Assembly: GCA_018816525.1 (NCBI GenBank) | Contig: JAHIVV010000070.1 | Coordinates: 16,208 to 80,207, forward strand | Direction: 5' to 3' | DNA from: Elusimicrobiota bacterium | GTDB lineage: Bacteria > Elusimicrobiota > Endomicrobiia > CG1-02-37-114 > XYA2-FULL-39-19 | Length of the DNA: 64,000 nt | In this document: positions 1 to 64,000 of the stretch, piece by piece | Layout: every line of letters begins with the position of its first letter | How positions within the stretch are numbered: position 1 is the stretch's first letter | The notes under the pieces: generated by a model | What the model saw: the letters and a program-made list of their open reading frames with translations, nothing else | Told to the model about the DNA's origin: nothing | The model's database searches: none | Translations under genes and position numbers: made by a program

Positions 1-231
1 GATTCTTTTAAATTGCAGGTCAAGAATTTCCGACAATGTTGATATTAACAGTGTTTTTGCCAGGCCCGGCACGCCGACGATCATGCAGTGCCCGCGCGCA
101 AAAAGCGCGATGAGCAGTTCGTCAATTACCTGCTCCTGCCCGATTATTACTTTTTTGAGCTGTTCAACAATCATCCGGTGACCATTAACCAGCTTCTCCA
201 CAAGTTCCAAATCTTTTTTTTGCGTTGGCAT
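1..231 (-). CDS. MoxR-like AAA+ ATPase, N-terminal part (gene continues beyond window start)
   Basis: Minus-strand translation from ATG at 231..229: MPTQKKDLELVEKLVNGHRMIVEQLKKVIIGQEQVIDELLIALFARGHCMIVGVPGLAKTLL, i.e. a MoxR-type Walker A context. Not in the ORF track because it is truncated by the window edge. Confidence 0.6.
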   Translation of the reverse strand, partial: MPTQKKDLELVEKLVNGHRMIVEQLKKVIIGQEQVIDELLIALFARGHCMIVGVPGLAKTLLISTLSEILDLQFKRI

Positions 232-311
232 TGTTAACTCCTGATGATTTGATTTAATAAGATTACAAATAGTATTTTTGCTGTTCGGCTTTTTAAAATC
301 ATAAATAACTT

Positions 312-1202
312 CTATCCCCTTGGGTGGTACTTTTTATGGAGTTCCTTTAAATGTTCACGGTCAACATGGGTATAAATCTGCGTAGTAGAAATGCTTGAAT
401 GCCCCAACATTTCCTGTAAGGAACGCAAATCAGCCCCTCCTGTAAGCAAATGCGTTGCAAAAGCGTGCCTGATACTGTGCGGTGAAATTTTACGCGTAAT
501 CCCTGCGTTTAGCGCGTACTTCTTAATCTGCTCCCAAAACTCAATCCTGCTCAAACTCTTGCCCAACTTACTCACAAACATCGCTTTTGCCGCAGGATAT
601 TTCTTTTGCCTGAACTCAAGATATTTTTCAATAGAGTAAATCGCTCTTTTACTCACGGGAACAATCCGCTCTTTGCCCCCCTTGCCCGTAACCCGCACAT
701 ACCCAACCTTCAAATCAATATCCCCCATCTGCAGACCTACCAGCTCCGAAACCCTTAGCCCGGATGCATAAAGCAGTTCAAACATCGCTTTATACCTCAG
801 GTCCCGTTCGTTTTTATCAGGCATAGTATTAAGCAATTGTTTCATTTCATCGATACTCAACACCTGAGGTAGCCGTGAAGGAATTTTTGGCAGCCTTACG
901 TTTATGGTAGGGTCTATGTTGATATGTTCGTCGATAATAAGAAATTTATAAAAATGCCGCAGTGATTCTATCAAACGGAAAATCGATTTTTCCCTTAAGG
1001 GCGCATCCTTTTCAAATTTCCTTTCCATTATGTAGCTGACAATATCATCCTGATGAACTTCAAATACGTGTTTTTTAATTGTCGCCAGGTGCTGGAGGAA
1101 TATTTTCAAATCACTGCCATAGGCAAGAACGGTATTTTTAGCGAGGTTTTTTTCAACAGAAAGGTATTGCAGAAAGGATTCTAAAAGTTCCTGGTTTGTC
1201 AT
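312..1202 (-). CDS. xerD: XerC/XerD-family tyrosine site-specific recombinase
   Basis: 296 aa. N-terminal SAM-like core-binding domain (LESFLQYLSVEKNLAKNTVLAYGSDL) and a C-terminal catalytic domain with R...HSIRHAFATHLL...LGHSSISTTQIYTH. No flanking phage or att signals. Confidence 0.85.
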   Translation of the reverse strand: MTNQELLESFLQYLSVEKNLAKNTVLAYGSDLKIFLQHLATIKKHVFEVHQDDIVSYIMERKFEKDAPLREKSIFRLIESLRHFYKFLIIDEHINIDPTINVRLPKIPSRLPQVLSIDEMKQLLNTMPDKNERDLRYKAMFELLYASGLRVSELVGLQMGDIDLKVGYVRVTGKGGKERIVPVSKRAIYSIEKYLEFRQKKYPAAKAMFVSKLGKSLSRIEFWEQIKKYALNAGITRKISPHSIRHAFATHLLTGGADLRSLQEMLGHSSISTTQIYTHVDREHLKELHKKYHPRG

Positions 1203-1825
1203 TTTAAATAAGGGTTATGCTTTAGTTCGCCGCCGATAGTGCATTGGTTATCATGCCCCGGGTAAATTTTATAATTCTCTGGAAGCACTTTCAGTTTTTC
1301 CAGAGAATTTCTCAAAACTTGTTCATCCCCACCGGGCAGGTCCCACCTGCCGACAAATTCGCAAAAAAGGGTATCTCCCGTGAACACAAAACCGTCCCCG
1401 ATTATGCAGATACCGCCTTTTGTATGGCCCGGAGTATGAATTACTTTTAACTGGCTGCCTTCAAAATCAATAACACTGCCTTCTTCAAGGATAACATCAG
1501 CCGAAGGCGATTTTTCCGGCAATCCCAACAATCCAGATAGATTTTTTGACGGGTTGGTAAGGCAATCTGCATCAAGTTTATGAATATAGATAGGTACTTT
1601 ATAGAGTTGCTTTATTTGAGAATTGGCGCCGATATGGTCGTAATGGCCGTGGGTATTTACTATTCCAACCGGGATGAGCTTACTGGCTTGAATCTCTTGG
1701 ATTATTCTTTCCGGCTCATCGCCGGGGTCTATTACAAGGCACTGCTTTGATTTTTCATCTATCAACAAATAACAATTGGTCTGTATCGGGCCGACCGTGA
1801 TAGATTTTATGAGCAGGCTGCTCAT
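1199..1825 (-). CDS. MBL-fold metallo-hydrolase (glyoxalase II-like)
   Basis: 208 aa with the HGHYDHIG zinc-binding motif. 4-nt overlap with xerD start. Confidence 0.8.
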
Positions 1826-2895
1826 TTATGTTTCTTGGGGTTTTCTTTCCCCTGTTTTTCTTCTTTGGATTTTTCTTCCTTAGCTTCTTCTTTTGCGATA
1901 CTTGAAGGAAACACCACTGCTTTTATCGCGGCTTCCAACTCATCGCAGATTGCGGGGTTTTCTTTAAGATAAATTTTTGCCTGGTCATAACCCTGTGCAA
2001 TTTTTTCGCCTTTAAATATAATCCAGGAACCTGTTTTTTCCAGAACCTGGTTATCAAGGCCCATATCGATAAGGAACCCTTCGCGCGGAATTCCAAGGCC
2101 GAAGATTATTTCAAACTCCGCCTGCCGAAACGGCGGCGCAACTTTATTTTTAACAACTTTTACGCGGACTCTATTTCCTATTATTTCATCGCCCCTTTTG
2201 ATCTTTTCTATTGAGCGGATGTCCAGGCGAATAGAGGAGTAAAACTTCAATGCCAGGCCTCCCGGAGTTGTTTCCGGGTTGCCGAACATTATGCCGATTT
2301 TATGCCTGATCTGGTTAATAAAAATCACGACTGCTTTTGATTTTGATATACAGGAAGTAAGTTTCCGCAATGCATGGGACATCAAGCGCGCCTGAAGCCC
2401 GATGGACGCCTGGCCCATTTCCCCTTCGATTTCAGCTTTTGGCACTAAAGCCGCAACAGAATCTATAACTATAACATCAACTGCGCCTGAACGGACTAAA
2501 CGTTCCGTAATTTCAAGCGCCTGTTCTCCGGAATCCGGCTGGGAAATGTAAAGGTTCTCTACATCAAGCCCGAGATTTTTAGCATAAGTAGGGTCAAAAG
2601 CGTGTTCAGCGTCAATATAAGCCGATATACCGCCAAGCTTCTGCGCCTGGGCGGCTATAATCATTGCCAGCGTTGATTTTCCACCCGATTCCGGCCCGAA
2701 TATTTCAACTACACGGCCTCTGGGAACTCCGCCTACACCTATTGCCACGTCTAAAGGAAGAGCGCCGGTTGGAATCACTTCTACCATCATTCTTGGCGAC
2801 TTCTCGCCCAATTTCATTATTGCTTCTTTGCCGAAATCTTTCTCAATCTGCGTGATTGCAGATTCAAGTGCTTTTAATTTTTCGTCCTTAGCCAT
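1822..2895 (-). CDS. recA: Recombinase RecA
   Basis: 357 aa. [12 protein letters not shown] Walker A and the conserved RecA core throughout. Lys-rich C-terminal tail. Confidence 0.97.
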
Positions 2896-2968
2896 AACAC
2901 ACTCTCCCGTGTAGCGATCCCGTTTCCCCTTAAAGGAAAAAACGGGGCTATAAATTTTTATTACTTAA

Positions 2969-2997
2969 ATTCTACCCTTTTAAACTCTTAAAGTCAA
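2969..2997 (-). promoter_or_regulatory. Candidate sigma70 promoter for recA (TTGACT-N17-TAGAAT)
   Basis: Minus-strand read: TTGACT at 2997..2992, 17-nt spacer, TAGAAT at 2974..2969. A ~67-nt leader carries a CCCGTTT/AAACGGG hairpin and a GGGAGAG RBS before the ATG at 2895. Confidence 0.45.
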
Positions 2998-3002
2998 GAA
3001 AT

Positions 3003-3458
3003 TTACTTCAGCCACGTTCTCAATAACACCTGTAAAATTATATTGCTGTAAATACCCGCCAAAACATCATCCGCTACAATTCCCCACCCGCCGTTAAGTT
3101 TCTGAATTTGCCTGATATAGAGAGGCTTAACAACATCAAAAAACCTGAAAAGAACAAAACCTATAACAAGAAACTCAACAGTTTTTGGAATAAACGCCAT
3201 TGTTACCCAAAGCCCGGCTATCTCATCAATAACTATCCTGGGATTGTCCTCAGATTCATAAATCTTATCCGCTTCGGCTGAAATAAAAACTGCTGCAAAA
3301 CCCAGTATTACCACAACCGTGCAATAGGCGTAAATATTTCGAGGCATAACCAGCAGGTACAATATAGACGCAAGAAGCGTTCCAAAAGTTCCCGGAGCTA
3401 CGGGGCTATAGCCTGTACCGAGCCCAGAAGAAAGCGCAATTAATATTTTTTTTCTCAT
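3003..3458 (-). CDS. pgpA: Phosphatidylglycerophosphatase A
   Basis: LGTGYSPVAPGTFGTL PgpA signature. Start placed at the internal MRKKILIALSSG, which makes an ATGA overlap with the pgsA stop. The ORF-track N-terminal extension is considered spurious. Confidence 0.8.
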   Translation of the reverse strand: MRKKILIALSSGLGTGYSPVAPGTFGTLLASILYLLVMPRNIYAYCTVVVILGFAAVFISAEADKIYESEDNPRIVIDEIAGLWVTMAFIPKTVEFLVIGFVLFRFFDVVKPLYIRQIQKLNGGWGIVADDVLAGIYSNIILQVLLRTWLK

Positions 3459-4057
3459 TTCTGCATGTCTAAAACAAGGATGTCGCGGTTTTTGTAAAGA
3501 TAGGATATTCCTGAATAAATTGTCAGGGCAGTTACGTAAGCCATAATCCAAAACGGCGCATGTGAAAGAATTTCAGCCATAAAAGGATAGGTCATTAATA
3601 CATGTTTCTTGAAAGAATTCAATATTAAAATTAAAAGAATAACAATGATACCTATAATCTGGGATGTTGTTTTAAATTTCCCTGTTTTATCTGCGGCTAT
3701 AACCCTGTCATGCGAAAGAGCCAGCAACCTTAAACCGGTAATAATAAAATCCCGAGAAATAATAAACACCACCATCCAGGCAGGAATGTGCAATTCCTTC
3801 AGACTGACAAAGGAAATAAGCGCAGCAGAAATAATAAGTTTGTCAGCCAGCGGGTCAAGAAAAATACCGAATTTCGTTACAAGCTTGAACTTTCTTGCTA
3901 ACATGCCGTCAAACGCATCGGTAAGCCCGGCAATAATGAAAATTACCAGTGCGAAAGCGCGGGTCCATGCGTTATCAACGAACATAAAGACCATAAAAAA
4001 CGGGATGAGTAGAATGCGCAGTAAAGTAAACCTAGTAGCCAAATTTATTCTTTTCAC
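3455..4057 (-). CDS. pgsA: CDP-diacylglycerol--glycerol-3-phosphate 3-phosphatidyltransferase
   Basis: 200 aa. CDP-alcohol phosphatidyltransferase motif DAFDGMLARKF...G...D...D. Multi-TM. Confidence 0.85.
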   Translation of the reverse strand: MKRINLATRFTLLRILLIPFFMVFMFVDNAWTRAFALVIFIIAGLTDAFDGMLARKFKLVTKFGIFLDPLADKLIISAALISFVSLKELHIPAWMVVFIISRDFIITGLRLLALSHDRVIAADKTGKFKTTSQIIGIIVILLILILNSFKKHVLMTYPFMAEILSHAPFWIMAYVTALTIYSGISYLYKNRDILVLDMQK

Positions 4058-4755
4058 TTAAATAACCTTAAAACCTCTGCGCCTGCCGGGATTTTGAAAT
4101 CAAATTTATAGTTAGACACTTCAGGATTAATTTTATATGAAGTTATTTCCGTAGTTGCAGTAATATTTTCTGCTTCGAACCTGCTTTTCACAGGGAAATA
4201 ATCTGTTTTTGAAATCCACAAATAAAACCTGAAATTACCGCCTAATTGCGGTTCAAGGGCAGTTTTGAGTTTCTTTTTCGGCATAAGCAGCAGGACATAA
4301 TTTTTTTCATCTTCAGAATCAAGAGTAAAACCATATTGTTTCTTAAGGTCCGTTATCTTCCCCTTGGGGTTATAGAGCCCGGGAAGAAAATAGCCTATTC
4401 CCTTCCAGTTTTTCCATTTGTCGACAAAAACCTGATTGCCTTCGATGTTATAAAACCATAACTTATCGCCGTTTGAAACAATGATCTGTTTTGCCCGGTC
4501 ATTGGCAGTGGAAGTGAAAGTCTGGTAATATATTTTATCCGGGCTTTTAAAAAATAACTGTCCTGAAAAAACATTTTTTTCGTTTACGATTTTGAGGTCC
4601 ATTTCCTGGGAAAATTCTATCTGGATTGATTTAAGATTGGCTTCATTTTCCGCCATTTTAGCGGTAATAGTATCCAAAACAGGTTTTTGCCAGGCAGCGT
4701 TCACCACGGATAATGCGGCACTAAACAAAAATAATATAACTAATAACTTTTTCAT
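4054..4755 (-). CDS. lolA: LolA-like outer-membrane lipoprotein carrier protein (periplasmic)
   Basis: 233 aa. Signal peptide MKKLLVILFLFSAALSVVNA. LolA-like core (FSG.LFFKSPDKIYYQ...NGDKLWFYN). Conserved position directly downstream of ftsK. Confidence 0.6.
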   Translation of the reverse strand: MKKLLVILFLFSAALSVVNAAWQKPVLDTITAKMAENEANLKSIQIEFSQEMDLKIVNEKNVFSGQLFFKSPDKIYYQTFTSTANDRAKQIIVSNGDKLWFYNIEGNQVFVDKWKNWKGIGYFLPGLYNPKGKITDLKKQYGFTLDSEDEKNYVLLLMPKKKLKTALEPQLGGNFRFYLWISKTDYFPVKSRFEAENITATTEITSYKINPEVSNYKFDFKIPAGAEVLRLFK

Positions 4756-6971
4756 TTGTCGCTGGTAAAATACTCTTCTATTTTATCAAAATTAATCTGC
4801 CATTTGTTTGTGCCTTCGGGCTTGAAAATAAACCCGTTCATCTCGAGCCGGCTCAAGATATCTGTAGCGCGGGCAGAAGATCCGAAGTGCGCTTTCAATA
4901 AATCCTGCGACACTCTTTTTCTTTCCTGCACCAATTTTAAAGCTTCTTTTATATAATCTTCAAGTTTTTCATCTTTCGCGCCGGCTCCTTCAGTTTCTTT
5001 TTTAATAATTTCATCATAGGAAGGCCGCAGGCCCTGTTTCTTGATAAATGTAACTATGGACTCAACTTCATTTTCAGAAACATAGGAACCCTGGATACGC
5101 TCCGGTTTCGGGGCGCCGGTGGGAAGAAAAAGCATATCCCCCCTGCCCAACAACTCTTCCGCTCCCATGCTGTCTAAAATAACTCTTGAATCAACTTTTG
5201 AAAGAACCTGGAATGCAATCCTGGAAGACAAATTTGCTTTTATAACACCGGTAATAACATCAACGGAAGGGCGCTGCGTGGCAAGCAATACGTGAATACC
5301 CACGGCACGTGCCATTTGCGCCAGGCGCTGGATATTATCTTCAACTTCTTTTGCCATCATAAGCATAAGGTCAGCAAGTTCGTCAATAATAACAACAATG
5401 TAAAACTCTTTTACTTCATTATTTTTCTTGGCGTATTCATTATAACCGTCTATGTTTCTTACATTAGCCTTGGCGAATTTTTCGTACCTTTGTTCCATAA
5501 TCCTGACTAGGGAACTTAAAGCTTTAGCCGCGTGTTTCGGGTTTGTTATTACCTGCGCTTTATCTGGAGACACTGTAGGGTCATATATATGCGGTAATCC
5601 GTTATAAGCCGACAGTTCAAGGCGTTTCGGGTCTATTAACATGAATTTTACTTCATCCGGACGCGCTTTATACAGAATAGAAGTGAGGATTGAATGTATG
5701 CAAATGCTTTTACCCGAACCTGTAGCGCCTGCAATCAATAAATGAGGCATTGGTATGATATCTGCCACAACAGGCCTTCCGTCGGAAGTTTTTCCCAAAC
5801 CTATACTTAATTTTGAACCTGCGGACTGAAATTCATTGGAATCAAATATTTCCCTTATGCCGATTATCCTTCCTTTAGGATTAGGAATCTCTACTCCTAC
5901 TGCGCCTTTTCCCGGCACGGGAACAACCATCCTTATACTTGGCACTCTCATTGCCATTGCCAAATCATTATTTAAAATTGTTATTTGCTGGATTTTTACA
6001 CCCGTATCCGGTGTCAGGTCAAAACGTGTTACTGTCGGGCCGGGGACTATATCATTTACTTTTGCCAAAACGCCAAAACTTGCAAGGGTCTGCTCCAGTA
6101 TGGCGGCTTTCTGGATCAGTACTTCATGTTTATATTCCTGGTCGATCTGAGGCGTAGTTGCAAGTAAGTCTAATGGAGGAAGTTTGTAAGCCTCAATTTG
6201 TTTTTGATCGACTGCCGCCGCGGCAGGAGATTTATCCAATGCGGCTTTTTCAACTTTTGGCTTTTCATTTTTTTCCCTTCTTGTTGTTTCTTGAGGCGCT
6301 AAAGTTGATTTTGGTTGTTCTATTATTCTGGGCGCAACGCGGGGTATTTGAGACGTCGCTTCAGGCTGAACTAATCTTTTCGGCGAAACAACCACTCTTT
6401 CGGATTTCGTTTTTTTAACTTTTTCCTTGGTTGACTGCCATTCCTTTAGATCGGCGCCTATGCTTTTGAATATATACCTAAAAACTTCCAGTAATGAAAT
6501 ATTGAAAAATACAGATAAAGTGTAAATGAATACAATCGAAAGAACAACTGTAGCACCGGCCGGCCCGAACAATCTCATAAAAAAATCTCGAATTATTACT
6601 CCTGTCCTCCCGCCATAATTAGTGTTTTGAAAAAAACCGATCATGGACAATAAAGCACAGGAGGCAAGAAAAATGGCAAAACCCACAACAAGACGCAGGG
6701 CTTTGATTTTTTTAAACTTAAAAAGCTCAATGAAAAAAACAATTAGAAATACGGCCAACACTATGGCTGCTTTTCCGAAGAGAAAACCAAGCTGCTTGGC
6801 AAACCACTTGCCGGTAATACCTGATTGTTCAGGCATTACCACGCAATAAAGCATGGCAACACCCAGCACGAGCAGGTTTATTGCTTTTAAAACACTGGAT
6901 TTATTATTCTTGGTTTTTGCTTTTACCTGGAAGATGCTGTTTTGAATTTTGCTGCGGTAGCGTTTGTTCAT
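4752..6971 (-). CDS. ftsK: DNA translocase FtsK/SpoIIIE
   Basis: 739 aa. N-terminal TM segments, a Pro/Lys-rich linker, a motor domain (GATGSGKS Walker A, DELADLM) and a C-terminal gamma domain. Confidence 0.95.
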   Translation of the reverse strand: MNKRYRSKIQNSIFQVKAKTKNNKSSVLKAINLLVLGVAMLYCVVMPEQSGITGKWFAKQLGFLFGKAAIVLAVFLIVFFIELFKFKKIKALRLVVGFAIFLASCALLSMIGFFQNTNYGGRTGVIIRDFFMRLFGPAGATVVLSIVFIYTLSVFFNISLLEVFRYIFKSIGADLKEWQSTKEKVKKTKSERVVVSPKRLVQPEATSQIPRVAPRIIEQPKSTLAPQETTRREKNEKPKVEKAALDKSPAAAAVDQKQIEAYKLPPLDLLATTPQIDQEYKHEVLIQKAAILEQTLASFGVLAKVNDIVPGPTVTRFDLTPDTGVKIQQITILNNDLAMAMRVPSIRMVVPVPGKGAVGVEIPNPKGRIIGIREIFDSNEFQSAGSKLSIGLGKTSDGRPVVADIIPMPHLLIAGATGSGKSICIHSILTSILYKARPDEVKFMLIDPKRLELSAYNGLPHIYDPTVSPDKAQVITNPKHAAKALSSLVRIMEQRYEKFAKANVRNIDGYNEYAKKNNEVKEFYIVVIIDELADLMLMMAKEVEDNIQRLAQMARAVGIHVLLATQRPSVDVITGVIKANLSSRIAFQVLSKVDSRVILDSMGAEELLGRGDMLFLPTGAPKPERIQGSYVSENEVESIVTFIKKQGLRPSYDEIIKKETEGAGAKDEKLEDYIKEALKLVQERKRVSQDLLKAHFGSSARATDILSRLEMNGFIFKPEGTNKWQINFDKIEEYFTSDK

Positions 6972-7168
6972 TTTGCCAGAGAGATGAAATATATTTCGTT
7001 TTCCTGGGATATTCTTATTTTGTTCTCGCGCGCAAGCCAGCCGACAGCCATGAAAAGCATTGAATTATTAAGTTTCAGGTCGAACTTCAATTTGAGCACG
7101 TCAACTTTTTCATGGCTGGCAAGGTAATGCCATATTTTTCCAGCTTGTATACCGATAGTTTCTTCCAT
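6968..7168 (-). CDS. Small winged-helix protein, DUF2582-like
   Basis: 66 aa: IGIQAGKIWHYLASHEKVDVLKLKFDLKLNNSMLFMAVGWLARENKI matches the DUF2582 wHTH pattern. Overlaps the ftsK start by 4 nt. Confidence 0.55.
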   Translation of the reverse strand: MEETIGIQAGKIWHYLASHEKVDVLKLKFDLKLNNSMLFMAVGWLARENKIRISQENEIYFISLAK

Positions 7169-7171
7169 AGT

Positions 7172-7627
7172 TTACCCCAATACAAAAAGATCCTGGCCTG
7201 AATTTACGGATTTGCCGTTTTCAACTAATATTTTGACTATTTTGCATCTCTTTTCTGATTTGATTTCATTCATAACCTTCATAGCCTCTATGATGCAAAG
7301 AGTAGCGCCGGGATCAACCACATCGCCTTCTTTAACATAAGTAGGAGATGTCGGCGAAGGAGCGCGGTAAAAAACCCCATTTAAAGGCGATTTTATAGTC
7401 TGGTCATAAACTGGCTCAGCCGACGATGCTGGTACTGCAGGCGCCTGCGGTGTTTCGGATATTTGGACCGTTTCAACCTGCTGGACTACGGTTTTTATCT
7501 TTTTTCCCGGCCTTTTAATCCTAACATAGAAATCCTTGTCCTTGAATTCAATTTCTTCCAACCTTTCCTGCAAGGCCAGCTGATAAAGAGTTTCAATCAT
7601 TTCTTTTTTAGGATCAGTGTTTTTCAT
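7172..7627 (-). CDS. Biotin carboxyl carrier protein (AccB-like biotinyl-domain protein), orphan
   Basis: 151 aa. Pro/Ala linker then a biotinyl domain with CIIEAMKVMNEI (biotin-Lys in EAMKVM). No accC or decarboxylase subunits adjacent. Confidence 0.75.
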   Translation of the reverse strand: MKNTDPKKEMIETLYQLALQERLEEIEFKDKDFYVRIKRPGKKIKTVVQQVETVQISETPQAPAVPASSAEPVYDQTIKSPLNGVFYRAPSPTSPTYVKEGDVVDPGATLCIIEAMKVMNEIKSEKRCKIVKILVENGKSVNSGQDLFVLG

Positions 7628-9684
7628 TTTTTCAATGCCGCCTTTCTTGATAATACAAGCCTGCCCTGGTTATCTATCTCAAGGGCTTTGATTATCATTT
7701 CATCCCCTTCTTTGCAAATATCAGTGACCTTATTTACACGATGTTCGTCAAGCTGGGAGATGTGAACCAGGCCTTCTTTTCCTGGAATTACTTCCACAAA
7801 AGCGCCGAAATCCATTATTTTTACTACTTTGCCTTTATAGATTTTCCCGATTTCCACTTCCGCCGTCAAAGCTTCAACTCTCTGGCGGGCAAGGTCGATT
7901 CCTTTTTCATCGGTGCTGGAAATAAACACTCTGCCGTCGTCTTCTATATCAATCTGGGTCCCTGTTTCTTCAAGTATCTGCCTGATATTTTTCCCGCCGG
8001 GGCCGATAAGGCCGCCGATTTTTGACTGAGGAATCTGCAATATCAGCATGCGAGGCGCATAAGCGGATAGGTTTGACCTTGGAGCATCCAGCTCTTTGTT
8101 CATAATCTCAAGAATTTTTGTCCTGGCTCCGGCTGAGCGTTCAAGAGCTTCAGCAAGAATACTGGTTTCAACTCCTGCTAATTTGAGATCCAGCTGAATA
8201 GCGGTTATGCCGTTTTTTGTACCGGCAACTTTGAAATCCATGTCGCCGATATGGTCTTCGAGGCCCTGAATATCAGTTAAAAGCAGGTACTTATCGCCTT
8301 CGGTTATTAAACCTATAGATACGCCTGCGACTGCTGATTTCATAGGCACTCCTGCATCAAAAAGCGCAAGGGAGCCGCTGCAAACCGAGGCCATTGAAGA
8401 AGAACCGTTTGATTCAAGAATATCCGAAACAACTCTGATTGTGTAAGGAAAATCTGTATCGTTTGGGAGAATGGGGTAAAGCGCGCGTTTTGCAAGAGCT
8501 CCATGGCCAATATCTCTGCGCGATGGGCCGCGGTCCATTTTAGTTTCCCCAGTAGCAAAACCCGGGAAATTGTAGTGGAGTAAAAATCTTTCTTTAAATT
8601 CTCCTTCAAGTTCTTCCATTATCTGCATATCTGAAGGCGTTCCCAAAGTTACTGTAGCAAGTGCTTGGGTCTGGCCCCTGGTAAATAGAGCCGAACCATG
8701 AAGTCTTGGAAGAAAGCTTACCAGACAGGAGATGTCCCTGATTTGTTCAGTACTCCTTCCGTCCGGGCGTTTTTTCGTGGCCATTATGAAGGTTCTGATT
8801 TCGTCCCTGTAAATCCGTTCGAACACGACTTTTATCTGGGCCGCCATTTCTGGCTCACTGCCGAATTTTTTCTTTAAACCTTCAAGCGCCTGTTTGTATA
8901 TTTCTTCGAATTTTACAAAATCTTTTATTTTGTCTTTGACTATATTTTTTACGTCGCTGCAAAGTTCCTGGTTTGGCTGTGCGGGCTTAAGGGTTTTCTT
9001 TGGCTTGCCCTCTGACTTTTGAAGGTCTTTCTGCAAGTCGCAAAGCTGCTTAAGTACAGGTTTTGCCGCTTCCAGGGCATCGATAATAACTTTTTCAGAA
9101 ACTTCCTTGGCTCCCATCTCAAGCATCAGGACTTTTTCGCCTGTTCCCGAAATTACCAGATCGAGAGAACTCTTAGTCTGTTCTTCGTAAGTCGGGTTGA
9201 AAATGTACTGCCCGTCGATCATGCCGACTTTTACACAGGCAATAGGTCCGTCAAACGGAATATCTGAGATCATAAGGGCAGTTGAAGCGCCTATAACCGA
9301 TATTACATCGGTATCATTCATGGTGTCGCTGGACAGGACTATGACCGTTACCTGCAGTTCATTCTGGAATCCCAAAGGAAAAATAGAACGGATAGACCTG
9401 TCTATTAAACGGCAGGCCAATGTTTCTTTTTCGCGCGGGCGCCCTTCTCTTTTGAAAAAACCTCCGGGGATTTTGCCTCCGGCGTAGGTTCTTTCACGGT
9501 AATCTACCGTTAAAGGGACAAAATCACCCTGCCTGTCAAACGGTAATTCTCTTTCGCTCATTACCGCCGTTACAAGCACAGTGGTTTCTCCCATCTTTGC
9601 TATTACCGCACCGTCAGACTGTTTTGCAACAGTACCAGTTTCTAAAGTTACTTTTTTACCGCCGATTTCAATTTCTTTTTTCAT
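7624..9684 (-). CDS. pnp: Polyribonucleotide nucleotidyltransferase (PNPase)
   Basis: 686 aa. Two RNase PH domains, a KH domain (GGKNIRQI) and a C-terminal S1 domain. Confidence 0.97.
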   Translation of the reverse strand: MKKEIEIGGKKVTLETGTVAKQSDGAVIAKMGETTVLVTAVMSERELPFDRQGDFVPLTVDYRERTYAGGKIPGGFFKREGRPREKETLACRLIDRSIRSIFPLGFQNELQVTVIVLSSDTMNDTDVISVIGASTALMISDIPFDGPIACVKVGMIDGQYIFNPTYEEQTKSSLDLVISGTGEKVLMLEMGAKEVSEKVIIDALEAAKPVLKQLCDLQKDLQKSEGKPKKTLKPAQPNQELCSDVKNIVKDKIKDFVKFEEIYKQALEGLKKKFGSEPEMAAQIKVVFERIYRDEIRTFIMATKKRPDGRSTEQIRDISCLVSFLPRLHGSALFTRGQTQALATVTLGTPSDMQIMEELEGEFKERFLLHYNFPGFATGETKMDRGPSRRDIGHGALAKRALYPILPNDTDFPYTIRVVSDILESNGSSSMASVCSGSLALFDAGVPMKSAVAGVSIGLITEGDKYLLLTDIQGLEDHIGDMDFKVAGTKNGITAIQLDLKLAGVETSILAEALERSAGARTKILEIMNKELDAPRSNLSAYAPRMLILQIPQSKIGGLIGPGGKNIRQILEETGTQIDIEDDGRVFISSTDEKGIDLARQRVEALTAEVEIGKIYKGKVVKIMDFGAFVEVIPGKEGLVHISQLDEHRVNKVTDICKEGDEMIIKALEIDNQGRLVLSRKAALKK

Positions 9685-9690
9685 TAGCTT

Positions 9691-9954
9691 TTATCCAATT
9701 CCTAGTTTTCCGGTAAGTTCTTTATACTGTGCCGGGTTTGATTTTTTTAAATAATTCATTAATCTTCTTCTCTGCCCGATTAATTTCAGGAACCCTCTGC
9801 GGGACGTGTAATCTTTCGGGCTCTTTTTAAAATGTTCATTCAGTTCCGTGATCCTTTCTGAAAGCACTGCAATCTGCACGGCTGACGAACCTGTATCCGT
9901 TTTATGCGTTTTGTACTTCTCCATTACGTTTTTTTTAGTTTCTTTTTTTAACAC
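9691..9954 (-). CDS. rpsO: 30S ribosomal protein S15
   Basis: 87 aa, canonical S15 (…[49 protein letters not shown]…). Confidence 0.95.
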
Positions 9955-10838
9955 TTTTCTTCCTCCTTTAAAAGTTTTTTGATATCCTTTTTAATTTGTT
10001 TTTTTAACTCTTCCAAATCCTTAAATTTTTTCTCGTCCCGAAGTTTATCCGTAAAATAAAACCTTAAAATATCACCGGGCTTAAATGAAGCTTTAAAATT
10101 AATTACGTGAACTTCAAACCTGATTTCATGTTTATCTGTTACTGTCGGGTTATAACCTATATTCGCTGCAGCAGCATGCGGTTTTCCATCAATTAAAACA
10201 TAACCCGCAAAAACACCCATTGGAAGCAGTTTATTGTTCTGTGTTTCAATATTCGCAGTAGGAAACCCCAGTTTTGCACCTATTCCGCCGCCTTTAACTA
10301 TTTTGCCATCTGTCGAATAATGGCCGCAAAGCAACTCATTGGCAAATTTAATATTGCCCCGGGAAATACATTCCCTGATATACGAAGACGATACGATGAT
10401 TTTTTTTCCTGTTTTTCTGTCAGTTACGGCAACCGGCCCTACAGAGATAAGGTTATAGCCATATTTTTTTGCAAGCTTCCCGAGCAGCGGCTTATCGCCT
10501 TGCCTGTCTTTCCCGAACTTAAAATCGTAGCCCGTTATTAATTTGCCCATATTATGTTTTTTTACCAAATACTTTTCAACAAAACTTTCAGCTGACATGT
10601 CTGCGAATTTCTGCGTAAATTCAACTACATCTATTTCGTCAAGTTTAAAGAGTTTTAAGAGTTTAAGTTTCTCATTTATAGGCGTTAACAACATATTTTT
10701 TTTTGTGTGCCTGTCAAAAGTAAGCAAAACTGCCTTAAAACCACTTCTTCTCGCTTCGTCAATCGCAGTTGCAATCAGTTTCCTATGTCCCAGGTGGACA
10801 CCGTCAAAGAAACCGATCGTTATTACTGATTTCTTCAT
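9948..10838 (-). CDS. ribF: Bifunctional riboflavin kinase / FMN adenylyltransferase
   Basis: 296 aa. N-terminal FAD synthetase ([14 protein letters not shown]) and a C-terminal riboflavin kinase domain. Confidence 0.92.
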
Positions 10839-10839
10839 A

Positions 10840-11823
10840 TCATCTTGCAGCTGCTTTAAGCGAAGGCAGAACTTTCTTTATAACTTCTTGTATCGCGCCT
10901 TTAACTTCAAAACCTGAAGCATGAAAATGCCCGCCGCCGCCATATTTTCTTGCAACAGCATTCACATCAGCTTTATCGAAAGACCTAAGGCTTATCTTAA
11001 CCGATTTTTTTTTACCTAATACTTCGCGGAAAAGCCCGAATACTTTTGTCCCGGCAACCTTGCCAGCGTAATTAATTATTTCTTCGGAATCCATGGGCGA
11101 AGAATTCGTTTTTTTATACATTGTACAGGTAATTTTCATATAAGAAACATTCCCGTCAATTTCCAAAGTGCCCAAAGCGCTTCCCAAAAGTTTCAGGTTA
11201 GCGCCGGTTTTAGCGGCATAAACATTCCGGTAAACCTGAACCGGGTCTACCCCTAGCCTAAATAAATCAGCGGCTGTTTCAAGAGCTTCCGGAGTTGTGT
11301 TTGCCTGCTGGAAACGGCCAGTGTCTGTGATAATTCCGGTATATAAGCAAACTGCTTCTTTTTTTGAAGGAACGTAGGAAGCGCATTTCATAATAAAGTA
11401 AATAAGTTCGCAGCAGGAAGAAACTTTCGGGTCTATCAGAGAACAATCGCTTTTCAGCGTCTTTTTAACAGGTTCCGGGTGATGATCTATATTGACCATT
11501 TTACCAAAATTCACATCATTCACAAAGCTGCCGACTCTGGTAACATCCGGGCATTCCAGCAATACCCCTACGTCATAACTTCTGTTTTTGGTTATTTTGC
11601 TGAGAATCCTCTTTATTCCCGAAAGAAAATTAAATTCTTTGGGAATCGGGTCGGTGCTGATAATGTCAACCTTTTTGCCTTTTTTCCTGAGCCAGGAAGC
11701 TAAAGCCAGCTCCGAGCCGACCGTATCGCCGTCAGGGTGTATATGCCCTGAAATTAAAAATGTCCGGTTGTTTTCAAATATCTTGATTATCTTATCTGCA
11801 ATTACTTTTTTTTCTTCTTGCAT
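10840..11823 (-). CDS. nrnA: DHH-family phosphoesterase (NrnA-like oligoribonuclease/pAp phosphatase)
   Basis: 327 aa. DHH motifs HIHPDGDTVGS ... DHH, and a DHHA1 domain with GGGH. Confidence 0.78.
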   Translation of the reverse strand: MQEEKKVIADKIIKIFENNRTFLISGHIHPDGDTVGSELALASWLRKKGKKVDIISTDPIPKEFNFLSGIKRILSKITKNRSYDVGVLLECPDVTRVGSFVNDVNFGKMVNIDHHPEPVKKTLKSDCSLIDPKVSSCCELIYFIMKCASYVPSKKEAVCLYTGIITDTGRFQQANTTPEALETAADLFRLGVDPVQVYRNVYAAKTGANLKLLGSALGTLEIDGNVSYMKITCTMYKKTNSSPMDSEEIINYAGKVAGTKVFGLFREVLGKKKSVKISLRSFDKADVNAVARKYGGGGHFHASGFEVKGAIQEVIKKVLPSLKAAAR

Positions 11824-12188
11824 TTTTCTTCGGTTTGCGTTTCTCTTTCAATTACGTTTAAGATTTCGTATACTTTGGACGCTTTTTCTACGGTCTCGTC
11901 AAAACCAAACCTTATTTCAGGCACCTTGCGCATTATCACTTCCTCTCCTACGCGCCTGCGGACATATTTTGTCGCATTGGTAAGTATCCTGGTTGAAAGT
12001 TCTTTCTCTTTTTTGTCGCCAAGCACCGAGTAAAACACTTTGGCAAAGGACAAATCATCAGTAAGTTCTACGCCTGCTATAGTTACAAACCCCAAACGGG
12101 GGTCCCTGATTTCTTCCGTTACTATTCTTGAAATTTCTCTCTGTATTAATTTTCCTAATCTGTCTGCGCGTTTATATTGCTGGTTCAT
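11802..12188 (-). CDS. rbfA: Ribosome-binding factor A
   Basis: 128 aa, RbfA KH-like fold (RADRLGKLIQREISRIV…GFVTIAGVELTDDLSFAKVFYSVLG). Confidence 0.9.
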   Translation of the reverse strand: MNQQYKRADRLGKLIQREISRIVTEEIRDPRLGFVTIAGVELTDDLSFAKVFYSVLGDKKEKELSTRILTNATKYVRRRVGEEVIMRKVPEIRFGFDETVEKASKVYEILNVIERETQTEEKCKKKKK

Positions 12189-14245
12189 TCCTGGCTTAAT
12201 TCCTGTTTTACTTTTTCCTGAACATAAAATTCAAAAATGTCGCCCACTTTTATATTGTTGTAATTTTCAAGAAAAACACCGCACTCGTAACCTTTTTCAA
12301 CTTCCTTGACGTCATCCTTGAACCTTTTCAAGGAATTCATGTTGCCGTCCCAAATAATCACGTTATCCCTTAAAACCCTTATTCTTGCAATTCTCTGGGC
12401 TTTTCCGTCGGTTACCATACATCCGGCTACCGTGCCCACTTTGCTGACAACAAATGTTTTTCTAACTTCAGCATGGCCGGCAACAACTTCTTTTATCTTG
12501 GCTTCAAGCAGGCCGGAAAGGGCTTTCTTTATGTCGCTGATAAGCTCATAAATAATCCTATAAATCCTTATATCGATACCTTCTTTTTCTGCAAAGGCTT
12601 CTGCTTTCGGGTCAGGGCGGATATTAAAACCAATAATTATCGCATCCGAAGCAATAGCCAGATTAACATCAGACTCATTTATAGCGCCGACGCCCATGTG
12701 AACAATATTTATTTCTACCGATTCATGAGTTATCCTGGCCAAGGCATCGCGTATGGCCTCGTATGAGCCGTGCACATCAGTTTTTAAAATTATGTTAAGC
12801 TGTTTTATTTTTTTTGTAGCCAGGTCTTCCAGGGTAACTTTTTTCTGAGTGCCGCTCTTGCCCCTTGTAACCATGTTCTGTCTTTTTTCAGCTATCTCCT
12901 TAGCAAGGCGCTCGTCCTTAACAACGACAAATTTATCTCCGGTCTGAGGCAAACTGCTGAAACCCAGTATTTCAACCGGCGTACTAGGGCCTACTTTTTG
13001 AATCCTGCTTCCAAATTCATTTATCATAGCCCTTACTTTTCCGGATGTCATGCCTGAAACAAAAGCGTCCCCAACTGAAAGCGTCCCGCCCTGTACAAGC
13101 ACTGTCGCGATCGGTCCCCGTTGAGGATTCAATTGAGATTCGATGATTATTCCCTGGGCAGGCTTGTTCGGGTTTGCTTTTAACTCCATCAGTTCGGCCT
13201 TAAAAAGAATGGTCTCAATTAGTTTGTCAATATTTATATTATTCCTTGCAGATATTTCTACAGTCATGGTGTCGCCGCCCCAATCATCCGGGACGAGATT
13301 ATGCTGCGCCAACTGCTGCTTAATTATCTGCGGATTTGCTTTTGCCAGGTCTATTTTGTTTACAGCCACAATTATCGGCACGCTGGCTGAACGCGCGTGG
13401 TCAATAGCTTCGATAGTCTGGGGCATTATACCGTCATCTGCAGCTACTACAAGGACCACAATGTCCGTTATTTTTGTACCGTGAGCCCTCATGGCAGTGA
13501 AAGCTTCGTGGCCGGGAGTATCAAGGAAAACTATATCACCTTTCGGGTTATGTACTCTGTAAGCGCCGATATGCTGTGTAATTCCGCCATGTTCTTTTTC
13601 AGTCACTTTTGTTTTGCGTATAGTGTCAAGCAATGTTGTCTTTCCGTGGTCTACATGTCCCATAACCGTAACAATAGGAGCCCTGGGATTTAATTTTGCA
13701 GGATCCTCTTTTACGTCGACTGAATCCTCCGAGTATAACGGAACAAATTCCGTATCATAACCAAATTCGTTTGCCAGGATAGTTGCAATATCCTGGTCAA
13801 GCTTCTGGTTTATTGTAGCCATTATTTTAAGCGACATTAATTTCTTTATTAATTCGGAAGCCGGTTTAGCTATTTTTTCGGCAATTTCTCTTACAGTAGT
13901 GAGTTCGTTAATTTTTATTTTTGGAAGAATGGGTTTGGGCACAGGTTTCACCGGAACAACAACCGGTTTTGGCACAACCGCAACTGGCTGCTCAACAACT
14001 GCCGGTTTTGGTGGAGCCTGTGGTATTTCTTTTTTGACAACTTTTTCAGTTTCTTTTTTTTCTTCTTTCTTTTCCGGAGAGCGTTGTTCAACAGGAGTTG
14101 CTTTTTTTGGCCTGCCGCGTTTTTTAAGAGGTTCAGGCGCAACCGCAGGAACCTTTTTTGCAGGCTTCTTTTCGCTGGGTGCCTTTTTTGGCTCTTTTGG
14201 AAGCTTTTCTTTACTCGTCTTTGTTTTTTTCTTTTCTACTGTCAT
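12185..14245 (-). CDS. infB: Translation initiation factor IF-2
   Basis: K/P/E-rich N-terminal region, G domain (GHVDHGKTTLLD, DTPGH, NKID), C-terminal beta-barrels. Start assigned to the ATG at 14245 (M14), which has an AGAGAAGG RBS. The ORF-track start at 14284 is TTG. Confidence 0.95.
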   Translation of the reverse strand: MTVEKKKTKTSKEKLPKEPKKAPSEKKPAKKVPAVAPEPLKKRGRPKKATPVEQRSPEKKEEKKETEKVVKKEIPQAPPKPAVVEQPVAVVPKPVVVPVKPVPKPILPKIKINELTTVREIAEKIAKPASELIKKLMSLKIMATINQKLDQDIATILANEFGYDTEFVPLYSEDSVDVKEDPAKLNPRAPIVTVMGHVDHGKTTLLDTIRKTKVTEKEHGGITQHIGAYRVHNPKGDIVFLDTPGHEAFTAMRAHGTKITDIVVLVVAADDGIMPQTIEAIDHARSASVPIIVAVNKIDLAKANPQIIKQQLAQHNLVPDDWGGDTMTVEISARNNINIDKLIETILFKAELMELKANPNKPAQGIIIESQLNPQRGPIATVLVQGGTLSVGDAFVSGMTSGKVRAMINEFGSRIQKVGPSTPVEILGFSSLPQTGDKFVVVKDERLAKEIAEKRQNMVTRGKSGTQKKVTLEDLATKKIKQLNIILKTDVHGSYEAIRDALARITHESVEINIVHMGVGAINESDVNLAIASDAIIIGFNIRPDPKAEAFAEKEGIDIRIYRIIYELISDIKKALSGLLEAKIKEVVAGHAEVRKTFVVSKVGTVAGCMVTDGKAQRIARIRVLRDNVIIWDGNMNSLKRFKDDVKEVEKGYECGVFLENYNNIKVGDIFEFYVQEKVKQELSQE

Positions 14246-15560
14246 TTGCCTTCTCTTTTGGTTTGGTATCTTCTTTATTTTCAACTACAGGGGCTTCCTG
14301 TTTTTTTTCAAGAAACTCTTTAGCTGAATCAATTATCTTCTGAGCAGTTTTTTCGCCTACACCCTGCAAGACGGTAAAATCTTCAACTTTTGCTTTTGCT
14401 ATTCTGTCTATCTGGGTCCAGCCTGTCTTTAATAATACATCAGCAAGCTTTTTGCCGACGCCGGGTAATTTGCTCAATTCCTCAACAGTAATGGTCGCTT
14501 TTTCCTGGGCAGCTGCCTTTTTCTGGCTTTCAGAGCGTACATCTATTCTCCAGCCGGTAAGTTTACAGACAAGGTTTACATTTGCGCCTCTTTTGCCTAT
14601 AGCCAAAGAAAGCATATCGTCTTTAACGATTACTTCCGCTTTTTTGTGTTCTTTGTCGGTTACATTGACAAACAGCACTTTGGCCGGAGAAAAAGCCGAT
14701 GCAATAAAAGCCTGAGAGTCGTTGGAATAAAGCACGAGGTCAATTCTTTCACCCCTTAGTTCGTCAATAATCGGTTTCACTCTTGAACCTTTTATTCCCA
14801 CACATGCGCCGACAGGGTCAACTTTCAGGTTGTTTGATTTTACTACTATTTTTGACCGCAACCCCGGTTCCCGGGCTACTGCGACTATCTCAACTACTTT
14901 TTCATATATTTCAGGGACTTCATTTTCAAAAAGCCTTTTTACAAGTTCTGGGCGGTTTCTCGAAAGAAGAATTCTGGGCCCGCGCGGGCTCTTTTCCACG
15001 GCTACAATCATAATCTTCATGTGCTCGCCGACTCTGAATCTTTCGGTCTGGACCTGTTCCCTCACGGGAAGTATGCCTTCGGATTTTCCGATTTCAATAA
15101 TTATGTTATTGTCTACGATTTTATAAACTACTCCGCTTATTATGCTTCCTTCCTTGGCCTTGAATTCATCATACAGGCTGGCGCGTTCCGATTCGCGTAT
15201 TTTTTGGATAATAACCTGTTTGGCTGTCTGGGCGGCAATTCTTGAAAATTCCTGCGTGTCAAGAGGGATCCTGACTTCCTCATCCAGCTTTATATCAGGA
15301 TTAATTTTTTTTGCGTCCGAGAGAGAAATTTCCTGATTTGGGTTCGTTGTCGCAGCTACAACTTTTTTTACAACATTAGCCTTAACGAGGGCAGTTTCCT
15401 GGTCAACGCTTGCTTCGACGTTGACATCCCTGCCTACATGTTTTTTATAAGCGGAAACAAGCGCCCCTTCTATTACTTTGAGAATTTCTTCTTTTTTAAT
15501 GCCTTTTTCTTTTTCTATCTGTTCCAGTACCGGCAACAGTTCACCTTTTGATTCTGACAT
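14211..15560 (-). CDS. nusA: Transcription termination/antitermination factor NusA
   Basis: 449 aa. N-terminal domain, S1, two KH domains and C-terminal HhH repeats. Lys/Glu-rich tail overlaps the infB 5' end. Confidence 0.95.
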   Translation of the reverse strand: MSESKGELLPVLEQIEKEKGIKKEEILKVIEGALVSAYKKHVGRDVNVEASVDQETALVKANVVKKVVAATTNPNQEISLSDAKKINPDIKLDEEVRIPLDTQEFSRIAAQTAKQVIIQKIRESERASLYDEFKAKEGSIISGVVYKIVDNNIIIEIGKSEGILPVREQVQTERFRVGEHMKIMIVAVEKSPRGPRILLSRNRPELVKRLFENEVPEIYEKVVEIVAVAREPGLRSKIVVKSNNLKVDPVGACVGIKGSRVKPIIDELRGERIDLVLYSNDSQAFIASAFSPAKVLFVNVTDKEHKKAEVIVKDDMLSLAIGKRGANVNLVCKLTGWRIDVRSESQKKAAAQEKATITVEELSKLPGVGKKLADVLLKTGWTQIDRIAKAKVEDFTVLQGVGEKTAQKIIDSAKEFLEKKQEAPVVENKEDTKPKEKANDSRKEKNKDE

Positions 15561-15608
15561 GATTGCTCCTAATGTGGATTAATTGGGTTCATATAAGCGA
15601 ATAAAGCA

Positions 15609-15641
15609 TAAAAAAAGTGGCATGCATATCAGCCACTTTTT
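15609..15641 (-). terminator. Intrinsic terminator hairpin (bidirectional form) downstream of proS / in the nusA leader
   Basis: AAAAGTGGC-atgcatatca-GCCACTTTT, with an A-run 5' and a T-run 3'. On the minus strand it reads hairpin + TTTTTTT. Confidence 0.55.
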
Positions 15642-15692
15642 AATATTCAGTGACATTCAGATAAATAATGATACTATATATTTAAAAGAATA

Positions 15693-17417
15693 TCAATAGA
15701 AGCTTGAAGATTTGATTTTAGCCATAATTTCATTGAGTGGTATAAGCTCGGAAGTTTTTCCGGTACGCAATTTAAACTCGATTTTATCGGGCAGGTTGCG
15801 GGCACCTATAGTTATCCTTACAGGAATTCCTATAAGATCGGCATCTTTAAATTTGACCCCGGCGCGCTCATCTCTGTCATCCAAAAGCACCTCATAGCCT
15901 TCATCTGCAAGTTGTTTATATATTTTATCGGTTGCTTCCTTAGTTGCTGCTTCCTTATAATCAATGGGTACCAGGATAACCTGAAACGGGGCTATATTTG
16001 CAGGCCAAATAATGCCGTTTTCATCGTTCATCTGTTCAATGCAGGCGGCTACTATTCTTGAAACACCTATACCATAACAACCCATAATAAACAATTGCTC
16101 TTTGCCCTGGGCATCCAGGAAATTTGCCTTCATTGATTTTGAGTATTTCGTGCCAAGTTTAAAGGTATGTCCTACTTCAATCCCGCGGGAAAAATCGATT
16201 TTTAATTTCTTGCAGCGGGGACAGCTGTCGCCTTTGGCTGCTTTTCTTAAATCGTAGAAACGTTCAGGCTGAAAGTCCCTCTTTAAATTGACATTTTTGA
16301 AATGAAAATCCTTTTTATTTGCCCCCACAACGGAATTAACCATGCATTCTACCGAATAGTCTGCCACAATTTGAAATTTCTCCGCGGCGGAGTTTGAAAT
16401 TGGAAGGTTAACCGGACCAGAAAAACCTACCTGGGCGCCGGTGACTTTTTCTACTGTTGCCGGGTCGGCTAAAAATAATTCAGAACAGCCAATGTGTTCC
16501 TTTACTTTATTTTCGTTTATTTCATAATCACCGCGTATTAAAACCATTACCGGTTTTTTATCTGCCAGATAGATTATACTCTTAATAAAGTTTTGTGGAG
16601 AGGTTTTAAAAAAGCTGGCAACATCATCAATAGTCTTCATATTGGGCGTGTGGACTTCTTCTAGAGAGAATGGGACTGATGACTGGGCTGCATCGTCCGA
16701 TTTTGCGCATTCCGCTTTTTCAAGGTTTGCGGCATATCCGCACTCGCACCAGGCAATCTCTTCTTCACCGGTTTCCGCAAGAACCATAAATTCGTGGGAG
16801 AAACTCCCCCCTATGGCTCCTGATGTTGCTTCAACTGCACGGAATTTAAACCCGCATCTCCTGCAGATTTTATTATAGGCTTCAAAAGCTTCCTGATAAT
16901 ATTTTTCAGCATCCGTTTCGTCCGCATGGAAGGAATACGCATCCTTCATATAAAATTCCCTGGCGCGCATAACTCCGAAACGCGGGCGGATTTCATCCCT
17001 GAATTTCACGCCAAACTGGTAAAACATCGCGGGGAGTTGTTTATAGGAACGAATTTCCTTGCGTACAATATCCGTAATTACTTCTTCGTGCGTAGGCCCT
17101 AAACAAAACTCCGAATCCTTTCTGTCTTTCAAACGAAAAAGCTCCTTGCCATAAATGTTCCACCTGCCGGTTTCTTCCCACAATTCTTTCGGCATAAGCA
17201 AAGGCAGCCAAACTTCTTGTCCGCCGATTGCATTCATCTCCTCGCGGACAATCTGTTCAACTTTTTTTAAAGTTCTCAAACCGATAGGCAGCCATTCGTA
17301 GATACCGCTGGAAAGCTTGCGAATCATTCCTGATCGCAGCATTAATTTGCTTGAAATCGTATCTGCTTCAGATGGAACTTCCCTCAATGTCGGTAAAAAG
17401 AGTTTTGATAGTTTCAT
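15693..17417 (-). CDS. proS: Prolyl-tRNA synthetase (bacterial type, with editing domain)
   Basis: 574 aa. Class II aaRS motifs, an INS editing insertion and a C-terminal anticodon-binding domain. Confidence 0.95.
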   Translation of the reverse strand: MKLSKLFLPTLREVPSEADTISSKLMLRSGMIRKLSSGIYEWLPIGLRTLKKVEQIVREEMNAIGGQEVWLPLLMPKELWEETGRWNIYGKELFRLKDRKDSEFCLGPTHEEVITDIVRKEIRSYKQLPAMFYQFGVKFRDEIRPRFGVMRAREFYMKDAYSFHADETDAEKYYQEAFEAYNKICRRCGFKFRAVEATSGAIGGSFSHEFMVLAETGEEEIAWCECGYAANLEKAECAKSDDAAQSSVPFSLEEVHTPNMKTIDDVASFFKTSPQNFIKSIIYLADKKPVMVLIRGDYEINENKVKEHIGCSELFLADPATVEKVTGAQVGFSGPVNLPISNSAAEKFQIVADYSVECMVNSVVGANKKDFHFKNVNLKRDFQPERFYDLRKAAKGDSCPRCKKLKIDFSRGIEVGHTFKLGTKYSKSMKANFLDAQGKEQLFIMGCYGIGVSRIVAACIEQMNDENGIIWPANIAPFQVILVPIDYKEAATKEATDKIYKQLADEGYEVLLDDRDERAGVKFKDADLIGIPVRITIGARNLPDKIEFKLRTGKTSELIPLNEIMAKIKSSSFY

Positions 17418-17427
17418 TTATTAGTCC

Positions 17428-18489
17428 TCATACTAAATTTTGTAGTTCTTTAATTAGTGTACTTACCCAATTTTCTGGTTTGACTTTTTTTATGGCTTTT
17501 CCATTTTTAAAAAGCAGTCCGGTATTTTTCCCGCCGGCAATACCTATATCAGCGTGTTTTGCTTCGCCGGGCCCGTTGACTTCACAACCCATAATAGCAA
17601 CTTTCAGCGGAGCCCGTCCATTTTTGCAGGGCGGGGATAATTTCGAAAACTCTTTTTCAAAACTTCTAACAACTTTAATAAGATTTATTTTACAGCGGGC
17701 GCAGGTTGGGCAGGATATAAGGTCAATACCGTAATTGCGCAGGTTTAAAGTCTGCAAGATCTGGAAAGCCACTTTGACTTCTTCAACAGGATCCCCCGTA
17801 AGCGAAACCCGGATTGTGTCGCCGATATTTTCGTAAAGCAAAATACCTATCCCCAATGACGATTTAACGGTACCAACCCCCGGAGGGCCTGATTCAGTCA
17901 GGCCTAAATGCAAAGGATAATTTGTTTTTTCGGCAAGCGCCTTATAAGATGCAATTGTAGTGAGAACATCGCTTGATTTTAAGGAGAGCACAATATCCCT
18001 AAAATCCCAATCTTCAAACATTTTTACATAATCAAGCGCAGTTGTTACCATATCATCAGTTAGAACACCGGTAATCCTCTTTACTGAACCTGAATTTATT
18101 CCTATCCTGACGGGAATACCTGCATTTTTGGCTGCAGAAACAACCTGTTTCGTTTTTCCATTTGAACCGATATTGCCCGGGTTTATACGTATTTTATCTG
18201 CACCCTGATTGACAGCCTCAAGAGCAAGTTTATAATCGAAATGGATATCCGCAACCAGGGGAATATTAATATTTTTCTTGATTTTTTTGATAGCCCTTGC
18301 TGATTCAAGATCAGGCACAGCAACGCGCGCTATTTCACACCCTGCTTTTTCCAATCTTTTTATCTGATTCACAGTAGAACGGACATCGCGGGTATCAGTA
18401 TTAGCCATTGATTGCACAGCAACCGGCAGACCGCCGCCGATCGTAACACAGCCTATTTTTACTTTTTTGGTATTTTTATGTTTAAACAT
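17428..18489 (-). CDS. ispG: 4-hydroxy-3-methylbut-2-en-1-yl diphosphate synthase (GcpE)
   Basis: 353 aa. TIM-barrel plus a C-terminal 4Fe-4S domain (CPTCARC…GCEVNGPGE). Confidence 0.95.
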   Translation of the reverse strand: MFKHKNTKKVKIGCVTIGGGLPVAVQSMANTDTRDVRSTVNQIKRLEKAGCEIARVAVPDLESARAIKKIKKNINIPLVADIHFDYKLALEAVNQGADKIRINPGNIGSNGKTKQVVSAAKNAGIPVRIGINSGSVKRITGVLTDDMVTTALDYVKMFEDWDFRDIVLSLKSSDVLTTIASYKALAEKTNYPLHLGLTESGPPGVGTVKSSLGIGILLYENIGDTIRVSLTGDPVEEVKVAFQILQTLNLRNYGIDLISCPTCARCKINLIKVVRSFEKEFSKLSPPCKNGRAPLKVAIMGCEVNGPGEAKHADIGIAGGKNTGLLFKNGKAIKKVKPENWVSTLIKELQNLV

Positions 18490-18507
18490 TTTTCCGTTTG
18501 CTAATAA

Positions 18508-19569
18508 TCAATACCCGAAGAATTTTTTTGTGAATGTAAACAAGCCGATTCTTTCGAAGTCACTGTAAAATGCAAATACCATCAATAAAACGATAATTGT
18601 CAATCCGATATAATTGGTAGTCTCAATAACTTTATTACTCGCGCGTTTTTTGGTTATCAAACCCTCGATGGTAAAAAACATTATATGCCCGCCGTCAAAA
18701 ATCGGAATAGGCAGAAGATTCATCAATCCTACCATTACGGAAATTCTTCCTATTAATATCAACAGGTTTGAAAATCCCACTTTTGCTGTCTGGGCTATAA
18801 CTTGCGCAATACCGATAGGGCCCGAAACCTCGGGCTTTTCCATCTTTGTTATCCTGTCCCACATATAAACAAAAAATACGATATTTATTTCAATTGTATG
18901 AGCGGCTGATATCAGGAATGATTTTGCCATGCCGACCTTTTCTATCTGAACATCGGGCATAATTCCAATAACCCCGACTTTAAAATCCTTATCCATTTGC
19001 GGCGTAATTTCAAAACTCGAAACTTCATTATGCCTGCGGATTTTTATAACAAGTTTCTTTTGCGCCTGTTTATGTATAATCTCCGCGGCGTCCTGCCAAA
19101 GTTTTATTTTCTGTCCGTTTATAGAGATTATCATATCCCCGGATTTAATGCCGGCTTTAGCAGCAGGATATCCTGCTCTTACTTCGCCAATGACCGGCTT
19201 TTCTGTAGGAACTCCTAGTCCCCAAAAGTAAATGGCAATAAAAAAGAATACGAGTGCCAGAACATAATTCATTAAAGGCCCTGAAGCAACAACCAACACC
19301 CTTTTGTACCAGGGTTTTGCAAAAAATTCCCCGGGATCGCCTTTTGACTCATTATCCATTCCTCCGGCAAGTTTTACCATCCCGCCTAAAGGCACCCAGC
19401 ATATTGCGTATCTGGTTTCACCCACAGTCTTCCCAACAATTTCAGGGCCAAAACCAAATGCAAATTTTTCCACTTTCATCCCGACCATTTTTGCGGAAAC
19501 AAAATGCCCTAATTCATGCAGAAAAATTATTATCCCAAACGTAAATATTACCGCCAAAGCGCCTAACAT
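18508..19569 (-). CDS. rseP: RIP zinc metalloprotease RseP (site-2 protease)
   Basis: HELGHF zinc motif, a PDZ domain and the LDG motif. Start set at the ATG at 19569 (MLGALAVIF…), which is preceded by GGGGAGGAG. This overlaps the dxr stop by 7 nt. Confidence 0.9.
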   Translation of the reverse strand: MLGALAVIFTFGIIIFLHELGHFVSAKMVGMKVEKFAFGFGPEIVGKTVGETRYAICWVPLGGMVKLAGGMDNESKGDPGEFFAKPWYKRVLVVASGPLMNYVLALVFFFIAIYFWGLGVPTEKPVIGEVRAGYPAAKAGIKSGDMIISINGQKIKLWQDAAEIIHKQAQKKLVIKIRRHNEVSSFEITPQMDKDFKVGVIGIMPDVQIEKVGMAKSFLISAAHTIEINIVFFVYMWDRITKMEKPEVSGPIGIAQVIAQTAKVGFSNLLILIGRISVMVGLMNLLPIPIFDGGHIMFFTIEGLITKKRASNKVIETTNYIGLTIIVLLMVFAFYSDFERIGLFTFTKKFFGY

Positions 19570-20726
19570 TGAACTCCTCCCCTTACTCCGGCTTCTCTCC
19601 GTGCCCATCGGTCGGTTTCAAGAATCTCGTCGAGCCCGGGATTTTTTATCATTTTATGCTTATTTAAAACTTTTTCAATTACTATGGGAATATCTGAAAA
19701 CTTTATTTTCTTTTTCAAAAATGCTTCTACGGCCGATTCATTTGCAGCATTAAGGGCAGAGGTCATGGTATGGCCTATTTTTCCGGCATTAAGAGCCAGT
19801 TTTAAGCAGGGGAATTTTTTTATATCAGGCGGATAGAACTCCAGTGTCCTTATAACTTCAAGGTCCAAAGGTTTAATTTTTGTTTTATGCCTTTCAGGGT
19901 AAGTAATGGCGTATTGTATTGAAAGGCGCATATCTGGTTCTGAAAAAAGCCCTATTACTGACCCGTCTATAAATTCAACCAGCGAGTGGATAATTGATTG
20001 CGGATGAATCAGTAATTTAATCTTTTCAAAAGATATATCAAAAAGATAGCGCGCTTCAATTATTTCAAGCCCTTTATTCATAAGCGTGGCTGAATCAATC
20101 GTAATCTTTCTCCCCATTTTCCATCGGGGATGGTTAAGGGCTTGTTCCACTTTTATATGTTCAAAATCAATATCTTTCTTATAGAAAGGCCCTCCTGAAC
20201 CGGTAACTATGAGTTTATCAACGTTCTTTATGTCTTCATTTTTAAGGCATTGAAAAATGGCTGAATGCTCGCTATCGACAGGAATAATTGTAGCCGAATG
20301 CTTCTTCAGCAATCCATTGACTAAATTTCCAGCTATAACGAGAGATTCCTTATTAGCCAGCGCGATTGTTTTATTTGATTTGATTGCTGAAACCAGGGGA
20401 TATATGCCTACAGCGCCCACTACAGAAATTAGTACAATGTCCGCTTCATCCATTCCTGAGAGAGTTTCCAGGCCTTTGTTTGAGTGAAATATTTCTATTT
20501 TTTTTGATATTTTTTCGCGAAGTAGATCAGCATCACCGGGCGAACCTACACATACTGCGGACGGGTTGAACTCTTTAATTTGCCTTTCCAGTAACTCGAT
20601 GTTTGAAAAAGTGGAAAGCCCCGTAACTTTATATTCATCTTTCAGGTGCCTGGCGACATTAAGCGCCTGAATGCCAATGGAACCCGTTGAACCTAAAATA
20701 ACCAAATTTTTCATAATTGAGGTCAT
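19563..20726 (-). CDS. dxr: 1-deoxy-D-xylulose 5-phosphate reductoisomerase
   Basis: ILGSTGSIG NADPH-binding motif and the conserved DXR core. ATGA overlap with the cdsA stop. Confidence 0.95.
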   Translation of the reverse strand: MTSIMKNLVILGSTGSIGIQALNVARHLKDEYKVTGLSTFSNIELLERQIKEFNPSAVCVGSPGDADLLREKISKKIEIFHSNKGLETLSGMDEADIVLISVVGAVGIYPLVSAIKSNKTIALANKESLVIAGNLVNGLLKKHSATIIPVDSEHSAIFQCLKNEDIKNVDKLIVTGSGGPFYKKDIDFEHIKVEQALNHPRWKMGRKITIDSATLMNKGLEIIEARYLFDISFEKIKLLIHPQSIIHSLVEFIDGSVIGLFSEPDMRLSIQYAITYPERHKTKIKPLDLEVIRTLEFYPPDIKKFPCLKLALNAGKIGHTMTSALNAANESAVEAFLKKKIKFSDIPIVIEKVLNKHKMIKNPGLDEILETDRWARREAGVRGGVQC

Positions 20727-21565
20727 TTGTGAAAAATGGTGAGATAATAATAAAAAAACGGCGCGGCAAATATGAAGGAATCAAACCTGTCAAGCATTCC
20801 GCCATGTCCCGGCAAAAGAACATCGGAATCTTTTAAACCCACATCCCTTTTCAAAAGCGATTCGGAAAGATCGGAGATAAATCCGATTACAATAATAAAA
20901 AAACTTACAACGATAACTTCTATTAACTTTAATTCTTTAAGCGCAAATATTTTCCACATTGCCAGGGCAAATATTATACCTATTACAATGCCGCCCAGAG
21001 CGCCTTCTACCGTTTTTTGCGGGCTGATTTTTTCTGCTAATTTCATCCTGCCAAACCTTTTCCCAACCAGATAAGCGCCTGTATCAGCTATCCAAATCAG
21101 CAAAAACAGGAAAAATGAATACTTATTTCCGTTAGGGTTGATATCTCTTAACAATAGTATGTGCCCAAAGGTCCAGGAAATAATGAAAAGGCCGAAAAGA
21201 GTAAGTGCAATCCTTATAATAGACCCGTTTACTTCAGTCCTGTTGGAAAATCCAATACGCAGTATTTCGTAACAAAAAAAAGCGAGTAAAGCCAGCGTGA
21301 AAACTATAGAGGTTAACTGGCTCTGGGCCGGGCTAAGAATTTTTGACCCGTTAAAATATATGGCAAGCATAATCAGCAAACCGAAAATATAACCGTTTGC
21401 TTTTTGCAGGTTGAATTGCGTCCTGTCGATTATGAAAAAATATTCCTGAAGCGAAAAAAGAACAATGATAATTACAAGAATAAAAAAAGGAACATCTCCG
21501 AAATGTATGGCAAGCAGTATAATGGGTATCCCTATAATCGCTGTCAAAAGCCTTGGTAGAATCAT
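20723..21565 (-). CDS. cdsA: Phosphatidate cytidylyltransferase
   Basis: 280 aa, multi-TM. C-terminal CTP-transferase signature (SxxKRxxGxKDSGxxxPGHGGxxDR). Confidence 0.9.
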   Translation of the reverse strand: MILPRLLTAIIGIPIILLAIHFGDVPFFILVIIIVLFSLQEYFFIIDRTQFNLQKANGYIFGLLIMLAIYFNGSKILSPAQSQLTSIVFTLALLAFFCYEILRIGFSNRTEVNGSIIRIALTLFGLFIISWTFGHILLLRDINPNGNKYSFFLFLLIWIADTGAYLVGKRFGRMKLAEKISPQKTVEGALGGIVIGIIFALAMWKIFALKELKLIEVIVVSFFIIVIGFISDLSESLLKRDVGLKDSDVLLPGHGGMLDRFDSFIFAAPFFYYYLTIFHK

Positions 21566-21614
21566 TTTTTCCTATTTAATACCCCATGCTACGCGCTTGG
21601 AAGCGTATGGGGTA

Positions 21615-22334
21615 CTATATCCCTCCGAAACGCCTTTCTCTCGACTGGTAATCAATAATTGCTTTATATAACTCGGCTGTATCAAAATCAGGCCAGAGCA
21701 CTTTTGTAAAATAAATTTCAGAATAAGCTATCTGCCAGAGAAAAAAATTTGAAACCCTCTGTTCTCCTGAAGTGCGTATAAGCAGGTCAGGATCGGGCAG
21801 ACTACCGGTAAATAAATATTTTGATAGTGTTTCTTCATCCGTTTTTTTAATACCGGCTTCCGCCATTTTATTAAAAGCAGCAACTATTTCCTGCCTTGAA
21901 CCGTAATTCAAACACAGGTTCAAAACCATTTTTTTGCAACCGGCTGTATATTTTTGGGATTTTCTTATTTCTTCCTGTATCCTATCTGGAAATTTTGATG
22001 TATCTCCGGTTATAACCAGCCGGAACTCATTTTCTTTCAACTCGCTTATCTGTTTGAGGTAATCATACAAAATATTCATCAAGGCTTTCACTTCAAGAAC
22101 AGGCCTCGCGAGCCAGTTTTCAGTGGAAAGAGCATAAAGGGAAAGGTATTTTATTCCTATGTTATCTGCAGCTTTAATTATCTCTTTAACGGTTTTTGCA
22201 CCGGCTTTATGCCCGAAAACCCTTGGCAATCTTCTTTTTTTTGCCCATCTGCCGTTGCCATCCATAATTACAGCGATATGCAAGGGCAGCTTTTTTTTGT
22301 CTATTTTGTCAAATAACTCTTTTGCTATATCCAT
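21615..22334 (-). CDS. uppS: Undecaprenyl diphosphate synthase
   Basis: 239 aa. HIAVIMDGNGRWA and the cis-prenyltransferase core. Confidence 0.95.
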   Translation of the reverse strand: MDIAKELFDKIDKKKLPLHIAVIMDGNGRWAKKRRLPRVFGHKAGAKTVKEIIKAADNIGIKYLSLYALSTENWLARPVLEVKALMNILYDYLKQISELKENEFRLVITGDTSKFPDRIQEEIRKSQKYTAGCKKMVLNLCLNYGSRQEIVAAFNKMAEAGIKKTDEETLSKYLFTGSLPDPDLLIRTSGEQRVSNFFLWQIAYSEIYFTKVLWPDFDTAELYKAIIDYQSRERRFGGI

Positions 22335-22888
22335 TAAGACATAATCTCTTTTTCTTTGGCAATAAGGATTTCGTCAATTTTTTTGATGTAAAATTCTGTG
22401 GTTTTTTGAAGCCTATCTTCACCCTTGAATCTCTGGTCTTCAGTAATCTTTTTTTCTTTTTCAGTTTTTTTAATCTGCTCTATCGCTTTATGGCGGTCAT
22501 TTCTTATAGAAACCCTGTATTCTTCCGCCATTTTATTTAATTGTTTTACAAAATCTTTTCTACGCTCTTCCGTTAAAGGCGGAATAACCAGCCTGATTAC
22601 TTTCCCGTCGTTAACCGGATTAAGGCCTACGGCAGCCTGCGCTATTCCTTTTTCAATGGCCGGTATCACTGTTGCGTCCCAGGGCCTGATTTCTATTGTT
22701 TTAGCATCGGGTACTGAAATACCTGCCACCTGGTTAAGCGGCATTATGGAGTTATAAGCGTTAACTTTTACTCCGTCAATTAAAGTGGGGCTGGCGCGCC
22801 CGGTTCTCAAGGTTGAGGTGTCCTGTTTGAACCTTTCAATAGTTTTTTTCATAAAATCTTCAGCCTGGCTTATTACGCTGTCAATCAT
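22334..22888 (-). CDS. frr: Ribosome recycling factor
   Basis: 184 aa, canonical RRF. Confidence 0.95.
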   Translation of the reverse strand: MIDSVISQAEDFMKKTIERFKQDTSTLRTGRASPTLIDGVKVNAYNSIMPLNQVAGISVPDAKTIEIRPWDATVIPAIEKGIAQAAVGLNPVNDGKVIRLVIPPLTEERRKDFVKQLNKMAEEYRVSIRNDRHKAIEQIKKTEKEKKITEDQRFKGEDRLQKTTEFYIKKIDEILIAKEKEIMS

Positions 22889-22909
22889 TGTTGTGTTCCC
22901 CTTTTAAAA

Positions 22910-23629
22910 TCAATGCACTATTGTGCCTATTTTCTCGCCTTTCAGGGCACGGACGATATTCCCCCATTTCTGCAGGTTGAATACCATTATTTTAACCTTA
23001 TTTTCCATGCAAAGGGAAAACGCGGTTATATCCATTATTTTTAATTTCTTTTCTATGGCTTCCATGAATGATATTTCGGAATATTTTTTTGCGGAAGGGT
23101 TTTTCATCGGGTCGGAAGTATACACCCCGTCAACTTTTGTCGCTTTAAAAAGAATATCTGCTTTAAGTTCTACCGCCCGCAGTGCGGCAGTGGTATCAGT
23201 AGTGAAGTAAGGGTTACCTGTTCCGCCGGCAAAAACAACTACTTTTCCCATCTGGAAATATTTTACTGTGGCTTTTTCTGAAAACGGTTCACAAAGTTTT
23301 CCTATTTCGATCGCTGACTGCACTATTGCAGGCACCCCTGCAGATTCAAAAGCGTTCTGAAGCGCAAGGGCATTCATTACAGTTCCCAGCATTCCCATAT
23401 AATCCGAGGTAACGCGGTCCAGCCCTTTTATTCTTTCTTCAGCGCCGCGCCAGATATTGCCGCCGCCGATAACAATCCCAAGTTCAACGCCCAATTTTGC
23501 TGTCTGTTTGACTTCATTAGAAATTTTATCCAACATTTCAGGGGCGATGCCAAATCTCTTGTCTCCGGCAAGCATTTCACCCGAAAGTTTCAGAATAACC
23601 CTTTTAAATTTCAAACAGGGCTGTTTCAT
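22910..23629 (-). CDS. pyrH: UMP kinase
   Basis: Start placed at the internal MKQPCLKFKRVILKLSGE (ATGA overlap with the tsf stop). GGGN and amino-acid kinase fold. The ORF-track extension is spurious. Confidence 0.95.
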   Translation of the reverse strand: MKQPCLKFKRVILKLSGEMLAGDKRFGIAPEMLDKISNEVKQTAKLGVELGIVIGGGNIWRGAEERIKGLDRVTSDYMGMLGTVMNALALQNAFESAGVPAIVQSAIEIGKLCEPFSEKATVKYFQMGKVVVFAGGTGNPYFTTDTTAALRAVELKADILFKATKVDGVYTSDPMKNPSAKKYSEISFMEAIEKKLKIMDITAFSLCMENKVKIMVFNLQKWGNIVRALKGEKIGTIVH

Positions 23630-24261
23630 AGTTCTTCGCCCAATTGAAACCTTGCAAATCTCCTTACGACAATATTTTCTCCGGTTTTCGCGATTGCCGC
23701 GGTAACCATATCTTTTATTTTCTCTTTGCCCGAACAATCCCTGATATAGGGCTGGTCTAGCAGGCATACTTGCTGGAAATATTTTTCAAGCTTTCCTTCG
23801 ACAATCTTATCAACAATTTTTTCAGGTTTTCCGTCAGCCAATACCTGTTTACGGTATATTTCTTTTTCTTTTTCAATCACATCCTGTGGAATGGATTCTC
23901 TGGAAACAAAGAAAGGATTTGCCGCAGCTACCTGCAGGCCAATTTCTTTCACCAGTTTTTTAAATTCGTCTGTTTTCGCAACAAAATCCGTTTCACAATT
24001 CACTTCAAGCAGCACGCCTATCCTGTCGCCTGAATGAATATAAGAAGCAATTAAGCCGTTCTTTGTTTCCCTGTTGGCTTTTTTTAAAGCCTGAGTCATG
24101 CCTTTCTCGCGCAATAACTGCAATGCCTTGTCAAGATCACCGCACGTTTCTGTAAGCACTTTTTTACAATCTACCATTCCTGCGCCGGAAGTCGCACGCA
24201 GCTTCTGTATTAGTTCAACGTTTATTTCTGCCATTGTCTCCTCTTTCATACCCAATGCCAC
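23626..24261 (-). CDS. tsf: Elongation factor Ts
   Basis: 211 aa. UBA-like N-terminus (LRATSGAGMVDCKKVL) and a short EF-Ts core. Confidence 0.95.
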   Translation of the reverse strand: MALGMKEETMAEINVELIQKLRATSGAGMVDCKKVLTETCGDLDKALQLLREKGMTQALKKANRETKNGLIASYIHSGDRIGVLLEVNCETDFVAKTDEFKKLVKEIGLQVAAANPFFVSRESIPQDVIEKEKEIYRKQVLADGKPEKIVDKIVEGKLEKYFQQVCLLDQPYIRDCSGKEKIKDMVTAAIAKTGENIVVRRFARFQLGEEL

Positions 24262-24288
24262 TCGCTTAGGAAGAGTATTGGGTATTAT

Positions 24289-25068
24289 TTATCCTTTCGT
24301 TTCGTTTAGTTCTACTTCTTTTGCAAGCTCTTCATCCGGAATTCCAAATTCGCCTGTCTGCTTTACCGCCTGGCCTTCCTGGTCCAGGGTTCCCTTTCCT
24401 TCCATAACAGCGTCTGCAATTATTGAGCAGAAAAGGCTGATAGCGCGCACCGCATCGTCATTTCCCGGAATAGGGTAATCTACGATATCCGGGTCGGAAT
24501 TTGTGTCGCAGATGGCAACAATGGGTATATGCATTTTTTTCGATTCCTGGACAGCAACATCTTCGTCGGTCGGGCTTACGACAAACATTACCCCTGGAAG
24601 CTGCCCCATATTTTTTATTCCCCTGAGAGAACTCTCCAGTTTCATCATTTCTTTCTGTCTTTTGCTTCTTTCCTTAGGCGAAAGTAATTCAAAAATTCCT
24701 TCTTCTTTCATTTTTTCAAGTTCTTTAAGCCTATTGACGGACTTTCGAATAGTTGCAAAATTTGTTAAGGTTCCGCCAAGCCACCTTTTTGAAACAAAAA
24801 AAGCTCCGCATCTTTTTGCTTCCGTTTCAACAACATCCGCTGACTGTTTCTTGGTCCCGACAAAAAGCACCGGCTTGCCTAAAGCTACCATATCTCTGAC
24901 AAATTTATACGCTCTTTTTAGTTCCTTTACGGTTTTTTGAAGGTCAATAATATGTATTTTATTGCGCTCACAAAAAATAAACTTGCTCATTTTGGGATTC
25001 CATTGTCTGGTTTGATGCCCAAAATGCACTCCTGCTTCAAGCAAAGACTTCATCGTGATGGATGACAT
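24289..25068 (-). CDS. rpsB: 30S ribosomal protein S2
   Basis: 259 aa, canonical S2 (LLEAGVHFGHQTRQWNPKM…). Confidence 0.97.
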   Translation of the reverse strand: MSSITMKSLLEAGVHFGHQTRQWNPKMSKFIFCERNKIHIIDLQKTVKELKRAYKFVRDMVALGKPVLFVGTKKQSADVVETEAKRCGAFFVSKRWLGGTLTNFATIRKSVNRLKELEKMKEEGIFELLSPKERSKRQKEMMKLESSLRGIKNMGQLPGVMFVVSPTDEDVAVQESKKMHIPIVAICDTNSDPDIVDYPIPGNDDAVRAISLFCSIIADAVMEGKGTLDQEGQAVKQTGEFGIPDEELAKEVELNETKG

Positions 25069-25119
25069 ACTTTTTACTTCCTCCTCTTTCCCCTTAAGTT
25101 TTATTTTTATCAGTATTGT

Positions 25120-25770
25120 TCATACTACTGGTAAAATTCTTTCAATCGTATTTGCAGGGCATCGTTCAACACACAAACCGCAATTGCTGCATTTATTATA
25201 GTTTACAACCGCCAGGTTATTTTCAATCTTTATGGCTTTTGTAGGACATATTTTAACACATATACCGCATGAAATGCAACCTGTCGCGCAAATTTCCCTT
25301 ACATACCTGCCGGCGTTCAGGGAAGAACATTTAATATGAACATCATATTTAGAAGGAACAAGTGAAATTATTTTTTTTGGGCAGGCGCTAACACAAAGGC
25401 CGCAACCGGTACAAGTGTTCTTGTTTACCGCGGGTATTTCGCCTTTAACGTGCGAAATTGCGCCTTCGGCACAGGCTTGTGCGCAATCGCCAAAACCTAT
25501 ACATCCGTAAATACATTCCTTCTTGCCCCTGAAAATTTTGCTGGCTGCAAAACAGGTTTCTACGCCCTGATAGGCATACTTGTCGGAACAGTTGTTTCCC
25601 CCTGCGCAATAAATAACAGCAGAAATATTTTCCGGATTCTGTTTGGGATCTTCGCAGGCCCCGTTCCCTGAATGCACAGACTCGAAACCCGGAAAACAAT
25701 GTATGCCCGTCAAAACTAATGCAACCGTAAAACCTAACGCACCAAGAATCAAAATCGGAGAATAATCCAT
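25120..25770 (-). CDS. rnfB: Rnf electron-transport complex subunit B (polyferredoxin)
   Basis: 216 aa. N-terminal membrane anchor, then multiple CxxCxxCxxxCP 4Fe-4S motifs. Last gene of an rnfCDGEAB-order operon. Confidence 0.8.
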   Translation of the reverse strand: MDYSPILILGALGFTVALVLTGIHCFPGFESVHSGNGACEDPKQNPENISAVIYCAGGNNCSDKYAYQGVETCFAASKIFRGKKECIYGCIGFGDCAQACAEGAISHVKGEIPAVNKNTCTGCGLCVSACPKKIISLVPSKYDVHIKCSSLNAGRYVREICATGCISCGICVKICPTKAIKIENNLAVVNYNKCSNCGLCVERCPANTIERILPVV

Positions 25771-25784
25771 AAATAATCGCCTGT

Positions 25785-26378
25785 TTACAACCCAAACAAA
25801 CCGCGCAGACCTAATATTGCAATTGACATAAGCCCGGCAAGAATAAATTCAATCGGGTAACCCTTCAATGCTTTTGGAATCGGCGCGGATCCAACCCGTT
25901 CTTTCATTCCGGCAAACAGTATTATAGCAAGAACATACCCAAAAGCAATACCCAAACTGTAAATAATGCTATTAACCAGGTCAAGCTTATATTCGGTATT
26001 TAACAACAAAACTGCCAGAATTATACAATTTGCCGTAATAACGGACAGGCTGTTTCCGGCTGTCGAAAAATAGTTTGCCAGAACTTTTTTTAATATAAAT
26101 TCCTGAATTTGAACCAATAAAACTATGATGAGTACGAATGATACCAATTTCAGGTATTCAAGTTTGTAAGGAATAAGCGCTAAGTTATAAAACAGCCAGG
26201 ATAAAATAGTGGCTGCCAGATTAACGCATACTATCGGCACGGCTGCGTTCAACGAACTTTTAAGGCTATTCGACATGCTAAAAAAAGAACATAAGCCTAT
26301 AGTCCTTATGAGGACTATGTTATTTACAACAAAAGCACTTAAAAAAATCAATACTGGGTTTGTGGTATTATTTATCAT
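25785..26378 (-). CDS. rnfA: Rnf complex subunit A
   Basis: 197 aa polytopic. RnfA/RnfE family motifs (IGLCSF…, ITANCIILAV). Confidence 0.88.
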   Translation of the reverse strand: MINNTTNPVLIFLSAFVVNNIVLIRTIGLCSFFSMSNSLKSSLNAAVPIVCVNLAATILSWLFYNLALIPYKLEYLKLVSFVLIIVLLVQIQEFILKKVLANYFSTAGNSLSVITANCIILAVLLLNTEYKLDLVNSIIYSLGIAFGYVLAIILFAGMKERVGSAPIPKALKGYPIEFILAGLMSIAILGLRGLFGL

Positions 26379-26979
26379 TTTTTTCTGAAAACCTAGAACG
26401 AAACCAGTTTAAGATACCAAGCAGGATTCCGATGAGAAGAAACCCTCCCGCAGGCAAAACCATAACATTCACGGGCTCCTGAAAAAGTTGTTGGCCCATA
26501 AAAGCCCCGCTTCCTAATATTTCCCGCAGGGATCCGATCAGCAAGATTACTATTGAGAATCCAATACTGAAACCGGCCGCATCCAGAAAAGAATGAGTTG
26601 TGGAATTTTTCACAGAATAAAATATTTCAGAACTGTTCAGCAGTAAACAATTTGCCATAATAAGCGGTATAAAAATACCCAAATATGCCGAAAGTTCAAT
26701 AAAATAGGCCTGGATAAAATAATCAACGAACGTCGTATAAAACGCTATTATTACCATAGATGCAGGTATTTTTATTTCATTGGGAACAAATTTTCTAATA
26801 AGCGAAATCGTTAACCCTGAACATATTAAAACAAAGGAAACAGCTGCGCCCAGGCCTATACTGTTATAAGCTGTAGTCGTAATTGCCAATACCGGGCACA
26901 GGCCTACCATCAGGACAACGACAGGATTAGCCCGCCATATTCTTGAAAGAAAAGCATTTAAATTACTGTTCTGTAGCAT
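26368..26979 (-). CDS. rnfE: Rnf complex subunit E
   Basis: 203 aa polytopic. LGLCPVLAITT motif. Confidence 0.88.
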   Translation of the reverse strand: MLQNSNLNAFLSRIWRANPVVVLMVGLCPVLAITTTAYNSIGLGAAVSFVLICSGLTISLIRKFVPNEIKIPASMVIIAFYTTFVDYFIQAYFIELSAYLGIFIPLIMANCLLLNSSEIFYSVKNSTTHSFLDAAGFSIGFSIVILLIGSLREILGSGAFMGQQLFQEPVNVMVLPAGGFLLIGILLGILNWFRSRFSEKNDK

Positions 26980-27517
26980 TGATTGATTCTACTTCCTCCA
27001 CTGCTTTTTTAAGCGCTTTTATATACGCCTTTGAAGAAACGTCTGCACCCGGAATTATGCTGATATCTTTTCCGTTTTTTTCAAGCTTCAGGTCATGAAA
27101 TTTTAAGCCTATAAATTTCTTGAAAAAATCACTTTTTGAAGAATCATCTTCAAGGTTAATTCTAAAATCTGCGTTCAATATTTTTATTCCCAATATTCTA
27201 TTTTCCTGGTCCACTCCGAATAAAATTTCAATATCGCCGTTGTAGTCGCGCACATTTAACTTTACGATTTTCCCTCTTTGTACATGCTGTTTGTCGAACC
27301 CTGCAATAAATTCTCTGTTACCGGCTGTTTTATTTTCAAACCAAGCTGAATTAGGAAGAACCTGTCTGTATAACAAAATTAAAGTTTCAGTTTTTCTCTG
27401 TTTTATTACCGGTTCAATTGCAAGATATAGCTGTGATATTAGTAACGCTGAAATCATGCAAAGAAAAGCCAGTTTTAAGGATGAGGCAGCTGTTTTAATA
27501 AGTATTTTTGAATTCAT
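26963..27517 (-). CDS. rnfG: Rnf complex subunit G (FMN-binding)
   Basis: 184 aa. N-terminal TM, then an FMN_bind domain with the covalent-FMN site region (PGADVSSKA). Confidence 0.8.
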   Translation of the reverse strand: MNSKILIKTAASSLKLAFLCMISALLISQLYLAIEPVIKQRKTETLILLYRQVLPNSAWFENKTAGNREFIAGFDKQHVQRGKIVKLNVRDYNGDIEILFGVDQENRILGIKILNADFRINLEDDSSKSDFFKKFIGLKFHDLKLEKNGKDISIIPGADVSSKAYIKALKKAVEEVESINATEQ

Positions 27518-28370
27518 CAGACCCCAAACCTTTTTTTCTGGTGACTTTATCGATAACAGGCGTAAACATATTCATTATTAAAATCGAATAATATATTCCT
27601 TCCGGAAAAGCGCCTTTCAATCTTATTAACATTGTCAGCAGTCCGCAGCCGATACCAAAAATAATCTTTCCGTTTCCTGAAACAGGCGTTGTTACCGGGT
27701 CCGTTGCCATAAAAACAGCGCCTAATAACAGTCCTCCGGTTAAAACCTGAAAAAGCGGATTATTTCTTGTAACTATTGATAAAAGAACAACTGTCACAAC
27801 CAAGCTCAAGGGCGCATGTAAGGTAATTTGTCTGCGAAAAATTAAATACAATGCACCGGCTATAATTGCAATTTTTGAAACTTCACCCAGGGCTCCCGGC
27901 ATATTCCCCAAGAACATATTAAATTTAGTTATCTCTAAAGAAGCCGGAATACCGGCAATTTCTTTTGACCAGGAAAGCTGGACAAAAGCCCTTGCAATTA
28001 ACGCAGGGTTAAATGGATTGTGGCCAATACCGCCAAAAAATTGTTTACCTATCAATATTGCAAAAACTGCCCCGCAAGCGACTATCCACAAAGGAGCTGA
28101 CGCTGGCAGAGTAAGGGAAAAAATAATTCCTGTCACTACAGCAGAAAGGTCATTAATAGTGTTTTTTCTTTTAGCTATTTTTTCAAATACAATTTCAGTC
28201 AAGCAGCAAAATAACACGCTGGTTGAAACAATCAACAAAGAATCCTTTCCAAAAAAAATAACGCCCGCTATAACTGAAGGCAACAATGCAAAGAGTACGT
28301 CCAGCATCACATGCCTGATTGTTTTTTCAGATCTAATATGTGGCGAAACAGAAACAAATAACGGGTTCAT
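27495..28370 (-). CDS. rnfD: Rnf complex subunit D
   Basis: 291 aa. NqrB/RnfD family (…DPVTTPVSGNGKI…). Confidence 0.9.
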   Translation of the reverse strand: MNPLFVSVSPHIRSEKTIRHVMLDVLFALLPSVIAGVIFFGKDSLLIVSTSVLFCCLTEIVFEKIAKRKNTINDLSAVVTGIIFSLTLPASAPLWIVACGAVFAILIGKQFFGGIGHNPFNPALIARAFVQLSWSKEIAGIPASLEITKFNMFLGNMPGALGEVSKIAIIAGALYLIFRRQITLHAPLSLVVTVVLLSIVTRNNPLFQVLTGGLLLGAVFMATDPVTTPVSGNGKIIFGIGCGLLTMLIRLKGAFPEGIYYSILIMNMFTPVIDKVTRKKGLGSDEFKNTY

Positions 28371-29695
28371 TGTTTTCCCAGGACTTTCCCTTTAGCCAGT
28401 TTTATCTGCTGGACCATGGGCCTTTTTGCTACACAAACATAAGAACAGCAGCCGCATTCTATACATTCTTCAGGGAATAATTTTCCGCACTCTCCCCAAA
28501 GAGAATTCTCCGAGTAAACGCTCAGAAAGTTAGGCATTAATTTCATGGGACAAACGTCAATACACCTGCCGCATCTTATGCACGGATCAAATTCATATTG
28601 TATGTTTTTTTCTTCCTGTTGAATTACTATTATCCCGGAAGTGTTCTTGACAATTGGAATATCAGCCGTAAATTGAGCGGTCCCTTTCATAGCCCCGCCG
28701 ATAATCAGTTTCACCGGCCGCTGCAAGGCAGCGGACGAAGCAACGTAGCCGCTTTGGGAGAGCAAATCCGAAACAAGCGCACCGATTCTGACGTTATAAT
28801 TTCCGGGAAATTTAATATCGTTCCCGGCCACGGTTACGATTCTTGAAATCAGAGGCATATTTTTTACTACGGCCTGCTCGATAGCGTAACTTGTGCCTAC
28901 GTTCCAGACAACTGCGCCGGTGTCTAAAGAAGTTACATTTGAAGGCGCTTCACGGTTAAGGACTGCTTTTATAAGTTGTTTTTGGGCCCCTTGCGGGTAT
29001 TTTGATTTTAAGATTTTTATAGTTATATTCGGCACGGTAAAAACTTCTTTTCTGAGGGCCTTTATCGCTTCTGTTTTATTTTCTTCAACTGCAATAAACC
29101 CTTTGTGGACGTCCAGGATGTACATCAATATTTTTAAACCTTCAACAATTTCCCCGGCATTTTCACGCATAAGCCTGTCGTCACAGGTTATATAGGATTC
29201 AGATTCGCAGCCGTTGAGTATGCAAGTATCAATTTCTTTTGACAAGGCAAGCTTCAGGTTTGAAAGATAACCCTCTCCGCCCATGCCTACAATTCCGGAT
29301 TCCTGGATAATTTTAATAAGCTCGTCGTGCGAATAACGGAAATAATCCCAGTGAGTTTTTTTTGTTTCAATTTTGTTATCCTTATTGTCCGATTCTATAA
29401 TAATGGATAATACAGGCTCATTTATGAATGGATGGTTGTAGGGGCCGATGTCCCTGACAATGCCGGAAATGCTTGAGTGTATGGTAGAAGAAATGTTTCC
29501 ACGTACTTCCCCGATTTTTTGCCCGGTTAGTACATAATCGCCGTTTTTTACTATAGCAAGCGCGGTTTCTCCAAAATGCTGATTTAAAGGAATTACAACT
29601 TTCTTTGGAAGGGCTGTTGCTTTTACTCTTATATCTTCGGTTGTTTTTTTAAATAAAGGTGGAAAAATTCCTCCCTTAAAGGTAAGATTTGGCAT
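28367..29695 (-). CDS. rnfC: Rnf complex subunit C (NADH-binding, 2x[4Fe-4S])
   Basis: 442 aa. GMGGEGY nucleotide-binding region, then CIRCGRCIDVCP and CIECGCCSYVC. Confidence 0.9.
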   Translation of the reverse strand: MPNLTFKGGIFPPLFKKTTEDIRVKATALPKKVVIPLNQHFGETALAIVKNGDYVLTGQKIGEVRGNISSTIHSSISGIVRDIGPYNHPFINEPVLSIIIESDNKDNKIETKKTHWDYFRYSHDELIKIIQESGIVGMGGEGYLSNLKLALSKEIDTCILNGCESESYITCDDRLMRENAGEIVEGLKILMYILDVHKGFIAVEENKTEAIKALRKEVFTVPNITIKILKSKYPQGAQKQLIKAVLNREAPSNVTSLDTGAVVWNVGTSYAIEQAVVKNMPLISRIVTVAGNDIKFPGNYNVRIGALVSDLLSQSGYVASSAALQRPVKLIIGGAMKGTAQFTADIPIVKNTSGIIVIQQEEKNIQYEFDPCIRCGRCIDVCPMKLMPNFLSVYSENSLWGECGKLFPEECIECGCCSYVCVAKRPMVQQIKLAKGKVLGKQ

Positions 29696-29701
29696 AATTC
29701 A

Positions 29702-29730
29702 GAATTATATAAATTTATACTTATTAATGC
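29702..29730 (-). promoter_or_regulatory. Candidate sigma70 promoter of the rnf operon (TTGCAT-N17-TATAAT); predicts leaderless rnfC mRNA
   Basis: Minus-strand TTGCAT at 29730..29725, 17-nt spacer, TATAAT at 29707..29702. Only 6 nt separate the -10 from the rnfC ATG (29695). No SD is present. Confidence 0.4.
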
Positions 29731-29858
29731 AAGGAAGACAGGAGTTCATTAACCATGTCTTGGTGGTGGTATCCTTCAACCTGTACGGGAACTCTTGTCC
29801 CCCTACTAACAGGCTTGCCGCCCATAATATTAGGATTGAATTCAATTCTATTTTTCCA

Positions 29859-30971
29859 TTATTTTATTAATCTTTTTTCAAGGACAGAACGGATTATTTG
29901 GTTTGGGATGCCGGTTTTGACGGTCACTTTTCCTATATCAACCGGCAGGACAAACTTGTTTTGGCCTTTCCGGAATTTCTTGTCATATTTCATTATTTCC
30001 ATTAAGGAACTTACGGTACAACCCTTTATTTTGACAGGAAGGCCGGCTTTTGCAATTAATCTTTCTATTTGCAAACATTTACTTTCAGCCAGCAATCCAA
30101 GCTTGAAAGAAATTTCCGCTTCGCACACCATTCCAATTGCGACAGCTTCGCCATGGCTCGTTTTGAAATTCCCCGCCCCTTCGATCGCATGCCCTACAGT
30201 ATGGCCATAATTAAGTATTATCCGTATATTTTTTGTTTCTTTTTCGTCCAACTGGACTATATCCCTTTTTATTTTGGTTGATTTTCCTATAATATACCCC
30301 AGGGCTTCCGGCCCGTAATCAAGTATTTGCGCAATGTTCTTATCAATAAAATGGAATAGTTCCGCTTCTTTAATAACACCGTACTTTATAATTTCAGCCA
30401 AACCGTTTAGTAATTCCTTTTTCGGCAATGTTTTGAGAAATGAAATATCTGTCAGTACTAGACTGGGTTGATAGAAAGAACCTACTATATTTTTTATTAT
30501 TTTCCCTTTCCTTCTAAAATCAATACCGGTCTTTCCGCCAATGCTTGAATCTACAGCAGAAAGCAAAGTGGTAGGCATTTGAACGAAAGGCACGCCTCTG
30601 CGGTATGAAGAAGCAACAAATCCCGCCATATCCCCCACTACTCCTCCGCCTAACGCTAAAACAGTCATCTTTTTCTTTTTGCCGTTATCAAAATCAAGAA
30701 CTTTTCCCAATAATTGTTCGTAATTAAGCCAGGATTTGTTATTTTCACCGTCCGGAAAAATCCCAAAACCAATATCGTTAATACCGGAACGCTTCAGCTC
30801 TGAATTGACGGCTTTGCCGTATAAACCGAATATTTTCGGGCTGCTTATTATGAAAACACTTTCTGCAATATTGAGTTTTTTGATATCAGCGGCAAGAGTG
30901 TGTGCTAGATTTGATCCAATAACTATTTTATAGCTGGAGGAATTTGTTTTTAAAACAATGGTTTTTGACAT
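29859..30971 (-). CDS. aroB: 3-dehydroquinate synthase
   Basis: GGGVVGDMAGFVA, the conserved DHQS metal and NAD sites. Start set at ATG 30971 (MSKTIVL). The ORF-track start is TTG. Confidence 0.9.
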   Translation of the reverse strand: MSKTIVLKTNSSSYKIVIGSNLAHTLAADIKKLNIAESVFIISSPKIFGLYGKAVNSELKRSGINDIGFGIFPDGENNKSWLNYEQLLGKVLDFDNGKKKKMTVLALGGGVVGDMAGFVASSYRRGVPFVQMPTTLLSAVDSSIGGKTGIDFRRKGKIIKNIVGSFYQPSLVLTDISFLKTLPKKELLNGLAEIIKYGVIKEAELFHFIDKNIAQILDYGPEALGYIIGKSTKIKRDIVQLDEKETKNIRIILNYGHTVGHAIEGAGNFKTSHGEAVAIGMVCEAEISFKLGLLAESKCLQIERLIAKAGLPVKIKGCTVSSLMEIMKYDKKFRKGQNKFVLPVDIGKVTVKTGIPNQIIRSVLEKRLIK

Positions 30972-31053
30972 TGGTCCCTGCAATAAAAAAATAAACCCAC
31001 AAAATCAAAAGGATAGCGGCTGTTTATTTAAACCTATAAATCAGGTATTGAAC

Positions 31054-31236
31054 CTATATTAAATCTTCTGAACCGAGGGTTTTCTTTTTGCCGTCTGCTT
31101 TTACTTTCTCTGTTGAAGCCTTGATCATCTCTTCAACTTTTTTTGAAAGCACATCAAGATAGCTCGGGCTTGTGCGCAATCCGCTTTCTTTTACCAGCTT
31201 TTTTACTTTACTTGCTACAACAAGAATCTCTGCCAT
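31054..31236 (-). CDS. Small histone-fold protein (DUF1931 / bacterial HBb-like singlet histone candidate)
   Basis: 60 aa from the internal ATG (MAEILVVASKVKKLVKESGLRTSPSYLDVLSKKVEEMIKASTEKVKADGKKKTLGSEDLI), preceded by GGTGGAG. Helix-loop-helix-loop-helix layout with RKT-like 'KKKTLGSEDL' as in the archaeal HMfB RKTIKAEDI. Basic. Confidence 0.5.
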   Translation of the reverse strand: MAEILVVASKVKKLVKESGLRTSPSYLDVLSKKVEEMIKASTEKVKADGKKKTLGSEDLI

Positions 31237-31503
31237 GTTTCTCCACCAGCCTTTTTTTAGTTTCACCTACATAGGTTTAATTGTATCTAGTGGCTTTTTT
31301 TAGCAAAAAAGAAATAATTTTGCAAATCGCTTATTTTAATATTCCCGGTATCTATAAAATGGCTTACGGAATATGAGTATACCCAATCGTCATTCAGTGG
31401 AAATTTTTTTTCTTTTGCAGCTGGAAAGCAATAAGAATGAACAAATAAGCTGTGAAAATTACTAACAATTTTTTACGCATAATGTTTCAGGTATTTCATG
31501 CGA

Positions 31504-32364
31504 TTATTTTACAATATCTAGTGAAAAATCTACGGCCGGAGATGAGTGAGTGATTTCACCTACAGAAATCCTATCTGCTCCCAGCTTTGCAATTCTGGCC
31601 ACATTCTTAAGGTTCACCCTGCCGGAAACCTCTATTTCAATATTTTTTTTCGATTTCTTTATGAACTTTATTGCTTTCTTCAGAGTTTTAATGTCCATAT
31701 TATCAAGCATTATAATATTAACATTATTTGCGGCCGCTAATTCCACATCGCGCATATTATCCGCTTCAAATTCGATTTTCATGCCGTAAGGCAATTTACT
31801 CTTCAGGGAAGAAATAAGCTGGTAGGAAGGTATCCTGCCGTAGCGGTAAATACTGATATAATTATCTTTTACCAGGGCCATGTCGTAAAGGCCCATACGG
31901 TGATTTACGCCGCCGCCGCAAATTACAGCATATTTTTCAAGCACTCTTAAATTGGGCGTTGTCTTCCTTGTGTCATAAATTTCCGCGGTTGTTTTTTTTA
32001 TTTTTCTGGCATATTTATTTGTATGTGTGGCTATGCCGCTCAGGTGCGCTAAAAAATTAAGAGCAGTCCTTTCGCCGGAAAGAATGGCTCTTGCCAAACC
32101 TGAAACAACGGCGAGAGTCCTGCCTTTTTTTATAGTGTCCCCGTCGCTGAATTTTGCCCTCCAGACACATTTCTTATCGAGAAGTTTAAAAACCTGCCTG
32201 GCTACAGCCAGCCCCGAAACTACTGCCTGGTCCTTGGCAATAATTTTTGCCGAAATTCTTAAGGTAGGTGAAATAAGGTTCAAGGCCGTAATGTCGCCGG
32301 TACCTATATCTTCAGCCAGCGCGCTTTTAATCAAAGGATTACACTTTTTTAAGTCCAGTTTCAT
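31504..32364 (-). CDS. nadC: Nicotinate-nucleotide pyrophosphorylase (quinolinate PRTase)
   Basis: 286 aa. QAPRTase N- and C-terminal domains (…MLDNM…EVSG…). Confidence 0.9.
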   Translation of the reverse strand: MKLDLKKCNPLIKSALAEDIGTGDITALNLISPTLRISAKIIAKDQAVVSGLAVARQVFKLLDKKCVWRAKFSDGDTIKKGRTLAVVSGLARAILSGERTALNFLAHLSGIATHTNKYARKIKKTTAEIYDTRKTTPNLRVLEKYAVICGGGVNHRMGLYDMALVKDNYISIYRYGRIPSYQLISSLKSKLPYGMKIEFEADNMRDVELAAANNVNIIMLDNMDIKTLKKAIKFIKKSKKNIEIEVSGRVNLKNVARIAKLGADRISVGEITHSSPAVDFSLDIVK

Positions 32365-34369
32365 TTATACCAGCTCCTCCGGCCCTTTTATGAGCCATCA
32401 TTTCTTTAATTTCAAACATTTTATCGCGGTAAGCCGTAGCCAGCTCAAAATCCAGGCTATCTGCAGCCTGCTTCATTTTTTCTTCGATTTCCCTCATCAA
32501 TACCGGCAACTGTTTATTATTTGAAAATTCTATTCCATCTTCTCTTATCAGCGATAAAGCTTCAGTTTTGGATTTATACTGAAATTCTTCAAGTTCCCGT
32601 ATTCCCTTGATAATAGATCTGGGCGTTATGTGCTGGTCTATATTATATTGAGACTGTATTTTTCTTCTGCGGTTCATTTCATCCGTTGCCCTCTTTATAG
32701 AACCGGTTATGGTATCTGCGTAGAGTATTACTCTTCCTGAAATATTTCTGGCCGCCCTGCCGCAAACCTGTATAAGGCTGGTTTCAGAGCGTAAAAAACC
32801 TTCCTTATCCGCATCCAATACAGCCACAAGCCCTACCTCAGGCAGGTCGAGACCTTCTCTTAAAAGATTCACCCCTACCAGGCAATCAAAATCACCTTTT
32901 CTTAAATCTCTCAAAATTTCTATTCTTTGCAAAGCGTCAATTTCGCTGTGAAGATATTTTACTTTCAGGTTTTTCTCTTCTAAATATTCAGCCAGGTCTT
33001 CAGCCATAGCTTTTGTCAGGGTTGTTACAAGAACCCTTTCTTTGAGCCTGGCGCAATTTTCAACTTCTTTAATCAGGTCTTCAACCTGCGTACTTACGGG
33101 CCTTATAACAACTTCCGGGTCAACGAGACCTGTCGGCCTGATTATTTGCTCTACAATAACGCCTTTTGTTTTATTCAGCTCGTATTTGCCGGGAGTTGCA
33201 GAAACATAAAGAGATTTATCCAACAGAGTTTCAAATTCAGCGAATTTCAGCGGCCTGTTATCCATCGCTGAAGGAAGGCGGAAACCAAAATCCACTAGGA
33301 CTTTTTTACGGGAACGGTCGCCTTCGTACATTCCATAAACCTGGGGTATAGTAACGTGGGATTCGTCAATTATAGTAAGAAAATCTTTTCCGAAGTAGTC
33401 AATAAGGCAGTAAGGCCGTTCACCCGGCCGCCTGCCGGCGAAATACCTTGAATAGTTTTCTATCCCATGGCAAAAACCGGTCTCACGCATCATTTCCATG
33501 TCATACTTTGTGCGCATCTCAAGCCGCTGCGCTTCCAATAATTTTCCTTCTTTTCTGAACCAATCAAGCCTCTGTCCCAATTCTTCTTCAATTGCTTTTA
33601 ATGCTTCCTCAAATTTCGGCTGGGTAACTACAAAGTGGCTTGCCGGATAAATTAATGTCTTGTCTTTTTCCAGGATTTTTCTTCCGGTCACCGGGTTTAT
33701 TTCTACAATGCTTTTTATAACATTTTCGTCATATTCTATTCTTAAAGCAGTTTCAAGATAGGCAGGCCAAATTTCAACAACATTGCCTCTAACCCTGAAT
33801 TTGCTTCTTTCAAAAGCTATATCATTGCGTTCATAACGGATTTCTACCAATTCTTTAAGCAGCAATTCCCGTTTTTTAACTGCGCCTTTATCAATGGAAA
33901 CGCATAACTCCTCGAAGTCTGACGGTGAACCGATATTATAGATACAGGAAACGGAGGCAACAAGCACCACGTCTTTTTTTTCAAGAAGCGAGGCAGTAGC
34001 TTTTAATCTTAACCGGTCGATATGCTGGTTTATTGAAGCATCTTTGTCAATATATGTGTCAGTCTGGGGCACGTAGGCTTCAGGCTGGTAATAGTCGTAA
34101 TAGGATATGAAATATTCTACGGCATTTTCAGGAAAGAATTGCTTGAATTCTGCATAAAGCTGTGCGGCAAGGACTTTATTGTGCGAGATGATTAGGGTTG
34201 GTTTCTGCAGTTTTTCAATAACATTGGCCATGGTAAAAGTTTTACCAGACCCTGTAACGCCGAGAAGAACCTGACTGTTCCTACGGCATCTTTCATATTC
34301 GTAAATAATCTGTTTTATTGCTTCCGGTTGGTCGCCTGCCGGTTTAAAATCAGAAACTAGCTTGAACAT
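32339..34369 (-). CDS. uvrB: Excinuclease ABC subunit B
   Basis: 676 aa. GVTGSGKTFT Walker A, helicase motifs, a beta-hairpin and a C-terminal UVR domain. Confidence 0.97.
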   Translation of the reverse strand: MFKLVSDFKPAGDQPEAIKQIIYEYERCRRNSQVLLGVTGSGKTFTMANVIEKLQKPTLIISHNKVLAAQLYAEFKQFFPENAVEYFISYYDYYQPEAYVPQTDTYIDKDASINQHIDRLRLKATASLLEKKDVVLVASVSCIYNIGSPSDFEELCVSIDKGAVKKRELLLKELVEIRYERNDIAFERSKFRVRGNVVEIWPAYLETALRIEYDENVIKSIVEINPVTGRKILEKDKTLIYPASHFVVTQPKFEEALKAIEEELGQRLDWFRKEGKLLEAQRLEMRTKYDMEMMRETGFCHGIENYSRYFAGRRPGERPYCLIDYFGKDFLTIIDESHVTIPQVYGMYEGDRSRKKVLVDFGFRLPSAMDNRPLKFAEFETLLDKSLYVSATPGKYELNKTKGVIVEQIIRPTGLVDPEVVIRPVSTQVEDLIKEVENCARLKERVLVTTLTKAMAEDLAEYLEEKNLKVKYLHSEIDALQRIEILRDLRKGDFDCLVGVNLLREGLDLPEVGLVAVLDADKEGFLRSETSLIQVCGRAARNISGRVILYADTITGSIKRATDEMNRRRKIQSQYNIDQHITPRSIIKGIRELEEFQYKSKTEALSLIREDGIEFSNNKQLPVLMREIEEKMKQAADSLDFELATAYRDKMFEIKEMMAHKRAGGAGINETGLKKV

Positions 34370-34386
34370 TTATTGTCTTCGAAAAG

Positions 34387-35130
34387 TTAAATTTTTATTT
34401 CCTTCAATTTTTCTACGGCTTCAAAATCAGTGCCGTTTAGCGTTAAAGGTGTCACGGATATTTTATTTTTTTCCACAGCATAGATGTCCGTGCCGGGTTT
34501 GTTTTCGTTTGCAACCACCTTACCTTTCAACCAGTAATAATTTAGGCCGTAAGGGTCCTTTCTGGTTTCTATGGTGTCGTCATATATTTTTTTGCCCAGC
34601 GTGGTTATTTCAATACCTTTAATTCTGCCTGCAGAAACATCGGGGACATTTATGTTCAGCAGGATGTTTTTTTCAAATTCCCCGTTTAAAACATTTTTTG
34701 ACAGCTTGGCCGCAAATTTAGCCGCAGTCTGGAAATTTTTTCCTGTCCTGCTCACTAGCGACACTGCTATCGAAGGTATGCCCATAAATGTTCCTTCTCT
34801 TGCAGCGCCTACCGTTCCGGAATAAAATATATCAACACCAAGATTTGAACCAAAGTTAATTCCAGAAACAACAAGGTCTATATTTCTGGAACCCACTTGA
34901 ATTATTCCGAACCTTACGCAATCTGCAGGTGTGCCGTCCATCACATAAGTGTTTCCAGAAATTTGCCTTGCGCGCACAGGCCCGCGCAAAGTCATAGAAT
35001 GGCTTACGGCAGATTGTTCTTTTTCCGGGACTACAACAAAAACTTTTCCCAGTTTGGAAATTTCTTTTACCAACGGGCTTAACCCGATACCAAAAATCCC
35101 GTCATCATTTGAAACAAGTATTCTTTTCAT
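34387..35130 (-). CDS. surE: 5'/3'-nucleotidase SurE
   Basis: 247 aa. N-terminal ILVSNDDGI and the SurE core. Confidence 0.92.
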   Translation of the reverse strand: MKRILVSNDDGIFGIGLSPLVKEISKLGKVFVVVPEKEQSAVSHSMTLRGPVRARQISGNTYVMDGTPADCVRFGIIQVGSRNIDLVVSGINFGSNLGVDIFYSGTVGAAREGTFMGIPSIAVSLVSRTGKNFQTAAKFAAKLSKNVLNGEFEKNILLNINVPDVSAGRIKGIEITTLGKKIYDDTIETRKDPYGLNYYWLKGKVVANENKPGTDIYAVEKNKISVTPLTLNGTDFEAVEKLKEIKI

Positions 35131-35157
35131 GATTTAATTCAGTATAGCAAATTATTT

Positions 35158-35181
35158 GATGCAAGCATTAATGCTTGCATC
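35158..35181. repeat. Perfect 24-nt palindrome GATGCAAGCATTAATGCTTGCATC
   Basis: Read directly; 12+12 perfect inverted repeat. It abuts the stop codon of the ATP-cone kinase gene and lies 28 nt upstream of the surE ATG. No flanking T-run on either strand. Confidence 0.9.
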
Positions 35182-36559
35182 AATACTTGTAGGTGCTGCC
35201 GCCAATAAATTCACGCAAAAGCGATCTTCTTGGTATTACAGAATCGTCTTTAAGCTCTTCAATCTGCATTAATAACTCATAAACACGTTTTGCCCGGATA
35301 AATGCGTCCACTTTTTTCGGGTCGGATTCGTATTCCCTGATTATTGAAGGAAAGTATTTAAAAAGATACTTTTTGTAAACAGGAAGCTCATAAGCAAGAG
35401 CGCTATTGAAAACGTGGTCAACTTTTCCTATGAAAGGCACAATATATTTCATTTCGCTTCTGCGCACATAATGCCAGTGGCCTACAGTTTTACCGGGGTC
35501 ATAACCCCTGTGCCAGGAATCACGGACCATCCGGCGCAACATGCGCAAATCAGCCCAGCGCACAAATTCCCCGGAGTCATCTTTCAACTGGCACATAGCC
35601 TCTATATAAAGTTTAAATTTCAGTTCCTTTGGAATATTTGAAGACAATTCGTCGTATAAACCGTGAAGGCTGTCAATTAAAAGAATTTGACCCGGTTTAA
35701 GGCTGAACTCTACTGCATTTAGTGTCCGTAGACCTGTTTTAAAATCATATTTAGGCGATTTTATTGTTTTTCCTTCCAGCAATTGGTCAAGATGCCTGTT
35801 AACCAACAGCAAATCCAGGGCATGCGGAGTCTCAAAGTCATAATCGCCATATTCATCTTTTGGATGTTCATCCAGATTTTTGAAATAGTTATCCAGATTC
35901 ATCAACGAAAAAGTTACACCTTCTTTTTGAAGTATCTCGCCTATTTTTATGGTAGTGGTTGTTTTCCCCGAACTGGAAGGTCCTGCAACAATAGCAATCC
36001 TGATTCTATTCTTATTTTTGATTATTTTTTTTGCTACTGAATTTATTTCGTCCTGGTAGGTTTTTTCAGAATCCCTGATTAAAGTCCTGAAATTCGCGCT
36101 TTTAACCCTCTTGTTAAGTTTTTTTACTGTATCGCAGTTATGGTCAACATTCCAGCTGAAAACCTTTAAGAGATTTTTATAAGGGACATTATCCTCAATT
36201 ATTATTGAAGATTCCTTTTTTTCGCGAAGTTCACTATGTTTATGCCTGTAAAGAATATATGCTTTTGCCGTTCTGAAATGGCCGCCTTCTACAAGCACTT
36301 TTTCGGTAAGGTCTGAGATTTCTTCAACGCTTGGCGTAGAAGCCTGCGGGTATAATTCACTCATCATTTTTATTACTTCGTCAGCCAGTTCACTAGCCTG
36401 TTCTTTATCGCCTCCGCCGACAGCAAGCGCAGCTTTCAAAATCGAGTTTAGTATCCTTTCACGGTTAAAGGACACTATAGACCCGTTTCTTTTAATTATC
36501 TTTTTTATTTTGTAACTCTCTATTTTTGTTTCAGGAAAGAGGAATTGCTGCTTTGGCAT
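35180..36559 (-). CDS. ATP-cone domain fused to a P-loop uridine-kinase/phosphoribulokinase-family nucleoside kinase
   Basis: N-terminal ATP-cone (IKRNGSIVSFNRERILNSILKAA…). Central Walker A (IAIVAGPSSSGKTTT), Walker B-like LLIDSLH, and a C-terminal extension. Start set at ATG 36559 (MPKQQ…). The ORF-track start is TTG. Confidence 0.7.
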   Translation of the reverse strand: MPKQQFLFPETKIESYKIKKIIKRNGSIVSFNRERILNSILKAALAVGGGDKEQASELADEVIKMMSELYPQASTPSVEEISDLTEKVLVEGGHFRTAKAYILYRHKHSELREKKESSIIIEDNVPYKNLLKVFSWNVDHNCDTVKKLNKRVKSANFRTLIRDSEKTYQDEINSVAKKIIKNKNRIRIAIVAGPSSSGKTTTTIKIGEILQKEGVTFSLMNLDNYFKNLDEHPKDEYGDYDFETPHALDLLLVNRHLDQLLEGKTIKSPKYDFKTGLRTLNAVEFSLKPGQILLIDSLHGLYDELSSNIPKELKFKLYIEAMCQLKDDSGEFVRWADLRMLRRMVRDSWHRGYDPGKTVGHWHYVRRSEMKYIVPFIGKVDHVFNSALAYELPVYKKYLFKYFPSIIREYESDPKKVDAFIRAKRVYELLMQIEELKDDSVIPRRSLLREFIGGSTYKY

Positions 36560-36651
36560 CGTGCGGAAATTATACAATAATTAGGAGAAAGATTCCAGCA
36601 AAAAGCAGGAAAAGGTATTGATAACGTAAGCATAATTTTGTGGAAGCGTTC

Positions 36652-37752
36652 CTATTTTATCAGGTTGACGATTGTATCAACCATGACTATTTCGGGGTTC
36701 AGGGATTTGAAAGCGGTAATGTTATCGAATGCTTTTTTATAAGAAAGAAGCTTGCCGGGATTTTCTACAAATTCCGACAAAAGCATGGAAAGTTTTTGCG
36801 GGCTTAAAGATTTTTCTTCTATTACCACGGCTGCATGATTGTTCCCAAGATAATCAGCATTAAACTTCTGGTGGTTTTCTGTTGCATAAGGAAATGGTAT
36901 AAGTATGGCCGGCTTCTTTAAAGCTATAAGTTCCGCTACAGTTGTTGCCCCTGCGCGGCAGACAACCAAGTCAGAGAATGCATAAGCACTTCCGATATTA
37001 TGAAGATAAGTCATTACTTTTGCATCAAACCCTTTTTCCTTGTATGAATTTTCTACCCGGATAATATCCTTTTCGCCGGCCAGATGCATAAACTGCAGTT
37101 TTGATTTATATTTTTCAAGCGCTCCCAGAGCATCAACCATCAACTGATTTATTGCATGAGCCCCCAGGCTGCCTCCAAAAATAAGTATTTTAAATTTGCC
37201 GGCATCAGCATTGAAGCTTTCGGGAGTATTAGTATTTAAACCTTCAAGAATTTCTTTCCTGACTATATTTCCGGTAAAAACAGTTTTACTTTCGTCAAAA
37301 TACTTTATTGATTCAGGGAAGCTGATCATTATTTTCGCTGCCATTTTCGACAGTACTTTGTTTGCAATTCCGGGGAGATAATTTTGTTCATGTATTACGG
37401 TAGGAATTCCGGCTATTTTTGCCGAAAATAACACCGGAAAAGATAAATAATTGCCCAAACCAAGCACCAGGGCTGGTTTTGTTTTCTTTAGAAGCAGGAA
37501 AGAAGTTAATATTGAAACAAAAAGTTTGAAGAGAAAAAACACAAATTTAAACGAAAATTTCCTGGGCATCCCCGAAACATTCAACCTGTAATAATTAAAG
37601 TTTTCTTTTTCTATGATATTTACGCATTTATCTCTTTGGCCTATGACAAAGCTGATTGAAAAACCTCTTTTTTGCAATATTTTTGCAAGAGCTATAGCCG
37701 GGTAGATATGCCCGCCAGTCCCGCCAGCTACGATTAATATGTTCTTGTTCAT
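36652..37752 (-). CDS. murG: UDP-GlcNAc--MurNAc-pentapeptide-undecaprenol GlcNAc transferase
   Basis: 366 aa. GGTGGHIYPAIA and the GT28 N/C domains. Confidence 0.95.
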   Translation of the reverse strand: MNKNILIVAGGTGGHIYPAIALAKILQKRGFSISFVIGQRDKCVNIIEKENFNYYRLNVSGMPRKFSFKFVFFLFKLFVSILTSFLLLKKTKPALVLGLGNYLSFPVLFSAKIAGIPTVIHEQNYLPGIANKVLSKMAAKIMISFPESIKYFDESKTVFTGNIVRKEILEGLNTNTPESFNADAGKFKILIFGGSLGAHAINQLMVDALGALEKYKSKLQFMHLAGEKDIIRVENSYKEKGFDAKVMTYLHNIGSAYAFSDLVVCRAGATTVAELIALKKPAILIPFPYATENHQKFNADYLGNNHAAVVIEEKSLSPQKLSMLLSEFVENPGKLLSYKKAFDNITAFKSLNPEIVMVDTIVNLIK

Positions 37753-38858
37753 CTAAACACCGTGAGTTTCCCTCTGTTGCGCGAGATATTTGCTAAAATG
37801 CCCACTGCGCTCATTGTAAGAATCAATGAAGTGCCGCCATAGGAAAAAAACGGCAATGCGATACCTTTTGTAGGCAGCAATCCTGAACAGACTGCCATAT
37901 TAAAAAAAGCCTGTAAAACAATCAATAATGTAATCCCGGAGGCCAACAACATCCCGAATAAATCCTTGGCCTTTTGAGCAATCTTTATTCCTCTATACAA
38001 AAAATACGCAAATAACCCTACTATAACAATGGTACCTAATATCCCCAGCTCTTCGCCGATAACTGAAAAAATAAAGTCTGTATGCGCTTCCGGCAGATAA
38101 AATTTTTTCAACTCGCTGCCGCCAAGGCCTTTACCGAAAATCCCGCCTGATCCCAAAGACATTAGTGACTGGCATAATTGGTAAGCTGATGATTGCGCAT
38201 GTTTCCATGGGTCCATAAAAGCAAAAAAACGCGCTACCCTGTAAGGTTTACTTAAAATTTCAAAATATAACACTGGTACAGCCAATAAAAACAATGCCAG
38301 CAGGTGCATAATTCTTGCGCCGCCGATAAAAAGCACTATCATAGTCACAGTAATGATGATAAAAGGAATCCCGATATCCGGTTCCAGGGCTATCAGGAAA
38401 GAGGCAACGCAAGCTACGATTATAGGAGGCAAAAAACCTTTAACGAAATCCTTTAATTTGCTTTTATTTTTGTCTATGAAATCAGCCACGAATAGTATTA
38501 CGGCAAATTTTGCAAATTCTGAAGGCTGGAAATCAATCAGACCCAGATGAATCCATCTCCTGGCCCCTTTAACCGATTTTCCTATTATTAACACGGCAAT
38601 CAAAAGAATTATTGAGGTAATTATTGCGGCAGTGGATACTTTCTGCAAATACCTGTAATTCAGTGAAGCAAAAAAAAGAAAAAAAACCAGGCTTATCAGC
38701 GTCCACAGAATTTGTTTTTTCAGGAAAAAAAACTGGTCAGCTCTTTTTTCTCCTGTCATGATAGCGCTTGAGGAATATATCATAACAATGCCGAAACATA
38801 CCAGCAGAAACACAACAAATAAAAGTTTATAATCAGCTTCCTGCAATTTTGCGAACAT
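37749..38858 (-). CDS. ftsW: Peptidoglycan glycosyltransferase FtsW (SEDS family)
   Basis: 369 aa, 10-TM SEDS protein (SEFAKFAVIL…). Confidence 0.9.
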   Translation of the reverse strand: MFAKLQEADYKLLFVVFLLVCFGIVMIYSSSAIMTGEKRADQFFFLKKQILWTLISLVFFLFFASLNYRYLQKVSTAAIITSIILLIAVLIIGKSVKGARRWIHLGLIDFQPSEFAKFAVILFVADFIDKNKSKLKDFVKGFLPPIIVACVASFLIALEPDIGIPFIIITVTMIVLFIGGARIMHLLALFLLAVPVLYFEILSKPYRVARFFAFMDPWKHAQSSAYQLCQSLMSLGSGGIFGKGLGGSELKKFYLPEAHTDFIFSVIGEELGILGTIVIVGLFAYFLYRGIKIAQKAKDLFGMLLASGITLLIVLQAFFNMAVCSGLLPTKGIALPFFSYGGTSLILTMSAVGILANISRNRGKLTVFR

Positions 38859-38861
38859 AGT

Positions 38862-40214
38862 TTAGTTTAAAGAATTTACCAGTTTTTTGAATTCCGAACC
38901 GCGTTGTTCAAAGTTATCGAACTGGTCAAATGAACTGCACCCTGGCGATAACAAAACCACATCCCCAGGTTTAGCAGTTTCCGACGCAATTTTTACTGCA
39001 TTTTTTAATGTTTTGACTTCTATAATCTCCGAGGTTTCCGTAAGGTCTTTTTCAATTATTTCTGCCGCTTCTCCAATCAATAACAGTTTTTTTACTTTGT
39101 CTTTGACAAGGTTTTTTAGGGGCGTGTAAGAAGCGCCCTTATGCCTGCCCCCCATAATAAGAATAACATTTCCGCTGAAAGACTCTAATGCAACAAAAGT
39201 GGAATCGACATTTGTCGATTTTGAGTCATTAATGTATTTTATTCCGTTTATTTTTCTTACCAATTCAAGCCTATGTTCAACACCCTGGAAGCTTTCCAAT
39301 GTCTTTTTGATTAACTCCGGTTCTATCCCGGCCAAAATACCAGCTGAAAGCGTAAAAAGCGCATTTTCAATATTATGCCTGCCCGGGATGATTAAATTCA
39401 AAGAAAAATGATAGTTACTGGGTTTTAAAAACGGCAGGCTGATAAAAACTTCTTTTGATACGCTGTCATAGCTAATACCCGCTTTAAGCCTTTGCTTCTG
39501 GCTTACAAACACAACGGTAGAATGGTATTTTCCTGACATTTTCCTGCAATTTTCGTCATCATAATTCAGAATACAATAATCCTCTTTCGTCTGGTTCCGG
39601 AATATATTTTCTTTAACGTTTATATAATTCTCCATCGTTTTATGGTGTTCCAGATGGTCCGGGGTAATATTTAATATGCAGGCAATACCCGGTTTGAATT
39701 TTTCCGTATCCTCAAGCTGATAACTCGATACTTCTACAACTACTACAGTGTCTGAATTTATATCATCGACGAAACTGATCAAAGGCATGCCTATATTGCC
39801 GGCTACAACTGTTTTAAAACCGGAAGACTTGAATACTTCCCCTACCATCATGGTTGTGGTTGTTTTTCCGTTTGTTCCAGTGATTGCTACAAGCAGTTTC
39901 GGTTTAATAAGGCTGGCAGCCAGCTCTATTTCGCTTAAAATCCTGATGTTTTTCTGTTTGGCCCGTAAAAGAATTGGCAGATCTGAAGGGATTCCCGGGC
40001 TTTTGATAATCAGCCCTGAGTTGAATATTTTTTCTGTATGCCCGCCAATTTCATATTTTATTTTTTCATTTAGGAGACTTAAATTCCCTGCAGCTTTATC
40101 TTTGTCCGCTGATTCCGAAACAAATACTTCAACTTTTTTTGAGTATAGGAAATTTGCTGTTGCTATTCCTGTTTTTCCTAACCCCAAAATAGATGCTTTC
40201 TTGTATGGAAACAT
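38862..40214 (-). CDS. murD: UDP-N-acetylmuramoylalanine--D-glutamate ligase
   Basis: 450 aa. Mur ligase domains (GTNGKTTTT). Confidence 0.93.
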   Translation of the reverse strand: MFPYKKASILGLGKTGIATANFLYSKKVEVFVSESADKDKAAGNLSLLNEKIKYEIGGHTEKIFNSGLIIKSPGIPSDLPILLRAKQKNIRILSEIELAASLIKPKLLVAITGTNGKTTTTMMVGEVFKSSGFKTVVAGNIGMPLISFVDDINSDTVVVVEVSSYQLEDTEKFKPGIACILNITPDHLEHHKTMENYINVKENIFRNQTKEDYCILNYDDENCRKMSGKYHSTVVFVSQKQRLKAGISYDSVSKEVFISLPFLKPSNYHFSLNLIIPGRHNIENALFTLSAGILAGIEPELIKKTLESFQGVEHRLELVRKINGIKYINDSKSTNVDSTFVALESFSGNVILIMGGRHKGASYTPLKNLVKDKVKKLLLIGEAAEIIEKDLTETSEIIEVKTLKNAVKIASETAKPGDVVLLSPGCSSFDQFDNFEQRGSEFKKLVNSLN

Positions 40215-40216
40215 AA

Positions 40217-41302
40217 CTATCTCAATTTAAGAGAGCTCATTGCGATTAACATCAGTATGATGCCTGCAATCCAGAACCTTACGGTAACTTTTGTCTCGAC
40301 CCATCCGGAAAGCTCAAAATGGTGATGCAATGGGGCCATTTTAAATATTCTCTTCTTGTATCTCTTGTAACTAAAAACCTGCAAAACCACGGATATTATT
40401 TCCGCAAAAAAGACACCGCAGACAACAATAAATATTAATTCCTGCTTTATAAAAACTGCTACCAATCCTATAGCCCCTCCTAAAAACAAGGAACCTGTAT
40501 CTCCCATAAAAACTTCAGCCGGATAGCCGTTGAACCAGAGGAATCCAAGCCCTGAACCAATCATTGCGCAAAGAAATACCGTCAATTCACCTGCTCCGCT
40601 CACAGGAATTATTCTTAGATATTGTGACATCTTTGCATTGCCGGCTATATAAGCGAATATTGCGTAAGCTATCCCTGCGATTATAATATTTCCGATAGCC
40701 AGTCCATCCAGGCCGTCTGTAAGGTTTACAGCGTTAGATGCGCCTACAATAACAACCATAGCGAACAGTAAATAGAAAATTCTAAGATCTATAAAAACTT
40801 CCTTAAGGTAAGGAATGTTGATGCTTGTCGCATATTGGTAATTAGCAGGATAAAAGTACAGGTAAATACACACAGCGGCCGCAAAAGTAAACTGTCCTGC
40901 AAGTTTCCATCGGGCTATTAATCCTTTGCTGTCTTTTCTAACTATTTTTGTATAATCGTCCATGTAACCCAGCAAACCAAACCAGACCATTCCCGCAATA
41001 ATCCAGAGAATAAACCTGTTATCAAGCTTAGCCCAAAGAATAGTGGATACTACCAGTGAAATAAGGATTATCAATCCCCCCATTGTAGGAGTGCCATTTT
41101 TTTTCAAGTGTGTCTGAGGTCCGTCAGTCCTTATCGACTGTAAAAATTGCTTGTTTTTCAGGTAATTGATGATTTTTGGCCCAAAAATAAAACTTATTAA
41201 CAGCGAGGTTATTATCGCAGATATTGAACGAAAGGTTATGTATTCCAAAACATTTAAGGGCGAAAAATATATTTTTAACGGATATAACAAATGATATAGC
41301 AT
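40217..41302 (-). CDS. mraY: Phospho-N-acetylmuramoyl-pentapeptide transferase
   Basis: 361 aa polytopic. DD/DG motifs (NAVNLTDGLDGLA). Confidence 0.97.
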   Translation of the reverse strand: MLYHLLYPLKIYFSPLNVLEYITFRSISAIITSLLISFIFGPKIINYLKNKQFLQSIRTDGPQTHLKKNGTPTMGGLIILISLVVSTILWAKLDNRFILWIIAGMVWFGLLGYMDDYTKIVRKDSKGLIARWKLAGQFTFAAAVCIYLYFYPANYQYATSINIPYLKEVFIDLRIFYLLFAMVVIVGASNAVNLTDGLDGLAIGNIIIAGIAYAIFAYIAGNAKMSQYLRIIPVSGAGELTVFLCAMIGSGLGFLWFNGYPAEVFMGDTGSLFLGGAIGLVAVFIKQELIFIVVCGVFFAEIISVVLQVFSYKRYKKRIFKMAPLHHHFELSGWVETKVTVRFWIAGIILMLIAMSSLKLR

Positions 41303-42678
41303 TACGGCCTCAAAATTTTACCAATGGTTTTTTCCAGCCCCATTCCGCGCGAGGCCTTGAATAAAACTACGGTATTTTTATTTAATTTTCGTTTCAAAAC
41401 AGATAGCAGTCCTTCCTGGTCGTTAAAATGCCGGACATTTTTTAATTTGCTGTTTTCTTTTACCTGCTTCATCATGTTCCCATAAAGGTATATATTTTCT
41501 AAAGGGAGCCCTGCTAAAAAATCTCCAAGGAGTTTGTGTTCATTTTCTGCATATTTACCTAACTCAAGCATGTCCCCTATCACGACAATCTTTTTCTTAC
41601 CCGGATAGCCTTCAACAAAATAAGAAATAGCCTGGCGCATTGAATCAGGATTTGCGTTATAAGCGTCATTTATTAATAAAGAACCTGAAGGAGATTCTAT
41701 TTTTTCCATACGCATGTCGATTCCAGTGAATTCTTCAAGCCCTCTTTTTATGATATTATTGTCTACACCCAACGAAAAACACGCTGCAGCAGCGGCCAGC
41801 GCATTCATAACATTAAACCTTCCGGGTAAAGAAAGATTGATGTCAATTATTTCTTTGTTTAGCTTCAATTTGAAAAACGTACGGCCTTCGCCGATCTGAA
41901 TATCATAAGCGCTGACATTTGCACTGTCAATCAATCCATAAGTGACCATTTTGCATTTTAAACTCGATTTTAAACCCACTAAAAGAGGGTCATCAATATT
42001 AATAACGGCAACACCTTTCACAGGCAATGAGGCAAAAAGTTTGCTTTTTTCATGAAAAACCTGTTCAGGGCTGCCCAAATACTCCAAATGTGTTTTTCCA
42101 ATGTTCGTTATTATACCAACATCTGCACAAGCTATATCAGCAAGCCTATCCATTTCACCCGGAACCGAAACACCAAGCTCAAGAATACAATATTTGTGTT
42201 CTTGCTTAAGATTAAACAGCGTTAGAGGAACACCTATAAGGTTATTGTAATTTTTAAAACTCGCCAGGGTCGGGGCTTTATTTTTTAGAATTGAATAAAT
42301 TATTTCTTTTGTAGTGGTTTTACCGCTTGAACCTGTTATTGCAATAGTCACAGGCGCAATTTTTTTCTTATAATAACTGGCAAAATCACCCAGCGCTTTT
42401 AAAGTATCCTTTACGATAACAACAGAGGGAATTTTTGGAAAATATTTGCTTATTTCTTCACTCATCCTGGCCAGAACCAGGCCGGACGAGCCTTTTTCTA
42501 TTGCTTTTCCAATAAAAGTATGAGCATCAAAGTTTTTGCCTTTTAAAGCAAAAAAAATGTCTCCCGAATGGACATGTCTTGTGTCGGTTGATACATTTAA
42601 TATATTAGAATCAGGATCGCCGAAAATGAACTTTCCTCCAGTAGCATTGATCAGCTCCTTTAATGTAATTTTTTCCAT
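41302..42678 (-). CDS. murF: UDP-MurNAc-tripeptide--D-alanyl-D-alanine ligase
   Basis: 458 aa. Mur ligase (GSSGKTTTKE). Confidence 0.93.
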   Translation of the reverse strand: MEKITLKELINATGGKFIFGDPDSNILNVSTDTRHVHSGDIFFALKGKNFDAHTFIGKAIEKGSSGLVLARMSEEISKYFPKIPSVVIVKDTLKALGDFASYYKKKIAPVTIAITGSSGKTTTKEIIYSILKNKAPTLASFKNYNNLIGVPLTLFNLKQEHKYCILELGVSVPGEMDRLADIACADVGIITNIGKTHLEYLGSPEQVFHEKSKLFASLPVKGVAVINIDDPLLVGLKSSLKCKMVTYGLIDSANVSAYDIQIGEGRTFFKLKLNKEIIDINLSLPGRFNVMNALAAAAACFSLGVDNNIIKRGLEEFTGIDMRMEKIESPSGSLLINDAYNANPDSMRQAISYFVEGYPGKKKIVVIGDMLELGKYAENEHKLLGDFLAGLPLENIYLYGNMMKQVKENSKLKNVRHFNDQEGLLSVLKRKLNKNTVVLFKASRGMGLEKTIGKILRP

Positions 42679-44159
42679 TTTTTTAGACCATTCAGTAATT
42701 CATTTTCAACAACTTCTCTGTCACTAAAATGAATTTTTTGCTGGCCAATTATCTGATAATTCTCATGGCCTTTCCCCGCAAGTAAAACAATGTCGTTTTT
42801 TTTCGCAATTTGCAGAGCTCTTTTAATTGCTTCTTTTCTATCGAGTTGTATTTCGTAATTTTCTTTACCGGCTCTTCTTATGCCGACTTCAATGTCGAAA
42901 ACAATTTTTTCCGGATTTTCTGAACGGGGATTGTCACTTGTAACTATTGCGTAATCGCTGAGTGTAACTGCCGTTTCTCCCATGATGGGGCGCTTTGACC
43001 TGTCTCTGTCGCCTCCGCAGCCAAAAAGGGTAATTATTTTCCCTGTTACAATTTCTTTTAAAGTTGTTAAAACATTTTTCAGCGCGTCATCAGTGTGTGC
43101 GTAATCTACGACAATTGTGAACGGCTGCCCGCAATCAACTTTTTCAAGCCTGCCCGGAACTGATTTAAGATTTTCTATGCCCTTCACTATTGATTCAGGC
43201 ATTATGCCAAAATTCAGCGCGCAGGCACAGGCCGCCAGAATATTATAAATATTATGCTTGCCGATTAATTCTGACTTTATTCTAAGCTTCAAATCCCCGC
43301 TGTGCAAATCGAAGGATGTTCCGGAGGCCTCGTACCTTATTTCAGCAGGATAAACATCAGATTTTTGTGAAAGACCGCAGGTTATAGCTTTGCATTTTAT
43401 TAATCCCGGGATTTTTTCGCCCCAGGTATCGTCGTTGTTGATTATAGCAAATTTTATCCGGTCTTTTTCACCCTCTTTTTCCAGAAGTTTAAAAAGCTTC
43501 AGTTTTGCGGCAAAATATTCTTCGAAAGTTTTATGAAAATCCAGGTGGTCCCTGGTTAGATTAGTAAAAATTGCGGCATCAAACTCAACAAAATCAACGC
43601 GATTAAGGCTGAGGGCATGGGAAGATACTTCCATCAGTACAGTTTTTATTTGTTTCTTTACTGCTTTATCAAGTAAAAATTGCAGGTCAGAAGACAGGGG
43701 AGTTGTGGTATCAGGTGAAATTATTTCTTTTCCAAACCTATAATTAATAGTGCCGATTACTGATGCGGGCATACCGGCAGTTTCAAAAATCGATTCAAGC
43801 AGGTAAGTTATGGTTGTTTTCCCGTTTGTTCCCGTGACACCGATTACATTCAGTTTTTTCGAAGGAAAATCATAATATTTTGCAGATAAAAAAGAAAGTG
43901 CTTTAAGAGCATTCGGAACAACGATTTGAACGGTATCTTTGATATCGTCTAATTCTCTGTCAGTTACTATTGCCGCAGCGCCATTTGTAACAGCTTCGCT
44001 GACAAACCTGGCACCATCTGTATGCTGGCCCTGCAGGCAGACAAAAATATATCCCGAACAGACTTTTTTTGAATGGTATGTTATACCGGTGATATCAATA
44101 TCGGCCCTGCCTGTTAATTTATAGGCTGAACCTTCAATAAGTGAGCTTAGTAAGGTCAT
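42660..44159 (-). CDS. murE: UDP-MurNAc-L-Ala-D-Glu--2,6-diaminopimelate ligase
   Basis: 499 aa. Mur ligase (GTNGKTT) and a DNPR-type motif (SDNPRSENP). Confidence 0.93.
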   Translation of the reverse strand: MTLLSSLIEGSAYKLTGRADIDITGITYHSKKVCSGYIFVCLQGQHTDGARFVSEAVTNGAAAIVTDRELDDIKDTVQIVVPNALKALSFLSAKYYDFPSKKLNVIGVTGTNGKTTITYLLESIFETAGMPASVIGTINYRFGKEIISPDTTTPLSSDLQFLLDKAVKKQIKTVLMEVSSHALSLNRVDFVEFDAAIFTNLTRDHLDFHKTFEEYFAAKLKLFKLLEKEGEKDRIKFAIINNDDTWGEKIPGLIKCKAITCGLSQKSDVYPAEIRYEASGTSFDLHSGDLKLRIKSELIGKHNIYNILAACACALNFGIMPESIVKGIENLKSVPGRLEKVDCGQPFTIVVDYAHTDDALKNVLTTLKEIVTGKIITLFGCGGDRDRSKRPIMGETAVTLSDYAIVTSDNPRSENPEKIVFDIEVGIRRAGKENYEIQLDRKEAIKRALQIAKKNDIVLLAGKGHENYQIIGQQKIHFSDREVVENELLNGLKKWKKLH

Positions 44160-45846
44160 AACGCGCCCCTTGGGCGTCTATTTTTGGAATGTTAAGGTAG
44201 TTTATTGATTCCTTGGCTATGTGTGAAAAAACCGGGCAGGCTACATCACTTGCCCAATAATTTGATTTAGGTTCGTCCAAAACTACCAGTATGGTCAGCT
44301 GAGGGTCTTCTGCAGGAAGAAAACCGCAAAAGGAAGCAACATATTTAGAAGTCGAATACTTTTTTGTTTTTGGGTCTATTTTTTGAGCCGTGCCTGTTTT
44401 TCCGCAAACCGTGTAACCTTCAACACCTGCCAATTTACCGGTACCATAATCAACAACATCCCTAAGCATTTTTTTTAATTTTACAGTTATTTCTACAGGC
44501 AAAACTTCTCTTATTACCCTCGGCTTGTTTGACCACATAACTTTATCGTTATTATCGATGATCGATTTAACTATCTGGGGTTCATAAAGGATACCGCCGT
44601 TGGCAATTGAAGAATATGCGTTTATAAGCTGCAAGCCGGTAACACCTATCCCCTGGCCAAAAGAAATAGTCAGAGCTGAAACCATGGACCACCTGGAGCT
44701 GAAAGGATTGAAAACCAGCCCTTTTTGCTCCCCCGGAATGCTGCTGCCTGTATAATTGCCAAAACCGAACTGTTTCATCCAGTAATATATTTTCTCTCTT
44801 CCCAGTTCAATGCCGACTTTGGCAAAACCTATGTTTGACGAGTAGGCCATTATGCCTTCTAAAGAAAGATACCCGTATTTTTCATGATCATTTATTTCAA
44901 TGTCCTGATATTTATAGCTTCCATTTTCACAAAATACTACATCACTCATATTAAATTTATTTTCAGCTAAAGCTGCCGCCGCAGTTACCACTTTAAATGT
45001 CGAGCCGGGTTCATATACTTTATGAATCGGCGGTATAATCAGGTCTTCTGACGTAAACCCTTCAACATTCGGGTCAAAATTAGGGTAGTTTGCAACAGCT
45101 AAAATTTCTCCATTTTTAGGATCCTGAATAATTACGTAAGCATTGGCCGGCCTGTATTTTTTAACAGCGTTTTCAAGTTCCCTGCTGGCAATATATTGTA
45201 AAGTCGTATCAATGGATAAAACTATGTTTGGCGAATTTAAATTTTTTTCGGAAGAAAGCCTTAATTCATGCTTCAAACCATCACGGTTAAATATTTCGGT
45301 CACTTTTTTTTGTTTGACCAGATTATCATACAAATATTCTATCCCGGACAAACCCTGCCCGTCAATACCAACAACACCCACTATTTGTGAAGTCAGATTC
45401 TTGTAAGGATAGTACCTCTTTGTTTCCTTTTGTATCACGAGCCCGTCAATTTTAACCTGTTCGACATTTTTAGATTCGTCGGCCGGAACCTGCCGCTTTA
45501 TCCAGACAAAATTACTGTCCTTGCTTATTTTTTTCAGAACCTCATTTGAACTGATTCCCGCCATCCGGGCCACATCTCTGGAAAAAACATTTTTGTCCTG
45601 TATCGCTCCGGGATTAGCTGAAAAAGAATAAGATTTTACATTCATTGCAAGAGTATGTTTGTTTCTGTCGTAAATTATTCCCCTGAAAGGATTCTGGATT
45701 TTCTTCTCAATCACCTGCTGTTCTACTAATTGCTGCAGTTTTTGATGGTTCCATACCTGTAAATAAAACAATCGTACAAAAAGCACGGAATAAACCGCTA
45801 AAACGATTGTGAATACAGCTGCCATTCTTTTATTTATGATTTTCAT
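44134..45846 (-). CDS. ftsI: Penicillin-binding transpeptidase (FtsI/PBP3-like, class B)
   Basis: 570 aa. N-terminal TM and dimerisation domain. SxxK (STFK), SxN (SSN) and KTG (KTGTA) motifs. Confidence 0.9.
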   Translation of the reverse strand: MKIINKRMAAVFTIVLAVYSVLFVRLFYLQVWNHQKLQQLVEQQVIEKKIQNPFRGIIYDRNKHTLAMNVKSYSFSANPGAIQDKNVFSRDVARMAGISSNEVLKKISKDSNFVWIKRQVPADESKNVEQVKIDGLVIQKETKRYYPYKNLTSQIVGVVGIDGQGLSGIEYLYDNLVKQKKVTEIFNRDGLKHELRLSSEKNLNSPNIVLSIDTTLQYIASRELENAVKKYRPANAYVIIQDPKNGEILAVANYPNFDPNVEGFTSEDLIIPPIHKVYEPGSTFKVVTAAAALAENKFNMSDVVFCENGSYKYQDIEINDHEKYGYLSLEGIMAYSSNIGFAKVGIELGREKIYYWMKQFGFGNYTGSSIPGEQKGLVFNPFSSRWSMVSALTISFGQGIGVTGLQLINAYSSIANGGILYEPQIVKSIIDNNDKVMWSNKPRVIREVLPVEITVKLKKMLRDVVDYGTGKLAGVEGYTVCGKTGTAQKIDPKTKKYSTSKYVASFCGFLPAEDPQLTILVVLDEPKSNYWASDVACPVFSHIAKESINYLNIPKIDAQGARYDLTKLTY

Positions 45847-46120
45847 TGGCGCCCGTTGAATCCAAGTAAATAGTATTTTCTTTTTTCGGCGTAGCGAATT
45901 TCATTTTTTTTGCTATATCGTCGAGTCTTTCAAGCGATTCCATTTTGTAGTACAATATTTGCAAATCTGAAAGGGTTTCCTTTTCCTTTATTTTTTCTTC
46001 GTTGAGTTTATTGATTTTGTACTGCATTCTTACAGATTCTATTTGTTCCCACGCATAGATAATAGCCACAAAAAAAATCAGCGCTGTCAGCCCAAAATAG
46101 TTATAAGGCCCTTTTTTCAT
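45830..46120 (-). CDS. ftsL: Cell-division protein FtsL-like (single TM + coiled coil)
   Basis: 96 aa. TM helix then a coiled coil. Located between rsmH and ftsI in the dcw cluster. Confidence 0.6.
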   Translation of the reverse strand: MKKGPYNYFGLTALIFFVAIIYAWEQIESVRMQYKINKLNEEKIKEKETLSDLQILYYKMESLERLDDIAKKMKFATPKKENTIYLDSTGANENHK

Positions 46121-46139
46121 AGTAGGTTCCAGGGTGCGG

Positions 46140-46170
46140 CCTGTTTATCGAAGGTGATTCGATAAACAGG
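46140..46170. other. 11-bp perfect stem hairpin CCTGTTTATCG-aaggtgatt-CGATAAACAGG between rsmH and ftsL
   Basis: Read directly. No T-run after it on the minus (transcribed) strand. A T-rich run follows on the plus strand only. Confidence 0.8.
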
Positions 46171-46183
46171 TTTTCTGCATTTT

Positions 46184-47071
46184 TCAGGACAACCTCAGAA
46201 TAGCAGCGCGCAATTTTGCGCTGCGGGCTCTTGGATTAATCGCTATTTCGCCGGATGCCGGCAAAACAGGTTTTTTGGTCAATATTTCGAATTTATCGCT
46301 ATTTTCCTGAAAAAATCGTTTAACTATCCTGTCTTCAAGCGAATGGAAGGAAACAACAACTATTCTTCCCCCATTTTTTAAGTATTCAAGTGATGCATTT
46401 AAAGCTTTCTCGAGATTTTCCAGCTCTGAGTTTACCTCTATTCTAATGGCCTGAAAAACCCGGGTTGCAGGGTGTAAATGTTTCTCCCAAAATCTCCTTG
46501 GAATTGTGCTTTTTATTATTTCTGATAATTCTAAAGTATCTTCTATGCTTTTCCCCTGCCTAGCTTGAGCTATGTTTTCTGCGATTTTTTTTGCCCATCT
46601 TTCTTCGCCATAATCCTTAAATATTTCAGTTAACTTTTCTTGTGGATAACCATTAACAACCTCAAACGCCGTCAAATGGCCTATTGTATTCATTCTCATG
46701 TCGAGCGGGCCCTTTGAATTAAAGCTAAAACCACGCTCCGGTTTTGACAGTTGATAACTTGAAACACCCAGGTCAAAAACGATGCCGTCAATTTTCGGAA
46801 ATCCCGTGTTTTTTAGTATCTCTTCAAGGTTTCCAAAGTTATCATTGACGACCTGATACCTTTCAGCAGTTTTCTGAATTTCTTTCTCTGCCAGCACAAT
46901 TGTTTCTTTGTCATTATCCACCCCTATTAACAGCCCCCCAGGGCCTATTTTTTTCAGGATTTCTTTAGCATATCCGCCTAACCCCAGGGTTGCATCTACG
47001 TAAATTCCTCCGGGCTTTACGTTCAAATATTCAACTGCTTCGTTTAAAAGAACTGGAACATGCTCCGCCAT
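46184..47071 (-). CDS. rsmH: 16S rRNA (cytosine1402-N4)-methyltransferase
   Basis: Start at the internal MAEHVPVLLNEA. SAM-binding motifs (DATLGLGGY). Confidence 0.93.
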   Translation of the reverse strand: MAEHVPVLLNEAVEYLNVKPGGIYVDATLGLGGYAKEILKKIGPGGLLIGVDNDKETIVLAEKEIQKTAERYQVVNDNFGNLEEILKNTGFPKIDGIVFDLGVSSYQLSKPERGFSFNSKGPLDMRMNTIGHLTAFEVVNGYPQEKLTEIFKDYGEERWAKKIAENIAQARQGKSIEDTLELSEIIKSTIPRRFWEKHLHPATRVFQAIRIEVNSELENLEKALNASLEYLKNGGRIVVVSFHSLEDRIVKRFFQENSDKFEILTKKPVLPASGEIAINPRARSAKLRAAILRLS

Positions 47072-47075
47072 AGGA

Positions 47076-47501
47076 TTATATTTCCAATTCAGGAGCCAAC
47101 TTATTAAATATACCCTGGGCTTTGCTATAATATTTATTCCAGGATTCCTGCGACCAGATTTCAACCCTGTCGCGCACTCCTACGACAATAACTTTATTAT
47201 TTATTTTTGCCTGTTTTTTTAAATCCTGAGGGATAAGAATTCTCCCCATTTTATCCGCCTGCAGGTCTATTGCGACCGAAAAAAAAGCGCGTTTAAAAGC
47301 GCGCTCATGAGCTTTGTTTTTCAATGAAAGGTTTTCAAACTTATTTATTAATTTATTCCAGGATTGTTCAGGATAAAGATAGAGGCAGCCGTCAAGGCCT
47401 ATAGTCACATAAAAATTTTTAATTCCCTGGCGGAATTTTGCGGGAATGAATAAGCGGTTTTTGTTGTCTATCGCGTGTTTGTATTGTCCGGTAAAAGCCA
47501 T
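47076..47501 (-). CDS. mraZ: Transcriptional regulator MraZ
   Basis: 141 aa. Duplicated DXXXR-containing UPF0040 halves (MAFTGQYKHAIDNKNRLFIPAKFRQ … KMGRILIPQDLKK). GGGGAG RBS. Confidence 0.93.
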   Translation of the reverse strand: MAFTGQYKHAIDNKNRLFIPAKFRQGIKNFYVTIGLDGCLYLYPEQSWNKLINKFENLSLKNKAHERAFKRAFFSVAIDLQADKMGRILIPQDLKKQAKINNKVIVVGVRDRVEIWSQESWNKYYSKAQGIFNKLAPELEI

Positions 47502-47517
47502 AGCTCCCCATTAATAT

Positions 47518-47571
47518 CCACTATTAACCACTTCACTCCACTATTATACTATAGGATTTTAAATAAATCAA
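47518..47571 (-). promoter_or_regulatory. dcw-cluster promoter (TTGATT-N17-TATAAT) with three 10-bp-phased (A)AGTGG direct repeats = candidate MraZ operator
   Basis: Minus strand: TTGATT(47571..47566)-N17-TATAAT(47548..47543)-AGTGGAGTGAAGTGGTTAATAGTGG-…-GGGGAG-ATG. The three GTGG repeats recur at exactly a 10-nt period across the predicted TSS. Confidence 0.5.
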
Positions 47572-47623
47572 GGGGAATTTTTGAGTTTTGATTTTAATAA
47601 TTTTTTGGCGGGCAAAAATAATA

Positions 47624-47928
47624 AAGGGATGAACTGTAAGCCGAGTTCTGTATCTCCTCTTTCGAGGAAACAAGGGTTATTTCTCTTGTCCGGATGTTGC
47701 CACCCGGATCATGCGTCCTACTACTTCTGGACTTGCACCCAAGTAAGGATTTAGCCGTTTCAGCCGGACTTAACCGGGTCGTTTCTGTTCGCACCTCGCG
47801 CCTTACGGCGTATGGGTATTACCCATTACCTGTTTTTTCGTTCAATATTGCTATTGAACAAAGAAGAGAGCCCGGACTTTCCTCTCCAATGCCCTTGCGG
47901 GATCAGAGCAACCCTTCGTTCATCCCCT
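47624..47928 (-). ncRNA. rnpB: RNase P RNA (bacterial, compact type A-like)
   Basis: Minus-strand read carries the P4 5' strand GGAGAGGAAAGTCCGGGCTC (47887..47866) and the P4 3' strand ACAGAACTCGGCTTACAG near the 3' end. Terminal P1 pairing GGGGATGAAC / GTTCATCCC. About 305 nt. The protein ORFs called here are spurious. Confidence 0.75.
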
Positions 47929-47940
47929 TATATTTTTGGA

Positions 47941-48666
47941 TTAGATTGGTTTAGGTATGTAGAGAATTCTGGAGCAATTGTCGCAAATAATCAATGCCTG
48001 ATTTTTTGCAACTTCGTTGATAATCTGAGCCGTCAGTTTTATATGGCAGCTGCCGCAATTTTCATTCTCGATAGAAGTAATTGCCAGCCCGTCTTTTCCC
48101 TTGCTGCGGATATGCTCATACTTTTTAAGGTTAGACGGTGAAACAGTATCCGCTATGGTTTTTCTTTCCTGTTCCAAACCTGTAAATTTATTTTCAAATT
48201 CCTTCTTTTTTTCTTCCAATATTTTAATTTTATCGTTTACTATGCCTTCTTCAATTTTTATTTTATTTTCTTCGTCTTTTACATTTTTATTAAAAGTATC
48301 TATTTCATCCATGGCTTTAAGGATTTCTTCTTCTATCTGGCCTTTTTCCTGCTCGATTTTTGAAATCTGTGATTGCAGGGCCTTGTATTGCTCATTGGTT
48401 TTTACTACATTAAGGTCTGTCTTCTGCTTTTTTATTGCTTCATCTTTGGAGGCAATATCCAGCTCAAGAACTTTATACTTGGCCTGCATTTCTTTGATGT
48501 TTTTCTTTTTTTCTTCAAATCTCTGCTTTATGGCACCAATTTCTTCTTTTTGTTTCTCTATTTCCGCAGGAATAAAAATACATTCTTCCTGGTATCTATC
48601 TAATTCGAGGTCAATTTCCTGAAGCTTAATTAGTAATTCCAGATCCTGATTTAGTTTTTCGTTCAC
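47941..48666 (-). CDS. COG1579-type coiled-coil protein with a C-terminal C4 zinc ribbon
   Basis: 241 aa. Long heptad-rich region, then CGSCHIKL…CDNCSRIL. GTG start with GGGGA RBS. Confidence 0.75.
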   Translation of the reverse strand: MNEKLNQDLELLIKLQEIDLELDRYQEECIFIPAEIEKQKEEIGAIKQRFEEKKKNIKEMQAKYKVLELDIASKDEAIKKQKTDLNVVKTNEQYKALQSQISKIEQEKGQIEEEILKAMDEIDTFNKNVKDEENKIKIEEGIVNDKIKILEEKKKEFENKFTGLEQERKTIADTVSPSNLKKYEHIRSKGKDGLAITSIENENCGSCHIKLTAQIINEVAKNQALIICDNCSRILYIPKPI

Positions 48667-48687
48667 TTTTTCCCCGATAATTTTAAT

Positions 48688-48761
48688 TGGACGACACAGG
48701 ACTTGAACCTGTGGCCTTACGGATGTGAACCGTACGCTCTAACCAATTGAGCTAGTCGTCC
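48688..48761 (-). tRNA. tRNA-Val (anticodon CAC)
   Basis: Minus-strand read GGACGACTAGCTCAATTGGTTAGAGCGTACGGTTCACATCCGTAAGGCCACAGGTTCAAGTCCTGTGTCGTCCA folds as a cloverleaf with a 7/4/5/5-bp arm pattern and a GTTCAAGT T-loop. CCA is not encoded. Confidence 0.9.
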
Positions 48762-48766
48762 GTAAC

Positions 48767-48839
48767 TGGGCTCCGAGGGATTTGAACCCCCGACCAATTG
48801 GTTATGAGCCAACCGCTCTGACCGCTGAGCTAGGAGCCC
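48767..48839 (-). tRNA. tRNA-Met (anticodon CAT; elongator-type, could also be tRNA-Ile2 precursor)
   Basis: GGGCTCCTAGCTCAGCGGTCAGAGCGGTTGGCTCATAACCAATTGGTCGGGGGTTCAAATCCCTCGGAGCCCA. G1-C72 is paired and there are only two G-C pairs next to the anticodon loop, so it is not the initiator. Confidence 0.88.
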
Positions 48840-48852
48840 AAAATCGAGTTTA

Positions 48853-48881
48853 ATTATATTCAAAAAAAACCCTGTTGTCAA
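48853..48881 (-). promoter_or_regulatory. Consensus sigma70 promoter TTGACA-N17-TATAAT for the tRNA-Met/tRNA-Val pair
   Basis: Minus strand: TTGACA (48881..48876), 17-nt spacer, TATAAT (48858..48853). The tRNA-Met 5' end lies ~13 nt downstream of the -10. Confidence 0.55.
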
Positions 48882-48884
48882 ATA

Positions 48885-49484
48885 TTATTCCCAACCCTGG
48901 CTGGACTCATCTTTTAAGGCAGTATACCGCTGTAAAAGAACATTTTCAATTTTTTCTTTAAATTCCTTCTTAAACAATACTATTTTTACCCAATTCTTCC
49001 CTTCTTTTCTTTCAGGCCAGCCTACCCAAGGGCCTGATTTGCCTTCAAATATCTTGCATTCTATTGATATTGCCTGACCAAAAGCAACTTCCGCAAATAC
49101 TTTAAGTTTTGATTTAGAATTATTATACTTATAAAATTTTGAGATTTCAAAACCCATTTCCTGATTTGAATTTTTAGCGGCTTTCTCCGCCGGTTTATTT
49201 ATTGCTTCAATAATTTGGCTATAAAGAGTCTTGCTTAATATTTTCACTTGTTCATAAACCCTGCCGGTTTTCGTTGAGTAACTTGGGAATTCCAATAATG
49301 TTTTACCTTCATTTTTTTTAATGTTGATTCCCTTGATTTTTATTAAGTCATTCAAGTCTATTTCAGCCTGGGTAGTGCCATTTGTATTACTAATTTTGAT
49401 GTTTGTAATAAGAATATCTTGCCCGTAAATCAGGCAACTGCTGAAAATAAAAATAATTAAAAAAATGATTATGTGTTTTTTCAT
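48885..49484 (-). CDS. Exported (signal peptide / possible lipoprotein) protein with two tandem SpoVG-like domains
   Basis: 199 aa. MKKHIIIFLIIFIFSSC signal/lipobox-like N-terminus. Two repeats with the SpoVG pattern (NTNG..AEI.LND.IKIKGINIKKNEGKTLLEFPSYSTKTGRVYEQVKILSKTLYSQIIEAI, and FAEVAFGQAISIECKIFEGKSGPWVGWPERK…). Confidence 0.55.
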   Translation of the reverse strand: MKKHIIIFLIIFIFSSCLIYGQDILITNIKISNTNGTTQAEIDLNDLIKIKGINIKKNEGKTLLEFPSYSTKTGRVYEQVKILSKTLYSQIIEAINKPAEKAAKNSNQEMGFEISKFYKYNNSKSKLKVFAEVAFGQAISIECKIFEGKSGPWVGWPERKEGKNWVKIVLFKKEFKEKIENVLLQRYTALKDESSQGWE

Positions 49485-49542
49485 GATTATTTAAAAAATG
49501 ACCCCCATTTGGTAGGAGGTCATCTCTGGGCACAGTGCTAAG

Positions 49543-49566
49543 TCCCATTATTACGTAATAATGGGA
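49543..49566. repeat. Perfect 24-nt palindrome TCCCATTATTACGTAATAATGGGA
   Basis: Read directly; 12+12 inverted repeat. It lies ~60-80 nt upstream of the SpoVG-like gene start and ~20 nt downstream of the PorV-like OMP stop. A second hairpin (ATGACC…GGTCAT) lies at 49494..49523. Confidence 0.9.
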
Positions 49567-49586
49567 TAATATATAAATTGGGTGTA

Positions 49587-50525
49587 TTAGAAACTATATT
49601 TTAATCCTACTCTCATTGTGTCGCCAAGGTCTCCATAAGGAGCCCAGGTAGCATCAAAACCGAAGGAATCCTTAAGAGTAAACCCGACACCGGCAGAAAT
49701 ACCTGCGGTGCCGCCAGCATCTGCTAAACCTGAATTATACCCAATTCTTACAGGAAGTTTGGTTTTATCCCCAAGTGCAAGGGCATATTCTACTCCAAGA
49801 TTTGCAGTGGAAACGCTGTCGCTGATTCCATAATTAACGTCGAATGCAGCCATAAGTTTCTCAGTTGCCTGGAGTTTTGAACCAATTTTCAAATTCATAG
49901 GAAGCGGGTCTGCAACATCAATAAACTTTATCGTGCCGCCAGCATTCTGCAAAGCCAAACCTAAATCCAGCTTTGGTGAAACTTTGCACAAACAGCCTAG
50001 GTCTGCCGCAAAACTTGAAGCGCTTTTGTCATCAATGGACATATTTATAATCTTCAAATTTAAACCTAATCCTAAACTGTCCGAAAGAACTTTCGAATAA
50101 GCAAGTGTTATGGCTGTATCGCTTTCACCGAATTTCGTTGCGGTTTCAGCAGTAGAGCCGCCGACATAAGCTCCGATATTATCAGTTTTGGGAATGCCTG
50201 TGACTGAAAGCATATTAATCCCAAGCCCGAACGTACCCATCTTTGTAGGCATGCCAAACGCCAAATAATTGTATTTTATATCCTGAAACCAAACCGTATA
50301 GGTCGCAGCCGCTTCAGATTTAGGCAGATAAGCCAAACCTGCTGGATTTGCGCCGATACTGTTGACATCATCAGAAACTGCGCCAAAAGCTCCGCCAAGA
50401 GCAGCCGGCCTGGCTCCGCCGATAATCTTTAAAAACTGGCCTCCTGCAGTACCTTTCCCGCCTGCGAAAGAAATACTTACAACAAAACACACTGCTAAAA
50501 ATCCTAAACTCAGTTTTTTAAACAT
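49587..50525 (-). CDS. Outer-membrane beta-barrel protein, PorV/PorQ-like (FadL/TraF_2-type) family
   Basis: Start at ATG 50525 (MFKKLSLGFLAVCFVVSISFA signal peptide; GGGGGTG RBS). N-terminal hallmark GGARPAALGGAFGAVSDDVNSIGANPAGLA. Alternating beta-strand pattern and a C-terminal …LKYSF. Confidence 0.55.
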   Translation of the reverse strand: MFKKLSLGFLAVCFVVSISFAGGKGTAGGQFLKIIGGARPAALGGAFGAVSDDVNSIGANPAGLAYLPKSEAAATYTVWFQDIKYNYLAFGMPTKMGTFGLGINMLSVTGIPKTDNIGAYVGGSTAETATKFGESDTAITLAYSKVLSDSLGLGLNLKIINMSIDDKSASSFAADLGCLCKVSPKLDLGLALQNAGGTIKFIDVADPLPMNLKIGSKLQATEKLMAAFDVNYGISDSVSTANLGVEYALALGDKTKLPVRIGYNSGLADAGGTAGISAGVGFTLKDSFGFDATWAPYGDLGDTMRVGLKYSF

Positions 50526-50562
50526 CTCTAACACCCCCTATCCAAATTTATAGGTTCTTCTA

Positions 50563-51783
50563 TCAATATTCGTACGTTACCCCTACAAAATAATTACTCG
50601 TGGTGTAATTATATCTGTAAACCTGTTCGTATTTCATATTTGAAACAGAATTAAATTGCGATACCAACATTTTAAGACTCATTTTCTCAAATAATGGATA
50701 AGTCAAACCGAGAGAAAGATAATTTGTGTCAGTTTTTGTCTTATCCGCCAAATTGGTGCCTGCTGAATCCTGCGCTAACCGCTCTGTGTATTTTCTTGAA
50801 CCCATTTGATAGGACAAGTCAACTTTAAGAGGAATTGTATTAAAAGAACAACTAACAACTGGCGCTATCTGAGTTTCTGAATAATCATAATATTTTGGCG
50901 TATAAGGGTTATCCTGTGAAGTGGCTTTTACGTTGTAATGATTTTGAGTGGAATTGTAATTAATCATAGACACATTTAACCCGCCTAATAACGTTACCGG
51001 TCCAGCAGGAATCAACGCAATCGAAGGGAATACGCTAACCGCAATGCTATTATCAGCTCTATTTTCTGGTTTATAAACATTAACTATTTCCGTGATGACT
51101 TTTTGATCAGCAAAACTTTTTAAATTGTAACCGAACGACCAATCAATAACAAAACTATCCAAAGGATAAATCTTACCGTAAGCTGAAATTTCACTCGCTG
51201 AAAAATCCAAAATCTTTTTCCCTACAGAACTACTGGAGAGTTCTGATCCGTATTTTTCTTTGGTTTCTGTTTCAGCTAAAGTGTTGTAATTAGGAAAAAC
51301 AATTGTATAGCAACTGTATCCAGCTGTAATGTTCTTATGCGAAATATCCGCGCCTGCCGTTACTTTATTATAATCAAACAAACCCTTCCCCCAAGTCTCG
51401 TCAGTTGTTTCCTGAAATAGTTGGTTCATATAACCGACTTTTGCCCTTAATTTTACATTTTTAGATAAATTGATAATCGGTTTTAGCGCTATATTGTAAT
51501 CAGCTGATTGCTGGACTAAAGTACCACCACCTACTAATTCCGTTACATCTTTTACGCCATTATATCCAAGATAAAAAGCAGGCAAAAGAGAAAACTTATC
51601 ACTAAATTTGATAGCAGGAACAAAATCAATATTCAAGTTCCCATTATACGAACCTGATTCTTTTTCAAAAGCATACTGCCCTAAAAGAGCTTTTACATTG
51701 AAAACAGTGGTAATATCTGAAGCAGATAACGGCAAAACAAAACAAATCACGGCAACAACAAAAAAAACAATTCTTTTCAGCAT
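50563..51783 (-). CDS. Outer-membrane beta-barrel protein, unknown family
   Basis: 406 aa. Signal peptide (…VLPLSASDI). Amphipathic beta-strand periodicity, Tyr/Asn/Ser-rich, C-terminal aromatic …FVGVTYEY typical of OMPs. Confidence 0.45.
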   Translation of the reverse strand: MLKRIVFFVVAVICFVLPLSASDITTVFNVKALLGQYAFEKESGSYNGNLNIDFVPAIKFSDKFSLLPAFYLGYNGVKDVTELVGGGTLVQQSADYNIALKPIINLSKNVKLRAKVGYMNQLFQETTDETWGKGLFDYNKVTAGADISHKNITAGYSCYTIVFPNYNTLAETETKEKYGSELSSSSVGKKILDFSASEISAYGKIYPLDSFVIDWSFGYNLKSFADQKVITEIVNVYKPENRADNSIAVSVFPSIALIPAGPVTLLGGLNVSMINYNSTQNHYNVKATSQDNPYTPKYYDYSETQIAPVVSCSFNTIPLKVDLSYQMGSRKYTERLAQDSAGTNLADKTKTDTNYLSLGLTYPLFEKMSLKMLVSQFNSVSNMKYEQVYRYNYTTSNYFVGVTYEY

Positions 51784-51875
51784 TATAAATTCCCCTTTAT
51801 AAAAACATTAGCCAATCTTAAATTTACCAGTTCAGTCCGTACTGGTAATCGCCTAAATTATTATACAAAGTTTTT

Positions 51876-53300
51876 TTACTTTATTCCAGCACTTGTAAAT
51901 AGCTTAGGAGCAACACATAAATCTATCTTTTTATCTTTTCCGGTAAAATTATCATACTTAAAAACAGCTTCCATGTTATATTTCATAGGGTCTTTTAAGT
52001 AGGTTTCCGAATCCGGTACTTTGCCATAATCATCCAAAGAGTAATAATCCTCTGAATATGATATCCCGGAAAAAGTAGTATCTTGTTTTGAATGCATTTT
52101 GTCACCGTCAGGAAAGGTGGTTGTTATCATGCCGCTTCCAAAACCAGGAACAACATCCTCTATTTTATCCGGGTAAACAGTTCTCACTGGTGCCAGAGGA
52201 GCTCCATTATACATTGTTGAATCTTTAATCTTGAAGTAAAAATTAGTGTATTGAAGCTGCCAAGGATCATCCACCCCAGCTACAATAGAACCACCTGCAT
52301 TGCCATATTTGATGTTATCCACTGTATTGCTTGCACCCATATCATTTGCAACTGTATAATAACTTGGCAGTGTAGCGCCTTTTGTCCAATCCATCCATTT
52401 TGTTGCAAGTTTCATATCTGCAGGCACTACATCATTGAATGTTGCAACTCTTTGATACCAGTCAAACCTGTCCTTTCTGCTATTGACAACCACAAGCTTT
52501 ACTTGATTTGGTTGCAGGCCTACTTCATCGCCACGAACCAAGTATTCTTCTATTCTTACTCTTTTACCAAAAACATCAATAACAGTTTTACCTTCTTGAT
52601 ATTGTGCAAGCTTCATTTCCTGAGCTGCCATCTGTTGAACAGCTTCTTGGGACAAGTCCATATTGATTTCTGCTTTAACAGCAAGTTTCATCTCTTCCTT
52701 GCGGGAATTTGATTCATCTTTATTGTCATCACCGCTGAAAGAAGTCGGCGCATTAGGCGGCAAGTCTTTTACAAAGCTCATTTTCTGGCTGGCTCCCACA
52801 TGGAATTCCCCGCCAGTACCGTCCAATTTAGCTGCGGCTACAAGGCCTTCAAAAACCTTCAATTCCGTTTCATTGTTATCATTTACATCAAGTGTAAAAT
52901 CAGTGCCCCGGATAGAGCAGACAGCCGTAGGAGTTTTGCACTCAAAAGTCCTTCCTTGAAGGAGTTTTGCTATTTTGAACCTGATTTTGCCTGATTTTTG
53001 TTCTAAGACTTTTTGGCCGTCGGTCAAGGTTTTTAATAACAATTCTGATTTGGGGTTTACTGATATCCTGCTGCCATCATAAAGAATGATAGTCGCTTTA
53101 CTCCTTGAATCAGTTTTTATTGTTGCATTTTCATCTAAAAGCATGCCTGGATAACACTTTATCCAGCCGGATGATTTATTAATTTTAACCGTTACTTTGC
53201 CGCGCGATTCACTGACAACAACTTTTGCTATTTTGGCTGAGAATACATAGCTTGCGCACATTGATAAACAGACTGCAATAACCATTAGTTTGTTTTTCAT
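51876..53300 (-). CDS. Secreted FecR-domain protein (non-anti-sigma architecture)
   Basis: 474 aa. Cleavable signal peptide and no internal TM. Residues ~30-150 match the FecR domain (…VSESRGKVTVKINKSSGWIKCYPGMLLDENATIKTDSRSKATIILYDGSRISVNPKSELL…). No recognisable domain in the C-terminal 300 aa. AGAGAGGG RBS. Confidence 0.6.
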   Translation of the reverse strand: MKNKLMVIAVCLSMCASYVFSAKIAKVVVSESRGKVTVKINKSSGWIKCYPGMLLDENATIKTDSRSKATIILYDGSRISVNPKSELLLKTLTDGQKVLEQKSGKIRFKIAKLLQGRTFECKTPTAVCSIRGTDFTLDVNDNNETELKVFEGLVAAAKLDGTGGEFHVGASQKMSFVKDLPPNAPTSFSGDDNKDESNSRKEEMKLAVKAEINMDLSQEAVQQMAAQEMKLAQYQEGKTVIDVFGKRVRIEEYLVRGDEVGLQPNQVKLVVVNSRKDRFDWYQRVATFNDVVPADMKLATKWMDWTKGATLPSYYTVANDMGASNTVDNIKYGNAGGSIVAGVDDPWQLQYTNFYFKIKDSTMYNGAPLAPVRTVYPDKIEDVVPGFGSGMITTTFPDGDKMHSKQDTTFSGISYSEDYYSLDDYGKVPDSETYLKDPMKYNMEAVFKYDNFTGKDKKIDLCVAPKLFTSAGIK

Positions 53301-53342
53301 AATACCCTCTCTTTGCGTACCCTGACAATGCAGGGTTTTTCC

Positions 53343-56300
53343 TTATCTAATTATCGCTAACTTACCTATTTTTTTATCAGTACTGTCTTTTGGATTGGTA
53401 AGCAGGTAAACGTATACGCCGCTGGCTACCTTTTCACCGCTCTTGTTCTTTGTATCCCAGATGAGTGTATCGACGGCAGCGTCATTTGCCTTTACATTAT
53501 CAAATACCAATTCGCCGGCAATATTGAATATTTTAAGCCTTGCTTCAGCAGTAAGTTTTTTGAAAGTAATAGCTACGGCCTGATAGATTGCATCTGCAGT
53601 TAAACTCCCGCCCTTCAAAGGATTTGGGTACACATAAGCATCTTTCATGGTTAGGGCTGCTGCGTCTGCACTTCCACCGCCATTACCACCGCCTGCAACA
53701 TAGAATACTGCAAACTTGGACATATGTTTTACACCCAAGCTTAATGTAAACTTGGACCAGTCAATTGTAGGAGTCCCTGTTGCAGCATCCCATTTTTTAG
53801 TTGTTTCATTGTAATTATACAACTTAAGGTCTGCCTCATTATAGTCTAGAGCCGAAGTTGAAATCTGGATTTTGACAGATATCGGAGTATTTTGTGAAAT
53901 TGTTGCCAAAGGCCCGGACACTAAACGAACCTGCATTTCATAAATGTCGCTTAGCTGAACACCTGGTTTATCCGCACTGAAACATGTGATTGGAGAAGAG
54001 AAAGATTTTCTGGAATATTTGCCGAGTTTGGTTGCACCAACTGTTTCATTATTGTATTTGGCACAGAAAGCTTTTGTGCCGCTTGTTAACGCAACTTCAT
54101 CATCAATTGAACCCGCAGGGACATCTATACCGGATTCATCACCCGAACCAAGAGTAAGGTTTCCTCCTACCATCGGGTTGATAATCTTTTCGCTTCTACC
54201 GTCTTCACCAAGATAAAATTTATATTCCGCTTCGCCGGTCAAACCCTTAGAGCTTGTACCTGTGAATTTAAGCTGAAAGTAACCATTAGTAATTTCCTGA
54301 CCGTTTGGAATGTAAACAAAAAGGAATTCTTTTCTGTTGTCAGCAAATTTTTCTTCTGCGGTCGAAAGCGGCCTTAAAACACCTGAAGTGGTCATTGTTG
54401 TAACTACTTCAGTGATGCTCTCTTCCTTTAAAGGCTCAGTGGCATAACCGTAGATATAGTAAAGATCAATTTCATTGGGAAGATTGGCAATATCTATCAA
54501 GTCTTCGCTAGAACCCAATGGAATATTTATTCTTGTAAAACCAATATCCTTGAATGCTTTGATAGGCAGAGTTAATTTAAATGACTTCGTTTCAAAGTTC
54601 GGAGCATACTGCGTGTAAATAACATTTTTTGTTTCTGAAGAAACAGCCACGGTAACGATACCCGGATCAACAAAAACTTTATTAAACTCCGGTTGTACAA
54701 GCACAATATAATACTGCACGCCCGGTTCTACACCGTAAATATCATATCTGTCAACTTCTAAGGTTACAGGGTTGATTGTTAGCGCGCCGAATACTATTTT
54801 TGAAAAATCTTTTGTAGCAGCGACTACGATAGAAGCATCAGATTGCGATATTTTAGTCCCTACCTGGGTCCTGATGGTCCCGCCGACTGATAACCCGGCT
54901 GTAAGAGCGAGATTACCGACATCCAATGTTTTATTAGCTTCTACAGTAATGTCCTGCCTGTAGGTTGCAAATCCTTTTGCAAATACTTTTATTGAATATT
55001 TGCCTGCTACAAGCCCTTTTATTTCAAAGGAACCGTCAACATTTGTTATTATCTTCATGCCTGACATCGGGTCGCCGCTGGAAAGGTCTGACTGCGACTG
55101 CAGTAACACCAGCGCCGCAGGATAATCTTCAAACTGCAATCCTTCAATCTGGAACGGCATAATAAGCTTTTCACCACCGGGAGTAACTACTGTACCCTGA
55201 ACTTTTGCATTTGTTTCTTCCAGGAAAACTGAGGCAATACCGCTTTTAATTACCGAAGCAGCTGTTGTTATATCCTTTACAACCAATATTTTTACACCGT
55301 ATTTTTTCTGAACATCGGTGAACTTTGTAGGATCATCCGGGCGCACATTTACTTTAACTTCCCAGCTTTTAATCGATGCATTTAACCCTCTGAGTGAAAA
55401 AATACCCTTATCGTCTGAAGTTGCATTTATTTTATTGCCTTGTTTGTCTTGCACACTTGAAGGATAGGCCCTGACTTGAACTCCTGATAGGGCAACATTT
55501 CCTTTGCCAAATACTTTTCCTAAAATTGAAGTTCCATTTTTAAGTTTTATTGTTCCAACGTCAACATCAGACTGGCTCTCGGGAACCGTAATACCAGCTT
55601 TTGAGGTAACCATATAGTTTACTTTTGCGCCAATTTCAGGGGTAATCTTTAACATGTAAGTACCGCCGGGAAGGTTAGGCAGAGTAAACTGGCCCAAACT
55701 GGAAGTTTCTGAAGAAATCGTAACTCCTGGCTGATTTGTAGCTCTGTAAGAACCATCAACAAAAGGATAAGCCCAGCATTCCACAAGCACATTCTGGCTT
55801 ACGGCTTTACCGGTCTCATCAAAAAGAGAACCGATAATTGAAGCGCCTTTTTTCAATTCAATCTGGGGTAAGGCTAACGCTGAAGCAGAAACTTCGATGC
55901 TATTACTGTAAACTTTATAATTTTGCGCCTGAACAACGATTATAAATTTCCCAGGAGATACTTTTTCAAAACCAAAGGATTTTGAAGTAAGATTTACACT
56001 ATTTGCGGATGAGAAATCAACAGAAGTTGTTGCAATAGTTTCACCGGTAGAAGGTTTTCTGAGTGAAACTGATATAGTTTCTGAAACACCAGCTTGAGGC
56101 CTTTTGATTGAACCGGTTAAACTTACACCGGCAGACATGGTGAAAACAACTTCTTTCGTTTCATTTGCTCCCAAGAGCTGGAAAGTCTCCGAAGGAATAC
56201 AGGCATAAGGGTAGTTTACTGCCTTCTCATTGCCGCTAGAATAGAGATCCCTGTTAACTAAAGGATAAGCGTAGTAAACACCTTGTTCAAGGCCGTTTGC

Positions 56301-59300
56301 TACAAACCTTATGAAAGTACCATTTGCATCAGAGCCCCTATCAGAAAATGCAGCCGTAACAGATATTTCTTTTACGCCAGGCATTTTCATTTGAACTTCC
56401 GGCATAAATCCATATTTTTGCTGCATTGAAGAAACCAGGTCTTCTGCAACCTTTCTCATAAATAATGATTGGACGCGCGCCAATCCAAAACCCATACGGT
56501 TTTGTGACTGAACACCAGTATATGTGGTAGTTTTTGCATAAATATCATCGAGCATTGCTGTAGTCCCGTAAACCTTGATATACAAAGTTGAAGCGGGTTT
56601 TAGGTCAATATTCAGGTAAGTTGTTGTTCCGCTTTGGGTATTCAGTAAAATCCACGAAGTTCCGGAATTTCCTGATGGAATACCAAATAGATTTCCTTCG
56701 CCAGGAGGTGTGGCAAATTCAGATGTCCAAATAACCGCTTGGCCAGTAGGAAGATCTGTTACAGTGAAATTTCCGTTAGCATCAGGCACTGCAAACTTGG
56801 GCTTTCCGCCATCTGCCTTTGGGTAAGCTATCATTACAGTAATCTTGTTCATAACTATGGTCTTTCCCGAATTGTTTATTATTTTGCCGCGTAATGTACC
56901 TGTTGGGTTTTTAAGCGTTATAGTGCTAGGATTGACTGTATCAGTTAATCCAACAAACACTGTTCTATGCTCAGCGTCAGGAGTTACATCAACATCACCA
57001 ATTCCCTCAAGGTCAATTTCGTAAGTCCCGGAAGAAAGGCCTCTTACCTTATAGTTAGCAATTGACGGGAAACTGATGGTTGTTATGTAAACCTGATTCC
57101 AATTCCATGAATTATCTTGCATGGACCTCAACCCTAACTGTATAGGAACACCTGCCGGGGGCATGTTCATCATGCCATTGGGCCAGCCGCCATTATTATC
57201 GCCGTTATTGTTGTTATTAGACATCAGGGCGGTTATGTCATCCTGTATGATTATTGCGCCGGTTAAAGTAACTCCGAAGGAAAGATTAATTGTCCCCAAA
57301 TCAGGGTTGCCTGAATAAAAATCAATTTTACTGCACGCAAATGTACCTGCGGATTCTACATAGAGATGGTAAGACGTGTTTTTCAGAAGGCCGTCGAGAG
57401 TAAATTCAGCGGCTGTGGCCCCATTAAGCAGATCGTTTTGCTGGAAACCAACACAAGTACCGGTTCTGCTTTTTCTGTCAAAAGATTCAACACTAAGATT
57501 AATCCAGAGATTATTCCTTCCGGTCTCATCAAGAAACTCCTGTGCTGATGCAGTTGAAAGAAAGAGACTCGGCAAGCTTACAATACCTCTTGCCTGAACT
57601 GATTTCACTAAACTGATATCTTTTGTAACACCCGCACTTTTTATTTCTACTGTTTCATCTTGTGAGGCATATCCGGGAACTCTGATTTTCATGCTATAAA
57701 TCCCGGGTTCAAGAGAAATGTTATAAGAAGCTGTTATACTTGATAAATATAGAGTCGAAGAAAGAGGTATTCTGAAATCACTTCTGTACCAGCCGGGGCC
57801 GTTCATATTCCACACTTCAACGTTTCCCCAAAGGTCAAAAATCATCCCGCCACCGCCATAAGGATTTGCCATTTCGCCGGCTTTTGGAGGATTTGGCAAA
57901 TTAACCAACCCTGATAATGTAATTCCCTGGCTAAGCTCAATTGTCCCGGCATTGGTTGCGCCACCGGCAGTTACTTTGATTCCCGGGTTAGGTGAATTGC
58001 CCAACTGCGCCATAATATAACCATCTTTTGAAATTTCAAGATTAAAATCTCCGGGCCTTAATCCGGCAACAACAAAACTTCCGTCTTTGCCTGAAAAAGC
58101 CATGCTTCCGCCCATAGGGCCGTTTGCCTGAATTCTAGCACCTGGAAGAGGGGCATCATTTGCGTCAGTAACTAAACCATAGATCACTGAAGTTTTTATA
58201 GTAATCTGTATGCTTGTTGAAAAATTTGGTACTGCGTCTACATCCTGCTGTTGGTCAAAAACCATAAGTGATGCGGCGAAGTTGTCATTCTTTAAGGGGT
58301 TTCCTGCATTGTCTCTTCCTTCCCAACTCATAAGAAAATCCTGAGTAAAGAAATCTGTCCCATCCCAAGTCATGGACCAGCCATCAGTCCAAAAATCCAG
58401 GGTTGAATCAAACAATGACGCGAATTGACCGTATTGCTCTTGACTGATAGGGCCGATTAATTTTGAATAATCAGGCCTCTGCATATCGATGAAATCAGTA
58501 GGATTTTTCTTCATAAACCTTCTGTTGTCTGTTGTGTAAATAAAAATGTTGTTATTCATCGGCTGGAATCCGGCTTTACCATTTGTATCAACAACAAACT
58601 TCATTATTGCGCCATTTTCACCAGACGGCATATTTGTTTTAACCTTGTAAGTGAAAGAAATCTGGGTTCGATCGTCTATTCCATCGTTATCAGGGCTGAT
58701 GATTGTCGGAGAAATTTTTAGGTTTGCAATTGAAACTTCCGGTTTCGGGGCCAGGTTGATATCAAAATATTTTTCTGTGGATGCATCCGAACCTATAAAA
58801 GATTGCCCCTGGTAGGATATTTTATAACCGGCTTTATTTGCTTTTAACTGATAGTTGTACGGATTGCCTGCATAGGAAACTTTAACATTCATAGGGGCGA
58901 ATTCAAAATTATAATCCTCAGGGGTGGTCCCGGAGTAAGAACCATTTGAGGTAACACTTGCGACGAATATATAACTATTAAAATCTCCGCCATTGCCATA
59001 TTCCCCCGGGTCCATCAAAGAAATAGCAACATCGCCAAAAGGAGTAGCCATATCTGTGTTTAAGTGCACCCTTCCTTTAATGGTAACCATAACAGTACTA
59101 GCCTGAACATCCTGCGAGGCTTGTTGCTGAAGGGTAACATCAACTCTTTGCTGCATATTCCCGCTGTTAAGGTTATACGGCCCCAGGATGATTCTGGGTT
59201 CACTGCCCATATCAGGCATATTGTTATTATTTAAATCTGCAAATACTTCTACATAATATCCATTGCCATCAGGAAGACTCAGCAGGTCATAATATCCAGC

Positions 59301-60140
59301 GCCATTTCTATTGAATCCGGCGCCTATCTGTTGGTAAATACCATTCAGGTCTCCAAATCCTGCTCTTGCATAAATTTTTGTGGTCGAAGCGCCGTTGAAA
59401 TTTATATTACCAAAAATCTTATTGGGGCCCGTTTGATTATCGCCGCCATTAACCGTCCCAAAAAAACTCATTCCAGACAAGTCATAACCGGCAATAACCG
59501 GATTGTGTGAATATGGTTCAAAATTATAACCCGCGAGTGCCGCTGTAATCATATATGGGCCATTTGCTAACCCGGTAAATGAATACGCCCCGCCATCATC
59601 AGTTTTTTCATATTTATTTACAGTGCCTGACAAAGATACTGGAACACCGGCCAAGGGACCTGAAACACCTGAAATGGTTCCGGAAATAGTAAATCCGCCC
59701 GCCATATAATTCCATGCCGCAATAAAAGTTACAGCGCCATGGCTTGTTGGTGTAGCGCTTTGAATAAGAATTTTAACTGGGATATTATCTGTGGTTTTAA
59801 ATGTATAGGCATGTCCCTGCAAAGGCTGCGCAGTTGCAGTTGCGCCTGAGGGATCATAAGTGTTTATGCCTTCAAAAGCTGCCGACGAAGCGACAATACC
59901 CAAATCTTTAATACCGTCTTCATGTTTTACTTCCAAGAAATCGTAAGTTGTATTGAAAAACAAGTGCAAATCAGATGAAGCTGTCGACCATGGCTGAAAT
60001 GTTAATATGTCTGGAAGCGTGTCAAAATCTACTGCCTGGTTATCACTTGCGAGTGTAACCGGGTCGGCATTCACCATAGCTGTTGAAAAGATACCTACGA
60101 AAAATACGACAGACATTACGGAAAATAGTTTTTTAAACAT
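53343..60140 (-). CDS. Giant secreted multi-domain surface protein: repeated CarboxypepD_reg-like domains, internal FlgD-Ig-like motif, C-terminal T9SS-type sorting domain
   Basis: 2265 aa from ATG 60140 (MFKKLFSVMSVVFFVGIFSTAMVNA; AGGAGGG RBS). At least 6 CarboxypepD_reg-like units (e.g. GLVTDANDAPLPGARIQANG…GKDGSFVVAGLRPGDFNLEISKDGY; GKVFGKGNVALSGVQVRAY…DDKGIFSLRGL). Internal ISPDNDGIDDRT. C-terminus YPNPLKGG…LKIFNIAGELVF…SGVYVYLL…KLAIIR. The ORF-track 5' extension (60141..60242) overlaps the promoter and is not coding. Confidence 0.85.
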   Translation of the reverse strand: MFKKLFSVMSVVFFVGIFSTAMVNADPVTLASDNQAVDFDTLPDILTFQPWSTASSDLHLFFNTTYDFLEVKHEDGIKDLGIVASSAAFEGINTYDPSGATATAQPLQGHAYTFKTTDNIPVKILIQSATPTSHGAVTFIAAWNYMAGGFTISGTISGVSGPLAGVPVSLSGTVNKYEKTDDGGAYSFTGLANGPYMITAALAGYNFEPYSHNPVIAGYDLSGMSFFGTVNGGDNQTGPNKIFGNINFNGASTTKIYARAGFGDLNGIYQQIGAGFNRNGAGYYDLLSLPDGNGYYVEVFADLNNNNMPDMGSEPRIILGPYNLNSGNMQQRVDVTLQQQASQDVQASTVMVTIKGRVHLNTDMATPFGDVAISLMDPGEYGNGGDFNSYIFVASVTSNGSYSGTTPEDYNFEFAPMNVKVSYAGNPYNYQLKANKAGYKISYQGQSFIGSDASTEKYFDINLAPKPEVSIANLKISPTIISPDNDGIDDRTQISFTYKVKTNMPSGENGAIMKFVVDTNGKAGFQPMNNNIFIYTTDNRRFMKKNPTDFIDMQRPDYSKLIGPISQEQYGQFASLFDSTLDFWTDGWSMTWDGTDFFTQDFLMSWEGRDNAGNPLKNDNFAASLMVFDQQQDVDAVPNFSTSIQITIKTSVIYGLVTDANDAPLPGARIQANGPMGGSMAFSGKDGSFVVAGLRPGDFNLEISKDGYIMAQLGNSPNPGIKVTAGGATNAGTIELSQGITLSGLVNLPNPPKAGEMANPYGGGGMIFDLWGNVEVWNMNGPGWYRSDFRIPLSSTLYLSSITASYNISLEPGIYSMKIRVPGYASQDETVEIKSAGVTKDISLVKSVQARGIVSLPSLFLSTASAQEFLDETGRNNLWINLSVESFDRKSRTGTCVGFQQNDLLNGATAAEFTLDGLLKNTSYHLYVESAGTFACSKIDFYSGNPDLGTINLSFGVTLTGAIIIQDDITALMSNNNNNGDNNGGWPNGMMNMPPAGVPIQLGLRSMQDNSWNWNQVYITTISFPSIANYKVRGLSSGTYEIDLEGIGDVDVTPDAEHRTVFVGLTDTVNPSTITLKNPTGTLRGKIINNSGKTIVMNKITVMIAYPKADGGKPKFAVPDANGNFTVTDLPTGQAVIWTSEFATPPGEGNLFGIPSGNSGTSWILLNTQSGTTTYLNIDLKPASTLYIKVYGTTAMLDDIYAKTTTYTGVQSQNRMGFGLARVQSLFMRKVAEDLVSSMQQKYGFMPEVQMKMPGVKEISVTAAFSDRGSDANGTFIRFVANGLEQGVYYAYPLVNRDLYSSGNEKAVNYPYACIPSETFQLLGANETKEVVFTMSAGVSLTGSIKRPQAGVSETISVSLRKPSTGETIATTSVDFSSANSVNLTSKSFGFEKVSPGKFIIVVQAQNYKVYSNSIEVSASALALPQIELKKGASIIGSLFDETGKAVSQNVLVECWAYPFVDGSYRATNQPGVTISSETSSLGQFTLPNLPGGTYMLKITPEIGAKVNYMVTSKAGITVPESQSDVDVGTIKLKNGTSILGKVFGKGNVALSGVQVRAYPSSVQDKQGNKINATSDDKGIFSLRGLNASIKSWEVKVNVRPDDPTKFTDVQKKYGVKILVVKDITTAASVIKSGIASVFLEETNAKVQGTVVTPGGEKLIMPFQIEGLQFEDYPAALVLLQSQSDLSSGDPMSGMKIITNVDGSFEIKGLVAGKYSIKVFAKGFATYRQDITVEANKTLDVGNLALTAGLSVGGTIRTQVGTKISQSDASIVVAATKDFSKIVFGALTINPVTLEVDRYDIYGVEPGVQYYIVLVQPEFNKVFVDPGIVTVAVSSETKNVIYTQYAPNFETKSFKLTLPIKAFKDIGFTRINIPLGSSEDLIDIANLPNEIDLYYIYGYATEPLKEESITEVVTTMTTSGVLRPLSTAEEKFADNRKEFLFVYIPNGQEITNGYFQLKFTGTSSKGLTGEAEYKFYLGEDGRSEKIINPMVGGNLTLGSGDESGIDVPAGSIDDEVALTSGTKAFCAKYNNETVGATKLGKYSRKSFSSPITCFSADKPGVQLSDIYEMQVRLVSGPLATISQNTPISVKIQISTSALDYNEADLKLYNYNETTKKWDAATGTPTIDWSKFTLSLGVKHMSKFAVFYVAGGGNGGGSADAAALTMKDAYVYPNPLKGGSLTADAIYQAVAITFKKLTAEARLKIFNIAGELVFDNVKANDAAVDTLIWDTKNKSGEKVASGVYVYLLTNPKDSTDKKIGKLAIIR

Positions 60141-60243
60141 TTTTTCCCTCCTAAAATAAGATTGATTTAATCCAGGATATAGATTAGTTTGGTTTTTTTG
60201 CGAGTTAAATACCGGTGTGTTTTTGTTAATCATGTCTGCCATT

Positions 60244-60272
60244 ATTATAACCTGCTTTTCTTATTCTGTCAA
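60244..60272 (-). promoter_or_regulatory. Perfect-consensus sigma70 promoter TTGACA-N17-TATAAT upstream of the giant gene (~97-nt leader)
   Basis: Minus strand: TTGACA (60272..60267), 17-nt spacer, TATAAT (60249..60244). A short inverted repeat (TGTCAC…GTGTTGACA) overlaps the -35. Confidence 0.55.
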
Positions 60273-60294
60273 CACAGTGTGACAAAAATCACTT

Positions 60295-60798
60295 TTATAT
60301 TTTTTCCGTTTGCGCGCTATTTGTATCAAGAATCGAATTGGACTGCCCGAAACCATCATCAATTATTTCCCGCGCTTTCTGGTCAGTCACCCAGTCACTT
60401 CCATTTACAACAAACATATACTGGTATCTTCCGGGCCGCAGGTTCATTTCAAGCAACCACTTATCGCCATTTTTAATAAGTTTATTTGCGTTTTTATCCC
60501 ACTTATTAAAATCGCCTACAATAGAAATTGTTTCGGCATTCCGGTTTATTACGACAAATTTCACTTTTACCTTATTTATAGTATCCATTTTGAAGAAAAG
60601 CGATATGCCGATTATCCATAATGCTGCAATTGCCAAACTCCATCTTAATACAAAAAAAGAAAACCCTTCTGTTTGTCTTGGTTTTTCCAGAAGTGAAAGC
60701 CTTTGAATAATTTTGGAGGTTAAATATGCGGGTGCGTTTTGTTTTTTTAGATAGGAAGGCAGTATACTTAGTTTCTTTTCGATTTCTGGATTTGTCAT
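60295..60798 (-). CDS. Single-pass membrane protein with extracytoplasmic CBM48 / AMPK-beta glycogen-binding-like domain; candidate anti-sigma factor
   Basis: 167 aa. ~45-aa cytoplasmic N-terminus, a TM segment (FSFFVLRWSLAIAALWIIGISLFF), then VKFVVINRNAETISIVGDFNKWDKNANKLIKNGDKWLLEMNLRPGRYQYMFVVNGSDWVTD. Lies immediately downstream of the ECF sigma gene. AGGGAGG RBS. Confidence 0.5.
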   Translation of the reverse strand: MTNPEIEKKLSILPSYLKKQNAPAYLTSKIIQRLSLLEKPRQTEGFSFFVLRWSLAIAALWIIGISLFFKMDTINKVKVKFVVINRNAETISIVGDFNKWDKNANKLIKNGDKWLLEMNLRPGRYQYMFVVNGSDWVTDQKAREIIDDGFGQSNSILDTNSAQTEKI

Positions 60799-60887
60799 TC
60801 ATCCTCCCTTCACCTATATATACGTTTGAAAACGATAAAAGTTTCACCAAGAATAAATTAGCAATGCTTGTAACAGGCAGGTAACAG

Positions 60888-61451
60888 CTATTCAGGAAGG
60901 TTTTTTGATAATATTTTTTGCGCTCTATGTATACGGGTCTTCACGGTACCAAGCGGTTTTTGTATTATATTTGATATTTCTTCATAAGAAAGATTCTCCA
61001 GATATCTCAATATAATTACAATCCGGTATTTTTCAGGAAGAACATTTATAGCGGCTAATATTCTTTCAGCTTCTTCCTTATCAAAGAGCAAAGTTTCCGG
61101 GTTCCCTGACTCATCACTAAACTGTACCCTGATTTCAGATTCTTCTAAAAATATTGATGCATCAATTGAAGCGGTCAGATTTTTTTTCTTCCGAAGCATA
61201 TCTCTTGCAGCGTTTACTGCTATTGAAAACAGCCAATTTTTAAAGGACCGCTCAATATTGTACGCTTTTATATTTTTATAAGCCCTTACAAAAGATTCGC
61301 TGGTAATATCTTCTGCGTCGTTGCAATTACCGCAAAACTTAAATACAAGATTGTAAACAGAATTCTTGTATTCCTCTATCAGGAATTTATATGAATCCTG
61401 ATTCCCTGAAAGGATTTCATTAATATATACCTTTATCTTTTGTTCATCCAT
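60888..61451 (-). CDS. ECF-type sigma-70 family RNA polymerase sigma factor
   Basis: Region 2 (…FVRAYKNIKAYNIERSFKNWLFSIAVNAARD) and region 4 (…YRIVIILRYLENLSYEEISNIIQKPLGTVKTRIHRA). ATG at 61451 overlaps the upstream gene's TGA by 1 nt. Confidence 0.88.
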   Translation of the reverse strand: MDEQKIKVYINEILSGNQDSYKFLIEEYKNSVYNLVFKFCGNCNDAEDITSESFVRAYKNIKAYNIERSFKNWLFSIAVNAARDMLRKKKNLTASIDASIFLEESEIRVQFSDESGNPETLLFDKEEAERILAAINVLPEKYRIVIILRYLENLSYEEISNIIQKPLGTVKTRIHRAQKILSKNLPE

Positions 61452-62200
61452 CAATGAGTTCCTTCCAAAAGCCTTTTATCCTTATCATATTCTTTCATTT
61501 CTTCTTTTATTTCCTTCAATATCTTTTTTCTGAACTGGCCCTTTATTTCAGACGGACTCTTTCCTGATTTTATACCGCTTAATATTATTTCCTGAGCTTC
61601 ATCAAATTCAATTTTTTTTGTAAATGCGAAAATAAATAATTCTGCAGCCTCATTAATTTGTTTTATCGAAAAATCTTTTTCCAGCAAAGACACAAATACT
61701 GCAGCGGCATATTTGCGCTCGACATTTTTTTCTTTAAGCAGAATAAACAAATTTAACAAATCAAGTGTTTTATCAATGTTCACATTTTTATATTTTGCTT
61801 CCCTGGTAAGCTCATTAAAACTATTTATAGTAAGCCCCCTGTCAAGATACTCCGCAAGCAATTTAATCTTTTCTTTATTTACATATTTGGCTTCGAAACG
61901 CGAGTTTAAAAGTTCCCTGGAAATTCTTAGCGTAAGAGTTTTTTCTTTTATCACTTCTGAAAGAATTTCAAAAGGAACATTCTTAGCTATCCCCTCCCGG
62001 GTTCTTAAAGACAAATAATCTTCAGGTAATTTCTCGCTTATAGCGAGGTTAATAAGCGAATCTATTTGGGTTATTTGGCCCGGGGTGAATTGGGATTTTT
62101 CGGATAGAAAATTCTTAATTTCACTTGCACTTGCATTTGCATGAATTGCCGTAAAAAATAAAACGACCCATAAAAAGACCCTAATCATTATTTTGTTCAT
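61451..62200 (-). CDS. Secreted alpha-helical protein of unknown function, translationally coupled to the ECF sigma gene
   Basis: Start at ATG 62200 (MNKIMIRVFLWVVLFFTAIHANASA signal peptide; GGAGG RBS). Lys/Glu-rich helical sequence. The stop overlaps the sigma start. Confidence 0.5.
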   Translation of the reverse strand: MNKIMIRVFLWVVLFFTAIHANASASEIKNFLSEKSQFTPGQITQIDSLINLAISEKLPEDYLSLRTREGIAKNVPFEILSEVIKEKTLTLRISRELLNSRFEAKYVNKEKIKLLAEYLDRGLTINSFNELTREAKYKNVNIDKTLDLLNLFILLKEKNVERKYAAAVFVSLLEKDFSIKQINEAAELFIFAFTKKIEFDEAQEIILSGIKSGKSPSEIKGQFRKKILKEIKEEMKEYDKDKRLLEGTH

Positions 62201-62255
62201 CGTGTTCCTCCAGAGATTCAACTTTTTACCTTTGAGATTGGTTTATTAGCGAGGT

Positions 62256-62954
62256 TTATTGGTTAAGAAGATCTAGAAATTTTATTAACTGGATATTTTT
62301 TTCGTTAAGGTAAGATTTCAGCTGGGGATTGCAGCAAGCCGTGAGTTCATATTCTCTCCAAAGCTCGCCATAACCCGGATGAGTGGCAAGTTCTGCCACG
62401 GAAAAATTTTCATCAATATTACCCCAATACCAGCCTTCAATAAAATGTTCAGGAAATATAATCTGATTTTGCTCAATTAACGCTTTATGCCTGTTGAAAT
62501 CGCCGTTGTGAGAGAAAAATCTCCTGGCAAACCTGATTATTTTAATGCCTTGTTCCCTGGCAACGTCAACGACAACGGGAATAAGTTCATTTCTTAAGTG
62601 AACATGATGGCGGCTTGTTATGTGAGGAGGGTTAATTCCTGCATTTTTAAGCCTGGCAATCTGACTTCTGATTTCATTTCTTACTTGCTCAACCGGAGCC
62701 GGTTCGGTTACCCAATTGTAAACAACTCCTTTTGTCTGGTCAACATTGAAAAACTTATCAAGTTCTATATGGATACCTACTTCAAGATTTGGGTTTTCTT
62801 TAGCTAATCTTATAGCGTCATCAAACGCAGACGAGTAATCAGAAGCTATTATACTCGTGCTGGTAACAACACCGTTTTTATGAGCAGAGATTATCCCCTG
62901 ATTGATTTTAGCTGTTAACCCGAAATCGTCTGCGTTTATTATTATCTTTTTCAT
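62256..62954 (-). CDS. YdjC/ChbG-family carbohydrate deacetylase
   Basis: MKKIIINADDFGLT…GVHIEL… YdjC-family metal-site motifs. Start at the only ATG (62954). The ORF-track start is TTG. Confidence 0.8.
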   Translation of the reverse strand: MKKIIINADDFGLTAKINQGIISAHKNGVVTSTSIIASDYSSAFDDAIRLAKENPNLEVGIHIELDKFFNVDQTKGVVYNWVTEPAPVEQVRNEIRSQIARLKNAGINPPHITSRHHVHLRNELIPVVVDVAREQGIKIIRFARRFFSHNGDFNRHKALIEQNQIIFPEHFIEGWYWGNIDENFSVAELATHPGYGELWREYELTACCNPQLKSYLNEKNIQLIKFLDLLNQ

Positions 62955-63042
62955 GCCAATCTCATTATATATCGAGTTCCGCAAAACTTCAAGTGTTATT
63001 TTAAAAATACTGTTGTTGTTAAAAACATGTAACAGCAAAAAA

Positions 63043-64000
63043 CTACAATAGTTTTTTTGAAATTAATGTTTCTGCTATCTGAACTGCGTTAAGCGCAGCG
63101 CCTTTTCTGACGTTGTCTGCTACAACCCATAAGTCCAGCGCGTTGGCGCAGGAAACATCTTCCCTAATTCTACCGACAAAGGTTTCATCCTTGCCGCCAA
63201 TAGCAAGAGGCATTGGGTATATGCTTTTTTCCGGCAAATCCATAAGCACTACTCCCGGAGCCTGCGAAAGGATTTCCCTGGCCTGCGCGGCAGTAATTTT
63301 TTTCTCAAATTCTACATTTATAGATTCTGAATGCGCTGAAAAAACTGGAACCCTTACACAAGTGGCGGTTATTTTCAGCCCCGGAGCATCAAGTATTTTC
63401 CTGGTTTCTTTCACCATTTTAATTTCTTCTTTGTAATAGTTAGAAAAAGCAGGGTCTTCGCTTATGCCGCTTATTTGAGGAATAACATTAAAAGCAATCT
63501 GGTGAGGATAGGCAGCGGGTTTTGTTTTCACTACTTTAATATCGGGATACGAATCCGCGGTTTCTTTGGACTGTTCATAAAGCTCCCGAACACCTGCTCT
63601 GCCGGTACCTGATACAGATTGGTATGTCGAAACAACTATTCTTTTTATTTTGCTATAACGATGTAACGGCGCTAAAGCAACCACCATTTGTATGGTAGAG
63701 CAATTTGGGTTTGCAATAAATTTTTTGTCTTTACTTAAATGGTGAGCATTAACCTCAGGAACTACCAGCGGACAGCGGCCATCCATTCTAAAATCGTCGC
63801 CATTATCAATAACATAGGCGCCGGATTCCACAGCTTTCCAACCCCACTGTTTTGAAGCGCCTTTTGAACCTTCAGTTCCTGCAAATAGCACGACATCAAG
63901 CCCCTTAAAAGAGTTATCATTTGCTATTTCAACTTTATATTTTTTTCCGTTGATTTCTTCTTCTCTTTCGCGAGTAGCAAATATCTTTATTTCCCTTGCA
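63043..64000 (-). CDS. asd: Aspartate-semialdehyde dehydrogenase (5'-partial; N-terminus beyond window end)
   Basis: …VLFAGTEGSKGASKQWGW…NPNCSTIQMVVALAPLH…, the ASADH catalytic Cys region. The frame stays open to position 64000 (…AREIKIFATREREEEINGKKYKVEIANDNSFKGLDV…). Confidence 0.92.
   Translation of the reverse strand, partial: AREIKIFATREREEEINGKKYKVEIANDNSFKGLDVVLFAGTEGSKGASKQWGWKAVESGAYVIDNGDDFRMDGRCPLVVPEVNAHHLSKDKKFIANPNCSTIQMVVALAPLHRYSKIKRIVVSTYQSVSGTGRAGVRELYEQSKETADSYPDIKVVKTKPAAYPHQIAFNVIPQISGISEDPAFSNYYKEEIKMVKETRKILDAPGLKITATCVRVPVFSAHSESINVEFEKKITAAQAREILSQAPGVVLMDLPEKSIYPMPLAIGGKDETFVGRIREDVSCANALDLWVVADNVRKGAALNAVQIAETLISKKLL

Follow-up and report, generated by a model that had tools for sequence, protein, structure and literature searches.

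Identity and predicted fold of the protein

The window, i.e., the whole 64-kb stretch of DNA that was analysed, carries on its minus strand a 60-aa coding sequence (31054-31236) that very probably encodes a bacterial singlet histone of the α3-truncated "bacterial dimer" class, related at ortholog level to HBb (Bd0055) of Bdellovibrio bacteriovorus. The assignment draws on the translation, homology to HBb, an AlphaFold2 model, Foldseek matches, and purifying selection in 81 orthologs. The identification of an HBb-type histone in Elusimicrobiota is correct and already known, the phylum being named in three papers (see "Published records and significance"). A bacterial singlet histone had been proposed in the first-pass annotation, and this was borne out, with HBb as the type, by homology, predicted fold, DNA-contact residues, and presence in related genomes. 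Translation of the minus strand reproduced the protein quoted there exactly, followed by a stop; the strand had been left unstated, and the plus-strand reading of 31054-31236 contains many stops.

A phmmer search of the PDB with the query alone returned HBb/Bd0055 (8FVX, 8CMP) at an E-value of 8e-12 over residues 1-58. A profile built from 87 family members matched HBb at an E-value of 1.8e-17, the archaeal face-to-face (FtF) histone HTkC (9F2C) at 9e-11, HLp of Leptospira perolatii (9QT0) at 2e-9, HmvA at 0.0045, and HMfA/HMfB at 0.26-0.58, and alignment to HBb with hhalign gave a probability of 98.8 and 54% identity. The "bacterial dimer" category was defined by sequence clustering around HBb (Schwab et al. 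2024, PMC11390915), and phmmer, the family profile, and hhalign all placed the window protein with HBb.

The single histone fold that had been claimed from the sequence was also what the AlphaFold2 monomer model, computed from the alignment of the 87 family members, predicted (mean pLDDT 86), namely helix-loop-helix-loop-helix with α1 at residues 2-17, L1 at 18-23, α2 at 24-48, L2 at 49-55, and α3 at 56-59, the chain ending at residue 60. In a Foldseek search of the PDB with this model, the top seven matches were HBb, HLp, and HTkC (TM 0.72-0.77), HBb itself being matched at TM 0.75-0.77 with 48-51% identity, and were followed by the histone folds of H4, H2B, MHF/CENP-S-X, and NF-Y. The predicted α3 is a single turn, as in the α3-truncated class (3-4 residues), and α2 comprises 25 residues, about 4 fewer than in HMfB (a 4-residue gap in the hhalign alignment; 4-5 fewer is the mark of the class). 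The protein is basic, as stated in the first-pass annotation, with a net charge of +4 and a pI of 9.5.

Family assignment

A Pfam scan of the query at E ≤ 10 returned no match, neither to PF09123 (DUF1931) nor to PF00808 (CBFD_NFYB_HMF), and an NCBIfam scan gave only a spurious 14-bit match to FolD. Among the 87 family members, 21 had weak PF00808 matches (best 1.4e-5 and 25.7 bits in P0088; gathering score 21.4 bits), and one matched PF09123 at 4.5e-4 and 20.9 bits, below the gathering score of 21.8 bits. Residues 1-58 of HBb fell just short of the PF00808 cut-off (21.2 against 21.4 bits) and scored 15.4 bits with DUF1931. The nearest Pfam family is PF00808, with the window protein below detection.

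Membership in DUF1931 was rejected on these matches, the query being unmatched at E ≤ 10 and a single family member of 87 matching below threshold. The "DUF1931-like" label, and with it the placement of HBb in that family, had to be dropped, as the query lacks a PF09123 match and the literature sets DUF1931 apart: hits to it were removed in defining the bacterial singlets (Hocher et al. 2023, PMC10627809), and it was treated as a separate category without the usual DNA-binding residues (Schwab et al. 2024, PMC11390915). Within the PDB, only HLp, the tetrameric histone of Leptospira, carries the label "DUF1931." The lack of any DUF1931 or histone-fold hit, which had been named as counter-evidence, is a false signal on a plain Pfam scan because only searches against solved structures and with family profiles reveal the homology.

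Another class reported in Elusimicrobiota, the IHF histones, is marked by a structured, dimerising C-terminal tail and by an IHF-like gene in the same operon (PMC11390915). This type was rejected for the window protein, which has no C-terminal tail in the AlphaFold2 model and whose gene neighbours aroB and nadC, with no IHF-like neighbour.

Gene start and flanking signals

The histone coding sequence starts with ATG at 31236-31234 and stops with TAA at 31056-31054 (minus strand). A mechanical list of open reading frames runs the frame upstream to a GTG at 31266, giving 70 aa, and the NCBI annotation gives the gene with the same over-long GTG start as a 70-aa "hypothetical protein" (P0001, Elusimicrobiota MAG). 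This longer version was ruled out by the starts of the orthologs and by an internal Shine-Dalgarno sequence. The 60-aa ATG start is correct because GGTGGAG stands 4 nt 5' of the ATG (31241-31247, read 31247-31241, minus strand, within the 70-aa GTG frame), an ATG at the homologous Met is the start in 80/81 orthologs (lengths 59 or 60 aa), and 70/81 carry a Shine-Dalgarno motif (GGAG, GAGG, or AGGA, no more than 20 nt from that start). The same GGTGGAG agrees with the earlier claim that the gene has its own ribosome-binding site. The annotated start should be shifted from GTG 31266 to ATG 31236, and the "hypothetical protein" can now be named an HBb-type histone-fold nucleoid protein.

Between the stop codon of nadC and the start of the histone gene lie 267 nt of AT-rich intergenic sequence (31237-31503, minus strand), presumably the promoter region. 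The promoter-like sequence reported for this gene was recovered in part: sigma-70-like matches do exist, the best on the minus strand scoring 9/12 (TTTCCA-16-TATACT, 31403-31376) and a further weak one being found by eye (TTGCTA-15-TACAAT, 31306-31280), but they are weak, and their number in the region (5 vs 2.9 ± 1.5 expected from shuffling) lies within shuffle expectation. On the other side, a 70-nt spacer from the histone stop to the aroB start (30984-31053, minus strand) contains an AT-rich hairpin and, behind it, a run of U (AAAUAAAC...GUUUAUUUUUUU). Nothing 3' of the histone gene qualified as a convincing intrinsic terminator, the hairpin having an MFE of -16.8 kcal/mol and a z of -0.70 against shuffled sequences, and a search for terminator-like sites on the minus strand at the gene returned none. 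Read-through from the histone gene into aroB is possible.

Conservation and selection

A scan with one genome per species yielded 168 loci, so that the presence of the ORF in related genomes, which had been put forward as a check on the gene, was confirmed. The best 80 of the 168 loci were kept and formed, together with the window copy, the 81-sequence ortholog set; 78 of the 80 carry Elusimicrobia, Elusimicrobiota, or Endomicrobia in their titles, and the other two (L044, L052) are titled only "bacterium." A word-indexed protein search at E ≤ 1e-3 gave 88 homolog clusters, and all those with a name belong to Elusimicrobiota or Endomicrobia.

Mean pairwise identity across the 81 orthologs was 0.77, 0.85, and 0.44 at codon positions 1, 2, and 3, respectively, and 0.70 at the protein level, while GC3 of the histone genes spanned 0.15-0.97 and GC of the ortholog loci 26%-70%. 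The low identity at third positions, with a protein about 70% identical across so wide a range of GC3, is the mark of purifying selection on the protein. The histone ORF is a real, strongly conserved gene.

A library of representative proteins, which carries no taxonomy, contained 1024 homologs at E ≤ 1e-3 and 102 at E ≤ 1e-10. Many close relatives in this library (P0090, P0093, P0095, P0097) are doublets that carry two HBb-like folds in tandem in one chain of 118-150 aa and have the appearance of naturally occurring pseudo-dimers of the HBb type; some doublet relatives have Cys-rich tails or signal-like N-termini, and P0094 (279 aa) has a long N-terminal extension.

Positions of the HBb DNA contacts and dimer core

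In crystals and molecular dynamics (MD) simulations, the main contacts of HBb to the DNA backbone at minor grooves are made by N22, R57, S9, T53, T8, S24, K10, K12, K52, and K16, with N22 having the most DNA contacts in MD; the clamp of HBb is R51-D58, and its dimer core comprises V11, L31, I35, L38, and I59 (PMC11317129). Across the Elusimicrobiota orthologs, S9, K10, K12, K16, R21, T53, E57, and D58 were invariant (81/81), K52 was present in 80/81, and K13 in 69/81. The S9-K10 motif and the α1 lysines of the HBb type are found in the window protein, as is the L2 "KT" motif with the clamp Asp, K52/T53/D58 being in register with K52/T53/D58 of HBb and K53/T54/D59 of HMfB. The clamp Arg (R51 in HBb) was not found, position 51 being Lys in 78/81 orthologs and Arg in 3, and from the residues at these positions a Lys51-Asp58 salt bridge in place of the Arg-Asp clamp is plausible. 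Core positions were conserved in kind in the 81 orthologs (V/I11, L30, V/I34, L/I/V59), and position 37 was more variable (I/T/L/M/A).

Residues of larger assemblies were also compared. The tetramer residues of HLp are R49, S52, N53, and R55 (PMC12701072) and align to V45, D48, G49 (or K50), and K51 of the window protein, in an alignment that is slightly ambiguous near a one-residue insertion. The residues that mark FtF histones (R48/N52 in the sequence logo; R49/N53 in HLp) are absent, with Asn49 in 7/81 orthologs. A full-length α3 of the hypernucleosome type (about 10 residues) is also absent, the chain ending two residues past D58.

Proposed mode of action and alternatives

The most likely reading of the protein is a homodimer that would bind DNA non-specifically and bend it as a nucleoid protein. 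An antiparallel homodimer with non-specific DNA bending is to be expected because the contact residues and the core are kept and the protein is basic. By analogy with HBb biochemistry and structures, two chains would pair antiparallel via α2, with V11, L30, V34, M37, and L59 as the probable dimer core, corresponding to V11, L31, I35, L38, and I59 of HBb. The dimer would touch the phosphate backbone at minor grooves with the first turn of α1 (S9, K10, K12, K16), and the paired L1/L2 loops would also contact DNA, R21-T22-S23 coming from one chain and K52-T53 from the other, while Lys51-Asp58 may take over the L2-stabilising role of the Arg-Asp clamp. Binding would be sequence-independent, the DNA would be bent or compacted, and the protein would be an abundant nucleoid-associated protein. 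Assembly is predicted to stop at the dimer, with no nucleosome-like or hypernucleosome assemblies, because the chain ends two residues past Asp58 and holds no FtF tetramer residues.

The binding mode of HBb itself is disputed, with an end-on filament (PMC10627809) set against a bending dimer (PMC11317129), and the window protein, at 48-51% identity to Bd0055, could in principle share the former, i.e., dimers binding end-on to give a straight, protein-coated "nucleohistone" filament in which DNA is not bent. This mode was proposed from the first Bd0055 co-crystal and accompanied by unconventional, non-wrapping binding in vitro (Hocher et al. 2023, PMC10627809), but subsequent crystals of HBb with DNA, together with solution data and MD, speak for bending by the dimer (PMC11317129). 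One HBb contact, R57, is a Glu in the window protein. The sequence itself does not separate the two modes, and the filament is considered unlikely. Considerably less probable is an FtF-type histone whose tetramers wrap DNA, as in Leptospira HLp or archaeal HTkC. The family profile does match HTkC (9e-11) and HLp (2e-9), the structures are alike (TM 0.72-0.74), and L1 with LRTSP is nearer to MRVSP of HTkC than to MNTSA of HBb; HBb is nevertheless matched far better (1.8e-17), R49/S52/N53/R55 of HLp are not kept (Asn49 occurring only in the 7/81 orthologs noted above), and no confident oligomer above the dimer was obtained for the bacterial dimer class (Schwab et al. 2024, PMC11390915). An FtF tetramer is held to be improbable because the HLp tetramer residues fall on V45, D48, G49, and K51.

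Prokaryotic proteins with a histone fold do not necessarily all organise the genome (Schwab et al. 2024, PMC11390915), and the window protein might have the fold and leave DNA organisation aside, serving as an adaptor between proteins or regulating the flanking aroB or nadC locally; its gene does lie 70 nt from the downstream aroB, and no clear terminator separates the two. Against this, the conserved residues are exactly those with which HBb contacts DNA, the protein is basic, and the aroB/nadC context is kept only in the three closest genomes, which makes such a role the least credible of those open to a genuine histone-fold protein. That the ORF is a small intergenic one arisen by chance, as its mere 60 codons, the missing Pfam match, and the annotation as "hypothetical protein" might suggest, is refuted by 88 homolog clusters, 168 loci, a conserved start and Shine-Dalgarno sequence, coding-type substitutions, and a crystallised homolog.

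Genomic context

The position of the histone gene between aroB (3-dehydroquinate synthase, 29859-30983) and nadC (quinolinate phosphoribosyltransferase, 31504-32364) was confirmed as first described, and further out in the window lie uvrB, surE, and the Rnf complex. Among the best 80 of the 168 loci, the nadC...histone-aroB arrangement was common only to the three closest genomes (L001-L003). In the closest relative with genomic context (L001, Elusimicrobia RIFOXYB2_FULL_48_7, 1737-3967), nadC and the histone gene are separated by two extra genes absent from the window, one for a polytopic membrane protein of 530 aa and the other an ORF of 213 aa broken by a masked N run; the indel between these close genomes measures about 2.2 kb.

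A Methyltransf_28 (PF02636) gene, with nuoB and nuoC behind it, lies about 200 nt downstream of the histone gene in 47-65 of the 80 loci (e.g., L076), and in 38 of the 80 a divergent LuxR-type response regulator stands upstream of the histone gene (e.g., L013). The methyltransferase gene encodes 333 aa; a methyltransferase adjoining a histone gene is worth noting. PF02636 is the MidA/NDUFAF7 protein-arginine methyltransferase family, known for its role in complex I assembly, and because of this role the Methyltransf_28/nuo neighbourhood was read as lineage synteny. A conserved operon partner was considered and rejected, aroB/nadC being found only in L001-L003 and LuxR/Methyltransf_28/nuo in most others, which was taken as lineage synteny and not as a functional link. 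As the neighbours differ among loci, no conserved functional partner is apparent, and the histone gene is a stand-alone gene with lineage-dependent neighbours.

Within the 64-kb window, which is only a part of the genome, no second histone was found (best paralog in tblastn at an E-value of 0.97) and no HU gene (best tblastn E-value 2.7 with an E. coli HupA sequence as the query). The window has a GC content of 39.7%, and every credible ORF of at least 120 aa lies on the minus strand, an extreme strand bias. It also holds the Rnf genes (about 25120-29695), a dcw/mur cluster with mraZ and mraW (36652-47501), and a fusion of an ATP-cone with a uridine-kinase-like domain (35180-36577). A 199-aa ORF at 48885-49484 (minus strand) has a SpoVG domain at residues 117-188 only, which points either to a true start further downstream or to an N-terminal extension of about 115 aa; the ORF adjoins tRNA-Met and tRNA-Val and is near the RNase P RNA (47621-47927). 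SpoVG proteins are described as site-specific DNA-binding proteins in other bacteria (PMC3688583). The large protein of 2299 aa encoded at 53343-60242 (minus strand) is built of CarboxypepD_reg and prealbumin-like repeats, with a CHU_C sorting domain (type IX secretion) at its C-terminus; it is probably secreted or exposed on the cell surface.

Published records and significance

It was only in 2023-2025 that histones of bacteria came to be accepted as genuine chromatin proteins. A close ortholog of the window protein is already catalogued as OGS20241.1 of Elusimicrobia bacterium RIFOXYA2_FULL_40_6 in Supplementary Table 1 of Hocher et al. 2023 (PMC10627809), which also lists the orthologs recovered here as L001/P0004 and L002/P0014. 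The two proteins are identical at 57 of 60 positions (95%; differences D28E, E36D, and A47T) and belong to the same clade and to different MAGs, the name of the catalogued genome indicating about 40% GC (39.7% in the window). Schwab et al. 2024 (PMC11390915) include Elusimicrobiota in their list of phyla that have "bacterial dimer" histones, and the DNA-contact residues of HBb have been stated to be conserved in the phylum (Hu et al. 2024, PMC11317129).

With the clade and a 95%-identical ortholog already catalogued in the literature, the window histone opens no new question, and its practical gains are small. Each further phylum with fixed histones does bear on whether histones date from LUCA or were transferred, and on how bacteria combine histones with HU/IHF.

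Comparison with known histones

The closest known system is HBb of Bdellovibrio bacteriovorus (PDB 8FVX, 8CMP, 9EZZ, 9F0E). Both proteins have about 60 aa and a nearly identical N-terminus (MAEiLVVaSKVKKL), and they have in common S9-K10, K12, K13, K16, an L2 of the form ADG...KT...D, a short α2, and a one-turn α3. They differ at a few positions fixed or nearly fixed in Elusimicrobiota. The DNA-contacting R57 of HBb is replaced by an invariant Glu57, where HMfB has E58; N22 of HBb by an invariant Arg21, which aligns with the "sprocket" R19 of HMfB and with R22 of HTkC; and the clamp Arg51 by Lys51. In addition, L1 of the Elusimicrobiota proteins is one residue shorter, and L2 has one extra residue, usually Lys, before KKT. 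The sprocket arginine has been described as not conserved in bacterial histones (Hocher et al., PMC10627809). These clade-specific differences are visible in the published alignment, and no discussion of them was found in the literature.

Judged from the residues themselves, the Elusimicrobiota-specific positions may tune DNA binding. It is also suggested, tentatively and with considerable doubt, that the Elusimicrobiota clade could be a mechanistically distinct sub-type of singlet histones between the archaeal/FtF α3 histones and HBb, on account of the invariant Arg21, the archaeal-like Glu57, the Lys in place of the clamp Arg, and the L2 insertion. If so, the L1-L2 grip on DNA could be nearer to the archaeal one, and the bending angle or the affinity could be unlike that of HBb. 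R21, K51, and E57 offer concrete mutational targets for an Elusimicrobiota histone.

DUF1931 (PF09123) belongs to the same histone-fold superfamily as the window protein, and its model spans 138 positions. The archaeal HMfA/HMfB (1B67, 1A7W) resemble the window protein at the L2/α3 junction and in Arg21 and Glu57, which correspond to R19 and E58. The likeness of KKKTLGSEDL to the junction of HMfB, pointed out in the first-pass annotation, was recovered by hhalign, which paired KKTLGSEDLI with RKTIKAEDIE of HMfB. In the window protein α2 is 4 residues shorter, whereas α3 of HMfB continues 10 residues further; with α3 cut to one turn, the four-helix-bundle tetramer interface of HMfA/HMfB is absent. 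HLp (9QT0) and HTkC (9F2C) share the α3-truncated fold (TM 0.72-0.74), and HTkC also has the Arg-x-Ser-Pro of L1, but the Arg/Asn tetramerisation residues of both are absent in the window protein, and their profile scores are weaker than that of HBb.

Follow-up and report, generated by a model that had tools for sequence, protein, structure and literature searches.

A giant secreted beta-sandwich protein with a PorZ/PorU-like C-terminal sorting domain, encoded in a four-gene module of Elusimicrobiota

How might a giant secreted protein that ends in a T9SS-like sorting domain be kept on the surface of an Elusimicrobiota bacterium? The T9SS is described in the literature as limited to Bacteroidetes or the FCB group (PMC4793230), and our literature search returned nothing linking Elusimicrobia to it. 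The question is raised by a single gene within the 64,000-nucleotide stretch of DNA analysed here, which we call the window (Table 1). The reading that we favour, and to which we give about an even chance of being correct, is that the protein is an adhesin or surface-layer rod, exported by Sec and held on the cell by a cognate PorQ-like barrel, both being encoded in a four-gene module of which it is the cargo.

The giant open reading frame of the preliminary description is real, and its product is identical to NCBI protein MBU0952538.1 from an Elusimicrobiota MAG. From stop to stop the frame covers 53343..60260 (-). Its first in-frame ATG, at 60242, lies directly 3' of the -10 hexamer and was therefore rejected as the start, while the chosen ATG at 60140 follows an AGGAGG (60152-60147). 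The product begins with MFKKLFSVMSVVFFVGIFSTAMVNA followed by DP; the signal peptide claimed earlier is found here, as the only hydrophobic segment of the protein, and the mature chain has a computed mass of 241 kDa and a pI of 5.0.

Table 1 Features of the giant-gene locus, numbered from the first letter of the window
Feature	Positions	Strand	Basis or remarks
Terminator-like hairpin, then T-run	49502..49518	(-)	Consensus scan only; 3' of last module gene
PorV/PorQ-family outer-membrane barrel, 312 aa, MBU0952535.1; putative cognate CTD receptor/anchor	49587..50525	(-)	NF033709, structure profile
Outer-membrane beta-barrel, new family, 406 aa, 16 strands, MBU0952536.1; module component	50563..51783	(-)	Predicted structure, pLDDT 91.9
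Secreted FecR-domain protein, 474 aa, MBU0952537.1; module component	51876..53300	(-)	Domain search
Giant cargo gene: secreted beta-sandwich chain with C-terminal sorting domain	53343..60140	(-)	2265 aa + stop
C-terminal sorting domain, aa 2170-2265, seven-strand beta-sandwich, PorZ/PorU-like subtype of T9SS CTD	53346..53633	(-)	HMMs, PDB profiles, AF2
Conserved pre-CTD region, aa 1750-2165, all-beta, without Pfam family	53646..54893	(-)	Fragment scan, relatives search, AF2
Array of ~10-11 CarboxypepD_reg/transthyretin-like beta-sandwich repeats, aa 650-1750	54891..58193	(-)	Pfam, self-comparison, AF2, PDB profile matches
Internal domain, possible FlgD-Ig-like fold with insertion	58206..58709	(-)	From ISPDNDGIDD (aa 482-490) to W-EGRDNAGNPL (~aa 600-640)
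First CarboxypepD_reg domain, aa 151-231	59448..59690	(-)	Fragment scan; within variable N-terminal region
Sec signal peptide, aa 1-25 (MFKKLFSVMSVVFFVGIFSTAMVNA)	60066..60140	(-)	Sequence reading; sole hydropathy window (Kyte-Doolittle) >1.6
Perfect sigma-70 promoter, TTGACA-17-TATAAT	60244..60272	(-)	12/12 positions; also perfect in L001, L002
Palindrome GTGATTTTTGTCAC (GTGA-N6-TCAC), putative CRP/FNR-type operator	60279..60292	(-)	5-6 nt upstream of -35 hexamer
Single-pass membrane protein, periplasmic AMPK1_CBM/CBM48 domain; putative anti-sigma factor	60295..60798	(-)	Domain search
ECF sigma factor	60888..61454	(-)	Domain search
Conserved secreted protein, ~250 aa, first gene of regulatory trio	61451..62221	(-)	Domain and locus comparison

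The promoter, too, is the perfect sigma-70 consensus that had been reported, and it is conserved at two orthologous loci; at the local base composition about 0.02 such promoters would be expected per 14 kb. Just two GTGA-N6-TCAC palindromes occur in the whole window, and the composite of palindrome and promoter is found only at the giant-gene position, both there and in L001 and L002. To judge from the strong promoter and the AGGAGG, kept in the orthologous loci, the giant protein is most likely highly expressed.

Beyond the signal peptide, the protein is probably built as a rod from some 15 or more beta-sandwich domains of the CarboxypepD_reg/transthyretin-like and Ig-like kinds. At least six carboxypeptidase-regulatory-like repeats had been claimed, and Pfam CarboxypepD_reg matches six stretches (E = 2.9e-42), placed by fragment scans at about aa 151-231, 653-736, 806-837, 1082-1135, 1469-1524 and 1693-1747. 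About five more weak repeats come in addition to these, and profile-profile self-comparison locates weaker repeats near aa 910-955, 1005-1078, 1388-1430 and 1538-1595. The N-terminal region (aa 26-230) is variable and can be aligned only to the relatives P0002 and P0003, the family-wide conserved core beginning at the internal SPDNDGIDD domain. The FlgD-Ig-like character ascribed to this domain has fared less well than its motif, which is present at aa 482-490 and kept across the family: FlgD matches around aa 600-640 are weak (E about 0.06), and the fragment scan gave no Pfam match for the domain at E<=0.1. Orthologues show secondary matches to the CTD profile at the equivalent place, and the domain may adopt a FlgD-Ig-like fold into which a further segment is inserted.

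Among PDB profiles, the repeat array matches NOMO2, scaffoldin and the TTL domain of carboxypeptidase D, and it carries a predicted helical insert at aa 1194-1252. An AF2 model of aa 1066-2265, of moderate confidence (mean pLDDT 71, pTM 0.52, 10-sequence alignment), is almost entirely beta, and its Foldseek matches are limited to arrays of Ig-like or beta-sandwich domains, among them pilins, the B repeats of SdrD, MG domains of alpha-2-macroglobulin and an ice adhesin, in agreement with the fold first proposed. The pre-CTD region has only 60 relatives among 1.84 billion representative proteins. No enzyme family in Pfam, NCBIfam or the PDB is matched by the giant protein, as the lack of a visible catalytic motif had suggested.

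A GGGNGGG linker stands before the C-terminal domain (CTD), whose designation as a T9SS-type sorting domain is supported. The domain passes TIGR04183 (27.5 bits, cut-off 23) and scores 27.9-36.5 bits against CHU_C (cut-off 27), but falls below the cut-off of 27 for Pfam Por_Secre_tail (15.4-23.7 bits) and does not match the type B model TIGR04131, which one of 11 relatives reaches at E = 0.007. Against the C terminus of the PorZ model it scores 55.8 bits. Across the module, all 11 CTDs match the PorZ C terminus (best 1.3e-18), ten the PorU C terminus and nine TIGR04183, and a PDB profile search finds PorZ (5m11, 2.5e-6) and PorU (6za2, 5e-5), with 8glk and 8glj, which are CTDs of type-A substrates, ranked far lower (E 0.13-0.67). 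By these profiles the CTD resembles the uncleaved CTDs of PorZ and PorU more closely than ordinary T9SS cargo tags. PorZ and PorU retain their CTDs in Porphyromonas, where PorQ anchors PorZ on the surface (PMC10947112); given a CTD of this retained subtype, cleavage of the giant protein by PorU may therefore be absent.

The TIGR04183 score could also be taken to mean that the giant protein is an ordinary T9SS type-A cargo. A full T9SS (SprA/Sov, PorK/L/M/N, PorU and a general PorV) would then be encoded elsewhere in the genome, PorU would cleave the CTD, the protein would be LPS-attached or released, and the adjacent genes for PorVQ, the FecR-like protein and the 16-strand barrel would be accessory or unrelated. 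Related Elusimicrobiota proteins bear the PGAP names 'T9SS type A sorting domain-containing' or 'FlgD Ig-like domain containing', and there is a continuum in this CTD profile towards proteins of Zixibacteria and Krumholzibacteria. However, T9SS core genes were found neither in the 64-kb window nor in the flanks of the other module loci, the nearest tags are uncleaved ones, and each cargo here has its own barrel gene, whereas a single PorV is normally common to type A cargos (PMC12618676). Taken with the reported phylogenetic limits of the T9SS and the literature search described above, these points make an ordinary cargo rather unlikely in our judgement, although the ordinary T9SS route may apply if the module genomes encode SprA/Sov and PorKLMN.

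The giant gene belongs to a module of four, restricted to Elusimicrobiota, whose other members encode a secreted FecR-domain protein, a 16-strand barrel and a PorV/PorQ-family barrel. In the first, the FecR domain is N-terminal and the conserved C-terminal ~300 aa match no known family. The 16-strand barrel has no Pfam or NCBIfam model, and its family comprises 74 clusters (all at E<=1e-64), exclusively from Elusimicrobiota. The PorVQ barrel exceeds NF033709 (163.9 bits, cut-off 90), matches the PorV structure 6h3i and lies nearer to PorQ (102 bits) than to PorV (66 bits), though short of the PorQ equivalog cut-off of 220 bits.

The module recurs at about ten independent Elusimicrobiota loci with varying gene order and cargos; a genome scan with the 16-strand barrel family gave 10 loci, all in Elusimicrobia or Endomicrobia MAGs. 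The window and L001, L002, L003 and L004 have a common gene set between differing flanks (the fetched L003 locus has no 16-strand barrel). At L009 the gene order is permuted and the cargo is 23% identical over 1000 aa, while the FecR, barrel and PorVQ genes match their window counterparts at E = 1e-41, 5e-40 and 2.5e-41. In ~460 kb of fetched sequence, a PorVQ gene is clustered with every CTD-bearing ORF whose contig is long enough, and neither an orphan CTD ORF nor an orphan PorVQ gene was found. At L015 there are both FecR-barrel and cargo-PorVQ pairs, two of each kind, and a BNR/sortilin propeller is among the cargos. In the homologues P0007 and P0021, the CTD is replaced by a Gly-rich-Cys-TM-basic tail, and FecR, barrel and PorVQ neighbours are missing. 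Pairwise divergence of CTDs and PorVQ barrels correlates weakly (rho 0.29, p 0.05), a value confounded by phylogeny. The module that the FecR-like, new barrel and PorVQ genes form with the giant gene went unnoticed in the preliminary description and is, to our mind, of more interest than the giant gene alone.

So strict a four-gene linkage through altered order, cargo and flanks, with the one-to-one pairs of L015, is what one might expect of a previously undescribed, autonomous system for export and anchoring at the outer membrane. The 16-strand barrel and its FecR-like partner would form a conduit or assembly factor and the PorQ-like barrel the anchor, a SprA-type translocon not being needed; a barrel family confined to a phylum outside the T9SS range documented in PMC4793230 would suit such a system. 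Yet periplasmic domains, POTRA included, are missing from the barrel model, which is similar only to generic porin, FadL, PgaA or BcsC barrels (TM-scores 0.35-0.48). A monomeric 16-strand pore would, moreover, admit unfolded chains only, an energy source is not evident, and the barrel is missing from the fetched L003 locus. We regard an autonomous system as improbable.

Ahead of the module there are often genes for an ECF sigma factor, a CBM48 anti-sigma-like protein and a ~250-aa secreted protein. The ECF sigma gene noted upstream of the giant gene is indeed present, separated from it by the CBM48 membrane-protein gene. The FecR-like protein, the 16-strand barrel and this pair could together constitute a split cell-surface-signalling pathway that senses an external glycan or the envelope state and regulates the cargo operon, with no role in export. 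All the parts are encoded, the CBM48 orthologue at L001 has an N-terminal HxxxCxxC zinc-finger anti-sigma motif (which the window copy lacks), and the sigma/CBM48 pair accompanies the module even where cargo and gene order differ (L019). Nevertheless, a sigma-70 consensus promoter of its own precedes the giant gene; the modules of L009, L015, L018 and L020 possess the FecR-like and barrel genes without adjoining sigma/CBM48 genes; the FecR-like protein has a signal peptide only, with neither a TM nor a cytoplasmic domain; and the barrel model is devoid of a TonB-dependent plug or signalling domain. Signalling alone is the least probable of the explanations considered.

For the anchored rod that we favour, we tentatively propose the following mechanism. 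After export into the periplasm, the CTD would be recognised by the PorQ-like barrel of the same operon. It would stay uncleaved, and the non-covalent complex of CTD and barrel could tether the rod to the outer membrane, in the manner of PorQ and PorZ in Porphyromonas. The FecR-like protein and the 16-strand barrel may form a second outer-membrane/periplasmic unit, which would aid passage or assembly of the cargo or report on it. Once exposed, the rod might act as an adhesin or surface-layer component.

Several known systems share individual features with this arrangement. With NOMO and carboxypeptidase D TTL rods, the giant protein shares its best PDB sequence matches (NOMO2, 9c7v, 2.9e-12, then the carboxypeptidase D TTL domain), and its best fold matches are Gram-positive pilin and MSCRAMM B-repeat arrays (the B. 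anthracis TIE protein, PitA, BcpA, RrgB and SdrD B domains), with the MpIBP ice adhesin; the logic of secretion and anchoring differs from these because a Gram-negative outer membrane and a CTD are involved here. FecI-FecR-FecA signalling likewise combines an ECF sigma gene, a FecR (PF04773) domain and an outer-membrane barrel, but the FecR-like protein of the module is soluble or secreted without an anti-sigma domain, its barrel is a plain 16-strand one rather than a TonB-dependent transducer, and the CBM48 membrane protein takes the anti-sigma position.

Among T9SS cargos, the adhesins and S-layer proteins that carry type A (TIGR04183) CTDs in Bacteroidota offer the same plan of signal peptide, long beta-sandwich array and C-terminal domain of ~95 aa, although the low Por_Secre_tail, 8glj and 8glk scores and the host phylum set the giant protein apart. 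Type B CTDs, for which cognate cargo-shuttle gene pairs are known, are recognised by a barrel that fixes the final location of the cargo (PMC12618676; PMC9143113). As with the PorP/SprF-like shuttle/anchors of Flavobacterium johnsoniae and PG1035-PorP of P. gingivalis, a large adhesin-like cargo gene here adjoins a dedicated outer-membrane barrel gene, but the CTD is not type B and the barrel is of the PorV/PorQ rather than the PorP/SprF family. Compared with PorZ-PorQ (and PorU-PorV) of the P. gingivalis T9SS attachment complex, the giant cargo has no PorZ homology outside the CTD and consists of beta-sandwich repeats in place of beta-propellers, each cargo has one barrel, the barrel scores under the PorQ equivalog cut-off, and the FecR-like protein and 16-strand barrel of this Elusimicrobiota bacterium have no counterpart. 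What the two have in common is a cargo CTD nearest to the C-terminal domains of PorZ and PorU and, in the same operon as the giant gene, a PorV/PorQ-family barrel with its highest score against PorQ.

The giant protein is a Sec-exported, non-enzymatic β-sandwich rod with a C-terminal sorting domain (CTD) of the T9SS family, and its gene belongs to a conserved, Elusimicrobiota-specific module of four genes whose presence tracks that of the CTD. Taken alone, the giant looks like an ordinary large repeat adhesin that already carries a generic annotation; what is new here is the module, a variant of the T9SS cargo–barrel pairing with two uncharacterised, obligatory partners in an unexpected phylum. 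The preliminary description, which had read the giant as a T9SS-tagged CarboxypepD_reg repeat protein with an adhesin or S-layer-like role, is correct as far as it goes in both observation and interpretation, and missed the three-partner context.

The first ATG of the longest minus-strand frame, at 60242, was rejected as the start of the giant because it directly follows the −10 hexamer of a perfect promoter; it also lacks a Shine-Dalgarno sequence. The ATG at 60140 is preceded by AGGAGG and gives a protein whose N terminus is a Sec-type signal peptide, MFKKLFSVMSVVFFVGIFSTAMVNA|DP, the only hydrophobic segment of the giant and one already recognised in the preliminary description. The mature protein has a mass of 241 kDa, a pI of 5.0 and 0.3% Cys. 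The giant is identical to MBU0952538.1 from an Elusimicrobiota MAG, named by NCBI ‘carboxypeptidase regulatory-like domain-containing protein’; this identity was obtained via a homologue search, as exact-sequence look-up of the 2265-aa and 2299-aa forms on contigs gave no match.

Positions of the features discussed, in the window or in related loci
Feature	Sequence	Position	Strand	Details
Giant (cargo) gene	window	53343–60140	−	2265 aa
Longest frame	window	53343–60260	−	
Shine-Dalgarno AGGAGG	window	60152–60147	−	
Promoter of giant	window	60272–60244	−	TTGACA-17-TATAAT
Helical insert of giant	window	56385–56561	−	aa 1194–1252
Secreted FecR-domain protein	window	51876–53300	−	474 aa
New barrel	window	50563–51783	−	406 aa; no Pfam or NCBIfam match
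PorV/PorQ-family barrel	window	49587–50525	−	NF033709, 163.9 bits (cut-off 90)
GTGA-N6-TCAC palindrome	window	60279–60292	−	
GTGA-N6-TCAC palindrome	L001	9844–9857		
GTGA-N6-TCAC palindrome	L002	7981–7994		
CBM48 membrane protein	window	60295–60798	−	
CBM48 orthologue	L001	9252–9839		
Second perfect promoter	window	48853–48881	−	TTGACA-17-TATAAT
CT398-like gene	window	47941–48666		coiled-coil/zinc-ribbon
Housekeeping genes	window	1–49500; 62256–63891		
Asp_protease_2 genes (two)	L003	20704–21498		retropepsin-like
Asp_protease_2 gene (third)	L003	8769–9194		upstream of giant
Tandem 24-nt units (four)	L004 (= L011)	167–262		
Giant homologue P0007	L005	10001–14905		
Giant homologue P0021	L007	1508–7060		
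Duplicated module	L015	4322–21124		
Propeller cargo	L015	17570–20182		about 820–870 aa

The earlier claim of at least six CarboxypepD_reg repeats is borne out. Pfam recognises PF13620 in six stretches of the giant (E 2.9e-42; 143.3 bits against a gathering score of 32.3), and ten overlapping fragments place repeats at approximately aa 151–231, 653–736, 806–837, 1082–1135, 1469–1524 and 1693–1747. Matches to CarbopepD_reg_2, SpaA, SdrD_B, PEGA, fn3_3 and NOMO, families that share this fold, overlap with them, and aa 231–650, 840–1080, 1150–1440 and 1750–2160 had no Pfam family in the ten-fragment scan. A seed HMM from five repeats yielded few additional copies; comparison of family sub-alignments with two good repeats by hhalign found more, at approximately aa 910–955, 1005–1078, 1388–1430 and 1538–1595 (probabilities 84–96%). 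No DNA-level tandem repeats were found within the gene, and the array is therefore old. The SPDNDGIDD motif is present as described, at aa 482–490, where the core common to all family members begins; the FlgD-Ig-like label given to it found weak matches only, at about aa 600–640.

A transthyretin- or Ig-like β-sandwich fold, as anticipated for the repeats, is predicted with moderate confidence. The AF2 model of aa 1066–2265 (mean pLDDT 71; 781 of 1200 residues at pLDDT of at least 70) is nearly all β, with the CTD forming a terminal seven-strand sandwich. Its sole helical segment is an insert of two long helices, modelled with low to moderate confidence, which interrupts the repeat array and is kept in the family alignment. 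Foldseek returned only multi-domain β-sandwich proteins for this model: the B. anthracis TIE protein, Gram-positive pilins, SdrD B repeats and MG domains of alpha-2-macroglobulin/C3, as well as an ice-binding adhesin and an archaeal S-layer protein. The whole-family profile matched NOMO2 (2.9e-12), cellulosomal scaffoldin modules, the transthyretin-like domain of carboxypeptidase D, FlgD and the PorZ C terminus in the PDB. A hidden enzyme domain was sought in Pfam (ten overlapping fragments), NCBIfam, the family profile against the PDB and Foldseek, all of which returned β-sandwich or adhesin-like matches only, in agreement with the earlier remark that no catalytic motif is visible in the giant. 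A search of 1.84 billion representative proteins finds just 60 relatives of the region preceding the CTD, aa 1750–2165, and in these it always lies close to the C terminus of a large protein. Family HMM scans gave no S-layer match, and the features that might fit an S-layer role, namely a strong and conserved promoter, an acidic pI and a low Cys content, are no more than suggestive.

The last ~95 residues of the giant were scored against several sorting-domain models. The T9SS-type assignment made previously agrees with TIGR04183 (27.5 bits, range 27–30, cut-off 23) and not with Pfam Por_Secre_tail PF18962, which reaches 15.4 bits with the whole protein and 23.7 with a fragment, below its cut-off of 27; the type B model TIGR04131 has no match at E≤1. 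CHU_C scores 27.9–36.5 bits against a cut-off of 27, marginal at the lower value. The C terminus of the PorZ equivalog model scores 55.8–63.5 bits, to which the cut-off of 260 does not apply as it refers to the whole protein, and that of the PorU model 31 bits. Eleven CTDs from the giant family and module relatives align with the consensus YPNP..KIYNIAGELVR..WDGxNDSGExxASGVYI..KKFAIIR; all 11 match the PorZ C terminus (best E 1.3e-18), ten that of PorU, nine TIGR04183 and one TIGR04131 (E 0.007). Against the PDB, the CTD profile finds PorZ (5m11, 2.5e-6), then FlgD, then PorU (6za2, 5e-5), with the CTDs of translocon-bound type-A substrates (8glk and 8glj) far below at E 0.13–0.67. Its nearest database relatives are Elusimicrobia or Endomicrobia proteins, for which the NCBI names are either ‘FlgD immunoglobulin-like domain containing’ or ‘T9SS type A sorting domain-containing’; proteins of Zixibacteria and Krumholzibacteria come next.

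By these profile comparisons the CTD is nearer to PorZ and PorU than to the CTDs of cleaved cargos. PorZ and PorU are precisely those T9SS proteins whose CTD remains uncleaved, and the barrel PorQ holds PorZ on the surface (PMC10947112). As to removal of the CTD by PorU, with linkage to anionic LPS or release of the cargo, the sequence leans the opposite way, towards a PorZ/PorU-like subtype. A type B CTD with a PorP/SprF partner was also considered and rejected, given the TIGR04131 result and the two neighbouring barrels, neither of which matches PorP/SprF.

Downstream of the giant gene come three genes on the same strand, with intervals of 42, 92 and 28–37 nt between successive genes, and a terminator-like hairpin follows the last. 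The PorV/PorQ-family gene reaches neither equivalog cut-off (PorQ 102 versus 220 bits, PorV 66 versus 250), and the sole PDB relative of its product is PorV, 6h3i. The new barrel, modelled by AF2 from a 69-sequence alignment (pLDDT 91.9, pTM 0.85), is predicted to form a 16-strand β-barrel directly after the signal helix, with no periplasmic domain in the model. Foldseek against the PDB relates it only to generic porins, FadL, PgaA, BcsC and Occ channels, at TM-scores of 0.35–0.48. Its family is made up of 74 clusters, each at E≤1e-64, of which every named one is from Elusimicrobia; no precomputed Pfam domain is attached to them bar one weak OMP_b-brl match. The secreted partner has a FecR domain at aa 60–154 (58.2 bits versus 24) followed by ~300 further conserved residues that have no Pfam or PDB relative, and PDB sequence searches with either this protein or the new barrel found no relatives. 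FecIRA cell-surface signalling was considered for this pair and rejected: in FecIRA, FecR spans the membrane as an anti-sigma factor and works with a TonB-dependent transducer, whereas the FecR-like protein here has a signal peptide only and the barrel is a plain 16-strand one.

The giant has few full-length homologues (P0002–P0007, 51–26% identity), and their loci share the same gene set amid different flanking genes. A more distant homologue, P0027, is 23% identical to the giant across the last 1000 aa and lies in the gene order FecR–barrel–cargo–PorVQ, PorVQ denoting the PorV/PorQ-family gene; its FecR, barrel and PorVQ proteins match those of the window at E 1e-41, 5e-40 and 2.5e-41. A scan for the new-barrel family, with one genome per species, gave ten loci, all in Elusimicrobia or Endomicrobia MAGs. 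At two loci, L015 and L019, a different protein, of ~1600 aa, stands as the cargo. In L015, two tandem FecR-like/barrel pairs precede two cargo/PorVQ pairs. The second of these cargos, a Sortilin-Vps10/BNR propeller, bears a CTD as in the other module cargos; the module therefore serves unrelated cargos.

We ran HMMs for the four components on all ORFs of the window and 20 related loci (~460 kb). Wherever the contig reaches far enough, CTD-bearing ORFs have a PorVQ gene in the cluster every time, and no orphan CTD ORF or orphan PorVQ gene was seen in this set. Two homologues, P0007 and P0021, have no adjoining FecR, barrel or PorVQ genes. In both, the CTD gives way to a Gly-rich segment with a Cys, a TM helix and a basic end; this alternative tail resembles a sorting signal of exosortase or rhombosortase type but matches no NCBIfam sorting-signal model. 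P0007 adjoins a T2SS/pilus cluster and P0021 a Pom-family barrel. Since CTD ORFs are always accompanied by PorVQ and the CTD-less P0007 and P0021 lack the partners, the CTD co-varies with the module. Co-divergence of CTD and PorVQ sequences showed a weak correlation (rho 0.29), confounded by phylogeny. Among other local features, two small retropepsin-like genes stand at L003 where the 16-strand barrel would be, with a third elsewhere in that locus, and the giant orthologue of L004 is closely preceded by four tandem 24-nt units, TAACGAGCCTAAAGGCTCTATTCC, each of which contains an inverted repeat.

The promoter of the giant agrees with the consensus at all 12 positions, and no ECF-type promoter was found before the gene by eye, which upholds the earlier reading of a perfect sigma70 promoter. 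An equally perfect promoter precedes the giant at L001; at L002 one precedes the whole seven-gene cluster, not the giant. A GTGA-N6-TCAC palindrome with CRP/FNR-like half-sites lies 5–6 nt upstream of the −35 element at three orthologous loci, and there are only two such palindromes in the 64-kb window. With AGGAGG and a leader of ~100 nt, the perfect promoter and palindrome point to a giant that is probably highly expressed yet regulated, as would fit an abundant surface protein. Upstream lie genes for a ~250-aa conserved secreted protein, for an ECF sigma factor and for a protein that crosses the membrane once and has an AMPK1_CBM/CBM48 domain in the periplasm. Compared with its L001 orthologue, this membrane protein is short by 28 aa and lacks the HxxxCxxC anti-sigma motif present there; nor is the motif encoded in any frame of the 89-nt gap after the sigma gene. 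A second 12/12 promoter stands upstream of a CT398-like gene.

T9SS has been reported as limited to Bacteroidetes or the FCB group (PMC4793230), and our literature searches for a link between T9SS and Elusimicrobia or Elusimicrobiota brought up nothing of relevance. No T9SS core gene (SprA/Sov, PorK/L/M/N or PorT) is present in the 64-kb window or in the 10-kb flanks of related loci, and NCBIfam searches of large flanking ORFs at other loci gave housekeeping and signalling genes only, with no T9SS core. Housekeeping genes in the window include ftsK, pnp, infB, nusA, proS, ispG, rseP-like, dxr, RnfC-like and uvrB, a dcw/mur cluster with rsmH and ftsI, spoVG, asd and ydjC; the order asd–ydjC–module–spoVG–mraZ is common to the window and L001. 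The host may nevertheless use an ordinary T9SS, with the module barrels as private shuttles. That the cassette is instead a self-contained export and anchoring system for giant surface proteins in Elusimicrobiota, without SprA or PorKLMN, is an idea that we regard as improbable. Its parts would then be a cargo with a retained, PorZ/PorU-like CTD, a cognate PorQ-like barrel, the 16-strand barrel and the secreted FecR-domain partner, and such a cassette could represent a minimal relative or evolutionary precursor of the T9SS attachment complex.

The recognition logic between CTD and PorV/PorQ appears to exist here as a portable one-cargo-one-barrel unit in a phylum without a described T9SS. Its obligatory companions, the FecR-domain protein and the 16-strand barrel family, have no assigned function anywhere. 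The module offers a handle on how CTDs are matched to barrels, raises the question of whether T9SS-type sorting is possible without the SprA translocon, and points to what decorates the Elusimicrobiota surface. Many Elusimicrobiota live as symbionts or as ultra-small bacteria in groundwater, and their surfaces are, to our knowledge, unstudied.

We tentatively propose that the PorQ-like barrel encoded next to the giant recognises the CTD, retains it and so anchors the rod, which would act as an adhesin or surface-layer element, while the FecR-like protein and the 16-strand barrel may assist its passage or signalling. The proposed anchoring of the CTD by its neighbouring barrel would be analogous to that of PorZ by PorQ. 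A second analogue of such pairing is provided by the type B cargos, which have cognate PorP/SprF partners (PMC12618676, PMC9143113).
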